From a virus: DNA of 64,000 nucleotides. A program made the translations under genes and the position numbers. Under the pieces are notes generated by a model. It saw only the letters and a program-made list of their open reading frames with translations. It was not told the origin of the DNA and did not search any database. The stretch is from IMG/VR virus record IMGVR_UViG_3300020183_000015, positions 1 through 64,000 of that record. The stretch is one strand, 5' to 3'. This document shows, piece after piece, positions 1 to 64,000 of this stretch. How positions within the stretch are numbered: the first letter of the stretch is position 1; each line of letters opens with the position of its first letter.

Positions 1-6
1 TCATAA

Positions 7-372
7 TTAATTATTTAATCCGTTTGGTCCGCCCAATGCCACCGCGTTTAGTTGAGTTACAGCAGTTCCGTATTCATTTGTCCAAACAGGATGAGGAAAA
101 AATAACTCTACAACATTACCATCACAATCTTTCACACACAAAGTATATTCAGGATTCACAGCCTGAGGAGTACATGCCTCGCAAGTATCATATGGTAATA
201 GTACTGTATAACTTGGGACACCAGGTTCTGTATTAGTCACAGTGGCACAAAAAGTGTTACCGTTTTCGTCTTGAATTGAATAAACGTCTCCAGTACTTGG
301 GGTAATACCTCCAAAATCTACAGTAACCTCAATCAAAGGGTAACCACATATCACCATATTAAAATTTGCCAT
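7..372 (-). CDS. Small Cys-module protein, probably virion-associated
   Basis: 121-aa ORF with a late motif at 386-393; its C...C...YDTCEAC pattern matches the Cys repeats at the C-terminus of 23617..31788. Confidence 0.7.
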   Translation of the reverse strand: MANFNMVICGYPLIEVTVDFGGITPSTGDVYSIQDENGNTFCATVTNTEPGVPSYTVLLPYDTCEACTPQAVNPEYTLCVKDCDGNVVELFFPHPVWTNEYGTAVTQLNAVALGGPNGLNN

Positions 373-385
373 TTTAGTTTTTTAT

Positions 386-393
386 TATAAATA
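386..393 (-). promoter_or_regulatory. Putative late promoter TATTTATA
   Basis: + strand tataaata, 13 nt upstream of the ATG at 372; recurrent motif in the window. Confidence 0.6.
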
Positions 394-396
394 CTT

Positions 397-1860
397 TTAT
401 TTTTTGTTTACGATCTGAAATTGGATTTGTTTTTTATATGTATTTGTTTGACCCATCATTTTTACCTGTATGTCAACAAAATATTCATTAGGAATTTTGT
501 CTCTTGTGTCAAACATAAAATAGTATTCATTTGGTGTTCTATTTATGTTTGTCCAATCTTGAACTATAACTTCGGTCTGACCTTCTCGAACGTAAACTCT
601 ATATTTGGCATCAACATTGGGTAACATCTTATTTGTTGTATATGCCTCTTTTATGATAACACCAACTTTTCTAATATCACTACTCAATATTTTTTCATTT
701 TGTAAAATACCGTAATACTCAAACCCAAACTTTGACGGGTCAAAAGTTGCTGTTCCTATCTGAATAGATTTTTTTATGCCGTACAAAGTGAAATCGTTAA
801 TTACATCAGGTAATGAAAATCCGTTTAATTGAATTTGTGACCAAGTATCTGTAAATTGACAAGGTACTTTATACCCCATAAAGGCCGGTAACGTAATTTC
901 ATAAACACCTCTTGTTCTTCTACAAGAAGGTAGATTAACTAAACCTGTTATTGGATTTCCTGCCGGATCTTTAATTGTAACAAGAGGGTTTTGATCTAAA
1001 TTTACAAAATCACCATCTTCATATACATAAAGATATAGTTTGTTTGCTTTACCCATAGAAAAGTAATTTCTATCATCTTCAATCAAATCATTGTAAGTGG
1101 TTTCTAAAAATGGTTCGTAAAAAGTTTGAGTATGTCTTGTAAAAAATCCTACAGAATACATCGCATCCGTACCTGTTAAATTTTCTACTTGAGGTAAGTA
1201 TGCAATTCCCCAAGTTGTTTCTTCGGGTGTTACTCCATTTAAAATATCGTTTATTTCACTTGACATATCAAATTCAATGTTTTCATCACCAAATTCAAAA
1301 TGTTGTATGTCGATGATTGTAATGGCAGAAAAAGGGTATGCCCCAATGTTCATATTATTATATGTACCGGGTTCACCCCACTTATTAATTGTTGTGGTTT
1401 GATACCAATTTGATGGTCTTATTGAGTAGTTTCGATCACTTTCAATTGGATCTTTAACATCGTAAAAATCATATCCAACACCTTCGTCCCAAAGTTGTGG
1501 TGTAGTTGGGTCGTCATTCAAATATGGTACACGAAACAAAATCAAATCAAAAGAAGTTGATCTTTGTCTACCATCAGGATTAGACGTATTAAGTAAGTCC
1601 TTATCAAAATAAGAAGTGTTGGTCATCTTTAATACATGAGTCATGTATGCGTCTGCACAACTCATTGATATTGTACCGTCTAATAATTTTTCTTTGACCA
1701 AATCCAAATTAAGACCAAAGATAAATCTCGAATAACCAACAGGCTCAGAAATACCCCCATCACCGTATAAAAGTTGCATGACAGGATTTCTACCAGTGTT
1801 TACATAACTGTTTGAGAGAATAGTATTATTTTTACTATAATAGGAATTGTTTATTGACAT
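397..1860 (-). CDS. Hypothetical virion/baseplate protein
   Basis: 487-aa ORF with a late motif upstream, next to the spike gene; beta-rich C-terminus; no specific family motif. Confidence 0.6.
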   Translation of the reverse strand: MSINNSYYSKNNTILSNSYVNTGRNPVMQLLYGDGGISEPVGYSRFIFGLNLDLVKEKLLDGTISMSCADAYMTHVLKMTNTSYFDKDLLNTSNPDGRQRSTSFDLILFRVPYLNDDPTTPQLWDEGVGYDFYDVKDPIESDRNYSIRPSNWYQTTTINKWGEPGTYNNMNIGAYPFSAITIIDIQHFEFGDENIEFDMSSEINDILNGVTPEETTWGIAYLPQVENLTGTDAMYSVGFFTRHTQTFYEPFLETTYNDLIEDDRNYFSMGKANKLYLYVYEDGDFVNLDQNPLVTIKDPAGNPITGLVNLPSCRRTRGVYEITLPAFMGYKVPCQFTDTWSQIQLNGFSLPDVINDFTLYGIKKSIQIGTATFDPSKFGFEYYGILQNEKILSSDIRKVGVIIKEAYTTNKMLPNVDAKYRVYVREGQTEVIVQDWTNINRTPNEYYFMFDTRDKIPNEYFVDIQVKMMGQTNTYKKQIQFQIVNKK

Positions 1861-1872
1861 TTACTTTTTATT

Positions 1873-1880
1873 TATAAATA
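1873..1880 (-). promoter_or_regulatory. Putative late promoter TATTTATA
   Basis: tataaata on + strand, 12 nt upstream of the ATG at 1860. Confidence 0.6.
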
Positions 1881-3440
1881 TCAATTAAGTCGAATATTTT
1901 GATTTAAAATAGTTGCGTCTGCGTCTTGTAAGATTTTTCTAATTTCTACTAACTCAGTGCCGTCAGTTCCAATACCAATAGGAGCTTCATTTGGGTTATG
2001 AACATGTGAACCTAAAAAGTCCACAATTTTATTTAAAAGTTTCATTAATTCTTCACCCCTAACCATAGGATCCGTTCGATCTAAGATTTCTTCTGTATAT
2101 TGAAGTTGTGTTATTCCATATAAAGACTCCTGTAAATTTACTTTGTCTCCTTTAGATGGAATTTGACTTTTATGAGAAATTAAATAAACGTTATCAGCAA
2201 CTAAAGATCCAAACGATACAGGTTTTGCTTTATACTCCGTTCTTTCTACGGTGTTTTCTCTAACTGTTGTTTGTTGACCAATTACACCTCTTGACCACAC
2301 CAAAAAGTTTCCATATTCTGATTCTGATTGGTTCAATTTTATTTTTTGATTAAACAAAGAAACCAAATTAAAATCTGTAGCCCCTGTTGAGTTCAATTTA
2401 GTTAATGTTGAATAGTTAGGTTTTACATAAAAAGGAAATTGATTTAAAATTATATCATCGTTTGTTGGTGGGTATTGTGGATATCCGTTAATATTAATTT
2501 TACTGTCATTTACGTTTTGAATAAACGTATTGATAATGTTCAACGAATCATTGAAATTCAACCCCGAAAAACAAATCGAGTAGTCTACAGTTGATAAGTA
2601 TTGGTTAATTGGTGTGTCAAGATCAATTGTTGTTGAAAGTGCGACAGAGTTTGGAATCATAGAATAAAGGTAAATACAACCCTTATAAAATGTGTCTCCT
2701 GTTACCGTGTTGAATGATGTAATTCCTGAAATATATTGTGACCCGTCGATTGACCACTCAATTACCTTTTTTATTTGAAGTGGTTCTTGAATAGATTCCT
2801 CTAATGTTAGAGGTTCTAACAAAACCCTTTCTTGGTCAAATGTTGAAATTTGTAAAAATCCCCAATTTGGATTTTTTTTTGGTATGTTAAAATTAGCAGT
2901 TTGGGTTGTAATATTTTTTCCTGATCTAATTAAAACGGTATCTTTTTTCAAAACCATGTCAGTGGTACCTCTACTAAGAATTGCGTTGTCGCCTGGTTCA
3001 GGGTAAATTCCATAAACACTTGGAAGTGTAGATCCTGTAATATCCCTCAATTTGTTCGAAAGTTTCATGTACTCACCACTGGCCAATATAGACTCAGAAT
3101 TATTATTAATCTCATAAGCATTGTTTTGTGGTCTAGTAATTGGTCCTTGAATATAGAATTTACTATTATTTGTTCTTTCTTTTACATTGTAATACAATAA
3201 GTGTACATACTCATCTATTTCGGGAACTTGACTAACGTAGTAAGGTATCAAAGGTAAAAAAATAAACGGGTCTTCTGAAGTCCATTTCCATATAGATTCA
3301 GGAATTGGTTTTCCTTTTACATCCTTAGGAACCAAATCATCTTTAGTTTCATGTCGAGGAAATACCCTGAGTCTTCCTAAAAAAAGAGGATCTTTGTTAT
3401 CTAAGACATAACCAAAAAATATTAACTTATTATCAAACAT
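1881..3440 (-). CDS. Baseplate hub/central spike protein (gp5/VgrG-like)
   Basis: N-terminal GYVLDNKDPLFLGRLRV OB-fold signature of gp5-like spikes; C-terminal HVH metal-binding tip motif. Confidence 0.7.
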   Translation of the reverse strand: MFDNKLIFFGYVLDNKDPLFLGRLRVFPRHETKDDLVPKDVKGKPIPESIWKWTSEDPFIFLPLIPYYVSQVPEIDEYVHLLYYNVKERTNNSKFYIQGPITRPQNNAYEINNNSESILASGEYMKLSNKLRDITGSTLPSVYGIYPEPGDNAILSRGTTDMVLKKDTVLIRSGKNITTQTANFNIPKKNPNWGFLQISTFDQERVLLEPLTLEESIQEPLQIKKVIEWSIDGSQYISGITSFNTVTGDTFYKGCIYLYSMIPNSVALSTTIDLDTPINQYLSTVDYSICFSGLNFNDSLNIINTFIQNVNDSKININGYPQYPPTNDDIILNQFPFYVKPNYSTLTKLNSTGATDFNLVSLFNQKIKLNQSESEYGNFLVWSRGVIGQQTTVRENTVERTEYKAKPVSFGSLVADNVYLISHKSQIPSKGDKVNLQESLYGITQLQYTEEILDRTDPMVRGEELMKLLNKIVDFLGSHVHNPNEAPIGIGTDGTELVEIRKILQDADATILNQNIRLN

Positions 3441-3663
3441 TTCTAGACATGTATTCTTTATGTAATAAATTATAAGTGCTTTCCAATTTATCTAAATGTT
3501 CACTCATTTTGAGTAACATATTTTTTGTATACTCAAAGTCTTTTTGAATAAATTGTAATGCCAAATTCAAATCTTTGTTCGATGAATTTTCATAGTCATG
3601 AACAATTTCTATAATTTTTTTAGGATCAATTTTTTCCCTTTCGAATTTAAAATGATTTTCCAT
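3433..3663 (-). CDS. Hypothetical coiled-coil protein
   Basis: 76-aa ORF overlapping both neighbours in an operon. Confidence 0.65.
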   Translation of the reverse strand: MENHFKFEREKIDPKKIIEIVHDYENSSNKDLNLALQFIQKDFEYTKNMLLKMSEHLDKLESTYNLLHKEYMSRNV

Positions 3664-5569
3664 ACGCTTTTTGTGGTGTTGTAGTGAATAATGGTGTTAC
3701 CGTGAGTGGACCAATCGCAACAACTGACTTACCATTTTCATCATTTTCTTTCGCAATCCCGTCTATTATTGCCGATATTGATGCAAGAAATTTATTGGGA
3801 CTTCCATCAGGCATAGGAGATGTCGGTATCCCTAATTCTTCTAATCTTTGTATTGTATTAATATAAGACCTTGTTGGGGAAGCCCCTTCTAATAGTTTTG
3901 CGGCAAACAAAAGTGGAAGTGGTATATCAGCATTTGGGTTAGCCTTAAGAGCACTAATTTTTCTTTCAATAACTAAACTTAAAATTTTTGTTAGATCATC
4001 TACAATACTTTTACAATCTCTGAAATCTTTCAATATTTTTATAGACGCCCCTAAACCAAGTAAAGTCAGTGGAAGTATCATTCTTTTGGTTTTCGTTTTT
4101 TGTTCTTTTGATATATCACTTAAAACTTCCTTTAACAATTTTTTGATATCTTTTTTTACTATTTCGAAAATTATTCTTGTGTATACCGCACCTAATTGAG
4201 ACATAAATTCAATTAAGAAAGTTTTACAGTTTTTTTGAAAATCTTCTAAGGTTGTTGTATTATCTACAAAAGATTGTGAGAGTGACTTTGCGGTTGCCAT
4301 AAAAGGTAGGATTATCTTTGGGGAAAGAATTGCCGTTGCCAAAGCTTTTGGGAATTCATTAATCCACGCGTCATCATATGCCAATTTAAACTTTTGATTA
4401 GTCACGTTGTTAATTACATTAGATGTTTGATTAATTACGTTATTTTCATTTACACCCTCATTAAAAACCAATTCACTTAACGCATCAATTACTGCGGCCG
4501 TATTCATTGTAAGTTTTATATTGTCACATTCCTCGAATTGTAAAACCCCCAATTTTATATCAGATACTTTTTCTTCAATCAATCTCAAATCCAAATTACT
4601 TAATTCAAAAAAGTCGTCAGATAGGTCGTCTCTTTCTGAAATTTTGGCAACACCACTAACATCAATTTCAGGAGTTTGATCGTAACATAACCCTAATATC
4701 CTTTGTAAAATTTTTAGAAATTTTTGAAACCCTGTAATTTCACCATCACCACTTTGTTTTGAAACAGAAAAGGCACCAGTAATAATGTTTATAAGTTGAG
4801 TGAAAACATTTAATGGATCAAACAGGTCTAAGGTATCAAAATAATCACTTAAGAATTCATCCACTGTAAGTGGGGTTGATCTGGAAGAGAATGTAAACTT
4901 AAAAAAATTTCCTTGTACCACACCCAATGGAGTATTGTATTGTTGTACATACTCAATGTCAAAAATATTCTGTGTCGATTTACCCACATACGGTGTACCA
5001 GCAACCACAGAAAGTGGTTGGTTTAAGTTTTGTATTCTGTTATACAACAACCTATTCATTGCAAACGGATATGAAAAGTAATTTATGTCAGGTTTTTCAT
5101 AAATTAATTTTCCTAACTGTGTATCCGCACTTAACGTAAGGTAATTGAAAAAATCTATCGATTGTACTTTAATGAAAATAGGTGTGTTTGCCGGAAGAAT
5201 GAAATCTGAAGAACAACCTAAAGTTTTTTTAATCGCGTCAATGAGAATTGATTTTAATTTTGGTTGTAATTCTTTTAATGATTTAATAAAAACTTTTTTT
5301 AAATAAGAATTTGTATCAGCACCACTACCATTGATTAATTTTGATAATTTAACCAACTCAGTAAAGGCGGTTTTGACATCGTCTTGGAAATCTTGTTTTT
5401 TTTCTGACCACTCAGATAATTGAGTTTTTAGTTTGTTTTCATATTTATCAAACGAGTCAGAAACCTTTTTTTCTAATTTTTTTTGATCTTCCCTTAACTG
5501 TTTGTATATGGGAAATATTTGTGCCTCTTTATCAACTTTCTGAAAACTACTTTGAACGTCTATTGGCAT
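3647..5569 (-). CDS. Hypothetical protein, probably structural, helix-rich
   Basis: 640-aa ORF in the late operon upstream of the spike gene. Confidence 0.6.
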   Translation of the reverse strand: MPIDVQSSFQKVDKEAQIFPIYKQLREDQKKLEKKVSDSFDKYENKLKTQLSEWSEKKQDFQDDVKTAFTELVKLSKLINGSGADTNSYLKKVFIKSLKELQPKLKSILIDAIKKTLGCSSDFILPANTPIFIKVQSIDFFNYLTLSADTQLGKLIYEKPDINYFSYPFAMNRLLYNRIQNLNQPLSVVAGTPYVGKSTQNIFDIEYVQQYNTPLGVVQGNFFKFTFSSRSTPLTVDEFLSDYFDTLDLFDPLNVFTQLINIITGAFSVSKQSGDGEITGFQKFLKILQRILGLCYDQTPEIDVSGVAKISERDDLSDDFFELSNLDLRLIEEKVSDIKLGVLQFEECDNIKLTMNTAAVIDALSELVFNEGVNENNVINQTSNVINNVTNQKFKLAYDDAWINEFPKALATAILSPKIILPFMATAKSLSQSFVDNTTTLEDFQKNCKTFLIEFMSQLGAVYTRIIFEIVKKDIKKLLKEVLSDISKEQKTKTKRMILPLTLLGLGASIKILKDFRDCKSIVDDLTKILSLVIERKISALKANPNADIPLPLLFAAKLLEGASPTRSYINTIQRLEELGIPTSPMPDGSPNKFLASISAIIDGIAKENDENGKSVVAIGPLTVTPLFTTTPQKAYGKSF

Positions 5570-5575
5570 TTTTTA

Positions 5576-5947
5576 TTATTTATGCATTTTATATTTGTAG
5601 TCAGAATTCGCGTCTTTTTTTAATAAATTCTGAATTGTATCATCGTCAATTTCTAAATCTGATAACGTAAAATCCTCTTCTTTTTCTGTGTTTTTTTGCC
5701 ACATTTGAGCCTGTAGCTTAGAAAGAGTAAGTTTTTTTTCAACACAGTCGTTTATAATTTTTTGTTGTTTCTCAATAACAGGACCTATAATAATCATATC
5801 TTCAGGTTCTTTCATCATTGTTAACATTTTATTTTGAATTCTAATCGCCGTGTTTTTTTGTTCAACAAGTTCATTATAGATTTCTTGCATCAAAGACAAC
5901 ATTGATTCTTTTGATAAATTGATTTGTTTTTTTGATGGTCTTGGCAT
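5576..5947 (-). CDS. Hypothetical coiled-coil protein
   Basis: 123-aa ORF with a late motif directly upstream. Confidence 0.65.
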   Translation of the reverse strand: MPRPSKKQINLSKESMLSLMQEIYNELVEQKNTAIRIQNKMLTMMKEPEDMIIIGPVIEKQQKIINDCVEKKLTLSKLQAQMWQKNTEKEEDFTLSDLEIDDDTIQNLLKKDANSDYKYKMHK

Positions 5948-5950
5948 ATC

Positions 5951-5958
5951 TATAAATA
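5951..5958 (-). promoter_or_regulatory. Putative late promoter TATTTATA
   Basis: tataaata on + strand, only 3 nt from the ATG at 5947 (near-leaderless). Confidence 0.5.
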
Positions 5959-6702
5959 TTATTTTTTTAAAATTTCTTGAACTAACTCAAAGTATATCTT
6001 TTTATATTTTTTCAAAGACGTTCTAATTTCCTTAGTTGATAGGTTTGTCATTTCCCTAAGCTCAAATAAAATAATGTTTTTATTGAACTTATTGTTGTTT
6101 GAATCAGGAAATATTGTACCGTAATTTTCAAACAAATCGTGTATTGCCGAGCCTAATTTGTACTCTTGTTCATTTACATTATCATCCTCCAAAGTTTCTT
6201 TCAATTTATCTAAAAACTTTTTAATTATAACTTCAGAACCAACCTCATCTGAATCTATGTAATAGGACATGTTCATGTTATTACTGAGATCCCCAGAAAT
6301 ATCTTCGTAAGAAATTTTACGATTTATTTCTTTCTGATCTTTCATAATTTGACCCATAAGGTAATTTTTACAAATAGTACCAAAGTAAGAATAAGCCTTC
6401 TTTTCTTTAGAAGGCTTAAACTTTTCTATTTTTGTCATCAAAAAAGAATGTGTGTCATTATGAATTTCTTCATAATTCATATCCTTCCTATACAATTTAT
6501 ATCTTCGGATTATGGAAGATATCATTTTGTCCAAAGGGTGTCTCAAAAACTCATTGTAAATTTTATTTCTTTCATAATCCGAATCGGTAACTAAAAAAAG
6601 TTTGACCGCATTTTCCTCACGTTCATCGAAATAGTTGTTTGTTTTTGGTTTTCTTCCTTTCTTTTTCTTTTCTATTTGATCTGAGTAATCATTTTCAAAC
6701 AT
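5959..6702 (-). CDS. Sigma factor for late transcription (T4 gp55-like)
   Basis: KFKPSKEKKAYSYFGTICKNYL resembles the sigma region 2 motif of gp55 (FDPxKxxxxFxYFTxIxxNxF); 247 aa. Confidence 0.7.
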   Translation of the reverse strand: MFENDYSDQIEKKKKGRKPKTNNYFDEREENAVKLFLVTDSDYERNKIYNEFLRHPLDKMISSIIRRYKLYRKDMNYEEIHNDTHSFLMTKIEKFKPSKEKKAYSYFGTICKNYLMGQIMKDQKEINRKISYEDISGDLSNNMNMSYYIDSDEVGSEVIIKKFLDKLKETLEDDNVNEQEYKLGSAIHDLFENYGTIFPDSNNNKFNKNIILFELREMTNLSTKEIRTSLKKYKKIYFELVQEILKK

Positions 6703-7508
6703 TAAACAGTTTGCGGTTCATATTTTATATCTCTCTCAACATTATAAAAAGATTCTTTTTTTGCCGACTCAATCCAAAAACGGGCCTCATCTTCGGTAAT
6801 TTGATTTTGACCATTTTTGTAATTCCAAAAAATTGATCCTTCTCTAAGGTTCATATGTTTGTAACCAACTCTTGGTATGCTCATAATTTTTGAAGAGTTT
6901 TGTGTTAATCTCAAAAACAACTCATAGTTAAAAGTTAATTTTATATTTTGTTTTAAACCACCCAATCTTTCGAAAACTTCTTTTTTGAACACACAGCCAG
7001 AGAATTGGAAATTTTGAAAGTTTTGTAAAGTTTCATTTGTTAAAATACCAATTTCAGAAGAAATGTTTGCAGCGAAAGTCGCCTCGTTTGTAAATCCAGC
7101 AAAAACCGCTTTATCATCTACGTCTACCACAATTGGTAAAAACACATCAACTTCAGGATAATATCCCATGTATTTTTTAGAGTTTTTAAACCAAATATTA
7201 GAGTATTCATCATCGAACTCTAACACACTTACCCAATTTGAAGTTGCTACACTTACACCATAGTTGACTTGTGATTGAAAACTTGGTGTTTGATCGTAGG
7301 AAACTAAGTTTACATTGAGATCACCAAAATCATAAGACTTTAGATGACTTTCTAAATTTGTGTCGTTACAATAAACAATTACTAGTTCATCTACAAATTC
7401 ATTTTGATACTGTACTGATTTAATACTTTTGTCAAAGAAATCCTCGAAACCAATTGCGGAAGAGGTTTTGAGTGGTAATACCACTGATATTTTATTCACA
7501 TTTTCCAT
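6702..7508 (-). CDS. Glycosyltransferase family 2 (GT-A fold)
   Basis: ISVVLP N-terminus, VNYGV, LEFDD (DxD-like), YELFLRL. Confidence 0.8.
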   Translation of the reverse strand: MENVNKISVVLPLKTSSAIGFEDFFDKSIKSVQYQNEFVDELVIVYCNDTNLESHLKSYDFGDLNVNLVSYDQTPSFQSQVNYGVSVATSNWVSVLEFDDEYSNIWFKNSKKYMGYYPEVDVFLPIVVDVDDKAVFAGFTNEATFAANISSEIGILTNETLQNFQNFQFSGCVFKKEVFERLGGLKQNIKLTFNYELFLRLTQNSSKIMSIPRVGYKHMNLREGSIFWNYKNGQNQITEDEARFWIESAKKESFYNVERDIKYEPQTV

Positions 7509-7509
7509 A

Positions 7510-8571
7510 TTATTCTTCTATTGTTTGAAATTTATCTAATTGTATAACAAAGTTTCCTTTTCTAACTTCGAACATTCTCGAAAATAAGTCCAAGACTTCT
7601 TTCTCAAAAAATTCTTTAGTTGGTAAGGTTTTAACTGTATCCTCCATTGATTCGAACAATGTAGGATTTAAATTGTCCTCTAACCAATTTTGTATAAAAT
7701 CAGAAAGTACGTCAGTGACCATCAATTTGTTGTTGATCCAAATTCCATTATTTTCATTCATCCATGAAGGAACCAAATCGGGAACCAAACCAATTACAGG
7801 AACACCCAATTTCATTGACTCCAATGGGAATGTACCATAAGAACTTTGTTGATCTATCCATATAGAAACAAAACTTTCTTTCATTGCTTTAGCAAATTGA
7901 GCTTCTGATAGACCTCTCAAATCTCTGAAAGTAATCCATCTATATTGAGGAAATTTCGCATAAAAATGTTTTATAAGGTTTACAGTATCTCTATGTTCTC
8001 TTGTGTGAATGTTTACTATGGTTTTACTAGGAAACTGACTTTTAGTAAAATTATCAGAAATGTAAGGTGTAATTATGTCAAAAGATACGTTTCTCATACC
8101 CCCCTCTAAATACTCTTTTTGTTTTTCACTTGTGGTAATACACTTCAAAAACCCAAGGTTACTCCATGTTTGACCTGGTTGTAAAGTTTCGAAAATGTGG
8201 TCATAACACTGACTCAATACAATTTTACCACAAGGTAATTTTGTTATTTGATCCATCACAAAACCATAAAGTTCAGGAACAACAATTAAATCGTCTGGCG
8301 ATATTTCTAAATTTGTACCCTCAATCGGTTGGTGTTCAATTTCCATGTACTCTTCACCCAACCATGTAGAGACTCCAAAATAATCAGGTTTCTCGTGTAA
8401 AATTATGGAATTATATCCGTTGTCTTTAAGTGTTTTAGCCATCTGATAGATATACCTCACTGACGCTTTAGCGTTACCTTTGGTATCCTGAACTAAAAAA
8501 TAAATTCGTGATTTTTTTTGTTCCATGTTAAGAATAGCCGTTTCTAATTTGGAAATCTGTTCGTTAGTCAT
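7510..8571 (-). CDS. Glycosyltransferase, GT-B/GT4-like (WsaF-like)
   Basis: DLIVVPE and SYGTFPLESMKLGVPVIG, a GT4-type C-terminal motif. Confidence 0.75.
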   Translation of the reverse strand: MTNEQISKLETAILNMEQKKSRIYFLVQDTKGNAKASVRYIYQMAKTLKDNGYNSIILHEKPDYFGVSTWLGEEYMEIEHQPIEGTNLEISPDDLIVVPELYGFVMDQITKLPCGKIVLSQCYDHIFETLQPGQTWSNLGFLKCITTSEKQKEYLEGGMRNVSFDIITPYISDNFTKSQFPSKTIVNIHTREHRDTVNLIKHFYAKFPQYRWITFRDLRGLSEAQFAKAMKESFVSIWIDQQSSYGTFPLESMKLGVPVIGLVPDLVPSWMNENNGIWINNKLMVTDVLSDFIQNWLEDNLNPTLFESMEDTVKTLPTKEFFEKEVLDLFSRMFEVRKGNFVIQLDKFQTIEE

Positions 8572-8578
8572 TTTTTAT

Positions 8579-8833
8579 TTATATTTTGTTTATTATTTTT
8601 TTGAAAAGTAATGTATTAAATGCCAACTTAAAGGGTATTGTTAGTTCACTACTTTTCATTCCCATGTTTTCATCTATCTGATCTACTTCAGTTATAATTG
8701 TTTCGATCATCATTTTTACAATTTCATATTTCACTAAATGAATTTGTGTTTCTCCTGAGGTGGGTTGTATTTGTAATTCAGAGTCTAATTTGTCTAAATC
8801 TAAATAGTAATTTTCACCTAATATTTTAATCAT
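8579..8833 (-). CDS. Hypothetical protein
   Basis: 84-aa ORF tightly packed in the operon. Confidence 0.65.
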   Translation of the reverse strand: MIKILGENYYLDLDKLDSELQIQPTSGETQIHLVKYEIVKMMIETIITEVDQIDENMGMKSSELTIPFKLAFNTLLFKKIINKI

Positions 8834-8835
8834 AT

Positions 8836-9489
8836 TTATAATATTTTTTTAATTATTTGACCAAACTCAGATAAAGAGGTAATCTCGAAATCATTTTTTA
8901 TTTCTTTGTTATAATTTGTAATAAATTTTATTACAACTTTATCTTTAGGTTTTTCTAATAATAGGGTAGGATCTGCGGTAAGTAAAATATCAACTTCATA
9001 CCACATGGATTTTCTTGTATATTCACTGAAAAAAAAGATTTTTTCCAATAAACAACCAAACTTAGAAACAAAAAACAGTGTTGCCGGTTTTGATTTACCA
9101 ATTTCATTTGAAACCAACAATAATTGATTATTTTCCCTTAATTCAAAGTATATGTCATTTAATATATTAAAGGTGTTCATTTCCGTTGAAGGTGCATGTC
9201 CAAATAACTCCATTGAATATTCCTCGTACATAAAATTGAATAATTCTTCTTTGTTATTGAATGAGAAGTGTTTCATTAAATCTAAAGAGTTTACCTCAGA
9301 TAGGACCCTATATTCAAAATTTGTAACTTGAGATTCAATAGGTTCAGTATTTCCTGACGAATCAATCTCATAGGTTTGTCCCATATATTGATCTTCATCA
9401 GACTCTATTAAATATTTTTCATAAAGTTGCGTAAATTTACCAATAGTATCTCTAAGTACCCCATTAATATCAATCCCGATCCTCTTCAT
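8836..9489 (-). CDS. HAD-fold 5'(3')-deoxyribonucleotidase-like protein
   Basis: RIGIDINGVLRD (HAD motif I variant) and C-terminal TNYNK. Confidence 0.65.
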   Translation of the reverse strand: MKRIGIDINGVLRDTIGKFTQLYEKYLIESDEDQYMGQTYEIDSSGNTEPIESQVTNFEYRVLSEVNSLDLMKHFSFNNKEELFNFMYEEYSMELFGHAPSTEMNTFNILNDIYFELRENNQLLLVSNEIGKSKPATLFFVSKFGCLLEKIFFFSEYTRKSMWYEVDILLTADPTLLLEKPKDKVVIKFITNYNKEIKNDFEITSLSEFGQIIKKIL

Positions 9490-10204
9490 ACCTTTTTAGT
9501 ATTTTTGTTATTATAGGATTTCTAACCCCATCTTTATCACCAAACTCAAAGATACCAATACCCCCGATTCCATCGAATTTGGTTATCGCATCATACAACC
9601 CCGAATGTTTTTTGTCTTTGTATCTATCCGTTTGTTCAATATCTCCTGAAATAAAGAATTTACTATTACTTCCAATTCTTGTTAATAATAATTTCATTTG
9701 TTTTGGTGTGGCGTTTTGAGCTTCCTCAAAAATTAAAATAGAATTATCAATTGTCATTCCTCTAATATATGCCAAAGCAAAAACCTCTACCACCTCGGCC
9801 TCTTTTAATTTTTCTCTTGCTTCTTTACCGATAATTTTATTTAACAAATAGTAAGAAGGAAAGATATAAGGGTCTAATTTTTCTTCTAAATTTCCTGGAA
9901 GTGCCCCTAATTTTTCTTCAGCCTCAACAGCGGGTCTTACAATAATAATTTTATCATATCCATTGTCTTCATCAAGAAGTAAATCCACAGCGGTTTTCAT
10001 TGCTATGTAACTCTTACCAACACCGGCAGGTCCCGAACAAATTGTAATTTGGTTGTTAAGTAATGTTTCATAATAAACTTTTTGGTTTTCTGTGAGAAAT
10101 TTACTTTTTGGTCTTTTTTTAACTACTTGGGAGATAATATCTCTTTTGTGATTTGGGGAATCTACAGACTCCTCTGTTGTGTTAATTTTTCTTCTTTGTG
10201 ACAT
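9470..10204 (-). CDS. phoH: PhoH-family ATPase
   Basis: GPAGVGKS Walker A, RPAVEA, LGALPG, YIRGMT, EEAQN, GDIEQTD. Confidence 0.95.
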   Translation of the reverse strand: MSQRRKINTTEESVDSPNHKRDIISQVVKKRPKSKFLTENQKVYYETLLNNQITICSGPAGVGKSYIAMKTAVDLLLDEDNGYDKIIIVRPAVEAEEKLGALPGNLEEKLDPYIFPSYYLLNKIIGKEAREKLKEAEVVEVFALAYIRGMTIDNSILIFEEAQNATPKQMKLLLTRIGSNSKFFISGDIEQTDRYKDKKHSGLYDAITKFDGIGGIGIFEFGDKDGVRNPIITKILKRYEEDRD

Positions 10205-10207
10205 ATT

Positions 10208-10879
10208 TTAACCCCATTTTAGGTATTTATTATTGAACAGTTGAAAGTCAAATGTTCTGTATTTTGGTTTGTGTTTATGTAAAAGGTACGGAAAAGATAT
10301 TTGGTCTTGTATTGACCAATAACAGTTATGAAAAAACCAATCGGTCATCAAATTATTATCTCTGTTTTTTATTAAATTTTTTGAATAAACAAAAAATCCC
10401 ATGGAATAGAAACCATAATCAACAAAGTTTGGGTCTTTAAGATAAAACTGATATTGTTCTTTTGTTCTTTCACCTTCATATCTGTCAATTAAATATGTGT
10501 TGTTTGATCTATACATTTCATTTTCTAAATACTCAAGTTCAGATTTGATGTTTTTTCTTTGTGGGTGTTTAAAGATTTGTATATCAAAATCCCCCAACGA
10601 ATCTACAACATCTTCAACAAGGTTGTTACTGACTATTTTAAATTTAGAATCGAACCAAATATAATAATCTGCAGGATTTTCAATCCAATCTAACATTTTT
10701 GGTATTTTAGCCCTTGTTCTTGGATGTAAAGATAGTGATCTTGATTCAGTATTTTGATCTGTGTAACACATGTACTCAACCTCATACTTTTTTGTGATTT
10801 GGTAAGGAAGTTGATAATTAAAATTATTGATATGATTACCAAAATCTGCAGTTACAACACGAACTTTTGGTTTTATCAT
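10208..10879 (-). CDS. DUF616/TOD1-MUCI70-like glycosyltransferase-domain protein
   Basis: YIWFDS, FKHPQR and QDQISFPY motifs typical of DUF616. Confidence 0.7.
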   Translation of the reverse strand: MIKPKVRVVTADFGNHINNFNYQLPYQITKKYEVEYMCYTDQNTESRSLSLHPRTRAKIPKMLDWIENPADYYIWFDSKFKIVSNNLVEDVVDSLGDFDIQIFKHPQRKNIKSELEYLENEMYRSNNTYLIDRYEGERTKEQYQFYLKDPNFVDYGFYSMGFFVYSKNLIKNRDNNLMTDWFFHNCYWSIQDQISFPYLLHKHKPKYRTFDFQLFNNKYLKWG

Positions 10880-10885
10880 AATAAA

Positions 10886-11671
10886 TTAAGATTCATTATT
10901 TTTAATCCAATAAACACCACAAACATCAATTTGATTTATTGGATCGTTAATATTTTTTTCTGTTCTATAATCGTGAGTACAAATTCTTGCACCACCAAGA
11001 CAATAGTCGTCAATTATACACACCCCTTTATCGGATAGTTTATCATAACAAGAATGAAAAACATCATGAGTCGACTCGTACATGTCACCATCCATTCTTA
11101 AAATAGACAATTTGCCAATCTGATTATTATTTGGTAGAGTATCACTAAAGAATCCCTCCACAAAAATTACATTTTCATCTAAACAATTCATTGATTCAAA
11201 ATTTGATTTTACCTCATCGAGTGATATTGCAAGTTCGGTATACGTGTGATGAATATCTCCTCGATCCATAGGGTATTTGTCACTTGGTTTTGGCAGTCCT
11301 TGGAAAGAATCACAAACAAACACTCTCTTTTTCAAATTATAAATGTCTGAATATAGTTTCATAAAAATTGTTGCTCCCCCTTTCCAAACACCTGTTTCAA
11401 TAAAATCACCCTCAATATTGTTTTTTCTAACGTAATCTAACATGTCATGAAGATTGTTCATTCTTTTCAAACCAATCATAGTCATGGCGTCTGTGGGCCA
11501 ATCTAAACCTTCAAGTCTTGCGGGGTCCATTTCTTGTGAAATTATCGAATCCACTTCCTTTTCAGATGGGTACTGATTCTTGTCTTTCCAATTTTGGATA
11601 AAGTCCGTGTTTGAAACTCTACCGATCAAAATGTATTTGATAAATTCTATTTTTTTTCTATTGTTCATCAA
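10886..11671 (-). CDS. TylF/MycF/NovP-family O-methyltransferase
   Basis: MTMIG, GDFIETGVWKGG, DSFQGLP, GFFSDTLP, LRMDGDMYES, IIDDY. Confidence 0.92.
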   Translation of the reverse strand: MMNNRKKIEFIKYILIGRVSNTDFIQNWKDKNQYPSEKEVDSIISQEMDPARLEGLDWPTDAMTMIGLKRMNNLHDMLDYVRKNNIEGDFIETGVWKGGATIFMKLYSDIYNLKKRVFVCDSFQGLPKPSDKYPMDRGDIHHTYTELAISLDEVKSNFESMNCLDENVIFVEGFFSDTLPNNNQIGKLSILRMDGDMYESTHDVFHSCYDKLSDKGVCIIDDYCLGGARICTHDYRTEKNINDPINQIDVCGVYWIKNNES

Positions 11672-12266
11672 TCTTATCGTTTCTTTTTAAGATAGTTAGT
11701 CCATTATTATTTGTAAATCTTTTTTCTATGACCCATTGACCATCATCTAATAACTCTTGTATTGCTGGCCAAATACCAATTTTTTCTGTTGATAAAGGTC
11801 TAACGTCTTTGTATAGTTCACCCCAACTTGGTTCATCGGTAAATTCATAACTTTCAGTGTCATGAAAAATTAAATATTTTTTTACTTTATCTGAATGTAA
11901 TGATAATTCTTCTTTTAGTTGTCCATACTTATGCCAAGTATCAATAAATAATAAATCAGTCTCTTCGATCTCAACCTCTAAAACATTTTTTTTATTGAAC
12001 TTGAAATTTACGTTTTCCTTAATTGATAGATTTATTGCGTTTAAAATATTTTCTGACATATTAATGTCATAGCTAACAAACTTTTTTGGGTTTGCATGTA
12101 AAAATGCAAAAGTTGAACATCCCCATCTAGCACCCATTTCAGTAACGTGATCACATAGTTTTGCATACTCTACTAACGTATCAATATGTTCATTTATATC
12201 ACCAGGAGTTAATTTGAAATTATTATAATAGTGTTCTATTGTTATCATTTTTTTTGTGTATACCAT
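11658..12266 (-). CDS. Class I SAM-dependent methyltransferase (Methyltransf_24-like)
   Basis: EMGARWGCS, DLLFIDTWH, IFHDT, NNGLTIL. Confidence 0.8.
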   Translation of the reverse strand: MVYTKKMITIEHYYNNFKLTPGDINEHIDTLVEYAKLCDHVTEMGARWGCSTFAFLHANPKKFVSYDINMSENILNAINLSIKENVNFKFNKKNVLEVEIEETDLLFIDTWHKYGQLKEELSLHSDKVKKYLIFHDTESYEFTDEPSWGELYKDVRPLSTEKIGIWPAIQELLDDGQWVIEKRFTNNNGLTILKRNDKIDEQ

Positions 12267-12934
12267 TTATTTTTAAAATCATTAATCATACCATCAGTCA
12301 TCTGAAACTTTTTACCTGGCTCTATAAGATTATGACTTTTACTTAAAAGATGAGTAACTTTAGAGTTGGTAATTAGGGCGTGTTTTAATTTGTATTTTTG
12401 TAAAGTCAGTGCGTAGTCGTTATCTTGGTACCAAAATTTAAATTTTTCATCGAACCCATTCATTCTTTTTAATATATCCCTTTTAACAAAGATTGACCAT
12501 CCGGCAATTTCATATGAAGTTCTATGACCATAGTATATTGGTGTTGTTTTTTTGAATAACTTGTGTCTGTGCCAATCATCATCCATAGGTGACATTGAAA
12601 ATAATTCAGGATCTTGTTCATGAGCTTTTAACATTTCTTCTAAAAAACCTTTATGGTATATTGTATCATTGTTGGAAATTAACACCCAATCGTTGGTAGA
12701 ATGTTCTAAACCAATGTTTAAATATTTGTTGTAGTTAAATTCTTCTTGTGGTTGTATAACTTTACAAGTCTCACACCCTTCATAAACAAATTCTTTTTCT
12801 TTGTTGGTTTCTATCAAATAGATTTGGAATTTATGTTCAGTCGAACTTTCATAAATACTTTTCATACAATTGAGATTCATTTTCTCAAATGATGGGTCTT
12901 TAGCGTAACTTAATATTATAACATCTACTACCAT
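12245..12934 (-). CDS. Glycosyltransferase family 2
   Basis: VDVIILS, FNYNKYLNIG, NNDT, GFDEKFKFWYQDND, VTHL. Confidence 0.88.
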   Translation of the reverse strand: MVVDVIILSYAKDPSFEKMNLNCMKSIYESSTEHKFQIYLIETNKEKEFVYEGCETCKVIQPQEEFNYNKYLNIGLEHSTNDWVLISNNDTIYHKGFLEEMLKAHEQDPELFSMSPMDDDWHRHKLFKKTTPIYYGHRTSYEIAGWSIFVKRDILKRMNGFDEKFKFWYQDNDYALTLQKYKLKHALITNSKVTHLLSKSHNLIEPGKKFQMTDGMINDFKNKWYTQKK

Positions 12935-12935
12935 T

Positions 12936-14456
12936 TTATCTTAAAGCATATAATTTTGAGATTATTTGTTGGGCACTTTTAGGTTCCATTAAAGGTATAT
13001 CAGTTGGTACATACCCGTGTTTTTTCTTATACCATAAAGTTCCTTTTTTATAGTTTTCACTCCATTCAGGGGTTCTTGAAATTGTTGAGTTTTCAATTGA
13101 GTTTGGTATATCCGTTAAATACTCCCAGCTTTTAGGAATGTCAGCAAAGTACCAAAAAGGAGGATGAAAATTATGTTTTACCGCCTGATATGTATGGTCA
13201 ACATGTTCCCAAGCGTTTTTAAATGCAGGATCGAATAAACCAATTTTTTCAATTACAGATCTGTGATAGTATGAAAAAGCCCCAACACAGTTAGGGTAAA
13301 AAACCATTTCAATACCATCTGGATATGGAATAATCATTCTTGGATTAGGATCTCCGTCAGTATCTTTTCTTTCCGAAAGAGTTCTAAAGCCAGTTGACCC
13401 TTTCTTGTTTGCGGGACCGTGAAGCGCAAAATTTAAATGTTTAATTCCTGACAATGCTGAATGTCTGATATATTCTTTGAATACGTTTTCGTCTTGAATT
13501 AATATATCGTCTTCCATTATAAAAATGTGTTCACACCCTTGTTCCATCAAATATTTAATTGCCGTACTTTTTGCGGCCCCAACACATTGGTTTTTTTCGT
13601 GTTGGATAATTTTTGCATGTTCGGGGTAACAGTTTTCAGGGTAAGGAGTCCCATCGTTAACAATTACAAAGTTTTTAATCCACTTTGGAACCGTAAATGC
13701 ACTTTTAACTATTCTATGTGGAGAGTTATATGTCACAAGACCTAAACCAACTTTGTCAATATCCATAAAAGTTTTTTCCTCTATGGTTTTGTTCGTTGAT
13801 AATCTTATCGGAAGGTCTTTATCATATTTCTTTTCAAAAAAAGTTTTATTATTTTCCCACTGATCATTGGTCATACCTATTGATTTGTGAGTGACTCTAA
13901 CCATTGTTGTTACACCTAATTTAACTCCCTCTAAGTAATTTGAAAAACAGAAAGGTATTTCATAAAAGTGAAATCCTTTGAATTCTTCGTCAAAAGTTTT
14001 TTTGATTTTAGATTTATCAACAACAAAAAACAAACCGTCTAATACAACCACTTCCTTTATTTTGTTTCCTTGATCGGGTGAATAAGTGTTGGTCCATTTT
14101 TTTCCTTCATGTTTGTGAGATACTATTCCTGTCATGGATTCACGCAAAGTCCACCATCTACCATCAATCATATCGGTAGTTCCTGCGATTCCCAAAATAC
14201 CATATTCTTCATTTCTTTTAAATAATTTGATAATTTTATCCCCCCAATTTTTTGTATCATACTCAATGTCATCATGACAAAAAACTACAAGATTATTTTC
14301 CGACTCATTTAGTATTTCATTATAAACTTGAGCCAAAGACTTTTCACCGTTATTAATTTTTTCTATTATTTGAACTTTTTTAATCCCACAAGATTTTCTT
14401 AAATGTTCTAAAAATTCAGGATTAGTCTTTCTTGTCGAGAATCCTATTGTTATCAT
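12936..14456 (-). CDS. Tandem double GT-A glycosyltransferase
   Basis: N-domain FCHDDI / VLDGLF / FDEEFKGFHFY; C-domain VNDG / IMEDDI / IGLFD / WEHVD. Confidence 0.85.
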   Translation of the reverse strand: MITIGFSTRKTNPEFLEHLRKSCGIKKVQIIEKINNGEKSLAQVYNEILNESENNLVVFCHDDIEYDTKNWGDKIIKLFKRNEEYGILGIAGTTDMIDGRWWTLRESMTGIVSHKHEGKKWTNTYSPDQGNKIKEVVVLDGLFFVVDKSKIKKTFDEEFKGFHFYEIPFCFSNYLEGVKLGVTTMVRVTHKSIGMTNDQWENNKTFFEKKYDKDLPIRLSTNKTIEEKTFMDIDKVGLGLVTYNSPHRIVKSAFTVPKWIKNFVIVNDGTPYPENCYPEHAKIIQHEKNQCVGAAKSTAIKYLMEQGCEHIFIMEDDILIQDENVFKEYIRHSALSGIKHLNFALHGPANKKGSTGFRTLSERKDTDGDPNPRMIIPYPDGIEMVFYPNCVGAFSYYHRSVIEKIGLFDPAFKNAWEHVDHTYQAVKHNFHPPFWYFADIPKSWEYLTDIPNSIENSTISRTPEWSENYKKGTLWYKKKHGYVPTDIPLMEPKSAQQIISKLYALR

Positions 14457-14598
14457 TGTTTAATTCTTTTAGTTTATCCTCAAGAGTTATTAATTTTTCT
14501 TCCATGTATTTGTTCCACCAACCATCACTACAACCAGACATAATTAACTCAACTCGAGTTCTATTAATTTCTTCTTTTATTTTTTCTATTTCTGTCAT
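14422..14598 (-). CDS. Small hypothetical protein (58 aa, not in the ORF track)
   Basis: Manual translation MTEIEKIKEEINRTRVELIMSGCSDGWWNKYMEEKLITLEDKLKELNNDNNRILDKKD*; its ATG overlaps the dUTPase TGA (ATGA coupling) and it fills the gap. Confidence 0.7.
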   Translation of the reverse strand: MTEIEKIKEEINRTRVELIMSGCSDGWWNKYMEEKLITLEDKLKELNNDNNRILDKKD

Positions 14599-15188
14599 AC
14601 ACCTGTAGAACCGAAACCATTTTCATTTCTGTCTTTAGATAGAATGTTCTCTATCTCAACAAACTTGATCCATTTACCACTAACTACAGGACACAACACT
14701 GCTTGTGCAATTTTTTGTCCTTTTTCTATTTTGATTTTTTGATCAGTGGTGTTGAAAAGAATTACTTGAATTTCTCCCGTATATCCTTCATCCACAGTTC
14801 CTGGAGAATTCAAAACAAACAATCCTTGTTTTGAAGCCAATCCACTTTTTGATCTAATTTGAACTTCGTATCCTTCAGGTATGTCCAAATGGATTCCTGT
14901 TGGTATTAGTTTACGGTCAGAAGCATGAATCCATACATCTTCTGTTGAACATAAATCAAATCCAGAGTCTGACGTGTAAGCGTATTTTGGGTTGACCGCA
15001 TCAGGATGCGACTTAGAAAATTTAAATTCCAAAGTATCTTGGAAATCATCCATATCTTTTTCTAATCCAAAAATATCAAACCCAAAATAATCATTCAGTT
15101 GATCAAGGTCCAAATTCTCAGCATCTTCAATTTGTAAACTTTCAAACAGATCGTCCAAGTCATCTTTTTCTAAATTTTGTTCACTCAT
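14595..15188 (-). CDS. dut: Trimeric dUTPase with acidic N-terminal extension
   Basis: SGFDL, RSKSGLA, NSPGTVDEGYTGEI, IAQAV, RNENGFGSTG motifs. Confidence 0.95.
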   Translation of the reverse strand: MSEQNLEKDDLDDLFESLQIEDAENLDLDQLNDYFGFDIFGLEKDMDDFQDTLEFKFSKSHPDAVNPKYAYTSDSGFDLCSTEDVWIHASDRKLIPTGIHLDIPEGYEVQIRSKSGLASKQGLFVLNSPGTVDEGYTGEIQVILFNTTDQKIKIEKGQKIAQAVLCPVVSGKWIKFVEIENILSKDRNENGFGSTGV

Positions 15189-15913
15189 TATTTTAAACTT
15201 TTTAATTTCATTATTGCGTCAACTAAAACGTCAACATCTTTTTCACAGTATTCGGCAATTTCTTTAAGACGATTATGACTCCAATAAGTCTCATGTACCA
15301 AACTACCGTTGATTGGTCCGTCTTTTGGTGTTGGTATGTCTAAACATGCACACATTAAATCTAAAGAACCGATCGCAGTGTAAGCTCCATATTGCCAAAT
15401 TTCTTTTGTGTCAATGGCCTTAACTTCCCAAGGTTTAGTATCGTATGACGGGAGTATTTTAGCCGGCATGATCCCATTTACAATCATACGTTTTGCTAAC
15501 ATGGGGATGTCAAAGTTTTTTAAATTGTGACCACACATGTAGAAATCTAATTTGTGACAACGGTTTAAAAGGTCTCTTACATCAATTAGTAGTTTATATT
15601 CATCATCACTTGAAAAAGTTTGTTTTTTAACTTCTCCACTATCTAAAACGAACGCCATCGATACACAAACTATCTTTGCAAACTCTGGAACTAACGCTGC
15701 CCGTTTCCTAAAAACAATGTCCATATGTTCTTCTGTCGATCTATCAGTTGCCAATTCTTTGTCTTCAGGAAATCTTTTCAAAAACCAATCAAAATATTTG
15801 TCGAATTGGTCTGCAACTCTTGGGTTAGATTTTATACACTGTTGATAGTCAGGACAACCACCAACGGTTTCAATGTCTAAAAATAAAATTTTTGTTAAAG
15901 GAATATTGACCAT
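15188..15913 (-). CDS. DEDD 3'-5' exonuclease (PolB exonuclease-like, stand-alone)
   Basis: LDIET (ExoI), GHNLKNFDIP (ExoII), YCEKDV (ExoIII). Confidence 0.88.
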   Translation of the reverse strand: MVNIPLTKILFLDIETVGGCPDYQQCIKSNPRVADQFDKYFDWFLKRFPEDKELATDRSTEEHMDIVFRKRAALVPEFAKIVCVSMAFVLDSGEVKKQTFSSDDEYKLLIDVRDLLNRCHKLDFYMCGHNLKNFDIPMLAKRMIVNGIMPAKILPSYDTKPWEVKAIDTKEIWQYGAYTAIGSLDLMCACLDIPTPKDGPINGSLVHETYWSHNRLKEIAEYCEKDVDVLVDAIMKLKSLK

Positions 15914-15915
15914 AA

Positions 15916-17130
15916 TTATTTAATTAAAGATTTGTAAAATTCAGCTCTGTTTTGTGATACTCTGTTTAGGTCATAGGTATCTTTTACCGTTTCGTATAAT
16001 TTCTCACCAAGATCGGTAATCATATTTGGATTTTCGACTAATTTTTTAATGCTTTTAGCCCAATCACTATGATTTCTAAAATCTTCTACTAATAACGCAT
16101 TACCGTCAACGAATTTTCCTTCTCGCATTGCATGTTTTAGGTCAATGGTATAAGGACCTACGTTTGATGCGATTATCGTTTTTTTATAGAAACCCGCCTC
16201 GATTATTTTTAGTTGAGATTTTAACCTATTAAATACGTGGTTTTTTATGGGCGCTAATGAAATATCAAACTTAGCGTAATTTCTAGCGTAAGACTCCACA
16301 GGTTTAGTCCAAACCCTGACGTAGTTTTCATTTTCAATTGCGGGAAAATCTCCATCAACAAACTTATCTAAATATTCTTTATACTCTTTGGTGATTATTT
16401 TGTAGTTGTCTGTAAAAATCTTTTCATATTGTGACCAAACAGTTTCTTCAGGTTTAATTGGTCTTTGTTTTTTTTCTCCTGTTTGTTGGTTTATTTCAGT
16501 AACCACACCTCTTGTATCAAAACCACACAAGTAATATTGAAGTTTGTTTTGAAGAGGACTTAGTTTACCCACCATCGTATCTAACAACTTTAAATCGTGT
16601 AAGTGGGATGATCCACCTAGCCAACCAACTCTAATTTTTTCTGAGGGTAATGTTGGTTCATTAAATTGAGGTTCTTTAGGATCTATTGCGTTTGGAAAAA
16701 CAACTACGTTTTTATTGAACTTTCTAATTTCATGAGCAAAAAGACTTGTCGTTGTTGTTACATAATGACAAGCTTTGAGATTTGCTATAATTTTTTGATT
16801 CATTTTAGTAGAAACAATTAATTGATGAATTGGGTGCTCTTTAGTTGGTAACCAATAGTCGTCAATATCCCCAATAACTATAACCCCTATTTTTTTTAAT
16901 TTTTCAATCAACGCCAAACATTGATCAAAGTCTTGACCAATTGACCTATGAAAATGAACAATATCATATTGTTTCCAATAATTTTCATCTTCCATTTTTG
17001 GTTCGTAATCAATATCAATTTGAAAATCTTGAGGAAAATTATTTTGTAAATTAACGTGGGGATCTACCGATCTGTATCTACCAACACCTGCCCTATCTGA
17101 TGGTAAGACTAAAATTTTGATTTTTTTCAT
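15916..17130 (-). CDS. Glycosyltransferase, GT-B/GT4-like
   Basis: GVGRYR, DIDDYW, VGWLGGSSH, DISLAP...FNRLKSQLKIIEAG, IASNVGPY. Confidence 0.85.
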   Translation of the reverse strand: MKKIKILVLPSDRAGVGRYRSVDPHVNLQNNFPQDFQIDIDYEPKMEDENYWKQYDIVHFHRSIGQDFDQCLALIEKLKKIGVIVIGDIDDYWLPTKEHPIHQLIVSTKMNQKIIANLKACHYVTTTTSLFAHEIRKFNKNVVVFPNAIDPKEPQFNEPTLPSEKIRVGWLGGSSHLHDLKLLDTMVGKLSPLQNKLQYYLCGFDTRGVVTEINQQTGEKKQRPIKPEETVWSQYEKIFTDNYKIITKEYKEYLDKFVDGDFPAIENENYVRVWTKPVESYARNYAKFDISLAPIKNHVFNRLKSQLKIIEAGFYKKTIIASNVGPYTIDLKHAMREGKFVDGNALLVEDFRNHSDWAKSIKKLVENPNMITDLGEKLYETVKDTYDLNRVSQNRAEFYKSLIK

Positions 17131-17153
17131 TATGATTAAACAAGTTTACAAGA

Positions 17154-17182
17154 AATATAAACCTATTTATTGATAATATCAA
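17154..17182 (-). promoter_or_regulatory. Sigma70-like promoter TTGATA-N17-TATATT
   Basis: Exact 17-nt spacing upstream of the GT/nucleotide-metabolism operon that starts at 17130. Confidence 0.6.
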
Positions 17183-17183
17183 C

Positions 17184-17208
17184 AAAAAACCCACCTCAAG
17201 GGTGGGTT
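17184..17208 (-). terminator. Intrinsic terminator
   Basis: Stem aacccacc/ggtgggtt followed by a U-run on the minus strand, just after the stop at 17213. Confidence 0.8.
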
Positions 17209-17212
17209 ATAA

Positions 17213-17809
17213 TTATTTAGTTACCTTTTTAATTTTGGTGACTTTACCCTCGAATATATGATCTCCGACTCTGAATTTAAAAATGTCGTTAGATTTAGTT
17301 TCTGACTCAATTAGTAAACCATTTTCATGTAAAACATCTTCAATTACTTCCCTAATTATCTCTTTTAGACTTTCGTTATTGTTTGTAGATTCTTGAACCA
17401 AATTTTTTATTTTAGGAATATCAGAAACTTGTTTTCCACTGGCGTCAACACTCATTAATCTAGCGGCTTTATCAACCAATTCGTTAGATAATGTTGGCCC
17501 ATTCATACCCATATTAGGTTTTTCTATTGGGTGTTCCATCATTAATTTTTTAATCTCATCGGGTAACTTAGAGTTTGCTATTTTATCCGCTGTGATTGTG
17601 GCGTTTTGTTGTTGAGGTCTCGATTGGATTTGTTGTTCTTGTAAAATATCGTTCGGTAAATTATATTTTGCATTTACAGGTTGGTAGTCCTCTAACATTG
17701 GGGTGTTGAATGATGTCTGAGGTGTTTTACCTCGTTCCATCTGATCATGTCTTTCCATAATTTTTTTGGAAACCATTAATCTTTGTATTAAATCATTTTC
17801 TGTATTCAT
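17213..17809 (-). CDS. Hypothetical late protein
   Basis: 198-aa ORF at the end of the late operon; LKEIIREVIE motif. Confidence 0.7.
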   Translation of the reverse strand: MNTENDLIQRLMVSKKIMERHDQMERGKTPQTSFNTPMLEDYQPVNAKYNLPNDILQEQQIQSRPQQQNATITADKIANSKLPDEIKKLMMEHPIEKPNMGMNGPTLSNELVDKAARLMSVDASGKQVSDIPKIKNLVQESTNNNESLKEIIREVIEDVLHENGLLIESETKSNDIFKFRVGDHIFEGKVTKIKKVTK

Positions 17810-17810
17810 C

Positions 17811-18209
17811 TTACGTATTTGTTACATTATCAAAATTGGCATTTACTACAACTCTTGCCATACTTCTATCTCCGTTAGGATTGTAATTTGGTCTGACCTC
17901 ATCAAATGTTTCGGCCGTTGGTTGTAGATATGTTATTTTATCTAACCTGAACAACCTCCAACCAGGTAAAGGTTTTTCTCCTAAGTATGCCGTGTGTGAT
18001 GCACCTTCATAGTCCCAAGCCCTTAGTACAGGATTTTCTCTTTTACTATAACCAAAACACACAGGTTCTATAGTTCTTAATCCTTTACCTCCAGGTTCGT
18101 CCCCATCATAATAAATTACAATTTTTTTTTTATTTCTTATCGCATCAACAACACTGTTGACAGATGCTACCTCAACGATAAGACTTCTAAAAGTATTGTA
18201 AAGTTTCAT
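17811..18209 (-). CDS. Stand-alone WYL-domain protein
   Basis: IVIYY...RTIEPVCFG...LRAW...WRLFRLDKI is the WYL signature. Confidence 0.8.
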   Translation of the reverse strand: MKLYNTFRSLIVEVASVNSVVDAIRNKKKIVIYYDGDEPGGKGLRTIEPVCFGYSKRENPVLRAWDYEGASHTAYLGEKPLPGWRLFRLDKITYLQPTAETFDEVRPNYNPNGDRSMARVVVNANFDNVTNT

Positions 18210-18496
18210 TATGCGGATGGCGTTGTGTAAGGTTTGTTGGGTTGGTACTCATTCAATTTTATTTCATTAATTCTTTCTGAGAAATCAACTTTTGACCCAC
18301 CGTTTGCGGTATCCAAAAAGATTCCCGTACCCTTACCAAATTCATCACCGTCAGAAATTGCATCCTTATTAACGGCACTATATTGATTAGTGGTTAGATA
18401 ATCATTTTTTACTGTAAGTCTTTTTCTTTCGATATCGGCAATTGCAGTCAAATCATTAGCGGGTTGACTAAAATCTAATCTTTCTACTTCAGGCAT
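18209..18496 (-). CDS. Hypothetical protein
   Basis: 95-aa ORF coupled to its neighbours. Confidence 0.7.
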   Translation of the reverse strand: MPEVERLDFSQPANDLTAIADIERKRLTVKNDYLTTNQYSAVNKDAISDGDEFGKGTGIFLDTANGGSKVDFSERINEIKLNEYQPNKPYTTPSA

Positions 18497-18497
18497 T

Positions 18498-18968
18498 TTA
18501 AATTATTTTTTTCATTATTTGGTTTATCCTTTCGAGGTCTTCAGTAATTTTAACGTCTTGTACAAATGTGCTGTGTTCTTTTGACGGTCTATTCATATCC
18601 GCTAACCAACCCATTTTATCTGCTAAATCCTGTTTCACATCGTCTGGCATATATTCTTTATTAACACTTTTTTTGAAGTTGTCCCCTTTTCTCATTAAAT
18701 CCAATGTAGAGTCAACCCATTTTCTAACATAATCCGCACCATTCAAAATATAAGGAGCGTCTTTACCATCTCCTTGATAATTATCGAACCAATTTTTCAT
18801 CCTCCCAAGTTGTTGATAGGTTACATAACCCGAATTCCTTAACTCCTCATTTCTTTTATGACCCTCAACAGAAGGATCTGAGTTTGGAACCGTATCAAAA
18901 CAAGACTGTAGGTATTCAGTTACTTCTTTTGGTAGCTCGATTGTTTTATTATAAAGGTCTTTATTCAC
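18498..18968 (-). CDS. Hypothetical protein
   Basis: 156-aa ORF in the operon. Confidence 0.7.
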   Translation of the reverse strand: MNKDLYNKTIELPKEVTEYLQSCFDTVPNSDPSVEGHKRNEELRNSGYVTYQQLGRMKNWFDNYQGDGKDAPYILNGADYVRKWVDSTLDLMRKGDNFKKSVNKEYMPDDVKQDLADKMGWLADMNRPSKEHSTFVQDVKITEDLERINQIMKKII

Positions 18969-19857
18969 TTTTATTTATTTTTTTTAAAAGATCATTTAAT
19001 TCCAAACCTTGTTTGTCTGCTAACTTTTTAATTGATTGTAAATTTCTAATTAATAATTTTTCCATAACGTCGGTAGATTCATTGTCTTTTTTTGAAATAA
19101 CGTCGGTGTTTTTATTTTTTTTACCTAAAATAATTTCATCAATCATTTTTTGCATTTTTCCTTTCTCTAATTCTGACAATCTTCTTTTTGACACGCAATT
19201 TTTACAATGACCATTATTTTTGTAGTTTCGAAGTTGTTTATCGTACTCGGGATCGAATCCCATAACCTCTAATCTTTCATGTCTTTCAAAAGGATCCTCA
19301 ACACCCATATCTTTTAGTATTTGGGATGCTTCCTTGTAACTTTTTGCGTCTTTTGTTTCTTCGTAACCAAATGCCTCTGATTGATCAACCTCATCAATTA
19401 AATTATCTCTTTCATCTTCAGATTCTCCGTAATATACTCGAATGAATGGGAATTGATTGGCTCTTGTCATGTGAACCGTTTGGTCAGTTGTACTTTTTGC
19501 GATCTGCCTTTGATTTAACATCGGTATGTTAGATTTCATAAATGATCCATCAGCACCCACAAACTCTTGTATCTCACCCTCTTTTTTTTCGGTTTTTTTA
19601 ATTGGTTTTCTTTTTTTGAACCAATTTAATATTTTTTTTATTTGTTCTTTTGTGAACTTATATCCTTTGGTAAAAAGATTTTTTATAAATTTTTTAACCT
19701 TTGTTAAACTTTCTTTAAGAAGTACAACTTCTTCATCACTTTTTCTTGATTCGTTTAATGTCTCTGAAACAGAAAAATACACGCTAAATGTATTACCTCT
19801 ATCCTTCAAATAAAAATAATATGGCTTGTTGAAATATTCTTTCCCGAATTCTATCAT
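18961..19857 (-). CDS. Hypothetical charged protein
   Basis: 298-aa ORF with a late motif upstream. Confidence 0.7.
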   Translation of the reverse strand: MIEFGKEYFNKPYYFYLKDRGNTFSVYFSVSETLNESRKSDEEVVLLKESLTKVKKFIKNLFTKGYKFTKEQIKKILNWFKKRKPIKKTEKKEGEIQEFVGADGSFMKSNIPMLNQRQIAKSTTDQTVHMTRANQFPFIRVYYGESEDERDNLIDEVDQSEAFGYEETKDAKSYKEASQILKDMGVEDPFERHERLEVMGFDPEYDKQLRNYKNNGHCKNCVSKRRLSELEKGKMQKMIDEIILGKKNKNTDVISKKDNESTDVMEKLLIRNLQSIKKLADKQGLELNDLLKKINKSE

Positions 19858-19867
19858 GTCAGTTTTT

Positions 19868-19900
19868 TATAAATAAATACTTTGATGTATGGTATTTATA
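19868..19900. promoter_or_regulatory. Divergent pair of putative late promoters
   Basis: tataaata at 19868-19875 (minus-strand TATTTATA) and tatttata at 19893-19900 (plus strand), at the strand switch. Confidence 0.65.
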
Positions 19901-19909
19901 TTTAAAAAG

Positions 19910-22900
19910 ATGGCGTATCAAAATATAAATCAATATAACTACCCCAAATTAAAATTACAACTTGTTTATGATGGACAAGACATGTCGCTTGCATCAGACG
20001 AAAAAAATTTTAATGAGGAAGTTGTTTTTTCGCCTTATTTGATTGCACAAACATACGGTAAAAAATTACCTGTATATTTTGATATTGATAACCCATTAAC
20101 ATGGATTCCAAAAGAACTTACCTATAAAAATTACGATCAAACAAATATTTTTGTTTCTCAAAATTATTACGAACCTGATGGTTTAGATTTAGATTGTTTT
20201 AAAGTTGATACCGCCTGTGATATTGGTTTGACAGGAATTGACAATGGTCTTGTTAACCAAATGACAGGAAAAACCATAACTTTTACAAACGGACTCTTTA
20301 ATGATTTTCTAAAATTTCAAAGATTATATTTTGACAGACGTTTAAAAATGTTCCAAGTTACTGGATATACTGGAACTTACAACAGATTTTCTGCCATAAC
20401 TCAACAAACTTTATATGAGGTTGTATCAAAAGACAACATTGCGGTTGGAAAATACCATGAATTATATGGTGGGTTTTATCAAGGATTTCACAAACTTTTT
20501 GGATATGATTATGACATTTTACCGAATCGTGTAAACAAAGGTTGGACTGTAGAAATGTTATTAAAACCAAGGTTGTTTGAAGAATATCAACCTGGACCTG
20601 GTGAGACCACTTTGAACGAGATCTATCCTCGAAATAAAAATATGTTTTTTTATTGGGGAACAAGAGCTGAAAATAAATTTTATCACCACGCTAATGGTAG
20701 TCCTTGGAATTATAGCGGGTACACAAGAGTAACTAGTCCATTGTATAATTGTATTGAGACATGTGCTTGTTGTAATACAGGAGTTACTAATAGTAGATGT
20801 ATTTACGTTTACCCACCAAGATCTCAAAACAATCAACATGACCCACATGTTAATTATGGTTGTAATGTTTGTAATGGAAACCCAACACCACAATGTGGTT
20901 GTAGTTGTGGTCAGTTACCTTGTTTAGAATGTGGTTGGGAATGCCAAACCCATACTTGCGCACCTGCGTCACCAACACCAACACCAACCCCAACACCGAC
21001 GACAGTACCGGTTTCTTGCGAGAATTGTGAAAATCAAATAAATTTACCATTACCAGGTAACAGTATTTCTTATGTTAGCGGGATCACAATTTCGGCTTCA
21101 GGAAGTGGAGACATTACTACAAACGGACTACCAACAGGTTTCATTGATGATTGTGGTTTTATAAATTTACAAAACTCAATAGCTTTAGGTCAAAATGTTC
21201 CGTTCGGATCCCCTTATACATACACTTTGACTTTTAGTCAACCTGTTAATAATATTTCAATTGTTTTACTTGGATATAACATTGCTTTTGGTCCAAGTCC
21301 TACTGAATATTTCGTAATTACAACCAATACAGGTAATAATACACCTGAAATCACATTATGTTCTGGATGTTGCGCTTCAATATCAGGTAATGTTATAACC
21401 GCTAGTAATGTTAATGGTGATTGTGTTCCTGAGACTAATAGCGGTGCGGGACAATTCAACATAAGAAATTCACAACCTTTTACATCATTAACTATATCAG
21501 GAAATGGAGGATCTTCAGGTTCTTTAATCACAATTTGTGACCATACTCCACTTGAAATTAATAACGCTATAATAACTCAAGATGGTTATTACTTAATAGT
21601 TGGCGATAATCAATATCTATCTTTCAGTGGATCAAATACAATTGTACCTGAAAATTTATCTGAAAATTTTTATAATGACAATTGGACTGAAGAGGTATAT
21701 GTGGTCGATAAACTTGATTTCCCAAACCCAAGCCCAACGCCAACACCTACGCCAACTTTACCTCCCTATGAGTTTGTTTGTCCACCTGATAAACCAAGTC
21801 CAACATGTAGTCCTCAAGCGAATATATGTAATAGTTGTGGTTTCCCTATTGATGATTGTGACGGTGGAACATGTAGTTCATGTGGTTGTGGATGTAATCA
21901 ACCAAAACCAAACCCTTGGTCTTCGGTTGAGGATACTTGCGAAAAAGATCCAAAATACGATACCATATCTAATAATCTTGCGTTCAAATTAGGTGGAGAC
22001 CCTAAAAACCCAACAATTTGTGTAAGAGTACTTAAAATAACAGGGGCATGTGAGGTGTCAGGAACTTGTGTCACTGGAGTGACTTATGAGACAGGTTGTA
22101 CTATTACTGAAATTTGTACTCCACCTATCTACCCATACTGTTTGGAAGTGAATCCTGCATGGTTAGAACTTGAACATTGGTTCCAAATAGATGCCGTTTG
22201 GGAGAGGTATACCTATATTGAATCTTGCGATTTATTTTGGTATGGTGGTTTAGGTGTATTGACAAGAGAAGAATATCTTCAGTCTTTGGCAAACAACGCA
22301 CCTTCTTTGATTGCACCTCCATATACAAATGATAGAGCGGTTGCAGAAAAAATTACATTGATTCAAATGAATAACTTGTGGTTAGAACAAGAAAAATTCA
22401 GAAGAGGTCGATTAAAAATTTATGTCAACGGTAGAAAATTCTTCACAATAGAAAATTTTGAAGAAATGATTCCAAGGGCTTTAAGTACGGATAAGGAAAG
22501 ACAACTTGGTGTACCATTTAACATGTCTTGGGGTGGAGGAACACAAGGATTACACGAGAACCTTACATTCTCTGCTTGTACGGATCTGTTAGGAAACTAT
22601 ATTCAAGATCCTGAATGTTTCCCAACAAACATTTTAGACCAATCTTCTTTGTCTGGTATGACTACAAATATTTTATTGGAAGAAAATTTTGGTGGTACTT
22701 TTGACGGAGGTATTTCTCAGTTTAGATTTTATGTAGAACCTTTAGGTGCTGATGAGGTAAAACACAATTTCAAGTTATTGAAGGATAAATTTTTGATGTT
22801 TGATCCTGATTGTCCTGTTTGTGATACAGAGTTCTGTGAACCAAATGACTTTACTAGTATTGTTATACCTGTTTCGCCAACACCAACACCAACAACAACT

Positions 22901-23617
22901 CCAGCTCCTTCAGTAACACCAACACCAACACCTACTATGACCGTGACACCTACGGTCACACCAAGCCCTATTCCTGGTTTAACACCAACGCCAACACCTA
23001 CAATTACAGTAACTGCAACAATTACACCTACACCAACACCTTCCGCGGCGGCAGCAAAAACATCATATCTATTCATAGAGCCTGTAACAGGAGCAACAAA
23101 TATTGGTCAATGGATGTTCGACGGAGGAAGAGACTTCTTTGGATTTACAAATTATAGTCAACCTACTCAAAATGTACCATTATTTAATTTAGATATGAAC
23201 AGATATGTTGACTTTACAGGATGGACTTCAGGTTTATTCCCAACAATAATAACTCAAAATGTTCCTATTTCATCTGGAGGGTTAGATTCTTTTGGGAACT
23301 CAATAGTTGCATTTAACTTCACAACAACCGAAGTTCTTGAAAATACGGTACCTGTTGATGCTTGGTATACTTGGATTATACCAGTGGCGGCTACTAATTT
23401 TGAAAGGCAAATAATAATTGATCTAAATGACAATGGAAATCCTAATCTTTTAACTGCCGTTCACACAGAAGATACAATAAATTATTATACGTTTACGTAT
23501 ACAGGAACGACACTTCCGACCGCAACTTACCGTGTTTATACAACTTACCCAAGTCCGATATTTAAAATATTGAACAACAAAACTATTTATTTTAGAGGAA
23601 ACGAAGTAGAACCGTAA
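19910..23617 (+). CDS. Large Cys-rich virion protein with a split LamG/ConA-like lectin fold and Pro-Thr tracts
   Basis: LamG motifs GWTVEMLLKP, HWFQIDAVW, LKIYVNG, FDGGISQFRFY...EVKHNF; three PT tracts; start moved to the ATG at 19910 (MAYQ), downstream of the late motif. Confidence 0.7.
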   Translation: MAYQNINQYNYPKLKLQLVYDGQDMSLASDEKNFNEEVVFSPYLIAQTYGKKLPVYFDIDNPLTWIPKELTYKNYDQTNIFVSQNYYEPDGLDLDCFKVDTACDIGLTGIDNGLVNQMTGKTITFTNGLFNDFLKFQRLYFDRRLKMFQVTGYTGTYNRFSAITQQTLYEVVSKDNIAVGKYHELYGGFYQGFHKLFGYDYDILPNRVNKGWTVEMLLKPRLFEEYQPGPGETTLNEIYPRNKNMFFYWGTRAENKFYHHANGSPWNYSGYTRVTSPLYNCIETCACCNTGVTNSRCIYVYPPRSQNNQHDPHVNYGCNVCNGNPTPQCGCSCGQLPCLECGWECQTHTCAPASPTPTPTPTPTTVPVSCENCENQINLPLPGNSISYVSGITISASGSGDITTNGLPTGFIDDCGFINLQNSIALGQNVPFGSPYTYTLTFSQPVNNISIVLLGYNIAFGPSPTEYFVITTNTGNNTPEITLCSGCCASISGNVITASNVNGDCVPETNSGAGQFNIRNSQPFTSLTISGNGGSSGSLITICDHTPLEINNAIITQDGYYLIVGDNQYLSFSGSNTIVPENLSENFYNDNWTEEVYVVDKLDFPNPSPTPTPTPTLPPYEFVCPPDKPSPTCSPQANICNSCGFPIDDCDGGTCSSCGCGCNQPKPNPWSSVEDTCEKDPKYDTISNNLAFKLGGDPKNPTICVRVLKITGACEVSGTCVTGVTYETGCTITEICTPPIYPYCLEVNPAWLELEHWFQIDAVWERYTYIESCDLFWYGGLGVLTREEYLQSLANNAPSLIAPPYTNDRAVAEKITLIQMNNLWLEQEKFRRGRLKIYVNGRKFFTIENFEEMIPRALSTDKERQLGVPFNMSWGGGTQGLHENLTFSACTDLLGNYIQDPECFPTNILDQSSLSGMTTNILLEENFGGTFDGGISQFRFYVEPLGADEVKHNFKLLKDKFLMFDPDCPVCDTEFCEPNDFTSIVIPVSPTPTPTTTPAPSVTPTPTPTMTVTPTVTPSPIPGLTPTPTPTITVTATITPTPTPSAAAAKTSYLFIEPVTGATNIGQWMFDGGRDFFGFTNYSQPTQNVPLFNLDMNRYVDFTGWTSGLFPTIITQNVPISSGGLDSFGNSIVAFNFTTTEVLENTVPVDAWYTWIIPVAATNFERQIIIDLNDNGNPNLLTAVHTEDTINYYTFTYTGTTLPTATYRVYTTYPSPIFKILNNKTIYFRGNEVEP

Positions 23618-26600
23618 TGTCAGGATTATATCAAAACCCAATCACACCTATATCAGTATTAGGACCAAGTTCGGTACCTAGAATAAAACCTTTTGGCACC
23701 AATTTTAGCGTTGTAGGGGTTGGTGGATACATGGAGGTTTACAATTTAAGTGATCTTTATTTTACCGTTCCACTGTCAACAACAGGAAGTATAGAAAACA
23801 GCGGAAATACTATTCCAATACAATTTTCAAAAGGTACAGGTTCTTCATTTTCTCCTGATGTATTAACATTAAACTCCGATAATATTTCTTCCGGTAGAAG
23901 GCGATTGGGTATGTTGGTGTACGTTTATGAAACAGATACATTTTATCAATATCATATAAACAATTATCAAACTTTATGGTCAAATGCTACGGGATCCACA
24001 GGTCTTGGTGGACCAACTGTTGTAATATCAAATTTTGGCACCACAATAAAATCAAATTCACCAAGTGGAATTCAATTTATAAATCAATGGTTATCTAACA
24101 AAATTGAGGGTATAAGTGGTGAAACCGCATCAACTGCTGTTTGGAGGCTTTTTGGTGTGTCGGGAGCAACGGGTACAAGTGGTACTTCAGGTACTAATGG
24201 GTCGAGCGGAACTTCAGGTACTAATGGAACAAGTGGTACTTCAGGCACAAACGGAACTTCAGGTACTAACGGCACAAACGGAACTTCAGGTATAGATGGA
24301 TTTAGCGGAACTTCAGGAACTAATGGTACTTCAGGAACCAACGGAACTTCAGGTATAGATGGATTTAGCGGAACTTCAGGAACTAATGGTACTTCAGGAA
24401 CCAACGGAACTTCAGGTACTAACGGTACAAATGGATCATCGGGTACTAATGGAGCTAGCGGTACAAACGGAACTTCGGGTATTAACGGCACAAACGGAAC
24501 TTCGGGTACTAACGGAACTTCAGGTACTAATGGAACTTCAGGTATAGATGGATTTAGCGGAACTTCAGGAACTAACGGAACTTCGGGTATAAATGGGACA
24601 TCAGGAACTAACGGAACAAATGGTACTAGCGGTACGAATGGAACCTCGGGAACTAACGGTACATCAGGAACTAACGGAACAAATGGTTCTAGCGGTATAA
24701 ATGGCACAAATGGTTCAAGTGGAACTAGCGGAACAAATGGTACGAGCGGGACCAACGGTACATCAGGAACCAACGGAACTAGCGGTACTAGCGGTACAAA
24801 TGGAACTTCAGGGACTAATGGTACTAACGGAACTTCAGGAACAAATGGAACTTCAGGTACAAATGGAACCTCAGGAACGAACGGTACAAGTGGTACTAGC
24901 GGCACCAACGGTACATCAGGAACCAATGGTACTAGTGGAACTAACGGTACATCAGGTACAAACGGAACTTCAGGAACCAATGGTACAAGCGGAACCAATG
25001 GTACAAACGGTACCTCAGGAACTAATGGGACTAATGGAACGAATGGTACATCAGGCACAAATGGTACTAGCGGAACTAACGGTACAAGTGGAACGAGCGG
25101 GTCATCAGGGACAAATGGTACTAGTGGAACTAACGGTACAAATGGAACCAGCGGAATAAATGGTACTAACGGGACAAGCGGTACCAACGGTACTAACGGA
25201 ACGTCGGGAACAAATGGTACTAACGGTACTTCAGGTACTAACGGGACAAGCGGTACCAACGGTACTAACGGAACGTCAGGAACAAATGGTACTAACGGTA
25301 CTTCAGGTACTAATGGAACAAGTGGTACGAATGGAACAAGTGGAAGTTCAGGGACTAACGGGACTAGCGGTACGAATGGAACTTCCGGATCAAGTGGTAC
25401 AAACGGAACAAGTGGAAGTTCAGGGACTAACGGGACTAGCGGTACGAATGGAACATCGGGAACAAGTGGATCTTCAGGTACTAATGGTACAAGTGGAACT
25501 AATGGAACATCAGGTACAAATGGTACTAGTGGAACAAATGGTACGAATGGAACTAGCGGTACTAATGGAACTTCAGGAACAAATGGAACTAACGGGACTA
25601 GTGGAACTAACGGTACTTCAGGAACAAATGGTACTAACGGAACTTCAGGATCAAGTGGAACCAATGGTACCAGTGGAACTAATGGTACTAGTGGGGCAAA
25701 CGGAACTTCAGGAACAAATGGTACAAATGGCACTTCGGGAACAAATGGGACTTCAGGTACAAATGGTACTTCGGGAACCAATGGAACCAATGGGACTTCA
25801 GGTACAAATGGAACCAACGGCACAAGCGGCACCAATGGGACTTCAGGAACAAACGGTACTAGTGGAACGAACGGAACTAATGGTACCTCAGGTACTAATG
25901 GAACTTCAGGAACCAATGGTACGAATGGAACAAGTGGAACTAACGGTACGTCAGGTACAAATGGGACTTCAGGGACTAACGGAACTAATGGAACTTCAGG
26001 AACCAATGGTACGAATGGAACAAGTGGAACCAACGGGACTTCAGGAACCAACGGAACAAGTGGTACGAATGGTACTTCAGGTACAAACGGAACATCAGGT
26101 TCTAGTGGAACAAATGGTACAAGCGGTTCATCAGGAACTAACGGTACTAGCGGTACAAACGGGACTAGCGGAAGTTCAGGATCTTCGGGTACAAATGGTA
26201 CATCAGGATCAAGTGGAATTAGCGGTTCTTCAGGAACTAACGGAACAAATGGAACATCAGGTTCAAGTGGTACGAATGGTACTAGCGGTACAAACGGAAC
26301 AAGTGGATCTTCAGGAACAAATGGAACTAGCGGAACTAATGGGACATCGGGTTCATCAGGAACTAATGGTACATCAGGAACTAACGGAACTTCAGGTACA
26401 AACGGTACGAGCGGTTCGTCAGGGTCAAGTGGAATAAATGGAACTTCAGGCACAAACGGTACCTCAGGATCAAGTGGAACTAACGGTACTAGCGGTACTA
26501 ATGGTACAAGCGGTTCTTCAGGAACTAATGGTACTAGTGGTACAAACGGTACAAGTGGGTCTTCAGGTACAAATGGCACATCAGGTACTAACGGAACATC

Positions 26601-29600
26601 GGGAACGAACGGTACAAATGGAACGTCAGGAACTAATGGTACATCAGGTACTAACGGAACAAACGGCTCAAGCGGAACTGATGGAACATCTGGTACAAAC
26701 GGAACTTCGGGAACAAACGGTACATCAGGAACTAATGGAACCAACGGTACATCGGGTACAAACGGAACTAATGGGACTTCAGGGACTAATGGAACTAACG
26801 GTACTAGCGGAACGAACGGGACTTCAGGAACTAATGGTACAAATGGATCAAGTGGAACAAACGGAACTAGTGGTACGAATGGTACATCAGGAACTAATGG
26901 AACTAATGGAACAAGTGGCACTAACGGAACTTCAGGTACTAACGGAACCAATGGTACAAGTGGAACTAATGGTACAGATGGTACTAGCGGAACGTCGGGT
27001 ACAAACGGAACTAATGGTACTAGCGGTACTAATGGAACGTCGGGTACAAACGGAACATCAGGATCTAGCGGTACTAATGGAAGTTCAGGTACAAACGGAA
27101 CGTCGGGTACTAATGGAACAAACGGTACTAGCGGGACAAATGGCACAAGTGGAACAAATGGAACATCGGGTGTAAATGGTACAAGTGGGACTAATGGCAC
27201 ATCAGGTAGTAGTGGTACAAACGGAACATCAGGTTCAAGCGGAACCAATGGGACATCAGGTACAAATGGAACTTCAGGATCTAGCGGAACAAATGGAACA
27301 AGCGGAACGGATGGAACAAGTGGTACATCAGGGACTAACGGAACAAGCGGAACGAATGGAACAAGTGGTTCTTCAGGAACCAATGGGACATCTGGATCTT
27401 CGGGCACAAACGGAACTAGTGGTACAAATGGAACCAACGGGACTTCAGGAACTAACGGAACTAATGGTACCTCAGGAACAAATGGTACAAACGGAACATC
27501 GGGAACAAATGGCACCAATGGAACAAATGGTTCAAGCGGCACGAATGGAACTAACGGTACAAATGGTACGTCCGGAACTAATGGAACCAACGGAACATCG
27601 GGTACCAACGGTACGTCAGGTACAAATGGAACTAATGGAACAAGTGGCACTAACGGAACTTCAGGTACTAACGGAACCAACGGGACTTCAGGGACTAATG
27701 GAACAAATGGTACTTCAGGTACTAATGGATCATCAGGAACTAATGGCACAAACGGAACTTCAGGGACAAATGGGACTAACGGGACAAATGGATCAAGTGG
27801 AACGAATGGTACTAGTGGAACAAATGGAACATCAGGAACAAATGGAACTTCTGGTACAAATGGTACAAGCGGCACAAATGGAACCAACGGGACTAGTGGA
27901 ACAAATGGTACATCAGGAACTAATGGTACAAATGGTTCAAGCGGAACTAATGGAACTAGCGGTAATAATGGAACTTCAGGAACAAACGGTACTAACGGAA
28001 CAAGTGGTACAAATGGAACAAATGGTACGAATGGTACTTCGGGGACTAATGGAACCTCAGGTACAAACGGAACAAACGGTACTAGCGGGACAAATGGCAC
28101 AAGTGGAACTAATGGGACAAATGGTTCAAGTGGTACCAACGGGACTTCAGGGACTAATGGAACAAGTGGTTCGTCAGGAACTAACGGTACTAATGGAACT
28201 TCTGGATCTTCAGGTACAAATGGAACTAGCGGAACTAATGGGACATCGGGTTCATCAGGAACAAATGGTACTAGCGGTTCTTCAGGAACTAACGGTACTA
28301 GCGGATCATCAGGATCAAGTGGTACTAATGGTACTAGCGGATCATCAGGAACTAACGGAACATCAGGATCAAGCGGTACTAATGGAACCTCTGGTACAAA
28401 CGGTACAAGTGGTACTAATGGAACCAATGGTACTTCGGGGACTAATGGAACAAATGGTACTTCGGGGACTAATGGTACTAGCGGAACAAATGGTACAAAT
28501 GGTACTAGTGGAACGAACGGAACAAACGGCACTTCAGGCACAAACGGGACATCAGGCACCAATGGAACTTCTGGAACTAACGGGACTAATGGAACCAACG
28601 GTACTAGCGGAACAAATGGAACTTCAGGTACAAATGGCACGTCAGGGACTAATGGGACAAACGGAACTTCAGGGACTAATGGAACATCGGGAACAAATGG
28701 TACGAACGGTACTAGCGGGACTAATGGAACATCAGGTACAAATGGTACTTCAGGGACTAATGGGACAAACGGAACTTCAGGGACTAATGGTACCAGCGGA
28801 ACTAATGGAACCAGCGGAATAAATGGTACTTCAGGAACAAATGGTACAAATGGTACTAGCGGAACCAATGGAACAAACGGAACGAATGGGACTTCAGGAA
28901 CCAACGGAACTTCAGGTACGAATGGAACAAACGGAACGAATGGTACTTCAGGAACAAATGGTACAAATGGTACAAGTGGAACTAATGGAACTTCGGGTAC
29001 AAATGGTACTAGCGGAACAAATGGTACATCAGGAACAAATGGAACTAATGGAACCTCAGGAACGAACGGTACGAATGGTACTTCAGGAACAAATGGTACC
29101 AGCGGAACAAATGGTACATCAGGAACAAATGGAACATCAGGTACTAATGGAACAAATGGTACTAGCGGTACAAATGGAACATCAGGTACAAACGGAACAA
29201 ATGGAACATCAGGTACAAACGGAGCATCAGGTACCAACGGTACTAGTGGAACGTCGGGAACAAATGGAACTAACGGAACTAGTGGTACAAACGGAACTAG
29301 TGGTACAAACGGAACAAATGGTACCAGCGGAACAAATGGTACATCAGGTACTAATGGAACAAATGGTACTAGCGGTACAAATGGTACTTCGGGAACCAAT
29401 GGAACCAATGGGACTTCAGGTACAAATGGAACCAACGGCACAAGCGGCACCAATGGGACTTCAGGAACAAATGGTACATCAGGTACTAATGGAACAAATG
29501 GTACTAGCGGTACAAATGGAACATCGGGCACAAACGGAACCTCAGGAACAAATGGAACCAACGGTACAAGCGGTACCAATGGTACAAGTGGAACCAACGG

Positions 29601-31788
29601 AACTTCAGGTACAAACGGGACAAATGGTACTAGCGGAACTAACGGTACTTCAGGTGTTAACGGAACAAGTGGTACAAATGGAACTAGCGGAACGTCAGGA
29701 ACAAATGGTACTTCAGGTGTTAACGGAACAAGTGGTACTAATGGTACATCAGGAACGAATGGAACCAGCGGAATGAATGGTACTTCAGGAACAAATGGTA
29801 CAAATGGAACTAGCGGAACAAATGGTACATCAGGAACGAATGGAACTAGCGGAACTAACGGTACTTCAGGTGTTAACGGAACAAGTGGTACAAATGGAAC
29901 CAACGGTACAAATGGATCTTCAGGAACAAGTGGTGGAGGTGGAGGTGGTTGTTTAACCGAAAATACTTTAATTGCATCAAATTCAGGTAGTTTCAATATT
30001 CGTATACAAGATGATCGTAGTACGGAATTTCTTTTTATGGGAAATTCGGAATGTGGTTGGAATGGTTGTTATTGGGACAACGGATCTTCATTTGGTTTAG
30101 CACCAAGACCTATTAGAGGTTCGGAAAGTTGGTTTGGTGTACCTTCACCAGTTGACGTAAGATCAGGAGATAGTATTAGATTATGTGGAAACATATATTG
30201 GGAAACCCCTTCTGAAACAAGTTATACACCTTCGTTTGTCGTTTCTTTATATTATTACCAATGTAATGATTTAGGAGACTTTATACCACTTACCTCAGTT
30301 ATATCACCAACATATTATACTTGGACTTCGGATTGGTTATGTTTTGATGTTTCACATACTTTTACGGAATATAAAAATGCTTGTGATGTATTTTTTGTTG
30401 TAGGGTTTAATATGATACAAGATAGTCCTGATGCAGCAAACCCAAGATTCACATATACATTAAATTATGAAAAAGATTGTTCAATTCCTGATGGTGAATT
30501 TTATGTTTTAAGAAACTGTTGTGAACCTACTGTAACAGAAATTATAGTAGGAAACGGTCTTACACTTGGTACTTTTTGGAGTGACGCTCAAGGTAACTGT
30601 TGGGAAATAGAAAGTACTAGTTTCACGGCACCAAATAGTTTTAGAACATTAGTTAATAATTACGCAAGTTGTGCGGATTGTATTTCTTCTAATGAATGTC
30701 CTGATAATGCAGTTATAAGTAGTTGTTGTGTTGAGGGAGTAGAATTTGTGACAGGATCTTTAGGTTTAACAATAGGTGACACTTTTGTTGATGATGACGG
30801 TTTATGTTGGGAAGTACTTACAGGGACAACCGCACCTGTAACTGCACCAACAATTACAATTGGAACAACTGGATATACCGATTGTGATGATTGTGAGGTT
30901 ACAAACCCTTGTCCTGAATTTTGGCTAATTGAGTCTTGTTGTAAAAATCTACCATCTGAAGTCATATCAATTCCTGCAGGAACTGTTTCGAATAGTCAAA
31001 CATGGATAGACTCAGATGGATACTGTTGGGCAATTGGTAGCAAAACAAATTCATTACCAACAAATTACGACATAACTTTAGTAACACAATATTCGTCTGT
31101 TCGTGATTGTACGGAATGTAATGATGATAACCCTTGTCCTGAAGTTATTTACACAACAATAAGACAATGTTGTGACCCGCTTCAAGTTGAAACTTTTTCA
31201 GCATATACAACTATTTCAGTAGGTTCAATAATCCAAGATATTAATGGTATTTGTTGGGAAGTAGTCGGGTGGGCATTTACTGGAACAATAACAATTGAAC
31301 CACCTTTAGTTTTCAAAAGTTATTCTACTTGTGAAAATTGCTTAATAACGGTAAACGGATGTCCTGATTATTATTTATTCTCAGCATGTTGTGAAACAGG
31401 ATTTACAGAAATTGCATACGGTGTGTTTATTACAGGTGCAACATACCAAGCATTTCCAAGTAGTAACTGTTATACTTGTGTATCTCTAACTACTGGTACA
31501 CCTACAATGAATTTTTGGTTTAGCCTGCATTTTGAATCTTGTGAGGATTGTATCGAAACATATCCATGTTCTTATGTTGAGATTTCAGATTGTTGTGGAT
31601 TATTACCCAATAAAATAGTCTATAATGATGGAAATTCTATTTTAAATGGTACTTTCTACGACAGTACAAGTGATAATTGTTGGTCTTTTGTTAGTTACAC
31701 TACAGGGCCTGCAACTTTAACTTTAGGTACGATTACTCCATATCTTGATTGTGATGTATGTATTTCTTTTAACGCATGTACAGCATAG
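23617..31788 (+). CDS. Giant collagen-like (Gly-Thr-Asn/Ser)n fibre protein with Cys-repeat C-terminus
   Basis: 2723-aa ORF: ~180-aa N-domain (RRRLGMLVYV), Gly-X-Y tract, GGGGGG linker, globular domain and six Cys modules. Confidence 0.85.
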   Translation: MSGLYQNPITPISVLGPSSVPRIKPFGTNFSVVGVGGYMEVYNLSDLYFTVPLSTTGSIENSGNTIPIQFSKGTGSSFSPDVLTLNSDNISSGRRRLGMLVYVYETDTFYQYHINNYQTLWSNATGSTGLGGPTVVISNFGTTIKSNSPSGIQFINQWLSNKIEGISGETASTAVWRLFGVSGATGTSGTSGTNGSSGTSGTNGTSGTSGTNGTSGTNGTNGTSGIDGFSGTSGTNGTSGTNGTSGIDGFSGTSGTNGTSGTNGTSGTNGTNGSSGTNGASGTNGTSGINGTNGTSGTNGTSGTNGTSGIDGFSGTSGTNGTSGINGTSGTNGTNGTSGTNGTSGTNGTSGTNGTNGSSGINGTNGSSGTSGTNGTSGTNGTSGTNGTSGTSGTNGTSGTNGTNGTSGTNGTSGTNGTSGTNGTSGTSGTNGTSGTNGTSGTNGTSGTNGTSGTNGTSGTNGTNGTSGTNGTNGTNGTSGTNGTSGTNGTSGTSGSSGTNGTSGTNGTNGTSGINGTNGTSGTNGTNGTSGTNGTNGTSGTNGTSGTNGTNGTSGTNGTNGTSGTNGTSGTNGTSGSSGTNGTSGTNGTSGSSGTNGTSGSSGTNGTSGTNGTSGTSGSSGTNGTSGTNGTSGTNGTSGTNGTNGTSGTNGTSGTNGTNGTSGTNGTSGTNGTNGTSGSSGTNGTSGTNGTSGANGTSGTNGTNGTSGTNGTSGTNGTSGTNGTNGTSGTNGTNGTSGTNGTSGTNGTSGTNGTNGTSGTNGTSGTNGTNGTSGTNGTSGTNGTSGTNGTNGTSGTNGTNGTSGTNGTSGTNGTSGTNGTSGTNGTSGSSGTNGTSGSSGTNGTSGTNGTSGSSGSSGTNGTSGSSGISGSSGTNGTNGTSGSSGTNGTSGTNGTSGSSGTNGTSGTNGTSGSSGTNGTSGTNGTSGTNGTSGSSGSSGINGTSGTNGTSGSSGTNGTSGTNGTSGSSGTNGTSGTNGTSGSSGTNGTSGTNGTSGTNGTNGTSGTNGTSGTNGTNGSSGTDGTSGTNGTSGTNGTSGTNGTNGTSGTNGTNGTSGTNGTNGTSGTNGTSGTNGTNGSSGTNGTSGTNGTSGTNGTNGTSGTNGTSGTNGTNGTSGTNGTDGTSGTSGTNGTNGTSGTNGTSGTNGTSGSSGTNGSSGTNGTSGTNGTNGTSGTNGTSGTNGTSGVNGTSGTNGTSGSSGTNGTSGSSGTNGTSGTNGTSGSSGTNGTSGTDGTSGTSGTNGTSGTNGTSGSSGTNGTSGSSGTNGTSGTNGTNGTSGTNGTNGTSGTNGTNGTSGTNGTNGTNGSSGTNGTNGTNGTSGTNGTNGTSGTNGTSGTNGTNGTSGTNGTSGTNGTNGTSGTNGTNGTSGTNGSSGTNGTNGTSGTNGTNGTNGSSGTNGTSGTNGTSGTNGTSGTNGTSGTNGTNGTSGTNGTSGTNGTNGSSGTNGTSGNNGTSGTNGTNGTSGTNGTNGTNGTSGTNGTSGTNGTNGTSGTNGTSGTNGTNGSSGTNGTSGTNGTSGSSGTNGTNGTSGSSGTNGTSGTNGTSGSSGTNGTSGSSGTNGTSGSSGSSGTNGTSGSSGTNGTSGSSGTNGTSGTNGTSGTNGTNGTSGTNGTNGTSGTNGTSGTNGTNGTSGTNGTNGTSGTNGTSGTNGTSGTNGTNGTNGTSGTNGTSGTNGTSGTNGTNGTSGTNGTSGTNGTNGTSGTNGTSGTNGTSGTNGTNGTSGTNGTSGTNGTSGINGTSGTNGTNGTSGTNGTNGTNGTSGTNGTSGTNGTNGTNGTSGTNGTNGTSGTNGTSGTNGTSGTNGTSGTNGTNGTSGTNGTNGTSGTNGTSGTNGTSGTNGTSGTNGTNGTSGTNGTSGTNGTNGTSGTNGASGTNGTSGTSGTNGTNGTSGTNGTSGTNGTNGTSGTNGTSGTNGTNGTSGTNGTSGTNGTNGTSGTNGTNGTSGTNGTSGTNGTSGTNGTNGTSGTNGTSGTNGTSGTNGTNGTSGTNGTSGTNGTSGTNGTNGTSGTNGTSGVNGTSGTNGTSGTSGTNGTSGVNGTSGTNGTSGTNGTSGMNGTSGTNGTNGTSGTNGTSGTNGTSGTNGTSGVNGTSGTNGTNGTNGSSGTSGGGGGGCLTENTLIASNSGSFNIRIQDDRSTEFLFMGNSECGWNGCYWDNGSSFGLAPRPIRGSESWFGVPSPVDVRSGDSIRLCGNIYWETPSETSYTPSFVVSLYYYQCNDLGDFIPLTSVISPTYYTWTSDWLCFDVSHTFTEYKNACDVFFVVGFNMIQDSPDAANPRFTYTLNYEKDCSIPDGEFYVLRNCCEPTVTEIIVGNGLTLGTFWSDAQGNCWEIESTSFTAPNSFRTLVNNYASCADCISSNECPDNAVISSCCVEGVEFVTGSLGLTIGDTFVDDDGLCWEVLTGTTAPVTAPTITIGTTGYTDCDDCEVTNPCPEFWLIESCCKNLPSEVISIPAGTVSNSQTWIDSDGYCWAIGSKTNSLPTNYDITLVTQYSSVRDCTECNDDNPCPEVIYTTIRQCCDPLQVETFSAYTTISVGSIIQDINGICWEVVGWAFTGTITIEPPLVFKSYSTCENCLITVNGCPDYYLFSACCETGFTEIAYGVFITGATYQAFPSSNCYTCVSLTTGTPTMNFWFSLHFESCEDCIETYPCSYVEISDCCGLLPNKIVYNDGNSILNGTFYDSTSDNCWSFVSYTTGPATLTLGTITPYLDCDVCISFNACTA
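24154..29931 (+). repeat. Gly-X-Y coding repeat (9-nt period), about 642 triplets
   Basis: First Gly codon at 24154 and last at 29923 are exactly 641x9 nt apart; dominated by GTN, GTS and GSS. Confidence 0.95.
30499..31785 (+). repeat. Six tandem ~70-aa Cys modules (CC...C[WY]...CxxC...C)
   Basis: NCC/SCC/SCC/QCC/ACC/DCC, each followed by C[WY] and CxxC...C in the translation. Confidence 0.85.
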
Positions 31789-31827
31789 AAATAAAAAACC
31801 TCACCTTTTAAGTTGGGTTTTTTATTT
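31789..31827. terminator. Bidirectional terminator-like inverted repeat
   Basis: aaataaaaaacc ... ggttttttattt between convergent genes. Confidence 0.65.
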
Positions 31828-34751
31828 TATTTTCTATTATCAATATAAATTATGACTTCACAATACCACTCAATAAAATGTTCATTCCATAAATCCCATT
31901 TTATATCTACACCATCTACTGAGTAAACTTCATAGTTATCAAATAGTGGTAAGATGTTATCTCTGAACCATCTGAATTTACATTTGTGAAAATTCTCATC
32001 ATCTCTTAAATGAAACTCAGTAACTATTTTTGGTACAGTTTTTAAAAACTCAATGTTTGATGGTTGAAAAACATCATACTCACCTCCCTCACAATCACAT
32101 TTCAAAAAATCGATTTTTTCAATGTTATTGTCATCTAAGAATTCTTTAAAACTAAATGTTGGTACACTTTCAGAAATGTTGTCCCAACTGATTTCTATTT
32201 TCTTTTTATCTGTAATTGCCCCTTGAATTATTTTTACATTTTCTCGACCAACATTTTTTTTCAATACCTCAACTTGATATGATAAAGGTTCCACAACAAA
32301 ACATTGTTTAGGATTTTTTGGTAATATTGAATATGTAAACGGCCCTAAAGAAGCCCCCAAATCTACAACAACATCCCCCTCCTCAACCTGAAAAATTCTT
32401 TCATAGATATTACCCTCAAATATTTCTTTGGTTACGGCATTTACATACCATTCACTTTTCTTTCCCCAATCAAATGAATGGTCGTTAAAATTTTTGTTCA
32501 TTAATTTTTTATTTATTATTTTGTTTATTTCAAAAATAACCATTTCGGATGTTATTTGTTTTGTACATTCAAACATCCTTTCAGTTTCTTTATGTAATGG
32601 ACACCAATTCCAGTCACCCGCGTCTAATCTTTCTTTATTGAAACATCCATGACAGACGTTTTCATTTATTACCCGATAAGTGTCCAAAGTAGTTTCTGTC
32701 CATTTTTCACTAAAACCTGAAATCAAAACAATTGGTAGTTCGCAAGCCCATGCTAACCATGACAACCCTGACCCAAGACCAACAAAAAATTCACAAGTTG
32801 ACAGATCGTCAATAACTTCTTGTAAATCACCTCCTTTGAATATTTTTACACCTTTTGGGTAATTGTTATTCATGTAACTATCTCCTTCTCTTGAGTAAAT
32901 CATACATTCATATCCTTGTAATGTGAGATAATCAACAACTTCTTGCCAACCATTTGGGTTGTTCCAATATTTTGCCTGTGCCGTTGAGTGAAATCCAATA
33001 CCAACCTTTTTTTGTTTTTTTACTTTTGGTAAATTTAATTTGGGTCTAATTTCTGTATAATCTAATCCTAAGATGTCACTAGCTGTTTTTTGAAGTGGGT
33101 GACTTTTAACATCGAATTTGTGATTATTTAAATTAATTTCCCCGTCGTCTTTATAAAACCACCCTAATTTGTATTGTGCATAAACGTTATAAACAAGTTC
33201 ACCAGGTTCTACAAATTCAATATCGGGGTATTGATCTTCAAACAAGAAGTTCATAAATGTAGAAACTATTAGTTCACAGTCGTGTTTTTTTCTAAACTCC
33301 TCACAATATGGAAACCAAGCCATTGTATCACCCAATGATTTAGAACCAAATGAAATATAAACCCTACGACCTTTTAAATCTAAAGTGTTTTCATAAATCA
33401 ATTCATTGTTCTCTCTAATTTCAGTTTTCCATTTTGTGTAATATTCTCTATTAAGTTTTACCCAATGATTTATTTTTGATTTATTGTAATATATTAAATC
33501 TTCTCCATCAAAATATTTAATTTCAAAATCATTGTCACTTTCACCTAAGACTTCTAAAAATGGATTAACAACAAAATGTTGATTAATCACATAATCATTT
33601 TTTATTTTAAAATTTGAAACAAACGGTGACTCCATAACTTTATTATAGAAACTCAACAATTGAGTACCAAAATCTTTTTCTATTTTCAACTTGTAACTAT
33701 TAGTTTCTGAAATTAAATTTAATAAGTCGTTTTTAATTTGTTCGGGATTATTACTAGATATTGGATAAATGTAATTTGAAAACATATTCACATACTGAGG
33801 AAGATCTCTTGCTAATATCTTCAAACCATAATTTATTGATTCTCTAATAACTAAAGGATTACATTCCCAAGTAGAATTAAACATTAAAGCGTCAGACGCA
33901 ATCATAAATTTCTCAACGTCATTTCTTTCGCCCCAAACAGTTACATTACTTGGTAAACTATCCATTATAGGTTTCCAATAATCTTCAAAATTTGGCGCTT
34001 GATTTCCAATGAAATGAAAATGAATATCAGGATGAGAATTTTCTAAAAGTCTTGCAACCTCAACTCCTTCTTTTTGATTTTTACCTGATGTCCATAACCC
34101 AACATTTATTATGTGTGTTTTCATAGAGTCCAATCCCAATTCATTTCTTACCTCAATTTTTTTCAAAAGTGGAACTTTATGATCGTCATAAAATATTTCT
34201 AATTCATTCAGAATTGGTTTAACCTTATCTTCATATGGATAAATTATTAAATCTTTAGGTGATACCGTATTTTTAAATGAAACTTCGCCGTGGTAAGGTG
34301 TTACAAAACAATAATAATCAGGATTTAATCTTTTGTTGTTGTTACCATCAAACCAAATGTTATGACATGTCTCAACAATTTTATATGATCTTGAGTTATC
34401 ATAAAGTTCATTTAACAACTCAAAAGGTATTTTATTAAAACTCTCAAACGCCTCAGGTAATTCTTCTGAATGAACAATATCAATATTATTTTCTTTTATA
34501 ATTTTTATAAGATTATATTTTTTTTCGGTTTCTGTTGTACCACCCAACGAATAAAAATGATCTTTACCCAATAACTCTATGATTTTATTTCTTTGGACAA
34601 TGTATGTGTCACTAAATTGTGAATATTCGATCAAAAAAATCTCAATCTCATCTTTGTATTTTTGTAGTAATTCAATTCTTTTTAAAACAAATTGTGGCAT
34701 TCCACCAGTTGATAGGTGGGGTGTTAAGTATAACAATCTAATCTTTTTCAT
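31827..34751 (-). CDS. Three-domain fusion: GT4-like glycosyltransferase, AAH/TibC-type autotransporter O-heptosyltransferase and FkbM methyltransferase
   Basis: PHLSTGGMPQ...KNQ...ECNPLVIRE (GT4); SLGDTMAWFPY, STAQAKYWNNPNGW, FVGLGSGLSWLAWA, CHGC...WCP...FEC (BAHT with Cys4 finger); VDLGASLG...KCDCEGGE (FkbM). Confidence 0.85.
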   Translation of the reverse strand: MKKIRLLYLTPHLSTGGMPQFVLKRIELLQKYKDEIEIFLIEYSQFSDTYIVQRNKIIELLGKDHFYSLGGTTETEKKYNLIKIIKENNIDIVHSEELPEAFESFNKIPFELLNELYDNSRSYKIVETCHNIWFDGNNNKRLNPDYYCFVTPYHGEVSFKNTVSPKDLIIYPYEDKVKPILNELEIFYDDHKVPLLKKIEVRNELGLDSMKTHIINVGLWTSGKNQKEGVEVARLLENSHPDIHFHFIGNQAPNFEDYWKPIMDSLPSNVTVWGERNDVEKFMIASDALMFNSTWECNPLVIRESINYGLKILARDLPQYVNMFSNYIYPISSNNPEQIKNDLLNLISETNSYKLKIEKDFGTQLLSFYNKVMESPFVSNFKIKNDYVINQHFVVNPFLEVLGESDNDFEIKYFDGEDLIYYNKSKINHWVKLNREYYTKWKTEIRENNELIYENTLDLKGRRVYISFGSKSLGDTMAWFPYCEEFRKKHDCELIVSTFMNFLFEDQYPDIEFVEPGELVYNVYAQYKLGWFYKDDGEINLNNHKFDVKSHPLQKTASDILGLDYTEIRPKLNLPKVKKQKKVGIGFHSTAQAKYWNNPNGWQEVVDYLTLQGYECMIYSREGDSYMNNNYPKGVKIFKGGDLQEVIDDLSTCEFFVGLGSGLSWLAWACELPIVLISGFSEKWTETTLDTYRVINENVCHGCFNKERLDAGDWNWCPLHKETERMFECTKQITSEMVIFEINKIINKKLMNKNFNDHSFDWGKKSEWYVNAVTKEIFEGNIYERIFQVEEGDVVVDLGASLGPFTYSILPKNPKQCFVVEPLSYQVEVLKKNVGRENVKIIQGAITDKKKIEISWDNISESVPTFSFKEFLDDNNIEKIDFLKCDCEGGEYDVFQPSNIEFLKTVPKIVTEFHLRDDENFHKCKFRWFRDNILPLFDNYEVYSVDGVDIKWDLWNEHFIEWYCEVIIYIDNRK

Positions 34752-34786
34752 GGATAAAAAATAAGTTTATAGTTGGTAAACTAAAG

Positions 34787-34794
34787 TATTTATA
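34787..34794 (+). promoter_or_regulatory. Putative late promoter TATTTATA
   Basis: 12 nt upstream of the ATG at 34807. Confidence 0.6.
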
Positions 34795-34806
34795 GAATAA
34801 AGAAAA

Positions 34807-35808
34807 ATGCCAAATTCAATAAAATACTCTACAACAGGAGATACCCAATCAATAAAAAAGGGTAATTTATATTTTGGTGTTGGGGATGTTCCAAAAGGGC
34901 CAAGTGCCGACACCAACTATTACAATGGTATTACTCCTGCAACTAATGGGTATACTGTTTATAGATATGAACCAACTGAAAATAGTAAATTGGCATTTTA
35001 TATCAACCCAACATGATCTGATTTGGTGACGTACACAAACAATTTTTTAAATCAAGATTTCTCAACGGCAACTGAATGTGTTAATTAGTTTAACACTCAA
35101 ACTAATTACGTATGTGTCAACAAAGATTATGACCCAATTATAACTTCAGGTTTGACTCTTTGTTTAGATGCTTCATTTACACCATCATATTTTACATCAG
35201 GGAATACATGTTACGATTTATCATATAATTCTTTATCCACAACATTAGTCAATGGGCCAACTTTTGATTCGGCTAATGGGGGATCTTTGTTGTTTGATGG
35301 TACTAATGATCAATGTGTTGTTACCTCAAATGGTTTTGGGACATTCAATAATCAAAAATACACAATAGAAGCTTGAGTAAAATTCACAAGTAATAGTGGT
35401 GACATCCCAATCTTTAGTTATGACTTCACAAGTTTTAACCCACCATATTACTCAGTACACCTTAGAAACACAGGAACAGGTCAGATTTTTTTGGGTTGGA
35501 ATATGGGTGGATTTGGTTCGAGTATTCAAACAGGAGGTACCGTAATTACTGCAGGTAATTGGTATTATGTTGTCGGTGTAGTTGAAAGTGGTAGACAACA
35601 AATTTATGTAAACAACGGTTTGTATGCTTTCGGATCTCAAACAGGGACAATAACTTATTATAACACCCCAGTATATGTTGGTTATTTCCCAAACGCACCT
35701 TTGGTTATGTATGGAAACATTGCGGTGGTTAGAGTTTATAATAGAGCATTTTTATCATCTGAAGTGGCACAAAATTGGAATGCACAAAAATCAAGGTTTG
35801 GATATTAA
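34807..35808 (+). pseudogene. LamG/ConA-like lectin-domain virion protein interrupted by three in-frame stops
   Basis: ORFs 34807, 35152 and 35491 share one frame; reading through TGA 35014, TAG 35086 and TGA 35374 gives one 333-codon LamG protein (GLTLCLDA, NGPTF, FDGTND, WYYVVG, IYVN, GNIAVVRVYNRA, QNWNAQKSRFG). Confidence 0.85.
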
Positions 35809-35850
35809 AAAAGATAGATTTTATACCATTTTGATTTATATTTTTTTATA

Positions 35851-36783
35851 ATGAAAAATATTTGTATTGATGTTACGGGTTGTAGAGCTTTGGGAGATAC
35901 TTTATGCGTTACACCAGTTGTTAGAAAAATATGTCAAACTTATGATAAAAAAGTCACGGTAATATCTCACCACCCTGAATTATTCTCCAACTCTCCTTAT
36001 GTTGAAAACAGCTTCGGGTATGACACAACTATATTGAATTGGCTAAAAGACAATTGCGAAGTTCTTTCAACTTTTGATGTTTCATACAAAGAAAATGGTG
36101 TTTGTAACAAACATAATGTTATGGACATCAGACAACTTCACGCAATAAATTTAGGATTCATGTTAACAAAACATGAAATGACCTTAGATTATTTCCCGAA
36201 AGATGTGATACTTCTAGATCTACCAAAAAAATATGTTTTAATACATCCTGTACAAAATTGGAACTCAAGAACTTGGTCTACCAAAAATTGGCAAATATTA
36301 ACCCAACTTTTAAATGAAAAAGGAATTCATGTTATTTCTATTGGAAAAGATTCTTCTGAGTTAGGAGGGTCAAATGTTGATAAACCAGTTTTCAACTTCC
36401 CAATTAAACTCGGATATAACTTAATGAATCAAACTACTTTGGATCAAACTTGGCACCTCATAAATAATTCGTCTTGTTTTGTTACCATGGATTCAGGTCT
36501 TTTACATTTAGCAGGAACAACTGACTGTGAAATATTACAATTAGGTAGCTCAATAAATCCTGAGTTTAGGTCACCATATCGAAACGGATCTCAAGAATAC
36601 AAATATCGTTACGTAATAGGTGGGTGTCAACTACATTGCGCTTCTGACATGAAGTACGGAGTTAGAGAATGGGGTTCCATTCAAGGGGTGCCTTCATTGG
36701 TTGATTGTTTAGAAAAAAAAGAATCGTTCGAGTGTCATCCTCAAGTAATACAAGTTTATAAAAAAATATTAGAGATAATTTAA
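35851..36783 (+). CDS. Glycosyltransferase family 9 (heptosyltransferase-like)
   Basis: ALGDTLCVTP, VLIHP...SRTW, FVTMDSGLLHLAG and a C-terminal Cys cluster. Confidence 0.85.
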   Translation: MKNICIDVTGCRALGDTLCVTPVVRKICQTYDKKVTVISHHPELFSNSPYVENSFGYDTTILNWLKDNCEVLSTFDVSYKENGVCNKHNVMDIRQLHAINLGFMLTKHEMTLDYFPKDVILLDLPKKYVLIHPVQNWNSRTWSTKNWQILTQLLNEKGIHVISIGKDSSELGGSNVDKPVFNFPIKLGYNLMNQTTLDQTWHLINNSSCFVTMDSGLLHLAGTTDCEILQLGSSINPEFRSPYRNGSQEYKYRYVIGGCQLHCASDMKYGVREWGSIQGVPSLVDCLEKKESFECHPQVIQVYKKILEII

Positions 36784-36825
36784 TAAGGACCAAATTACTT
36801 TACAAAGTATTTATTGTAAAGTTGT

Positions 36826-38967
36826 ATGGATTGTTCCGCATTAATTATTGAAAGTGTTAATTACGATGGTGAGTTGGCTAATATTATATTTACGCCAGAC
36901 AATGAAGATATCTCAATAAATTTAGGAGATGTTGTGTTACCCTTTTTATTTGAGCCTTGTAATCTTGTACCTCCAAGAGAAAGATTCGGATTCTATACAA
37001 TTTTGACATATAACCCAAGATGTACAAACTTCCTTAGAGTACCAAGAACAACCCCAACACCTACACCGACACCAACACCGACTCATACTCAGACACCAAC
37101 CCCTACACCAACAATGACCCCTACACCTACGTTTGATCCTTGTTTGGTACCAACACCCACACCAACAGTTACTGTTACTGCAACAATAACCCCAACTCCT
37201 ACACCAACCCCAACAGAAACTTGTACAAACCCTTGTGGGTGTCCAAACCCATCACAAACACCCGTACCAACAAATTCACCTTTACCTCCACCTCCACCAC
37301 CTACATGTACAAACCCTTGTGGGTGTACTTTAACCCCAACGGTAACACCAACTCATACACCAACTCCCACACCAACTAACACACCAACTCCCACACCAAC
37401 CCCAACAGAAACAACTGACGCTGCCTCTCTATGTGTACCATTATTTTTAGACAGAGACAATGCAACATCATCATCAAATTTATATTCTTATAACCCAACA
37501 ACAAATATCACAACTTCGCTAGCACTACCTTTGTCTTCAGGATTTTTTGGTTTAATAATGGCTCAAACATCTAATAAATTGTGGATTTGTGAAAATTCAA
37601 CTTACACAATTCGAGAATGGGACATAACAATTAACCCTTGGTCGGCAGTTTTTTCAAGAGACATTACATCACCTAGCGGGGTTCCAAGTTTGGGGGCCTT
37701 GGCAGGGGCTCTTTGTGTTTATAGAGATCCGATAACAAACATTGTAAATCCAAATCTTTTAGTATCCATGGGATTCCGTAGTGGCGGTGGTTTTGAACTT
37801 GTTTTAGTTGATATAAGTGGATCTGTATGGAGTAAAATACCAATATTCAATTTAACAACGTTGAGTGCCGATAGACAAGTAAGTGCTATTGTTATGAATA
37901 CTAATTCTAAAATGATAACATTAAATTTTGATACAACTTTATCTCAAAAATATGTAACTCAATTTAAATATGTTTCGGGTTCTTGGCAAGTGGATATTGA
38001 CATATTGATTCCAGTACCAACTTTAATTCATTCATTATTTCAATGGAATAATGATTTTTATATTGGTTCATATACCCCTTTAGGTTTTGGGGCTCTTAAT
38101 TTAATACAAACTTCACAACCATATACTACCACATTTCTTGGAAATCTTTTACAATCTGAAACAATAGAGTCTTCTCAAATACCCGGTTGTGTAACATTGG
38201 AGTTTGATCCAGTTCAATTAAGTTGTGCGGTTTACAGTAGAGGTATTAATGGTTACATTGAAACTTACGATTTAATCAACAACACTTTAACACAAGTTAC
38301 ATTACCAAATGATAGTTTTAGTAATTTTCCTATAACACATACATCTACTAAATTGTGGAAAGCCGATCAGGCCAATAAACTAATAAATGAATGGACGACA
38401 TCAACTCCGGCTTCTATGTCATTTGTAAGAACAATAACGGTTACGGCAACCTTACCAGGAAATGGTTGGTTATGGCCTATGGGATCAATTACAGACACAA
38501 GATTAATTATGTTTACAACAAATTTAGTTAATAGTATAAATGTAATTGAGATGGATATCACATTCAATACCGTCACAAACTCAGAAATTACACAATTGTT
38601 TCAAGTACAAGCACTTAATTTAGGTGAGTCAATAATGTATACCTCGAACAATAAAATCATATTAATGGCAAGAAAAAACTCGGCCCCTTATACGGATTTA
38701 TATTTTATACAACAATATTCATACCCTAACGGTGTTTTGGAATTCGACATAAGTACTTTACCTCTCGGAGTTCCAAGTATATCGAGATATTATTCTTTAT
38801 TTGAAGAATCTAATCGAATTTATATTGTTAGAATGGACTCAACAGGGACTTCTATTTTCTTGGTTGGTTTAACTCCGCCTCACACATTTACACCTGTTTG
38901 GTCATCAACAAGTACAAATTACGGAGTTTGGTCAGCATCAAGAACATGTAACACAGTTAATTTTTAA
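36826..38967 (+). CDS. Virion protein with a mucin-like Pro-Thr stalk and a duplicated beta-rich domain
   Basis: ~120-aa PT tract with two TCTNPCGC motifs; two related domains (TSNKLW..IREW / TSTKLW..INEW); tatttatt at 36808. Confidence 0.7.
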
Positions 38968-38970
38968 AAA

Positions 38971-39267
38971 ATGCCACAAATACAACTATCAGGAATAACA
39001 GGATGCTCACCTTACAATATTATAGTTTGTGATGTTACATATTCTTTGTGTATTTTGGTTTATTCTTCAATCACACTACCTCCTTTAATTTCATTTGTAC
39101 CACCACCACCACTTGATGTTGCCGAGAGTATTATTTTGGAAATACAAGATTCCTGTGGGTGTTCATCTTTTGTTGTACTAGAATGTCCTGACAAAGCAAA
39201 ACTATTCCAAGACAGTACAATTTTATTGATGATGGATGGTGATGTCTATCTATTTCAGAATCAATAA
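38971..39267 (+). CDS. Small Cys-rich hypothetical virion protein
   Basis: 98-aa ORF between the fibre genes. Confidence 0.65.
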   Translation: MPQIQLSGITGCSPYNIIVCDVTYSLCILVYSSITLPPLISFVPPPPLDVAESIILEIQDSCGCSSFVVLECPDKAKLFQDSTILLMMDGDVYLFQNQ

Positions 39268-39275
39268 TATTTATA
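39268..39275 (+). promoter_or_regulatory. Putative late promoter TATTTATA
   Basis: 7 nt upstream of the ATG at 39283. Confidence 0.6.
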
Positions 39276-39282
39276 AAATAAA

Positions 39283-41274
39283 ATGCCAAACTACGCTTTT
39301 CTTACGGATCAATTACCAGCACCTCCTTTGACATCAACGGATTTAATTCACGTTGTAATACCAACTGACTTGTCTCAAGGTAACCCTGCTGGTTCGTCCT
39401 ACAAGGCAACTTTGGCACAAGTTGCTACGGCAATTGGTAGTGGGACATCAGGTACATCAGGGACATCAGGTACATCGGGAGCGAATGGAACTTCAGGTAC
39501 AAATGGTACGTCAGGTATCAATGGAACTTCAGGTACAAATGGTACAAATGGAACTTCAGGTGCTAGTGGAACATCGGGTACTAACGGAACTAACGGTTCT
39601 TCAGGTACTTCGGGAACCAACGGTTCTTCAGGTGTGAATGGAACGTCGGGTACAAATGGAACTTCAGGCGTAAATGGTACTTCAGGTACAAATGGAACTT
39701 CAGGCGTAAATGGAACGTCGGGTACAAATGGAACAAATGGGACTTCGGGTACAAATGGAACAAATGGGACGAGCGGAACCTCTGCATTGGGGACAAGTGG
39801 TACTAATGGAACTTCAGGTACTAACGGGACAAGTGGTGCTAATGGTACTTCAGGTACTAACGGGACAAGTGGTGCTAATGGGACTAGCGGTTCTAATGGA
39901 ACTTCAGGTACTGACGGAATTAATGGGACATCAGGTACTGACGGAATTAATGGGACATCAGGTACCAACGGTACTAATGGAAGTAGTGGGACATCAGCCG
40001 TAGGTACAAGTGGTACCGATGGAACATCAGGTATTAATGGAACTAGCGGTGTGAACGGTACTTCTGGTATCAACGGTACTAGTGGAATAAATGGAACATC
40101 AGGAACTAATGGTTTTGATGGGACTTCTGGAACAAATGGAACTTCAGGTACTGATGGAACTTCAGGTACTGATGGAACTTCGGGTGTAAATGGGACATCG
40201 GGTACAAACGGAACAAATGGGACATCGGGTACAAACGGAACTTCAGGTACAAATGGAACATCGGGTACAAACGGAACTTCAGGTACAAATGGAACAAATG
40301 GGACGAGCGGAACCTCTGCTTTGGGGACAAGTGGTACTAATGGAACTTCAGGTACTAATGGGACTGACGGGATTAATGGAACTTCGGGCACCAACGGTAC
40401 TAATGGAACATCAGGTATTAATGGGACTAGTGGTACAAACGGTACAAACGGTACTTCTGGTATCAACGGTTCTAGTGGAATAAATGGAACATCAGGAACT
40501 AATGGTTTTGATGGGACTTCTGGAACAAGTGGAACTGATGGGACTTCAGGTAAAGATGGATCCGCCGGTACTAACGGAACATCAGGTACTACACCATTAC
40601 CTTCTCAAGTAGATACGGTTACAAACAACAATGACCAAACATTTTTTCCTACATTTGTTGATTCCAATAACCCTACCGCTGTTCAAGAGTTTTTATACAC
40701 AGACGTTGGATTTACATATAATCCATCAACAAATACTTTACAGGTTGACGGCTATGTTCGAACAGGTAATGGTAGTGTTTCTTTACCAAGTTTTTCTTTT
40801 AGTTCGGACACCAATTTGGGTCTTTATAGAATAGCACAAGATACCGTTGGTGTAACAACGGGTGGTCTTAGAAGAATGTCTATTGATAATGTTGGTACTG
40901 TCAATTTGGGTGCGGGGGCTTCAGGTTCAATGAATTTTGATTTAGAGGGGGGGGTTACAACAACTAACGCAACACCAACTACTTTAGTTACAATAACAAC
41001 AAGTAATAATAGAAGATATACAGTCGAAGGTTGGGTAATTGGTGGGGCAATAAACCATACAATCGGTGGAAAAGTTTTAGGGGTTTTTGAACATGTAGGA
41101 GGTGTTTTAGCTGTTGTGGGAAGTCCAGTGACCACGTTGTTTGAAGATTTTCCTGGTCCCCCAACCTTTACCTTAGACACCAGCGGAACAACAATACGTT
41201 TAAGAGTTACAGGACAAGCGGGGACAAACATTTCTTGGTACGGTAAACTAGTTTATGTTATGTCGAAGGAGTAG
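39283..41274 (+). CDS. Second collagen-like tail-fibre protein
   Basis: Gly-X-Y tract followed by the tail-fibre motif GSVSLPSFSFSSDTNLGLY...GVTTGG and a beta-rich C-terminal head. Confidence 0.8.
   Translation: MPNYAFLTDQLPAPPLTSTDLIHVVIPTDLSQGNPAGSSYKATLAQVATAIGSGTSGTSGTSGTSGANGTSGTNGTSGINGTSGTNGTNGTSGASGTSGTNGTNGSSGTSGTNGSSGVNGTSGTNGTSGVNGTSGTNGTSGVNGTSGTNGTNGTSGTNGTNGTSGTSALGTSGTNGTSGTNGTSGANGTSGTNGTSGANGTSGSNGTSGTDGINGTSGTDGINGTSGTNGTNGSSGTSAVGTSGTDGTSGINGTSGVNGTSGINGTSGINGTSGTNGFDGTSGTNGTSGTDGTSGTDGTSGVNGTSGTNGTNGTSGTNGTSGTNGTSGTNGTSGTNGTNGTSGTSALGTSGTNGTSGTNGTDGINGTSGTNGTNGTSGINGTSGTNGTNGTSGINGSSGINGTSGTNGFDGTSGTSGTDGTSGKDGSAGTNGTSGTTPLPSQVDTVTNNNDQTFFPTFVDSNNPTAVQEFLYTDVGFTYNPSTNTLQVDGYVRTGNGSVSLPSFSFSSDTNLGLYRIAQDTVGVTTGGLRRMSIDNVGTVNLGAGASGSMNFDLEGGVTTTNATPTTLVTITTSNNRRYTVEGWVIGGAINHTIGGKVLGVFEHVGGVLAVVGSPVTTLFEDFPGPPTFTLDTSGTTIRLRVTGQAGTNISWYGKLVYVMSKE
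39442..40593 (+). repeat. Gly-X-Y coding repeat, about 126 triplets with three 2-residue interruptions
   Basis: GTN/GTS/GIN/GVN/GTD triplets with AL, AV and AL insertions. Confidence 0.9.
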
Positions 41275-41366
41275 ACTCGGTGAACGTGTATTTTGTATCA
41301 TGTTTACCTGGATACCTCAGCTTAAAACAATTTACATTTCTTGTATTTTACAATATTTTTATTTTT

Positions 41367-42611
41367 ATGAAAATATTTGTACAAATTGCGTCTTATAGAG
41401 ACCCACAGTTAATACCAACAATTCAAAACATGTTGGAAAATGCTAAAAATCCAAATAATTTAGTCATATCAATTGCAAGACAATTTAATCCTGAGGATAA
41501 ATTTGATGACCTTTCGGAGTATGAAAATGACAAAAGATTTAAAATTTTAAACATAGATTATAAAGAATCAAAAGGTGTTTGTTGGGCAAGATACCTCACT
41601 CAACAACAATATGATGGAGAAGAGTATACATTACAAATAGACTCTCACATGAGATTTGAAAAAAATTGGGACAAAACTTTGATTGATATGATAAAAGATC
41701 TACAATCAAAAGGACACAAAAAACCTTTGTTGACAGGTTACGTGTCATCTTTTGACCCTGACAATGACCCAAAAGGTAGGGTTATGGAGCCTTGGAGAAT
41801 GGCCTTTGACAGGTTCACACCTGAAGGTGTGGTTTTCTTTCTACCTGAAGTCATTCCAAATTGGAAAAAACTTGATGGTCCTATACCTGCAAGATTCTAT
41901 TCGGCACACTTCTGTTTTACTTTAGGTGAATTTTCTAAAGAAGTACAACATGATCCCGAATTTTATTTCCACGGCGAAGAAATATCAATTACTGTAAGAT
42001 CATTTACTCATGGTTATGATTTATTTCACCCACACAAAGTTGTTATATGGCACGAATACACACGAAAAGGAAGGACTAAACAATGGGACGATGACAAAAA
42101 TTGGTATAAAAAAAATGAGGCGTGTCATATAAAAAACAGACAGTTGTTAGGCGTTGACGGTGAAATTTATAGTGGAGACACTAATGAGTGGTTTGGTACT
42201 GAAAGAAGTATACGTGACTATGAAAAGTATTCGGGGTTGTTGTTTGAAAAAAGAGCAATACAACAATATACATTAGATAAAAGTTATCCACCAAATCCAT
42301 ATGATTATAATACTGAAGATGAGTGGAAAGAAACTTTTTTATCAATATTCAAACATTGTATTGACGTTGACTTAAATAGACTACCTGAAACTGATTATGA
42401 TTTTTGGGTTGTTGCATTTCACGACAAAAACGATGAAACAATATACAGACAAGACGCAGGTCTTGACGAAATAAACCGATTGAAAACAGATCCTGACGGT
42501 GTTGCTAAAATATGGAGAGAATTTAATACCCAAGAAAGACCAACTTATTGGGTAGTTTGGCCACACTCAACATCCAAAGGATGGTGTGAAAGAATTGTAG
42601 GAGCACTTTAA
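41367..42611 (+). CDS. GT60/Gnt1-like polypeptide alpha-GlcNAc transferase
   Basis: KIFVQIASYRDPQL, SKGVCWAR, LQIDSHMRF..NWD, FHGEEI, WHEY; start moved to the ATG at 41367. Confidence 0.85.
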   Translation: MKIFVQIASYRDPQLIPTIQNMLENAKNPNNLVISIARQFNPEDKFDDLSEYENDKRFKILNIDYKESKGVCWARYLTQQQYDGEEYTLQIDSHMRFEKNWDKTLIDMIKDLQSKGHKKPLLTGYVSSFDPDNDPKGRVMEPWRMAFDRFTPEGVVFFLPEVIPNWKKLDGPIPARFYSAHFCFTLGEFSKEVQHDPEFYFHGEEISITVRSFTHGYDLFHPHKVVIWHEYTRKGRTKQWDDDKNWYKKNEACHIKNRQLLGVDGEIYSGDTNEWFGTERSIRDYEKYSGLLFEKRAIQQYTLDKSYPPNPYDYNTEDEWKETFLSIFKHCIDVDLNRLPETDYDFWVVAFHDKNDETIYRQDAGLDEINRLKTDPDGVAKIWREFNTQERPTYWVVWPHSTSKGWCERIVGAL

Positions 42612-42615
42612 TAAT

Positions 42616-43374
42616 ATGAATAAATTTTGTTTTTTATCTGAAGCTAATTACCCTAACTATACCAAAAGACTCAAGGACTACAACCTAAAACGTTATTTAG
42701 ATTTGGGGCTTGATATACCATTTTATATCTCAACAAATCGACCTTACGATTTTTTAGAGTATGAAAATCACCCATTGATAAAAGTTTTTGATATTGAGGA
42801 TTTAAGAAAAAATAATAAAAATTCACAACTTAATGAACCTTTACCAACGGACCCTAAAGGAATTTATCCCGCAAGGTACCCATGGAATCTTAGGCGTTTT
42901 ATATTAAGAAAGGCAATCGAGGACGGATTCAATGGACTATTTTTTTTAGAGTGTGATACAAAAATATCTGATCACACAACAAAAGAAGATTTGATTTCTT
43001 TTATGAATGAAATTTATGAACCAAACACAGTTAAAACTTCTTCTGCTAGATTTGTATACAAAGATAGGCAACCAAATCAAGAGTTATTTTACTATCACCC
43101 AACTTACATAACGGACTTACAATTAAATTTTAATGATGATCAATACGACACTTTAGACGGTACTAATCAATTATTTTTTGGTGATTCTCAGAATTCTCTT
43201 TTAAAATTTTTAGATAATTGGGATTTTATTTGTGACTACGGTTATCAAAAAGGTTACGGTTATAAAACAGGATACTTATCTAATCTTTCATTTATAATAC
43301 CAATGTCGGGATTTAGACTAATTCATAGACACACACCATTTGTTACGGATCATAAATTTGAAGATAGGTACTAA
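42616..43374 (+). CDS. Hypothetical protein, probable GT-A-fold glycosyltransferase
   Basis: FFLECD (DxD-like) after YPWNLRRF; located in the GT operon. Confidence 0.5.
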   Translation: MNKFCFLSEANYPNYTKRLKDYNLKRYLDLGLDIPFYISTNRPYDFLEYENHPLIKVFDIEDLRKNNKNSQLNEPLPTDPKGIYPARYPWNLRRFILRKAIEDGFNGLFFLECDTKISDHTTKEDLISFMNEIYEPNTVKTSSARFVYKDRQPNQELFYYHPTYITDLQLNFNDDQYDTLDGTNQLFFGDSQNSLLKFLDNWDFICDYGYQKGYGYKTGYLSNLSFIIPMSGFRLIHRHTPFVTDHKFEDRY

Positions 43375-44189
43375 TGGAGAAAAAACTAACGGTAGTTATT
43401 GTCGGTCATCTGCTTGATAACTTTATTTTTTATTTAAAATATCTAATACATAGCTTACCTGAAAGTCTTAAAGATTGTAAGTTTATTGTACATTATGATA
43501 ATAGTGACGGGTTTGATGAAACGAAATCTCGTAATGAAATAGAAGGTTTGTTAAACTCCAAAAATTTAAATTACAAATTAAGTTTTAGTTTTGGTGGTTT
43601 AATTTCCTCAATAAAAAAATGTTTGGAAAAAATTGAAACCGATTATTATTTGTTTTTAGAACATGATTGGGTTTTCTTAAACAAAACTAATATAGAGTTT
43701 AATAAAGTTGTTGAGGTTTTTGACAAATATAATTTTGTTAATTGTGTATGGTTTAGTAAAGACGACAACACCCAACGTGGGTTTGAAATTTGTCAGGATC
43801 TTACGGGAAATATTACTCCGTTTGCTTTAGAAAAAAGAATTAAAGAATTAAATTTAATTACAACATGTCGATGGTCTAACAACCCTGTAGTATTTCGGAC
43901 TTCAAAAATGAAAAAATGGTTTAGTGATTTTATAAATAATGAACACGTGGGCAAACTAAATCAAAGACAAGGTAATGTTGAGGAAAAAATGATTTCTGTT
44001 TATAGAGAATATATTTCTAAAAATAAATGGGACGAGATCAAAGATGATTGGGGTACTTACTTGTATGGTAACTTTAATGAAGGTCCTTATGTTGGTCATA
44101 CCGACGCATCAAAAAGATATCAAGGATTAAGTAAAAGCCAACCAGAAATAAATGGAGAAAATTACATAAAAAAATATAAAAATGTTTAG
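43374..44189 (+). CDS. GT-A-fold glycosyltransferase
   Basis: LTVVIV, TDYYLFLEHDW, WSNNP, YVGH. Confidence 0.7.
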   Translation: MEKKLTVVIVGHLLDNFIFYLKYLIHSLPESLKDCKFIVHYDNSDGFDETKSRNEIEGLLNSKNLNYKLSFSFGGLISSIKKCLEKIETDYYLFLEHDWVFLNKTNIEFNKVVEVFDKYNFVNCVWFSKDDNTQRGFEICQDLTGNITPFALEKRIKELNLITTCRWSNNPVVFRTSKMKKWFSDFINNEHVGKLNQRQGNVEEKMISVYREYISKNKWDEIKDDWGTYLYGNFNEGPYVGHTDASKRYQGLSKSQPEINGENYIKKYKNV

Positions 44190-44919
44190 TATTTTAGGAT
44201 TGAATTTTGCTAACAAGGGTTATTTTATAAATCTACCTCAAAGTACTGATAGGTTGAAAAACGTTCGTAATTTAGAAAAAAAATACAACATCAAAGGTTT
44301 AGAAAGATTTGAAGCACTAACGGATGAATTACATGCCTATTCTTGTACTAAAAGTCATTTGAAAATATTTCAAAATTCCAAAGAACAAAATTTAGAAACT
44401 ATTTTTGTTGCAGAAGACGATTTTAACATTGAAGACACTTCTTACTATCCCGGTCAACGTAAACACTTAAAACCAACTCTACAACAAGTCCACAAAGATT
44501 TACAAAAAGTTCATTGGGACGTTTTATTATTTGGTTGTAATCCGAAAGAAACTATGGTTAAAGTAACTGATTGTCTTTACACAATACCAAAAAGTACTGG
44601 AGCTTGGGCTTATATTATTAAAAAAAATGCTTATGAATACATTTTAGATAATTTGAATTATAGAAAAGATTACATAGCAATTGACGATTATTTACCTTTA
44701 TTAAATTCCAAAGGTTTTACAACATTAACGACGGTACCCCTATTAATCAATCATGCGGTTGGTTTTGTATCTACATTACAACCAAGAGGTCCAGTAAATT
44801 ACGATGTATGGATACAAGGGAACTATCATAATTTTGTGTACGACACAGAACAATTTAAAATAAAAAAAGTAGAACCAAATAAAATTCAAATACACCAATT
44901 AAAAAAAGTTTTTAAATAA
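44182..44919 (+). CDS. Glycosyltransferase family 25-like
   Basis: YFINL...DRL, ERFEA, CTKSH, AEDD, WDVLLFG, GAWAY, IDD. Confidence 0.85.
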   Translation: MFSILGLNFANKGYFINLPQSTDRLKNVRNLEKKYNIKGLERFEALTDELHAYSCTKSHLKIFQNSKEQNLETIFVAEDDFNIEDTSYYPGQRKHLKPTLQQVHKDLQKVHWDVLLFGCNPKETMVKVTDCLYTIPKSTGAWAYIIKKNAYEYILDNLNYRKDYIAIDDYLPLLNSKGFTTLTTVPLLINHAVGFVSTLQPRGPVNYDVWIQGNYHNFVYDTEQFKIKKVEPNKIQIHQLKKVFK

Positions 44920-44920
44920 T

Positions 44921-47239
44921 ATGAAAAACATAATAAAATCAATATTAAATTTTGAAAACAACAAAATTGACGCTTCAATTATTAGTAGTGAACAAATTTC
45001 TCATATTGTAAAAAACTTAACTGAAGTTTTACAAAAAAATCTTGAAGGGGATGTGGTTGAATTGGGTTGTTATGTTGGAGAATCATCCAAATATATTAGA
45101 AAAACATTGGATGTATTCGAATCTTCAAAAACCCTAACTGTGTTTGATTCTTTTGAGGGTTTACCTCCTTTGAGTGAGTATGAAATTAATACAGGATGGA
45201 AACCATCAACGTTAAAAACCACAGAAGACGTACTTAGAGGAAACTTTGAAAATAATGGGTTGACACCACCAAAAATAGTAAAAGGGTGGTTCAAAGACAT
45301 TAATGAAGAAGATTTACCTGAAAAAATTTGTTTTGCTTTTTTAGACGGAGATTTTTACGATTCAATATACGATAGTTTGAAAAAGATATATGATAGAATG
45401 GTTGACGGTGGAGTTATTCTTTTTCACGATTTTAAAAGATTTGATTTGCCAGGTGTTGACGCTGCAATTAAAGTTTTTTTCAAACAAAAAAATATTCCAT
45501 ATAATTTAGAAGTTGTGTGTAGTCAATTAGGCAGACACGTTGTTGGCGGACCAATACCTGTTGTAAAAAGTAAAAAAATTACTTTGGTTACAGGTCTTTG
45601 GAATATAGGTCGAGATTCATTAAAAGAAGGTTGGTCAAGAAGTTATGATCACTATCTAAACAAATTTTCAGATTTATTAGATATCGATTGTAATTTGATA
45701 ATTTTTGGTGACGAAGAATTAGAAAAATTTGTGTTCAATAAAAGAGAGCCCGATAACACACAATTTATTCTCAGAGATATAAGTTGGTTTAAAAACAATG
45801 AGTTTTATAATCAAATTCAACAAATAAGAAAAAACCCTAATTGGTATAGTTTAGCGGGTTGGCTTGGGGACTCAACACAAGCAAAATTAGAGATGTATAA
45901 CCCATTGGTTATGTCAAAAATGTATTTATTAAACGATGCTAGAATATTAGACAAGTTCGATTCTGAAAGTTTATATTGGATTGATGCCGGTCTGTCCAAC
46001 ACGGTAAGTATGAACTATTTCACTCATGATAATGTTTTAGATAAAATAGAATCTTTTGATAAGTTTTTCTTTGTTTGTTTTCCATACAACGCGCACAATG
46101 AGATTCATGGATTCGAGTATTCAAAAATGAATGATTATACCAATCAAAAAATTGACAAAGTTGCAAGAGGAGGTTTTTTTGGTGGTCCAAAAAAAACGAT
46201 CGAGATTCTAAATACGATGTATTATTCTTTAATGCAAGATAGTTTAAACAAAGGATTAATGGGTACTGAGGAAAGTTTATTTACAATCCTACTTTATAAT
46301 AACCCAACTTTGATTGACTACTTTGAAATATTACCTGATGGTTTATTATACACATTTTTTGAAAATTTAAAAAACGGTTCTGCGGTTTTAAAAAACGCAT
46401 CCAAAATAAAAGTTGTGAGTAATAATACAAATGGTGAAGTAGGGTTATATGTAATAACATTTAATAGTCCCGAACAATTTGAATTTTTATTAAAATCAAT
46501 GGATGACTATGATGAAAATATACTGTTGAAAACAAAAAAATATTTATTAAACAATTCTACAGACCCTAACACATTTTCAAGATATCAATCATTATGTGAC
46601 CAATACGGGTTTGAACACATAAAAAAAGATAACATTGGTATTACAGGAGGTAGGGTTTTTGTTGCAGAACATTTTGACCAATCAGAAATGTCATATTATA
46701 TGTTTTTTGAAGACGATATGTCTTTTTATTCTGGAAGAAAAGGGGTTTGTAAAAATGGATTTAATCGTTACGTTGAAAACTTTTACAACAAAATGTTATC
46801 TATAGTAAAAAAAGAAAATCTCGATTTTTTAAAATTTAACTATACCGAATTTTATGGCAGTCACGAAAAACAATGGTCTTGGTATAACGTACCTCAAACT
46901 TTCAGATCTAAACATTGGCCACAGAATCAAAATTTACCAACCCACGGACAAGACCCGAATTCTCCATCGTTAGAATTTAAAAACATTAAATCTGTAGAAG
47001 GAATTCCTTATGCGACTGGAGAAATATATCTCTCGAATTGGCCAATTATAATGAGTAAAGAAGGTAATTATAAATGTTACTTGGAAACAAAATTTGCAAA
47101 TCCTTACGAACAAACCCTAATGTCTCATTGTTACCAAGAAACCGTCAAAGGAAGAATAAAATCGGGGGTTCTTTTGATGACACCAACTGAACATAACAGA
47201 TTTGACTTTTATGCTGCAGAATTGCGAAAAGAATGTTAG
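44921..47239 (+). CDS. Fusion: TylF-type O-methyltransferase, HtrL/YibB-like glycosyltransferase and GT-A domain
   Basis: GDVVELGC...DSFEGLP...GWF...DGDFY (TylF); TLVTGLWNIGR...YWIDAG...GGFFGG...TEE (HtrL-like); YVITFN...FFEDD (GT-A). Confidence 0.8.
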   Translation: MKNIIKSILNFENNKIDASIISSEQISHIVKNLTEVLQKNLEGDVVELGCYVGESSKYIRKTLDVFESSKTLTVFDSFEGLPPLSEYEINTGWKPSTLKTTEDVLRGNFENNGLTPPKIVKGWFKDINEEDLPEKICFAFLDGDFYDSIYDSLKKIYDRMVDGGVILFHDFKRFDLPGVDAAIKVFFKQKNIPYNLEVVCSQLGRHVVGGPIPVVKSKKITLVTGLWNIGRDSLKEGWSRSYDHYLNKFSDLLDIDCNLIIFGDEELEKFVFNKREPDNTQFILRDISWFKNNEFYNQIQQIRKNPNWYSLAGWLGDSTQAKLEMYNPLVMSKMYLLNDARILDKFDSESLYWIDAGLSNTVSMNYFTHDNVLDKIESFDKFFFVCFPYNAHNEIHGFEYSKMNDYTNQKIDKVARGGFFGGPKKTIEILNTMYYSLMQDSLNKGLMGTEESLFTILLYNNPTLIDYFEILPDGLLYTFFENLKNGSAVLKNASKIKVVSNNTNGEVGLYVITFNSPEQFEFLLKSMDDYDENILLKTKKYLLNNSTDPNTFSRYQSLCDQYGFEHIKKDNIGITGGRVFVAEHFDQSEMSYYMFFEDDMSFYSGRKGVCKNGFNRYVENFYNKMLSIVKKENLDFLKFNYTEFYGSHEKQWSWYNVPQTFRSKHWPQNQNLPTHGQDPNSPSLEFKNIKSVEGIPYATGEIYLSNWPIIMSKEGNYKCYLETKFANPYEQTLMSHCYQETVKGRIKSGVLLMTPTEHNRFDFYAAELRKEC

Positions 47240-47245
47240 TTGTTA

Positions 47246-47253
47246 TATTTATA
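47246..47253 (+). promoter_or_regulatory. Putative late promoter TATTTATA
   Basis: 13 nt upstream of the ATG at 47267. Confidence 0.6.
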
Positions 47254-47266
47254 AAGAAAACTGTTA

Positions 47267-47941
47267 ATGGATTTCTTTATAAAGAAAAATGCTACGCTTC
47301 CTCTTTTAAAAATGCAAGTTATAAAAGATGGGAGAAGTGATTACAACAACATGATGGATTTCATCGAAGAGTCTGCAATATTCTTTTCGATGGTTAACAC
47401 AGAGACAGGTATTCCAAAGATATCAACAAGACCTTGCGGTTTTGTAGAAAAAATTCTTATCGAGCCAAACGCAAGTCCTGAGTATTATGTTTACTACCAA
47501 TTTACACCACGAGATACTAGTACTACAGGAAGATACGAAGGTCAATTTTTATTCAGAAATGACCAAGGTACCCTACTTCTTCCAATAAGAGAAAGGTTAT
47601 ACATAAATGTACAAGAAAGTTTCATAGCTGACGATTTGCCTTGGGAAAGTTGTTATGTTATTGAATTCCCTTGTTGTATCGGACCTGGACCACTACCACC
47701 ATCAATTACGCCTTCACCAACGCCAACACCTGAACCTTCAGTACCTGTACCAACACCAACTCCAAGTGTTTCTCCTGATACAAACCCAACACCGACACCA
47801 ACGCCAACACAAACTTCAGGATTAACACCAACACCGACACCAACAAGAGGTTTAATACCTACTCCAACACCAACCCCAAGTGCTGCGGTAGCTGGTGTCT
47901 CAACAATTTATATGACATTTAAAACTAAACCGATATGTTAA
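47267..47941 (+). CDS. Virion protein, BppU-like N-terminal domain plus Pro-Thr tail
   Basis: [10 protein letters not shown]...YQF...DT...GRYEGQF...LLP pattern, then a ~65-aa PT tract. Confidence 0.6.
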
Positions 47942-49899
47942 ATAGTGAAATACAAAAGTTAATCAATGACTTATACATAACTACACCTGATTATGTGGGT
48001 GTAGGTTATGGTCATAAAATAAAAAATGGAGAAATGACAGGGGAAATGGCAATTGTTTTTACAGTCCCAACAAAGTTCCCTGTTGATGTTATACCACAAA
48101 ATGAACTACTACCAAACGATGATTTTATTGTAAATGGTGAAGTTTTAAAAGTAGACGTTGTTGAGGTGGGTGAAATTAAAACAATGGCTTGTAACCCGAC
48201 TTGTCTTTTTTGTCATACATTATCAAATCCCTGTCCTAATAGACAATACATAAGACCAATATTAGGTGGAACTATGATTGCTAGTAAAGGTATTGCTCAG
48301 TCACTTCCTGCCGGTTCTTATTCTTTGGGTACTTTGGGGTTTGTTGCCGTTGACAATCAAACTCAGGCTTTAGTTGGTGTAACAAATAACCACGTTGTTA
48401 TACGTGATGCTTTTTATACAAGTCAAAGAAATTTGTCAGGTGTAATTCAAAATGAGTATGATTTAGGTAATACAGGATCAAGAGATGAGGATTTTGTTTA
48501 TAGTCCATCTAATTCTCCTTGGCCTATCCCGAATGCTTGGAAAATTGGTGAGGTTGTAAGGTATGTGCCAATGTTCTTGACTGGTGGTGTAAATAAAGTA
48601 GATGGGGCATTAATATCTTTGGACTGTGCTCCTGTTGTAAGTATACCTGGTTCTTCACAACAATTTGGGATAAGTTATGGGTCTCCCTATCCCTTTGCAA
48701 CAACCTCTGAAATAAACAATCTCTTATCTACAAATCCGATGTTGTTTAGTTCTGGTGCTAGAACCGGTGTTAAACAAGGATTACCGTGCCCTTTGAGGGT
48801 TTTTGCAGTTGGTGTTACCATACCTGTTGGGGGTTTTAAATTACAAGGTAGTGTACAGACTGTAACATTTACAGATGTAATACAGTTTGTTAGACCAGAA
48901 AATGACCCGAATTTAGCAACTGTATGTCCACACCCAATTGACGGTGGAGACTCAGGTTCAGCACTAATTGCCAACTTTTCGGGGGTTCAAAAAATAATTG
49001 GTTTAGTTTTTGCCGGTGGGTATACTGTTGGGTTTGCGTGTAGAATTGATCACGTTGCCGCAGAACTTAACATTTCTTCTTGGGACGGTACAAGTAAACC
49101 GTTAGTTGACCCTGACACTATAGATTATATTACGGTTGCGGGAGGTAATAGTATTAAAACCCAAATATGTTCAGGAACAACTTATTGGCAAGTCGGAGCA
49201 AGTAATTTGTCAAATACTTGTGCTAATGCCGTGTCTTTAACTTTATATGCAAATTACACCGAAGGTTCGGTTGTCTGTGATTATGTTTTAGAAGCTTCAA
49301 GCGCTGTTAATTTTGATTACATTTTCAGTTGTTCCAATGTTTTGACCACTATAAATGGTGAACCAATTGTGATCAACCCAACTATCGAAATTAAAAGTAA
49401 CACTACGGTTGGAACTTACAAAGAAACTGTTGCCAGAAATTATGATGATTTAACAAAACAAACGGATTTTGGAACTTTCCAATTGAATTACCCGCCTCTT
49501 GAAGAGTTGGAAATCACATTGGAAATTATTTCTTTCTTTGGTCCCGAAACCACACCTACACCAACACCAACAAAATCTGCAACGCCAACCCCAACACCAA
49601 CCAAAACACCAACTAAGACGCCGACACCAACACCAACTCCCACACCTACAATGACTCCAGAGCCTCTGTTTGTTTATTATAGTGTTTCAAGTTGTGCTGA
49701 TTTTGAAATTAGGGTTGCAAAGTTTTCTTTAACTCCACCTTATTTTGTACCAATAGTTGGTTACACTTATTATTTAACAACAGACTTTGCTGATTTTGAT
49801 GCTTGTTATAATATTCTTAACATTACGACAGGTCCAGAAACTTTCACCGTTACAAACATGTCCACAGAATATGTTGATTGTGGAACTTGTCAATCATAA
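47935..49899 (+). CDS. Trypsin-like (PA clan) serine protease with Pro-Thr linker and Cys module
   Basis: Catalytic triad motifs TNNHV, VDGAL, GGDSGS; GTLG; GLVFAG. Confidence 0.8.
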
Positions 49900-49900
49900 T

Positions 49901-49929
49901 TTGACAAGAGTAATTTTTACTCCTATATT
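49901..49929 (+). promoter_or_regulatory. Sigma70-like promoter TTGACA-N17-TATATT upstream of the DNA polymerase
   Basis: Perfect -35 box and 17-nt spacer, which contains the inverted repeat gagtaa/ttactc. Confidence 0.7.
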
Positions 49930-49988
49930 TATTTACGAAGGTAAATGCCGACCTTATTCGGTAGCTAATACACCAAAAGTAAATAACT

Positions 49989-52802
49989 ATGATATCACAA
50001 GAAGAAATTGAACAATTTCTTCAGGGAAATGATCCTGAAGAATTCATCGTATCGGTAGAATACGATTACTTATCCGACAAGATTTTTAAAATTAAAGAAG
50101 TTCCTGAAAAAGGAAAACAGATCCAACGAGATACATTGATATCTTTTGCTTGGGTAGGAGATCTACGTAATCTTAACTTCTATTCAAAATCCAAAGCATT
50201 ACAAAAAGAAGCCATGACAAAACATGGTATTATTATAGAAAAACTACGAACTGATGGTAATGATCGTTTAGAACGTGGTTTAACATTTCTTGTTAAGTCC
50301 ATGAAAGGTTATAGAAACCTGATTCAGTTCTTTAGAGAAGGTGGGGTAGATCCTTGGGGTGAAAATGTAAGAGACCTCATCATGGTATTACCTCCCGTTG
50401 AACAATACCTCATCTCAAAAGAAAAAAGATTATTCAAAGGTTTTGAGGAATACAACGACATTACGAGGATGGTATTTGACCTTGAGACGACCTCACTTGA
50501 GCCCAAGGATGGTCGTATCTTCATGATCGGAATCAAAACAAACAAAGGATTCAAAAAAGTTATTGAGTGTACCAACGAAGACGAAGAACGTAGAGGTATT
50601 ACGGAGTTCTTTAATATTATTGAGGAACAAAAACCTTCCATTCTTTCAGGGTACAACTCATTTAACTTTGACTGGTATTGGATTTATGAAAGATGTAAAA
50701 TTTTAAATCTTGATATTAAACGAGTTGCAAAATCTCTTAACACTGAGAAATCTATTTCACAAAAAGAGTCAATGTTGAAACTTGCAAACGAGGTAGAGAA
50801 ATTCACTCAAACTCAAATGTGGGGTTACAATATTATTGATATTCTACATTCAGTTAGAAGAGCTCAGGCGATTAACTCAAACATCAAAGAAGCTGGTTTG
50901 AAGTATATTACCAAATATATTGAGGCTGAGGCTACTGATCGTATTTATGTTGAGCATAACAAAATTGGGTCAATGTATCGTGAGAAAGAAGAGTATTGGT
51001 TAAATATTGAAAATGGTAAATATAAAAAAGTTGGGGTAGACCCAAAGATTGATGATATCTGTGGTAGACATTCTAAAGTGTATATCAAAACAACTGGGGA
51101 CGACATTATTGAGCGTTATCTTGACGATGACTTGGAAGAAACTCTATTGGTTGATGAAGAATTCAACCAAGGTTCATTCTTGTTGGCATCACTTCTTCCA
51201 ACAACATATGAAAGAGTTTCAACGATGGGTACTGCAACATTATGGAAAATGTTGATGTTAGCTTGGTCTTATAAACATGGACTTGCAATTCCTTCTAAAA
51301 ACGACAAAGGGAACTTCGTAGGAGGACTTTCTCGTCTAATTCGAACAGGATACTCAAAGAATGTATTAAAACTTGACTACTCGTCTCTATACCCGTGTAT
51401 TCAGTTGGTACATGATGTATTCCCCGAGTGTGATGTCACAGGTGCGATGAAAGGTTTACTATCCTACTTCCGTAACACTCGTATCAAATACAAACAATTA
51501 TCTGAGGAATATGCGACTATTGACAAAAAGAAATCAACTTCTTATGACCGTAAACAATTACCAATTAAGATTTTCATCAACTCGATGTTCGGTGCGTTGT
51601 CAGCTCCACAAGTTTTTCATTGGGGTGACATGGATAAAGGTGAGATGATTACTTGTACAGGTCGTCAGTATCTTCGTATGATGATTAATTTCTTTATGGA
51701 TCGTGGTTATACACCTTTGGTAATGGACACGGACGGTATTAACTTCTCGGTTCCTGAAAGGGTAGAGGAAAGAAAGTATGTTGGTAAAGGTCTGAATTGG
51801 AAAGTTGTTGAGGGTAAAGAATATGTAGGTGAAGAAGCTGATGTGATGGAGTTTAACGATCTTGCGATGAGGGGTGAGATGGCTCTTGATACTGATGGTC
51901 AATGGCCGGCGTGTATTAACTTGTCACGTAAGAACTACGCTCTTATCACTGCAAAAGGTAAAATCAAACTTACAGGAAACTCAATTAAATCTAAAAAAAT
52001 GCCAATCTATATTGAAAAGTTCTTGGATAAAGGTATTAAATTACTCCTTGATGGTAAAGGACAAGAGTTTGTTGAATGGTATTACGAGTATGTACAACAA
52101 ATTTTTGACTTACAAATTCCTTTGATGGATATTGCAAACAAGGCAAAAGTAAAACAAAGTATTGATGACTACATTATTCGTAGTAAACAAACAACAAGGG
52201 CAGGAAGTTTAATGTCTCGTCAGGCACACATGGAACTTGCAATTAGGGAAGGTCTTAATGTTAATCTTGGTGATGTAATTTTTTATGTTAACAACGGAAC
52301 TAAAGTATCCCACGGAGATGTTCAGAAAGTTAACAAACCAAAGAAAGGTTGGTCCCAAGAACATATTGACACTTACGGTGGAACTATTCCTAATAACTTA
52401 GATTCTATAATTCAGTTGAACTGCTACCGTATTGACCCTTTGGATTTAGAAAATAACCCAACAATGAAAGGCCAGTACAACATCCAAAGAGCAATTGCAA
52501 CATTTAACAAAAGGGTGGAGCCATTACTTGTCGTATTCAAACAAGAAGTAAGAAACGGATTGTTAGTTAAGAATCCTGAAGACAGACCTTTTTTTACTAA
52601 AGATCAGTGTGAACTAATCAATGGACAACCTTTCGATGAAAGTGATCAAGATAAGTTGGAAGACGTGATGGAAATCTCAGATGAAGAAATGTTGTTTTGG
52701 AATAGGGTCGGTGAAACTCCATACCACATGTACAAAAATGCCGATGAGTTTATGTGGAAATATCTACCTGACCAAAAATTATTCAAGCTTGAGTCCGTCT
52801 GA
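49989..52802 (+). CDS. DNA polymerase family B
   Basis: FDLETT, GYNSFNFDW, DYSSLYP, KIFINSMFG, DTDG, KNYA. Confidence 0.95.
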   Translation: MISQEEIEQFLQGNDPEEFIVSVEYDYLSDKIFKIKEVPEKGKQIQRDTLISFAWVGDLRNLNFYSKSKALQKEAMTKHGIIIEKLRTDGNDRLERGLTFLVKSMKGYRNLIQFFREGGVDPWGENVRDLIMVLPPVEQYLISKEKRLFKGFEEYNDITRMVFDLETTSLEPKDGRIFMIGIKTNKGFKKVIECTNEDEERRGITEFFNIIEEQKPSILSGYNSFNFDWYWIYERCKILNLDIKRVAKSLNTEKSISQKESMLKLANEVEKFTQTQMWGYNIIDILHSVRRAQAINSNIKEAGLKYITKYIEAEATDRIYVEHNKIGSMYREKEEYWLNIENGKYKKVGVDPKIDDICGRHSKVYIKTTGDDIIERYLDDDLEETLLVDEEFNQGSFLLASLLPTTYERVSTMGTATLWKMLMLAWSYKHGLAIPSKNDKGNFVGGLSRLIRTGYSKNVLKLDYSSLYPCIQLVHDVFPECDVTGAMKGLLSYFRNTRIKYKQLSEEYATIDKKKSTSYDRKQLPIKIFINSMFGALSAPQVFHWGDMDKGEMITCTGRQYLRMMINFFMDRGYTPLVMDTDGINFSVPERVEERKYVGKGLNWKVVEGKEYVGEEADVMEFNDLAMRGEMALDTDGQWPACINLSRKNYALITAKGKIKLTGNSIKSKKMPIYIEKFLDKGIKLLLDGKGQEFVEWYYEYVQQIFDLQIPLMDIANKAKVKQSIDDYIIRSKQTTRAGSLMSRQAHMELAIREGLNVNLGDVIFYVNNGTKVSHGDVQKVNKPKKGWSQEHIDTYGGTIPNNLDSIIQLNCYRIDPLDLENNPTMKGQYNIQRAIATFNKRVEPLLVVFKQEVRNGLLVKNPEDRPFFTKDQCELINGQPFDESDQDKLEDVMEISDEEMLFWNRVGETPYHMYKNADEFMWKYLPDQKLFKLESV

Positions 52803-53120
52803 AGATAGTATGTACCAAACGTTCTCTACAACTTGGAAGGTCACACAAGCCCCTTTTGAAAGTAATATTTCATCCCACTCTTCGTCAATTTTGTTTTGAT
52901 CGGGTATGACTTTACAATTGGTTAATGTTTTAATTGTTATTTTTTGATTTTTTTCAGAGTTGAGTAAAAATTCACAAAAATCAATTTCTTTTATTATTGT
53001 TAACTCCTCACCATTACTTTGATAATGTGATTGTTTAACAATTGAGGTAAAAGTTGATTTCAAGGTTTCAGGTATATCCCCCTTTATTATTACTTTTCTA
53101 TGTGGTTTTCGACCTTTCAT
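52779..53120 (-). CDS. Hypothetical protein
   Basis: 113-aa ORF downstream of the neck gene. Confidence 0.65.
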   Translation of the reverse strand: MKGRKPHRKVIIKGDIPETLKSTFTSIVKQSHYQSNGEELTIIKEIDFCEFLLNSEKNQKITIKTLTNCKVIPDQNKIDEEWDEILLSKGACVTFQVVENVWYILSSDGLKLE

Positions 53121-53123
53121 ATT

Positions 53124-54248
53124 TCAAATTACATATATCTGTCTTGGCATTGCCCTAAATTTAAGTTGTTTGTTAAGATTTTCTGCCAACAACGCTTCTC
53201 TTTCCATAACCTTTTCAGGTTTCAACCTTGTTAATCTACCTTCTGCACCTGTTAGTTCTTCAATTAATTTAGTTTTTTCGTCTTTTGCCTCAGTACCCAA
53301 TGACGTATAATCCATGGTCAAATCACCTTCGGGTGTTTTGAGACTTCCGCTAAATTTACCCCTTACTCTAGAAAGGGTTTCTTTACAATATGCAGTGAAC
53401 CATCTTCTAACCCAAATCTGTGCAGGGTTATTTAGTTCGTACCAACTAATTTTTTCGAATGGTATGTCGGAAGGTAATTTAATTATATCAGGATTGTCTT
53501 TTAAACATTGATCTCTGTCACCATCACCTATATCATAGTACCAATACCAAACTCTACCTTGCATCAATTCTGCATTACCAAAGTCAAATTTACCGCCAGG
53601 TGTGTTCATTAGATGTAGTGCTTTTTTACCTTCAGGTAGTGCTGTAATTCTATAGGTCATTTCACCCGCTATGATTCTTCTTTGAATGTTAATCTCTTGC
53701 ATTCTAAGTAACATGTCAAATGCCGGCATCAAAAAATAACTACCTGACATGTTTCCCATTTGTGCGTAACCTGCAGGACCTGAAATACCACCACCTGCAA
53801 TACCACCGAATGCCCAAGGGTCAAACATTAAATTATTTAATGTTGGTGGTGTGAACCATAAAATTTCATTTAATTCTCTGTTTGCTGGAATTTCATAAAT
53901 TTGTTGGTTTGGTACTAATTGGACATAATCTTTTTTCATAACCCAATCTCCGCCGGCTTGTAGACCAACAATTTTAGAATATGCGTAAGTGTATCTTGTT
54001 TCATAATCTAAACTTTTTGTAAGAAACGCTCTTGATAAAGATTGTGTATCCAAGTTTAAATTATAAAGTGATGTCCATTGTGATTCTATCAACCAATCTT
54101 GTACGTATTGTGAATAATCGTCAATAGAATATTCTAAAAGAGTATCCATCATTTCGTCCTCTAACTCAACTGATCTAAGAGGGGCACCTAATAAATGTCT
54201 CACTTTTTGATAAAATTCTGATCTTTCTGGTTCGTTGATTACTGCCAT
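53124..54248 (-). CDS. Neck protein (T4 gp13-like)
   Basis: LGAPLRSVEL N-terminus and WVRRW..A..KE.L..VRGKF C-terminus; late motif at 54259-54266. Confidence 0.75.
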   Translation of the reverse strand: MAVINEPERSEFYQKVRHLLGAPLRSVELEDEMMDTLLEYSIDDYSQYVQDWLIESQWTSLYNLNLDTQSLSRAFLTKSLDYETRYTYAYSKIVGLQAGGDWVMKKDYVQLVPNQQIYEIPANRELNEILWFTPPTLNNLMFDPWAFGGIAGGGISGPAGYAQMGNMSGSYFLMPAFDMLLRMQEINIQRRIIAGEMTYRITALPEGKKALHLMNTPGGKFDFGNAELMQGRVWYWYYDIGDGDRDQCLKDNPDIIKLPSDIPFEKISWYELNNPAQIWVRRWFTAYCKETLSRVRGKFSGSLKTPEGDLTMDYTSLGTEAKDEKTKLIEELTGAEGRLTRLKPEKVMEREALLAENLNKQLKFRAMPRQIYVI

Positions 54249-54282
54249 CGCTTTTTTCTATAAATATCTTTTACTTAAAAAA

Positions 54283-55386
54283 TCAATTTTTGTTTTTTTC
54301 TTTTGAAATTTTAGTGGTGTATAGTTCATCCACAAATTCCCAATTTACTGAATCCCAAAATTTTTTGATGTACTCATCTCTTTTATTTTGGTATTTCAAA
54401 TAATATGCGTGTTCCCAAACGTCCAATCCCAATAATGGGTATCCACCGCCTTTTACGATGTTCATCAAAGGATTATCTTGATTAGGTGTCGACATAATTT
54501 TCAACTTATTATCATTACCAAGATATAACCACGCCCACCCCGAACCGAATCTGTCTTTAGCGGCTTCGTTGAACTCATCTTTCATTTTTTTTATGTTACC
54601 AAAATCTTGATTTATTTTTTTCAAAATTTCACCTTTGGGTAGTTGTTTTGTTGGTGACAACATTTTCCAAAATAAAGCATGATTAAAGGCACCGCCAGCA
54701 TTATTTCTGACTTTATCGTCAAATTTATTAATCGATTTAATGATTTCCTCTAAACTCAAATCCCCTTTTTTGTCCTTTAAGAATTTGTTTAGTTTGTCCA
54801 CATAACCTTTGTAATGTTTATTATAGTGAACGTTCATGGTTTTGGAATCAATAAAACGTGATAAAGAAGAATAAGAGTATGGTAGTTTTTCGATCCCTAT
54901 TTTTTTCATTTCAACTATTAAATTTTCTTTAATAGTTTCCCTTTCCTCGAAAAGAATTTGTTCTTGGAGTATTCCTAATTTGGTGTTTATAGTTTTAGAC
55001 TCATACATCATATGTTCTAAATCAGGATACTTTTTTTCAAACTTTTTAATTAATTGTCCCGCAAATGCGTTTGCTTCATCTTCATTTTGACCACCAATAT
55101 CTGGCCCTTTTTTTCTGTTTAGAATTAAGCGTTGGTGTTCATGAACCCACTCATGAGACAGGGTTCTCATTATGTCTCTGTTTAGTCTTCCTTTTGCTAA
55201 AACTTTTATTTCTGATCCTTCAGTTCTTGATCCAGTCGACATTTGACCTTCTCTGTCACCCAAAAATCGCACCTTGATGTCTTTTTTTAATGGGTACTCG
55301 GATTGCAAAAACTTTAAAAATTTTTCAATAAATTCTTTATCCGAATCTTTAAATTTTGTGTCTTTGAATAAAATAGATACTTTCAT
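54283..55386 (-). CDS. sodA: Fe/Mn superoxide dismutase with an N-terminal HExxH domain
   Basis: LPYSYSSL, HYNKHY, GGAFNHALFW, FGSGWAWL, NQDNP, LDVWEHAYY; N-terminal RTLSHEWVHEHQ...EDEAN. Confidence 0.88.
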   Translation of the reverse strand: MKVSILFKDTKFKDSDKEFIEKFLKFLQSEYPLKKDIKVRFLGDREGQMSTGSRTEGSEIKVLAKGRLNRDIMRTLSHEWVHEHQRLILNRKKGPDIGGQNEDEANAFAGQLIKKFEKKYPDLEHMMYESKTINTKLGILQEQILFEERETIKENLIVEMKKIGIEKLPYSYSSLSRFIDSKTMNVHYNKHYKGYVDKLNKFLKDKKGDLSLEEIIKSINKFDDKVRNNAGGAFNHALFWKMLSPTKQLPKGEILKKINQDFGNIKKMKDEFNEAAKDRFGSGWAWLYLGNDNKLKIMSTPNQDNPLMNIVKGGGYPLLGLDVWEHAYYLKYQNKRDEYIKKFWDSVNWEFVDELYTTKISKEKNKN

Positions 55387-55401
55387 TAATGATAAATATC
55401 A

Positions 55402-57171
55402 TCAACGTGACTTATTGATAAGAAATAGTATTTCCTCAACAACATCACCACTATTTTCCATTTGTTGATCTCCCATTACGGTTCGAATAATTTCTTTCTT
55501 TTTATTTAAAATGTCGTAGATTGCCGCTTCAATTGTGTTGTCAAAAAGTGGATAGTAAACTAAAACATTCGATTTTTGACCATAACGATAAGCTCTGTCT
55601 TCTGCCTGTGAATGTTCTGCAGGTACAAAAGATAGGTCATTCATAATTACAACTTCAGCCGAAGTTAAAGTAAGACCTACACCTGCGGCTTTTAAATTAC
55701 CAACAAATACTTTTATTTTTTCATCGTTTTGAAAAGAATCAACCGCTTGTTGACGCATCGCATTGGTACAACTACCGTCAAGATAAACCGCTTGTTTACC
55801 AAAGTGTTGGTAAATTGTTTGTAATGAGTCCGTGAAATTAGTAAAAATTATAACTTTTTTTCCCTGATCGATAATGTTCTCGACAAATTCGATAGTTTGG
55901 TTTACCTTCTCGTTCGCTATTACTTTTCTAACTTTCATTAGTTTTGAAAACTGAACTGTAAGAGAAGAAGACTCGTCGGGGTTTTTATCATACCAATCGT
56001 AATATTCACCCATTAACTCTTCATATTGTTTTGATTGTAATCTTAAATAAATTGGTGTAATGATTTTGTCAGGTAGATCTAAAACCTCTTCTTTCAGTCT
56101 TCGTATAATTTGTTTTGATGTTCTCTCCCTTAACTCCTCTAAATTCGAGGCTCCCGTTACGTTCCAAACTTTTCTGTTACCAGCTTTGAATTGATATCCT
56201 TGACAGTATCGAATTGCGTACGCCATCCAATTTTGAGCAACAGGACTTTCGATTATATTTAGAAGATTATAATAATTCATAGGTCTTGATGTCATTGGAG
56301 TTCCAGTCAACAACCATACTCTATTAATTTTTTTTACAAAACTATTAATTAACTTCGTTCTTTGTGCCTGAACATTAGAGATCATGTGTGCCTCATCTAA
56401 AATTACTAAATCAAAATTTGATTTTAACAATAAAGATTCATCTTTTTTCTTAGGGTCAGTTGTGTGAAAATTTTTCAGTATGTCATAGTTAACAATAACA
56501 AAATCTGATTCTGTTGAATATTTTTTACCTTCCGAAATAAAAACGGGTCTGTCTGAATAGTTTGAAATTTCTCTTTGCCAATTAATTTTAAGAGATGCTG
56601 GACAAACTATTAATATTTTTTTTGCTCCTGTTTCTAAAGCGGCAATAATTGTTGAGGTTGTTTTTCCAAGACCCATGTCATCTGCCAATATAAATCTTTT
56701 TGATCTTACCAACTTTTCAATTGCTTCTTTTTGGTGATTTAATGGAGGTCTATGACTATATTTCGAGTAGTCTATTTCCACTTTTTCTACTGTATGTGTT
56801 TTAATCAAAGCAGATTTAGGAACCCAAAATTCAGACAAAGGATCATTTTCAAAAAACTTACCCCAAACATGATAAGATTTTTCTTTTTCAACTAACAACT
56901 TTTCGATAAAGATCTTATCAGGAGTTTCTATAAGATATTTTTCTTCAGCAAACTTTTTTGCAAAGTAACTATCCAAGTCAACCCACTTTCTCGCAACTTT
57001 AGGTCTGGTATCATGATAGGTTATGATGTAGTCCGCTTGTGATCTTGTAAGGTAAAACTTTTTGGAAACTAATTTTTTATTTTTTAGGTATAGGATATAG
57101 TTATTTGCCCCCGAGTATGACTCGAGCATTTCCAATGATTTGTGTTCTAAAAGTGTTTGTATATTTTCCAA
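55402..57171 (-). CDS. SNF2/HARP-like helicase
   Basis: LADDMGLGKT, DEAH, LTGTP, GVGLTLT, QAEDRAYRYGQ; TTG start. Confidence 0.92.
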   Translation of the reverse strand: MENIQTLLEHKSLEMLESYSGANNYILYLKNKKLVSKKFYLTRSQADYIITYHDTRPKVARKWVDLDSYFAKKFAEEKYLIETPDKIFIEKLLVEKEKSYHVWGKFFENDPLSEFWVPKSALIKTHTVEKVEIDYSKYSHRPPLNHQKEAIEKLVRSKRFILADDMGLGKTTSTIIAALETGAKKILIVCPASLKINWQREISNYSDRPVFISEGKKYSTESDFVIVNYDILKNFHTTDPKKKDESLLLKSNFDLVILDEAHMISNVQAQRTKLINSFVKKINRVWLLTGTPMTSRPMNYYNLLNIIESPVAQNWMAYAIRYCQGYQFKAGNRKVWNVTGASNLEELRERTSKQIIRRLKEEVLDLPDKIITPIYLRLQSKQYEELMGEYYDWYDKNPDESSSLTVQFSKLMKVRKVIANEKVNQTIEFVENIIDQGKKVIIFTNFTDSLQTIYQHFGKQAVYLDGSCTNAMRQQAVDSFQNDEKIKVFVGNLKAAGVGLTLTSAEVVIMNDLSFVPAEHSQAEDRAYRYGQKSNVLVYYPLFDNTIEAAIYDILNKKKEIIRTVMGDQQMENSGDVVEEILFLINKSR

Positions 57172-57186
57172 TACTACTTTTTAATA

Positions 57187-57215
57187 AAAATACTAAAAAA
57201 AAAGATATTTATCAA
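57187..57215. promoter_or_regulatory. Overlapping divergent promoters: minus-strand TTGATA-N17-TATTTT and plus-strand late motif TATTTATC
   Basis: tatcaa 57210-57215 and aaaata 57187-57192 with a 17-nt spacer; tatttatc at 57206-57213. Confidence 0.55.
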
Positions 57216-57226
57216 TAAATGAGTTT

Positions 57227-57739
57227 ATGAACGGTAAAGTTCCTATTACAAGGTTAGGTAAATTTTTTGGGAGTCAGGACTTTGATTTAGAAATAGATAT
57301 GGGTCAAGAGTGGTTAATAGGTGATATGAATTTCACTTGTGTACTATATCGTGTTGATAAAAACAAAACCAAAGTAGACGACGTTTATGGTGAGGCTTTA
57401 GAGGATGGAATTAAATTTCTACCCCCTGTAGAGTTTAATGCCTACATAACAATCGCTCAACCAACTTCTGCGAAAATTGGATCTTCAAAAATACAACAAT
57501 CGGAACCTGGAAACATTTCAATTTACGTTTACATTAAAACTTTAGAAGATCTAGAGATTGATGTAAATTTAGGTGATTACATAGGTTATTACGATTCAGA
57601 AAATTTTGTTAGATATTACACAGTTGTAGACGACGGACGTGTATACTCTGACTTGAAACACACTTATAAAGGGTATAAACCTTTCTACAGATCAATAATT
57701 GGTTCATACGTTGGTCCGAATGAATTTCAATCAATTTAA
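57227..57739 (+). CDS. Head-closure/neck protein (gp14-like)
   Basis: LYRVD...DDVYGE...F.PPVE...GDYI pattern; position before the tail genes. Confidence 0.6.
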   Translation: MNGKVPITRLGKFFGSQDFDLEIDMGQEWLIGDMNFTCVLYRVDKNKTKVDDVYGEALEDGIKFLPPVEFNAYITIAQPTSAKIGSSKIQQSEPGNISIYVYIKTLEDLEIDVNLGDYIGYYDSENFVRYYTVVDDGRVYSDLKHTYKGYKPFYRSIIGSYVGPNEFQSI

Positions 57740-57741
57740 TT

Positions 57742-58782
57742 ATGGCGTTACCAAATAAAAAAGTTAAACCTTATTTACCAATAAAATATCCAAAAACCCT
57801 TTTGGCGAGAAGATACCAAATGGCGGATATGATTTCTGAAGATGGTACTTATCTTCCCAAATCACTTTTACATGCCGATTTAGATAGAGGGTTTTTAGAT
57901 TTTGTCAAAGGTTCTTTGGAGACAATAGTTGAAGGACAAAAAATTCCTGTGGTTGATATATTGATAACTTCACAAAATTGGTCTCAGTTTGTTGAAACTT
58001 GGGATTTTCAAAATATTGATAAAAACGTTGAGCCCCCATTTATTACAACCATAAGAATTCCTGAAGTGAAATATGGTAATAATCCATCTGTGACTTATAA
58101 TATCCCAAACAGAAGAACTTATTATTATATGCAAGTTCCTACTTGGGATGGTCAGAGAAACGGGATGAACATTTATAAAATTCCACAACCAGTCCCAATT
58201 GACATCAAGTTCCAAGTGGCTATTGTTTGTAATCGAATGAGAGAAATAAATAAATTTAATCAAATTGTTAATCAAACTTTTGCATCTCGTCAGGCTTATC
58301 AAGTAATTAAGGGTCATTATATTCCAATTATTAATGATGGTATTACTGACGAATCAGTTATGGATGTTGACAAAAGAAAGTATTACATACAAAAATATGA
58401 TTTTACTATGATGGGATTTTTGATGGACGAAGATGACTTTGAAGTATCTCCCGCAATATCAAGAACATTTACAATGATTGAAACAGACCTTAGAAACCAA
58501 GTGAAAAACAAAAGAAGACCTGTATCAAACACACCAAAAGAAACAATATTCAATTACCAAGTTTCTGCAGTCACCGCATCTACAATATTTGAATATACTT
58601 GTGATTTGAACTTGATTGAGTCGACTAACGTATCTTCCTTTGATGTTTACATTAATAACCTGTATTATGGGTTAGACCAAGAATACATTCAAATCAATAC
58701 TAAAGACGAGTTAAAAATTGAAATCGTTCCTTCGGTTATATCCTCAGAATCAAAGTTAATCTTTAATGAAAATTTGCTTTAA
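57742..58782 (+). CDS. Tail terminator/sheath stabiliser (gp15-like)
   Basis: PQPVPIDIKFQV motif; lies between the neck and sheath genes. Confidence 0.55.
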   Translation: MALPNKKVKPYLPIKYPKTLLARRYQMADMISEDGTYLPKSLLHADLDRGFLDFVKGSLETIVEGQKIPVVDILITSQNWSQFVETWDFQNIDKNVEPPFITTIRIPEVKYGNNPSVTYNIPNRRTYYYMQVPTWDGQRNGMNIYKIPQPVPIDIKFQVAIVCNRMREINKFNQIVNQTFASRQAYQVIKGHYIPIINDGITDESVMDVDKRKYYIQKYDFTMMGFLMDEDDFEVSPAISRTFTMIETDLRNQVKNKRRPVSNTPKETIFNYQVSAVTASTIFEYTCDLNLIESTNVSSFDVYINNLYYGLDQEYIQINTKDELKIEIVPSVISSESKLIFNENLL

Positions 58783-58943
58783 TTTTCTCCGTAGATATCT
58801 TTTTTATCTTTACACTTTTCCAATATAAGAGATTCTAAAAATCTATACATTTTTATTCCTCTTTTATCACAATATTTTTTCAGGACTTCGTGAACTTCGG
58901 AGTCAATCTTAAGGTTTTTTATCTTCTTGTTATCTTTGGACAT
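58779..58943 (-). CDS. Ribbon-helix-helix DNA-binding protein (54 aa, not in the ORF track)
   Basis: Manual translation MSKDNKKIKNLKIDSEVHEVLKKYCDKRGIKMYRFLESLILEKCKDKKDIYGEN*; beta-strand KNLKI plus two helices; late motif at 58980-58987. Confidence 0.75.
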   Translation of the reverse strand: MSKDNKKIKNLKIDSEVHEVLKKYCDKRGIKMYRFLESLILEKCKDKKDIYGEN

Positions 58944-58945
58944 AG

Positions 58946-58987
58946 GGCAGAAAAAAGGCAGAATAAAATCTTACCAAAATATAAATA
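58946..58987. promoter_or_regulatory. Candidate RHH operator plus minus-strand late motif
   Basis: Direct repeats GGCAGAAAAAA / GGCAGAATAAA (11-nt period) next to the RHH start; tataaata at 58980-58987. Confidence 0.45.
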
Positions 58988-59023
58988 GTTTTTATTATGT
59001 AAAGTTTTTACAGAAACTGTGAA

Positions 59024-59031
59024 TATTTATT
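59024..59031 (+). promoter_or_regulatory. Putative late promoter TATTTATT
   Basis: Upstream of the tail sheath ATG at 59064. Confidence 0.55.
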
Positions 59032-59063
59032 AAAGAAAATAAATAAAAATTTGAATTAAAATT

Positions 59064-62000
59064 ATGGCTACTTCATCTAACAGTAAGGTTTTTGTCTCAC
59101 CAGGAGTCTATACATCAGAAGTTGATCTAAGTTTTGTTGCTCAAAGTGTTGGTGTTACCACACTTGGTGTTGTAGGGGAAACTATTATCGGACCTGCTTT
59201 CGAACCAATTTTCATAACGAACTATGATGAGTTTACAACTTATTTTGGGGGTGTATCTCCTGAAAAATTTGTTAACACACAAATACCAAAATATGAAGCT
59301 GGATACATTGCTAAAGCTTATCTACAACAATCCAATCAATTGTTCGTTACAAGAATATTAGGACTTTCTGGGTATGACGGAGGACCATCTTGGTCAATTA
59401 CCACAACGGCAAATGTTGATTGCTCAACAATCGACGTTTGGTGTTTATCAGGAGCAACAATTGATTGTGTTCCTGTTTGTCTATCCGCTAAAACTGAAAC
59501 ATTTATCATCCCTTTTACGGCATGTTCTAACTCAGTCACAACAGTTGAGTTCCAAGGAACCTTCCCTTCGGAAATCGCAAACTTATTGAATACTCCATAT
59601 ACAACTGGTGATGGAGGAACTTCAACAATTGGAACACAACTTCAAGACTTGGTTTTTGATGTGATCACCGATCCACTACCTTTTGATGCTGAAGATCATA
59701 CAATTTCTTATTTTGGTTCGATTGAAGATGGTGATTATAATACATTGGATGCTATTTTCACAGCTTCTACAAATGTTTACAATGTACCAAATATTGGTTT
59801 CTCAGCAAACACTTTGTGTTCAGGATTCAATGATCCTTGGTATTACTCACAATTCGAACACGAATTAAACGGAAATGGGTATACAGGATTCTCTTTCTTT
59901 TCAATTGTACAGAATCTTCAGTATTTGTATCCTACACCAACATCAACACCGTTGGCTTCAGTAACACCTACACCAACACCATCTCCTCAGAACCCATGTA
60001 TTACACCATCGGCTCATGTTAACCCAACACCAACACCATCTCCAGTCCCTGTAAACTGTTACTCAGGTGAGCTACACATTAAAGTGTACTATTACACAGG
60101 AACTTCATATACACAATATGATGATGTTGTAGTTGGAACTTTCAGATCGAGAGGTATTTCATACTACACAAGTTCTGAAAACCCAACTTATGAGATTACT
60201 GGTCTTACCAATGTTAACATTGATATGACAGGACAGTATGTTTCAGTATTAAAAAATCCTTATGAGAAATTTGCAATTAACTGTACTAATAGATATGGAC
60301 AACAATATACTTTTGAAACTTCATTCTCTCAAAATGACCCAAGTTATGTTACAAAAGTATTTGGAGTTACAAACTTCCAAAAACCTCGTTTAGAAGTTCC
60401 ATTATTCTGTGAAGAAAGATTCCAATCATGGTTGAACTACGGGTGGAAAAAAGGATACATCAGAGGTTTGAACCCAAGTCTTGTAAGATTAGATTCAGCA
60501 CAAAGTGGAAATGTGCACTCAATCGGATGGTACTTAGACAGATACCAAACTCCGAGTTCTCCATGGGTTGTGTCCGAACTTAGAGGTAATAAAGTATTCG
60601 ACTTATTTAAAGTTTATACTATCTCTGATGGTGATGGAGCAAATACTCTACTTAAAGTGTCGATCGCAGACGTATCTTTCTCTAATAACAACTTTACACT
60701 ATTAGTAAGAGATTATTTCGATACAGATTCTAACCCTGTTGTGTTAGAAAAATTTACAAATTGTTCTATGGATCCAAATCAAAACAACTTTATTGGTGTT
60801 AAAATTGGTACGGTAGATGGTGAGTATAATTTAAACTCTAAATACATTATGATTGAGATTCATGAGGACGCTCCTATTGATGCTCTTCCATGTGGATTTA
60901 ACGGTTACAATTTCAAATTGTATCAAGGAGGAAAACCACCGTTCCCAATTATCAAAGCAAAATATGACTTTCCTGGTGAAGTTATTTGGAATCCGCCCTT
61001 TGGTTTGAGTACTGGAGTTGACGATGTTATCGTTAGTTCCGGTGACAACATCAGAAGGACTTACTTAGGTATTGGAAACTTCTATGGTTGGGATCCAAGT
61101 TATTATGAGTATATTGGAAAGAGAAATCCGAACAATACTTGTGATATTGACGGAATTGATTGGAACTACAGATCATCAGGTTTCCACATGGACAAAAACG
61201 CTTCTGGTATTACATTAGGTGCAGCATTCAGTACAAGTGGTGACCCAAGATTTATCTGTGGTAGTTCAACTTTCGATCAAGAACCTCAATTACCAACAAA
61301 TGATTATTACAGATTGTTCTCAAGAAAATTCACATTCTTGGTTCAAGGAGGGTTCGATGGATGGGATATTTATAGAGAATATAGAACTAACTCAGACCGA
61401 TTCGAATTGGGAAGAACAGGATACCTTTACGGAGCATGTCCTGACAACAGATATCCGAATGCAACTGGTTGGGGAGCATTCAAACAAATCGCAATTGGTG
61501 ATGGTACACAAGACTATGCAAACACTGACTTCTACGCATATCTTTTAGGTCAACAAACATTTGCAAACCCTGAATCAGTTAATATAAATGTTTTCACAAC
61601 TCCAGGTATTGATTTCTCAAACAATAGTAACTTGATAGAAAGAGCAATTAATATGATTGAGTTTAACAGAGCGGATTCACTTTATGTAACTACATGTCCT
61701 GATTACAACTTGTTCTTACCAACTACAACTGGTGTTGATGGATTAATTTACCCTCAAGAAGCGGTTAACTTGTTAGAAGATACAGGTATCGACTCTAACT
61801 ATACCGCAACTTATTACCCCTGGGTATTAACAAGAGACAGTGTTAACAACACTCAAATCTACATCCCACCAACTGCTGAGGTAACAAGAAACTTGGCATT
61901 GACAGACAACATTGCGTTCCCATGGTTCGCTGCGGCGGGTTACACTCGTGGTATTGTTAATTGTATCAAGGCTCGTAAGAAGTTGACACAAGAAGATAGA

Positions 62001-62414
62001 GATGTTCTTTATACAGGTAGAATAAACCCAATCGCAACTTTCTCTGATGTTGGTTGTGTAATTTGGGGTAACAAAACTCTACAAATTAGAGAATCAGCTC
62101 TTGATAGAATCAATGTTAGAAGATTATTGTTACAAGCACGTAAGTTGATTTCAGCAGTATCTGTAAGATTATTGTTTGAACAAAACGACGCACAAGTAAG
62201 ACAAGACTTCTTAAACGCTGTAAACCCAATCTTAGATTCGATTAGAAGAGACCGAGGTCTATATGACTTTAGAGTTACACTTTCTAGTGATCCACAAGAT
62301 ATCGACAGAAACCAAATGACAGGTAAAATTTATATTAAACCTACACGTTCACTTGAGTTTATCGATATTACGTTCTTTATTACACCGACTGGAGCTTCTT
62401 TCGAGAACATCTAA
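59064..62414 (+). CDS. Contractile tail sheath protein (T4 gp18-like)
   Basis: FVSPGVYTSEVD, GPAFEP, YYPW, PWFAAAGYTRG, INPI, WGNKTL, RINVRRLL, IYIKPTRSLEFI. Confidence 0.95.
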   Translation: MATSSNSKVFVSPGVYTSEVDLSFVAQSVGVTTLGVVGETIIGPAFEPIFITNYDEFTTYFGGVSPEKFVNTQIPKYEAGYIAKAYLQQSNQLFVTRILGLSGYDGGPSWSITTTANVDCSTIDVWCLSGATIDCVPVCLSAKTETFIIPFTACSNSVTTVEFQGTFPSEIANLLNTPYTTGDGGTSTIGTQLQDLVFDVITDPLPFDAEDHTISYFGSIEDGDYNTLDAIFTASTNVYNVPNIGFSANTLCSGFNDPWYYSQFEHELNGNGYTGFSFFSIVQNLQYLYPTPTSTPLASVTPTPTPSPQNPCITPSAHVNPTPTPSPVPVNCYSGELHIKVYYYTGTSYTQYDDVVVGTFRSRGISYYTSSENPTYEITGLTNVNIDMTGQYVSVLKNPYEKFAINCTNRYGQQYTFETSFSQNDPSYVTKVFGVTNFQKPRLEVPLFCEERFQSWLNYGWKKGYIRGLNPSLVRLDSAQSGNVHSIGWYLDRYQTPSSPWVVSELRGNKVFDLFKVYTISDGDGANTLLKVSIADVSFSNNNFTLLVRDYFDTDSNPVVLEKFTNCSMDPNQNNFIGVKIGTVDGEYNLNSKYIMIEIHEDAPIDALPCGFNGYNFKLYQGGKPPFPIIKAKYDFPGEVIWNPPFGLSTGVDDVIVSSGDNIRRTYLGIGNFYGWDPSYYEYIGKRNPNNTCDIDGIDWNYRSSGFHMDKNASGITLGAAFSTSGDPRFICGSSTFDQEPQLPTNDYYRLFSRKFTFLVQGGFDGWDIYREYRTNSDRFELGRTGYLYGACPDNRYPNATGWGAFKQIAIGDGTQDYANTDFYAYLLGQQTFANPESVNINVFTTPGIDFSNNSNLIERAINMIEFNRADSLYVTTCPDYNLFLPTTTGVDGLIYPQEAVNLLEDTGIDSNYTATYYPWVLTRDSVNNTQIYIPPTAEVTRNLALTDNIAFPWFAAAGYTRGIVNCIKARKKLTQEDRDVLYTGRINPIATFSDVGCVIWGNKTLQIRESALDRINVRRLLLQARKLISAVSVRLLFEQNDAQVRQDFLNAVNPILDSIRRDRGLYDFRVTLSSDPQDIDRNQMTGKIYIKPTRSLEFIDITFFITPTGASFENI

Positions 62415-62430
62415 AAAACAATGAAAAAGG

Positions 62431-62457
62431 AAAAAGGGGGGTCTTCCCCCTTTTTTT
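62431..62457 (+). terminator. Intrinsic terminator
   Basis: aaaaaggggg-gtctt-ccccc-ttttttt after the sheath stop. Confidence 0.85.
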
Positions 62458-62478
62458 ATTTATAGGATATTTATTATT

Positions 62479-63306
62479 ATGGATTATAAAAAATTAGTAA
62501 GAGGTATTATATCAGAAATAATACAAGACCAACTGACACCAACAATGAAGTATTATGCATTTGATTGGGATGATAATCTTATGTATATGCCAACAAAGAT
62601 TTACTTAAAAGATGACAATGGTCAAAGTGTTGGTATGTCCACGGATGATTTTGCGGAGTATAGAACTGAAATTGGAAAAGAACCTTTTGATTACGATGGA
62701 CATACCATTGTTGGTTTCGATAACGACGCATTTCGTGACTTTACGGTAACGGGTGATAAAAAATTTTTAGTGGATTCTATGAAAGCCCCAACGGGTCCAG
62801 CATGGAGTGATTTTGTGGAGGCAGTAAATGATGGATCAATTTTTGCAATAATTACCGCAAGAGGACATACACCAAGTATATTAAAAACTGCAATATATCA
62901 ACTTATTAAAAAAAATATGCACGGATTAAATAAAGATGAGTTAGTAAAAAACCTTCGAAAGTATCGTGAAATGAATGACGAGGAAGATTTGTCTGATGAA
63001 GAATTAATCCAATCTTATTTAGAAATGTGTAAGTATCATCCTGTTAGTTTCGGTGAGGGTTCGGCCGCCAATCCCGAAGAACTTAAAGTAAGTGCGATGA
63101 AACAGTTCATGGAATATGTTAGAACACTATCTCAAAGACTACAAGAAAAGGCTTACCTTAAGAACAAAATAAGTAATTACTTTGTACCTTATGTTGGTTT
63201 TTCAGATGACGACTTAAAGAATGTACAAGCAATGAAGAAACATTTTGATGACGAATCTGGTTTAGATATCTATCATACAGGAGGAGGTAAAAAAACTAAA
63301 TTTTAA
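62479..63306 (+). CDS. HAD-superfamily hydrolase-like protein
   Basis: YAFDWDDNL (DxD motif I), ITARGH (motif II), K, GFSDDD (motif IV); tatttatt at 62468. Confidence 0.7.
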   Translation: MDYKKLVRGIISEIIQDQLTPTMKYYAFDWDDNLMYMPTKIYLKDDNGQSVGMSTDDFAEYRTEIGKEPFDYDGHTIVGFDNDAFRDFTVTGDKKFLVDSMKAPTGPAWSDFVEAVNDGSIFAIITARGHTPSILKTAIYQLIKKNMHGLNKDELVKNLRKYREMNDEEDLSDEELIQSYLEMCKYHPVSFGEGSAANPEELKVSAMKQFMEYVRTLSQRLQEKAYLKNKISNYFVPYVGFSDDDLKNVQAMKKHFDDESGLDIYHTGGGKKTKF

Positions 63307-63377
63307 TTAAAACTAGGCTTATAAAAGTTATAACTTTAAAAATTATTGAAGTAAATAGAAAAAATTTAAAATGAATA

Positions 63378-63385
63378 TATTTATA
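63378..63385 (+). promoter_or_regulatory. Putative late promoter TATTTATA
   Basis: Upstream of the tail tube ATG at 63419, followed by an A-rich leader. Confidence 0.6.
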
Positions 63386-63418
63386 ATAAAAATAAAAAGA
63401 AAAATTAAAAAATAAGAC

Positions 63419-63907
63419 ATGGCTGATTTACTAATGAAAATGCCGATTCCCTACGAACCGAAAAGGGAGAACCGTTGGATTCTAAGATTCCCTTCATCAC
63501 TTGGTATTAATGAGTGGTACGTTGAAACAACATCAAGACCGAAACTTACAATCGGTTCGACAGAGATACAGTTTTTAAATACTTCAACATATGTTGCTGG
63601 TAGATTTAATTGGCAAGAGTTAGGGGTGACATTTAGGGATCCAATTGGACCTTCAGCTTCACAAGCGGTTATGGAATGGATCCGTTTATGTGCTGAATCA
63701 GTTACAGGTCGTATGGGTTATGCAGCAGGTTACAAAAAAAATGTTGACCTTGAAATGTTGGACCCAACAGGAGTTGTTGTTGAAAAATGGATTTTAGAAG
63801 GATGTTTTCTTCTTGGTTACGATGGGGGTTCATTGTCTTATGCAACAGATGGTATTGCAAAAATTACTTGTAATATGAGAATGGACCGTTGTATTTTAGT
63901 TTATTAA
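63419..63907 (+). CDS. Tail tube protein (T4 gp19-like)
   Basis: EPKRENRW, YVAGRFNW, VMEW, YKKN...LDPTG..VEKW.L.GCF; follows the sheath gene. Confidence 0.9.
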   Translation: MADLLMKMPIPYEPKRENRWILRFPSSLGINEWYVETTSRPKLTIGSTEIQFLNTSTYVAGRFNWQELGVTFRDPIGPSASQAVMEWIRLCAESVTGRMGYAAGYKKNVDLEMLDPTGVVVEKWILEGCFLLGYDGGSLSYATDGIAKITCNMRMDRCILVY

Positions 63908-63926
63908 TAAATTAATATAATAATAT

Positions 63927-63960
63927 AAACCGTATACTTTACAGTGTACGGTTTTTTTTT
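63927..63960 (+). terminator. Intrinsic terminator
   Basis: Stem aaaccgtatact/agtgtacggttt followed by a T-run. Confidence 0.85.
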
Positions 63961-63979
63961 ACCTTTTAAAAAAAAAACT

Positions 63980-64000
63980 ATGGAAACATCAGACGAATAC
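63980..64000 (+). CDS. Start of the next gene (truncated by the window edge)
   Basis: ATG after an A-rich leader, METSDEY... Confidence 0.4.

What the first reader, a model, noticed from the sequence alone, without database searches (positions are those of the whole stretch)
24154..29931. About 642 Gly-X-Y triplets with no proline and N-G-T/S sequons throughout
Seen: the Gly register is the same at both ends of 1926 residues (641x9 nt apart) and I saw no break in the translation. X is nearly always Thr and Y is Asn or Ser, with no Pro and almost no charge, so nearly every Asn sits in an N-G-[TS] sequon. Established: bacterial and phage collagens usually rely on Pro or charge pairs, and glycosylated Thr can stabilise Pro-poor triple helices. 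Inference: this is a triple helix (about 550 nm at ~0.29 nm per residue) or a polyglycine-II bundle, possibly needing glycosylation for stability. That would be an exceptionally long phage appendage.
Basis: partly seen in the sequence, partly recalled or inferred. Interest (0 to 1): 0.8.

Follow-up and report, generated by a model that had tools for sequence, protein, structure and literature searches.

The report
Giant proline-free collagen-like phage fibre
An uncultured lake phage encodes a 2,723-residue fibre protein whose shaft is 642 unbroken glycine-threonine-asparagine/serine triplets with no proline, next to a protein-glycosylating enzyme, so it is probably a sugar-coated collagen-type thread about half a micrometre long.

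Summary
ORF 23617-31788 (+) has exactly 642 uninterrupted Gly-X-Y triplets at 24154-29931, with 0 Pro and 6 Asp as the only charges.

It is a modular phage fibre:
- a 179-aa N-terminal anchor shared with hundreds of tail-fibre-like proteins;
- the collagen-type shaft (Pfam Collagen, 294 bits);
- a Gly6 hinge;
- a Cys-rich tip.

The DNA is degenerate (longest exact repeat 98 nt). Pieces of the tract sit at flank-like depth in four lake metagenome runs, but no read spans it.

The tract is not unique. 17 of 35 related fibre lineages carry such shafts, and 6 have at least 500 triplets (up to 1,020). This scan has already noted the class on other DNA.

The convergent neighbouring gene is a GT4 / TibC-like / FkbM fusion (E 6e-63 to TibC, all four iron-finger Cys kept). 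TibC-like genes lie within 10 kb of such tracts in 26 of 43 dereplicated phage loci, against 0 of 55 control loci. O-glycosylation is therefore supported by comparative evidence.

The N-G-T/S sequon reading is not supported: it follows from the composition, it is nearly absent in several relatives, and no N-glycosyltransferase was found. The triple helix, the glycan and presence in the virion remain untested.

The parts
19889..23617 (+). Upstream partner gene: 1242 aa, Cys-rich with Pro-Thr linkers. Its stop overlaps the fibre start (TAATG).
   Evidence: ORF, sequence, overlap read. tblastn finds a homologue of its C-terminal ~360 aa (about 63% identity) just upstream of the anchor domain in 50 of 80 related loci. 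No Pfam family.
23617..24153 (+). N-terminal 179-aa anchor domain of the fibre.
   Evidence: 771 proteins at E<=1e-3 (315-2000 aa), the best 120 at 60-71% identity, plus 39 among 1497-4766-aa proteins. 113 of 115 IMG/VR stretches are relatives. One relative ends in Peptidase_S74. No Pfam or PDB match.
24154..29931 (+). Shaft of 642 uninterrupted Gly-Thr-(Asn/Ser) triplets, Pro-free and nearly charge-free.
   Evidence: Pfam Collagen PF01391 scores 294.3 and 292.9 bits on two 600-aa pieces. The DNA is degenerate: the 9-nt period gives 59% matches and the longest exact repeat is 98 nt.
29932..29949 (+). Gly6 hinge between shaft and tip.
   Evidence: The same GGGGGG-Cys junction ends the 1,019-triplet fibre of locus L084. 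L247 and L248 have GGGNC at this point.
29950..30501 (+). 184-aa junction domain with 9 Cys that follows the shaft.
   Evidence: It is homologous to the start of the C-terminal family (94 relatives) and is present alone after the L084 tract. No Pfam family.
30502..31788 (+). Six tandem 65-77-aa modules, each CC...C[WY]...C..C...C; the presumed distal, host-binding tip.
   Evidence: Cys columns are nearly invariant in the 36-sequence alignment A2. No Pfam, PDB or Atlas match. The same tip sits on a 60-65-triplet shaft in L247 and L248.
31827..34751 (-). Convergent 974-aa enzyme fusing a GT4 domain, a TibC-like protein O-glycosyltransferase and an FkbM methyltransferase.
   Evidence: Pfam. aa 426-745 match TibC (PDB 4RB4/4RAP) at E 5.9e-63, 216 bits. 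Aligned to TibC residues named in PMC4358343: all four iron-finger Cys plus D110, T226, K230 and W305 are kept; R286 is Val and P300 is Gly.
39283..41274 (+). Second, shorter fibre with the same shaft chemistry: 126 Pro-free GT[NS] triplets in 4 runs and a globular C-terminus.
   Evidence: Pfam Collagen 2e-53. Its N-terminal ~52 aa recur in L247 and L248, joined there to the giant fibre's tip.
41280..42611 (+). GT60-like (PF11397) glycosyltransferase at the head of a run of GT and methyltransferase genes; context only.
   Evidence: Pfam 1.8e-69. Homologues at 64-71% identity occur in 14 of 80 anchor loci, including loci without GXY shafts, so it is not specific to this shaft.
24084..29996 (-). 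Antisense 1970-aa open frame, a shadow of the repeat and not a gene.
   Evidence: Listed. The + frame is continuous with N- and C-terminal domains that have many homologues. The same shadow is annotated as a gene in a deposited phage record.

Best explanation
ORF 23617-31788 encodes a modular virion fibre of an uncultured freshwater myovirus. The record is about 46% complete and complete relatives are 270-320 kb, so the phage is probably a jumbo phage.

Shown: a conserved 179-aa N-terminal anchor, translationally coupled to an upstream partner protein, is followed by 642 Gly-Thr-(Asn/Ser) triplets, a Gly6 hinge, a 184-aa junction domain and six Cys6 modules.

Inferred:
- Three chains form a collagen-type triple helix about 0.55 micrometre long (1926 residues at roughly 0.29 nm each). 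It acts as a long flexible tether that holds the tip far from the particle and enlarges the radius for catching hosts in dilute lake water.
- The shaft has neither proline nor Lys/Arg-Asp/Glu pairs. It is therefore stabilised and shielded by O-glycosylation of its Ser (Y position) and perhaps Thr. The sugar would be added in the cytoplasm by the convergently encoded TibC-like enzyme, whose fused GT4 and FkbM domains would extend and methylate it.
- Shaft length is a swappable module. The same anchor and the same tip occur on shafts of about 60 to over 1,000 triplets in relatives.
For: Fibre identity:
- Anchor family, with a member ending in Peptidase_S74.
- Sheath and baseplate genes are in the record.
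- An upstream partner is conserved in 50 of 80 loci.

Collagen-type shaft:
- Pfam Collagen at 294 and 293 bits.
- 642 of 642 Gly codons are intact at positions 1-2 while position 3 is scrambled.
- Single-base changes to Pro, Lys and Arg make up 4.6%, 5.5% and 9.8% of all possible changes, yet none of these residues occurs. This indicates purifying selection, not a recent repeat expansion.

The tract is real DNA:
- No exact repeat over 98 nt, and no 150-nt window is more than 84% like another.
- Exact 200-450-nt contig pieces across the tract have depth like the flanks: run X1 65/63 against 46-68, X13 12/16 against 7.5-16, X2 9.4/8.0 against 4.7-14.
- Complete ORFs in independent contigs carry 695, 759, 1,019 and 1,020 triplets.

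Glycosylation:
- TibC match at E 5.9e-63, with the four iron-finger Cys and D110, T226, K230 and W305 conserved.
- A GXY run of at least 30 triplets lies within 10 kb of TibC-like genes in 44 of 80 loci (26 of 43 dereplicated), against 0 of 80 (0 of 55) PhoH-anchored loci from the same kind of phages; Fisher p = 1e-12.
- By my reading of the table, 18 of those 26 are convergent as in the window.
- Ser fills 20-87% of Y positions in all 26.

Modularity:
- One anchor cluster holds both L024 (89 triplets) and L029 (1,020).
- L247 and L248 carry this tip on 60-65 triplets.
Against: - No structure could be predicted and no experiment exists. The triple helix, the trimer and the glycan are all inferred.
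- Thr is in X here, not in Y where glycosyl-Thr is known to stabilise (passages in PMC11923368).
- Known TibC-family substrates are beta-helical autotransporters, not collagens.
- TibC Arg286, needed for activity and for ADP recognition, is Val here, so the donor sugar is uncertain. No ADP-heptose synthesis gene was found in the record.
- A TibC-like gene was found in 0 of 5 contigs holding anchor-type giant fibres. Four of these end too close to the gene to judge. The L021 contig has about 19 kb downstream of its fibre and still lacks one.
- The loci compared are related phages, so co-localisation may partly reflect shared ancestry.
- The baseplate genes lie about 56-60 kb from the fibre gene.
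- No read spans the tract.
Confidence: 0.55

Rival explanations
1. The shaft is an unglycosylated triple helix. It folds without sugars and is held by hydration and Thr/Asn/Ser side-chain hydrogen bonds, by the trimeric end domains, by its sheer length, and by the low temperature of lake water. The TibC-like enzyme would serve other Ser/Thr-rich virion proteins.
For: - The habitat is lake water.
- Polar residues and hydration networks are the accepted stabilisers of bacterial collagens (review PMC8968730, passages).
- The strict N/S alternation at Y (lag-1 autocorrelation -0.52) hints at a side-chain packing rule.
- Giant anchor-type fibres occur on contigs where no TibC-like gene was found.
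- Other Ser/Thr-rich proteins are nearby.
Against: - TibC-like genes and such tracts co-localise strongly (26 of 43 against 0 of 55 loci).
- (Gly-Pro-Thr)10 is a random coil unless glycosylated (PMC11923368), and this shaft lacks even Pro.
Confidence: 0.17
2. The shaft is not a triple helix. It is an extended, heavily O-glycosylated mucin-like or polyproline-II 'bottle-brush' tether, or a disordered spacer. The Gly periodicity would be inherited from a 9-nt repeat unit.
For: - Ser/Thr-rich composition with many glycosyltransferase genes around it.
- No known triple-helix stabiliser is present.
- The Pfam Collagen score reflects Gly periodicity and says nothing about the fold.
Against: - A disordered spacer would not need 642 of 642 Gly kept while third positions are scrambled, nor the total exclusion of register-breaking indels.
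- Relatives keep runs of 897, 568 and 542 unbroken triplets with different X/Y residues. Gly at every third residue is therefore the conserved feature.
Confidence: 0.15
3. Assembly artefact. The tract is a chimeric walk through several shorter GT[NS] tracts (from strains or from the second fibre gene), so the true gene is much shorter.
For: - It comes from a metagenome assembly.
- 25 repeated 77-mers and 316 repeated 31-mers lie within the tract.
- Logan contigs break inside it and show short-sided joints.
- 44 of 80 related ORFs are cut off, by a contig end or by the 10-kb flank limit.
Against: - No 99-mer is repeated, and every 150-nt window is unique at 84% identity or less.
- Pieces from all along the tract track the flank depth across runs that differ about 6-fold in abundance.
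- Independent contigs give complete ORFs with 695-1,020 triplets.
Confidence: 0.07
4. A compact polyglycine-II bundle (as in snow-flea antifreeze protein or the phage S16 gp38 adhesin; both recalled, not checked here) or another folded Gly-repeat domain.
For: Gly at every third residue is compatible with PPII helices.
Against: Bundles need short helices joined by turns. Here there is no break, no turn motif and no periodicity beyond 2-3 triplets in 1,926 residues.
Confidence: 0.04

Closest known systems
Collagen-like tail-fibre proteins of phages and prophages (Smith et al. 1998 'Bacteriophage collagen', seen as a citation in PMC1079782; P-SSM2 orf028; EPclA-D of E. coli O157:H7, PMC3368898, passages)
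   Same: A Gly-X-Y shaft sits between an N-terminal phage-fibre domain and a C-terminal tip. The fibres are trimeric and are used as spacers in host recognition.
   Different: In EPcl proteins about half of X is Pro and charged residues are abundant. Their longest domain is 322 residues with one interruption. Here there are 1,926 residues, 0 Pro, 0 Lys/Arg/Glu and no interruption.
BclA of the Bacillus anthracis/cereus exosporium nap (review PMC8968730, passages)
   Same: A Thr-rich collagen-like filament on a particle surface, glycosylated on the collagen-like region.
   Different: BclA triplets are mostly Gly-Pro-Thr (recalled), so Thr is in Y and Pro in X. BclA has tens of triplets, not hundreds. 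It is bacterial, not viral, and its glycosyltransferases are unrelated to TibC as far as I know (recalled).
TibC-TibA and Aah-AIDA-I: bacterial autotransporter heptosyltransferases encoded beside their repetitive substrates (PMC4358343, passages; PDB 4RAP/4RB4)
   Same: The enzyme domain is a clear homologue (E 5.9e-63) with the iron-finger Cys and the catalytic Asp. The enzyme gene lies next to a highly repetitive Ser-rich surface-fibre gene, and modification would be cytoplasmic.
   Different: The putative substrate is a collagen-type repeat of a phage, not a beta-helix adhesin. The enzyme is fused to GT4 and FkbM domains. Arg286 is Val, so the donor may not be ADP-heptose.
Glycosyl-threonine collagens: Riftia cuticle collagen and galactosylated (Gly-Pro-Thr)10 (as described in PMC11923368, passages)
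   Same: Sugar on a hydroxyl residue replaces hydroxyproline as the triple-helix stabiliser.
   Different: Those have Thr in Y and Pro in X. Here Y is Ser/Asn, X is Thr, and there is no Pro at all.
Salt-bridge 'folding code' of long collagens (Malcor et al. 2025, PMC11923368; abstract and passages)
   Same: The paper addresses how very long prokaryotic and viral collagen-like chains (up to about 2,000 triplets) fold.
   Different: It proposes KGE/KGD clamps as universal, and most abundant in viruses. This shaft has no Lys, Arg or Glu and only 6 Asp, so that mechanism cannot apply.
Mycobacteriophage virion O-glycosylation (Freeman et al. 2023; seen only as cited in PMC13445384)
   Same: Phage-encoded glycosyltransferases modify the phage's own structural proteins.
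   Different: The targets are capsid and tail proteins of siphoviruses. No collagen-like substrate or TibC-type enzyme is involved as far as I know (recalled).

Membership tests
Collagen triple-helix repeat proteins (Pfam PF01391) | Match to the family model above its curated cut-off | tested here: met
   294.3 and 292.9 bits against a cut-off of 27.2 on two 600-aa pieces.
Collagen triple-helix repeat proteins (Pfam PF01391) | Gly at every third residue without a register break | tested here: met
   642 of 642 triplets.
Collagen triple-helix repeat proteins (Pfam PF01391) | A known stabiliser in X/Y: imino acids or Lys/Arg-Asp/Glu pairs | tested here: not met
   0 Pro, 0 Lys, 0 Arg, 0 Glu and 6 Asp in 1,926 residues.
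Collagen triple-helix repeat proteins (Pfam PF01391) | Three chains wound into a triple helix (CD, trimer mass, structure) | not testable with these tools
No solved relative of either end domain was found.
Phage tail fibre | Anchor domain shared with recognised tail-fibre architectures | tested here: met
   Relatives carry beta-repeat shafts and varied tips, one with Peptidase_S74 at 4e-9. PHROGs gives only a weak hit of unknown function.
Phage tail fibre | Gene next to baseplate genes, or protein present in virions | tested here: inconclusive
   The gp25-like and Baseplate_J genes are at 87.9 and 89.4 kb of the record, about 56-60 kb away. Virion presence cannot be tested. A head or neck fibre is not excluded.
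Bacterial autotransporter heptosyltransferases (BAHT; TibC/Aah), for the neighbouring enzyme | Homology to the TibC catalytic domain rather than to LPS heptosyltransferases | tested here: met
   TibC at E 5.9e-63 over chain residues 59-386. No WaaC or WaaF chain scores below E 0.01.
Bacterial autotransporter heptosyltransferases (BAHT; TibC/Aah), for the neighbouring enzyme | Iron-finger Cys339, Cys342, Cys358 and Cys370 | tested here: met
   All four align to Cys (alignment; residues named).
Bacterial autotransporter heptosyltransferases (BAHT; TibC/Aah), for the neighbouring enzyme | Catalytic base Asp110 and sugar-binding Thr226, Lys230, Arg286 and Trp305 | tested here: inconclusive
   D110, T226, K230 and W305 are conserved, but R286 aligns to Val. 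That is 4 of 5, and R286A abolished or largely diminished TibC activity.
Bacterial autotransporter heptosyltransferases (BAHT; TibC/Aah), for the neighbouring enzyme | ADP-heptose donor, Ser acceptor, dodecameric ring | not testable with these tools
   This needs biochemistry. No GmhA-type or HldE-type gene is in the record.
N-glycosylation at N-X-S/T sequons (NGT/HMW1C GT41 or PglB/STT3) | A matching transferase encoded by the phage | tested here: not met
   PF13844 and PF02516 give 0 matches in the 134-kb record, while the control genomes matched. The record is about 46% complete, and host enzymes are not excluded.
N-glycosylation at N-X-S/T sequons (NGT/HMW1C GT41 or PglB/STT3) | Sequon conserved among homologous shafts | tested here: not met
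   NG[ST] counts are 4 in 813 triplets (L061), 8 in 808 (L040) and 16 in 968 (L084). They are high in others, for example 597 in 1,005 (L083).
Polyglycine-II bundle proteins | Short PPII segments separated by turns | tested here: not met
   No break in 642 triplets, and power is seen only at periods of 2.3-2.6 triplets.

The most novel reading that the evidence does not exclude
These phages use a third way to build a collagen triple helix, with neither imino acids nor salt bridges. A TibC-type enzyme would load sugars onto Ser at the Y position (and perhaps onto Thr) of Gly-Thr-Ser/Asn repeats in the cytoplasm. The product would be a glyco-collagen thread 0.5-1 micrometre long whose length is tuned by module swapping. 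If so, it would be the longest known viral appendage chemistry and a counter-example to the proposed universal salt-bridge folding code.
Probability: 0.35. Interest if true: 0.8.

Novelty: new variant of a known kind. Interest (0 to 1): 0.65.

Why it matters
Collagen-like phage fibres are known. The published rules say triple helices need proline or hydroxyproline, charge pairs, or glycosyl-Thr in the Y position. This shaft and its relatives (hundreds to about 1,000 triplets) have none of the first two, and they sit beside a TibC-type protein glycosyltransferase.

If the shaft is triple-helical, three things follow:
- It makes directly testable how a very long collagen folds without the known 'code'.
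- It extends the TibC family from bacterial adhesins to viral collagens.
- It suggests that lake jumbo phages carry half-micrometre tethers that would change their encounter rates with hosts.

It also flags a practical problem. Assemblies break in these genes, and annotators call the antisense strand, as in a deposited Microcystis phage record. A cultured phage with the same enzyme-fibre neighbourhood (Mel-JY01) offers an experimental handle.

I found no paper describing this class.

Tried and rejected
Instead I ran profile searches of the PDB. A1 gave only an insignificant hit at E 0.09, and A2 gave nothing.
- The two Atlas searches returned only viral hypothetical clusters for the anchor and nothing above 0.77 for the tip.
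I used the search for related loci for genomic context instead.
- The top relatives from the protein database misled me at first. 0 of 120, and then 2 of 151, had GXY runs, which suggested the shaft was unique. The DNA-level search of IMG/VR overturned this, with 42 of 80 loci carrying GXY runs. Giant repeat ORFs are evidently under-represented among called proteins.
- INPHARED has no match to the anchor or to the tip.
- The sequon hypothesis was rejected as explained above.
- I looked for an intrinsic terminator in the 38-nt convergent spacer. The scan found 0, so I make no claim. My note mentions a hairpin that I saw by eye only.
- That same note says '20 of 26' convergent. Recounting the table gives 18 of 26, and I use that figure.
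- The GT60-like cluster as a shaft-specific partner was rejected, because its homologues also flank fibres without GXY shafts.
- No RNA holder was listed among the sequencing runs, so expression could not be assessed.
- In run X24, 3 of 30 bins had no cover.
- No paper on Mel-JY01 is in the library.
- The host was not determined.
Full report
OBSERVATION

ORF 23617-31788 (+) encodes 2,723 aa. Residues 180-2105 (window 24154-29931) are 642 consecutive Gly-X-Y triplets with non-Gly X and Y, followed by GGGGGG.
- Over the 644 Gly-started triplets, Thr fills 571 of the X positions, and Asn 333 and Ser 302 of the Y positions.
- There are 0 Pro and 6 Asp. Ten residue types are absent altogether: C, E, H, K, L, P, Q, R, W and Y.
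- 331 of 334 Asn lie in N-G-[ST]. This necessarily follows when GTN precedes GT or GS.

IS THE TRACT REAL AND UNDER SELECTION?

At the DNA level the tract is not a clean repeat.
- TRF gives a 9-nt period with only 59% matches.
- The longest exact internal repeat is 98 nt, and no 99-mer recurs.
- The best match of any 150-nt window elsewhere in the tract is 72-84%.

So it is neither a recent amplification nor a collapsed-repeat expansion.

The codons show selection.
- Gly codon positions 1 and 2 are invariant in 642 of 642 codons, while position 3 is A 304, T 248, G 61, C 29.
- Thr, Ser and Asn use all their synonymous codons.
- Single-base changes leading to Arg, Lys and Pro make up 9.8%, 5.5% and 4.6% of all possible changes, yet none of these residues is present.

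This is purifying selection on the Gly register and against proline and positive charge. Y-position Asn and Ser alternate (lag-1 autocorrelation -0.52; Asn runs are never longer than 3).

Sequencing runs give partial support.
- 24 lake or freshwater metagenome runs hold 43-87% of the sampled words of 23000-32000. These may be one campaign plus one later study.
- I laid Logan contigs of four runs. All 30 bins are covered in X1, X2 and X13, and 27 of 30 in X24.
- Exact pieces of 200-450 nt from all along the tract have depths like the flanks: X1 65/63 against 46-68, X13 12/16 against 7.5-16, X2 9.4/8.0 against 4.7-14.
- No contig spans the tract, and the listed joints have short sides of 20-42 nt, as expected from repeats.

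The content is confirmed. The order and total length are not independently confirmed.

ARCHITECTURE

1. N-terminal anchor, 179 aa. No Pfam or PDB match.
   - 771 proteins of 315-2000 aa match at E<=1e-3, the best 120 at 60-71% identity. Another 39 match among proteins of 1497-4766 aa.
   - These relatives carry beta-type repeat shafts and varied tips. One has the Peptidase_S74 chaperone typical of trimeric fibres and spikes.
2. The shaft. Pfam Collagen scores 294 and 293 bits on two 600-aa pieces.
3. A Gly6 hinge.
4. A 184-aa junction domain with 9 Cys.
5. Six 65-77-aa modules, each with the pattern CC...C[WY]...C..C...C.
   - Parts 4 and 5 together have 94 relatives among 1.84 billion representative proteins, 36 of them at E<=1e-30.
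   - 8 of the 94 carry 13-74 GXY triplets.
   - There is no Pfam, PDB or Atlas match.

The fibre start overlaps the stop of an upstream 1,242-aa Cys-rich protein (TAATG). A homologue of that protein precedes the anchor in 50 of 80 related loci.

The window is phage DNA. It holds a 1,116-aa sheath, PolB, an SNF2 helicase and PhoH. gp25-like and Baseplate_J genes lie at 87.9 and 89.4 kb of the record.

The record is 133,946 bp, linear, and about 46% complete by CheckV. Complete relatives are 272-321 kb. This is probably a jumbo myovirus with no close cultured relative: the best PolB matches are 23-31% identical.

NOT UNIQUE

A DNA-level search of IMG/VR with the anchor found 113 relatives among 115 stretches, and 80 loci were kept.
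- 42 of the 80 loci have GXY runs after the anchor. 44 of the 80 ORFs are cut by a contig end or by the flank limit.
- Dereplication gives 35 lineages. 17 have GXY shafts, 12 have at least 100 triplets and 6 have at least 500. These are lower bounds.
- Complete genes include:
  - L001: 2,698 aa, 695 triplets.
  - L061: 2,796 aa, 759 triplets.
  - The L029 gene: about 4,420 aa, 1,020 triplets, one run of 897.
  - The L021 gene: about 3,985 aa, 1,019 triplets, ending in the same GGGGGG-Cys junction domain as here.
- All are Pro-free or nearly so. X varies (T, S, L, I, D). Y is mostly Ser, with Asn or Asp in some.

Shaft length behaves as a module.
- One anchor cluster contains both an 89-triplet and a 1,020-triplet fibre.
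- Two metagenome contigs carry this window's tip (61-62% identity) on only 60-65 GT[NS] triplets. Their N-terminus is the one found on the window's second, 126-triplet fibre.

The scan's own notebook shows the class was noted repeatedly on other DNA, with 359 to 1,829 triplets. I treat those notes as leads only.

GLYCOSYLATION

The neighbouring enzyme:
- 38 nt downstream, on the opposite strand, lies a 974-aa protein with GT4, GT9 and FkbM Pfam hits.
- Its residues 426-745 match TibC, the E. coli autotransporter heptosyltransferase, at E 5.9e-63 (216 bits). No LPS heptosyltransferase scores below E 0.01.
- I compared the printed alignment with residues named in PMC4358343 (passages). The four iron-finger Cys, the catalytic Asp110, and Thr226, Lys230 and Trp305 are conserved. 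Arg286 is Val and Pro300 is Gly.

It is thus a true TibC-family protein glycosyltransferase, but its donor sugar is uncertain.

The co-localisation test:
- All 349 IMG/VR stretches that matched a pattern encode TibC-like relatives.
- Of the best 80 loci, 44 hold a GXY run of at least 30 triplets within 10 kb. After dereplication this is 26 of 43.
- The control was 80 PhoH-anchored loci from the same kind of phages. It gave 0 of 80, or 0 of 55 dereplicated. Fisher p = 1e-12, and relatedness inflates this value.
- In 18 of the 26 the tract is downstream on the opposite strand, as in the window.

Against the link:
- 0 of 5 contigs with anchor-type giant fibres hold a TibC-like gene. Four are cut too close to the gene to judge, and one (L021) is a real negative.
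- The GT60-like cluster is not shaft-specific.

The sequon reading fares worse.
- No GT41 or STT3 gene is in the record.
- NG[ST] is nearly absent from several giant relatives.

CULTURED RELATIVE

The TibC-like domain matches Microcystis phage Mel-JY01 at 50.5% identity, inside a 1,226-aa protein annotated as 'methyltransferase FkbM'. About 1.7 kb upstream, on the same strand, an open frame of at least 1,016 aa encodes Gly-Ser/Thr-Ser/Arg/Asp triplets. The record annotates its antisense shadows instead.

LITERATURE
- Phage collagen-like fibres are long known.
- E. coli prophage collagens rely on Pro in X and on charges, and their longest domain is 322 residues.
- A review gives Pro in X and Thr in Y as the bacterial norm, and reports BclA as glycosylated.
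- Malcor et al. 2025 report prokaryotic chains of up to about 2,000 triplets. They propose KGE/KGD salt bridges as the shared folding device, and note that (Gly-Pro-Thr)10 needs galactosylation to fold.
- I found no paper on Pro-free, charge-free giant phage collagens. Supplements were closed.

VERDICT

The best reading, at 0.55, is a trimeric collagen-type tether of about 0.55 micrometre on a lake jumbo phage, probably O-glycosylated by the adjacent TibC-like fusion enzyme, with shaft length as a swappable module.

The rivals are an unglycosylated cold-stable helix (0.17), a glycosylated non-helical brush (0.15), an assembly chimera (0.07) and a PGII bundle (0.04).

I class it as a new variant of a known kind, and as one more member of a class this scan has met before.

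Noticed in passing
L245 (GenBank PP395634.1, Microcystis phage Mel-JY01) 2-3052 (+), 1-651 (-), 739-2298 (-), 4750-8430 (+): The deposited record annotates antisense 'VPLVPE...' ORFs as hypothetical proteins. The + strand instead carries an open collagen-like Gly-Ser/Thr-Ser frame of at least 1,016 aa. It lies about 1.7 kb upstream of a 1,226-aa TibC-like fusion annotated only as an FkbM methyltransferase. A Ser-rich 'structural protein' sits between the two.
   Followed up: partly
window 39283-41274 (+): A second fibre has the same Pro-free GT[NS] chemistry: 126 triplets in 4 runs, separated by short GTSALG / GTSAVG-type breaks. Its N-terminal ~52 aa recur on metagenome contigs L247 and L248, fused there to the giant fibre's tip.
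   Followed up: partly
window 24154-29931 (+): Asn and Ser at the Y position alternate far more than chance would give (lag-1 autocorrelation -0.52; Asn runs at most 3, Ser runs at most 4; spectral power at 2.3-2.6 triplets). This may be a packing rule of the helix or a relic of 18/27-nt units.
   Followed up: no
window 24154-29931 (+): There are 333 Asn-Gly dipeptides, the most deamidation-prone sequence in flexible peptides (recalled knowledge). Tolerating them suggests a rigid or modified backbone, or a built-in ageing clock for the fibre.
   Followed up: no
L001-L080 and L085-L164 (IMG/VR loci): Many contigs end inside or right beside these repeat genes. 44 of 80 anchor-locus ORFs are cut, and several TibC-like loci are whole contigs of only 4-7 kb. 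The protein-database search missed the giant forms entirely (0 of 120 and 2 of 151 relatives with GXY runs).
   Followed up: partly
L023-L033 cluster (IMG/VR): Fibres whose anchors are at least 95% identical differ in their shafts: GSS-rich (L023, at least 214 triplets), mixed short (L024, 89 triplets, complete at 1,005 aa) and GTN/GTS (L029, 1,020 triplets). This implies recombination just after the anchor.
   Followed up: partly
window 54283-55386 (-): A 367-aa phage protein has complete Fe/Mn superoxide dismutase domains in its C-terminal half (aa 166-354) behind an unassigned ~165-aa N-terminal region.
   Followed up: no
window 59064-62414 (+): The tail sheath is unusually long (1,116 aa). 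Only its last ~200 residues match the sheath Pfam models.
   Followed up: no
window 19889-23617 (+): The upstream partner protein is very Cys-rich and has several (Pro-Thr)n linkers. Only its C-terminal ~360 aa are conserved next to the anchor in relatives.
   Followed up: partly
INPHARED records LR756501.1, LR756503.1, LR756504.1: Three uncultured 636-735-kb phage records also encode TibC-like domains (36-44% identity over 98-99% of the query). I did not examine their neighbourhoods.
   Followed up: no
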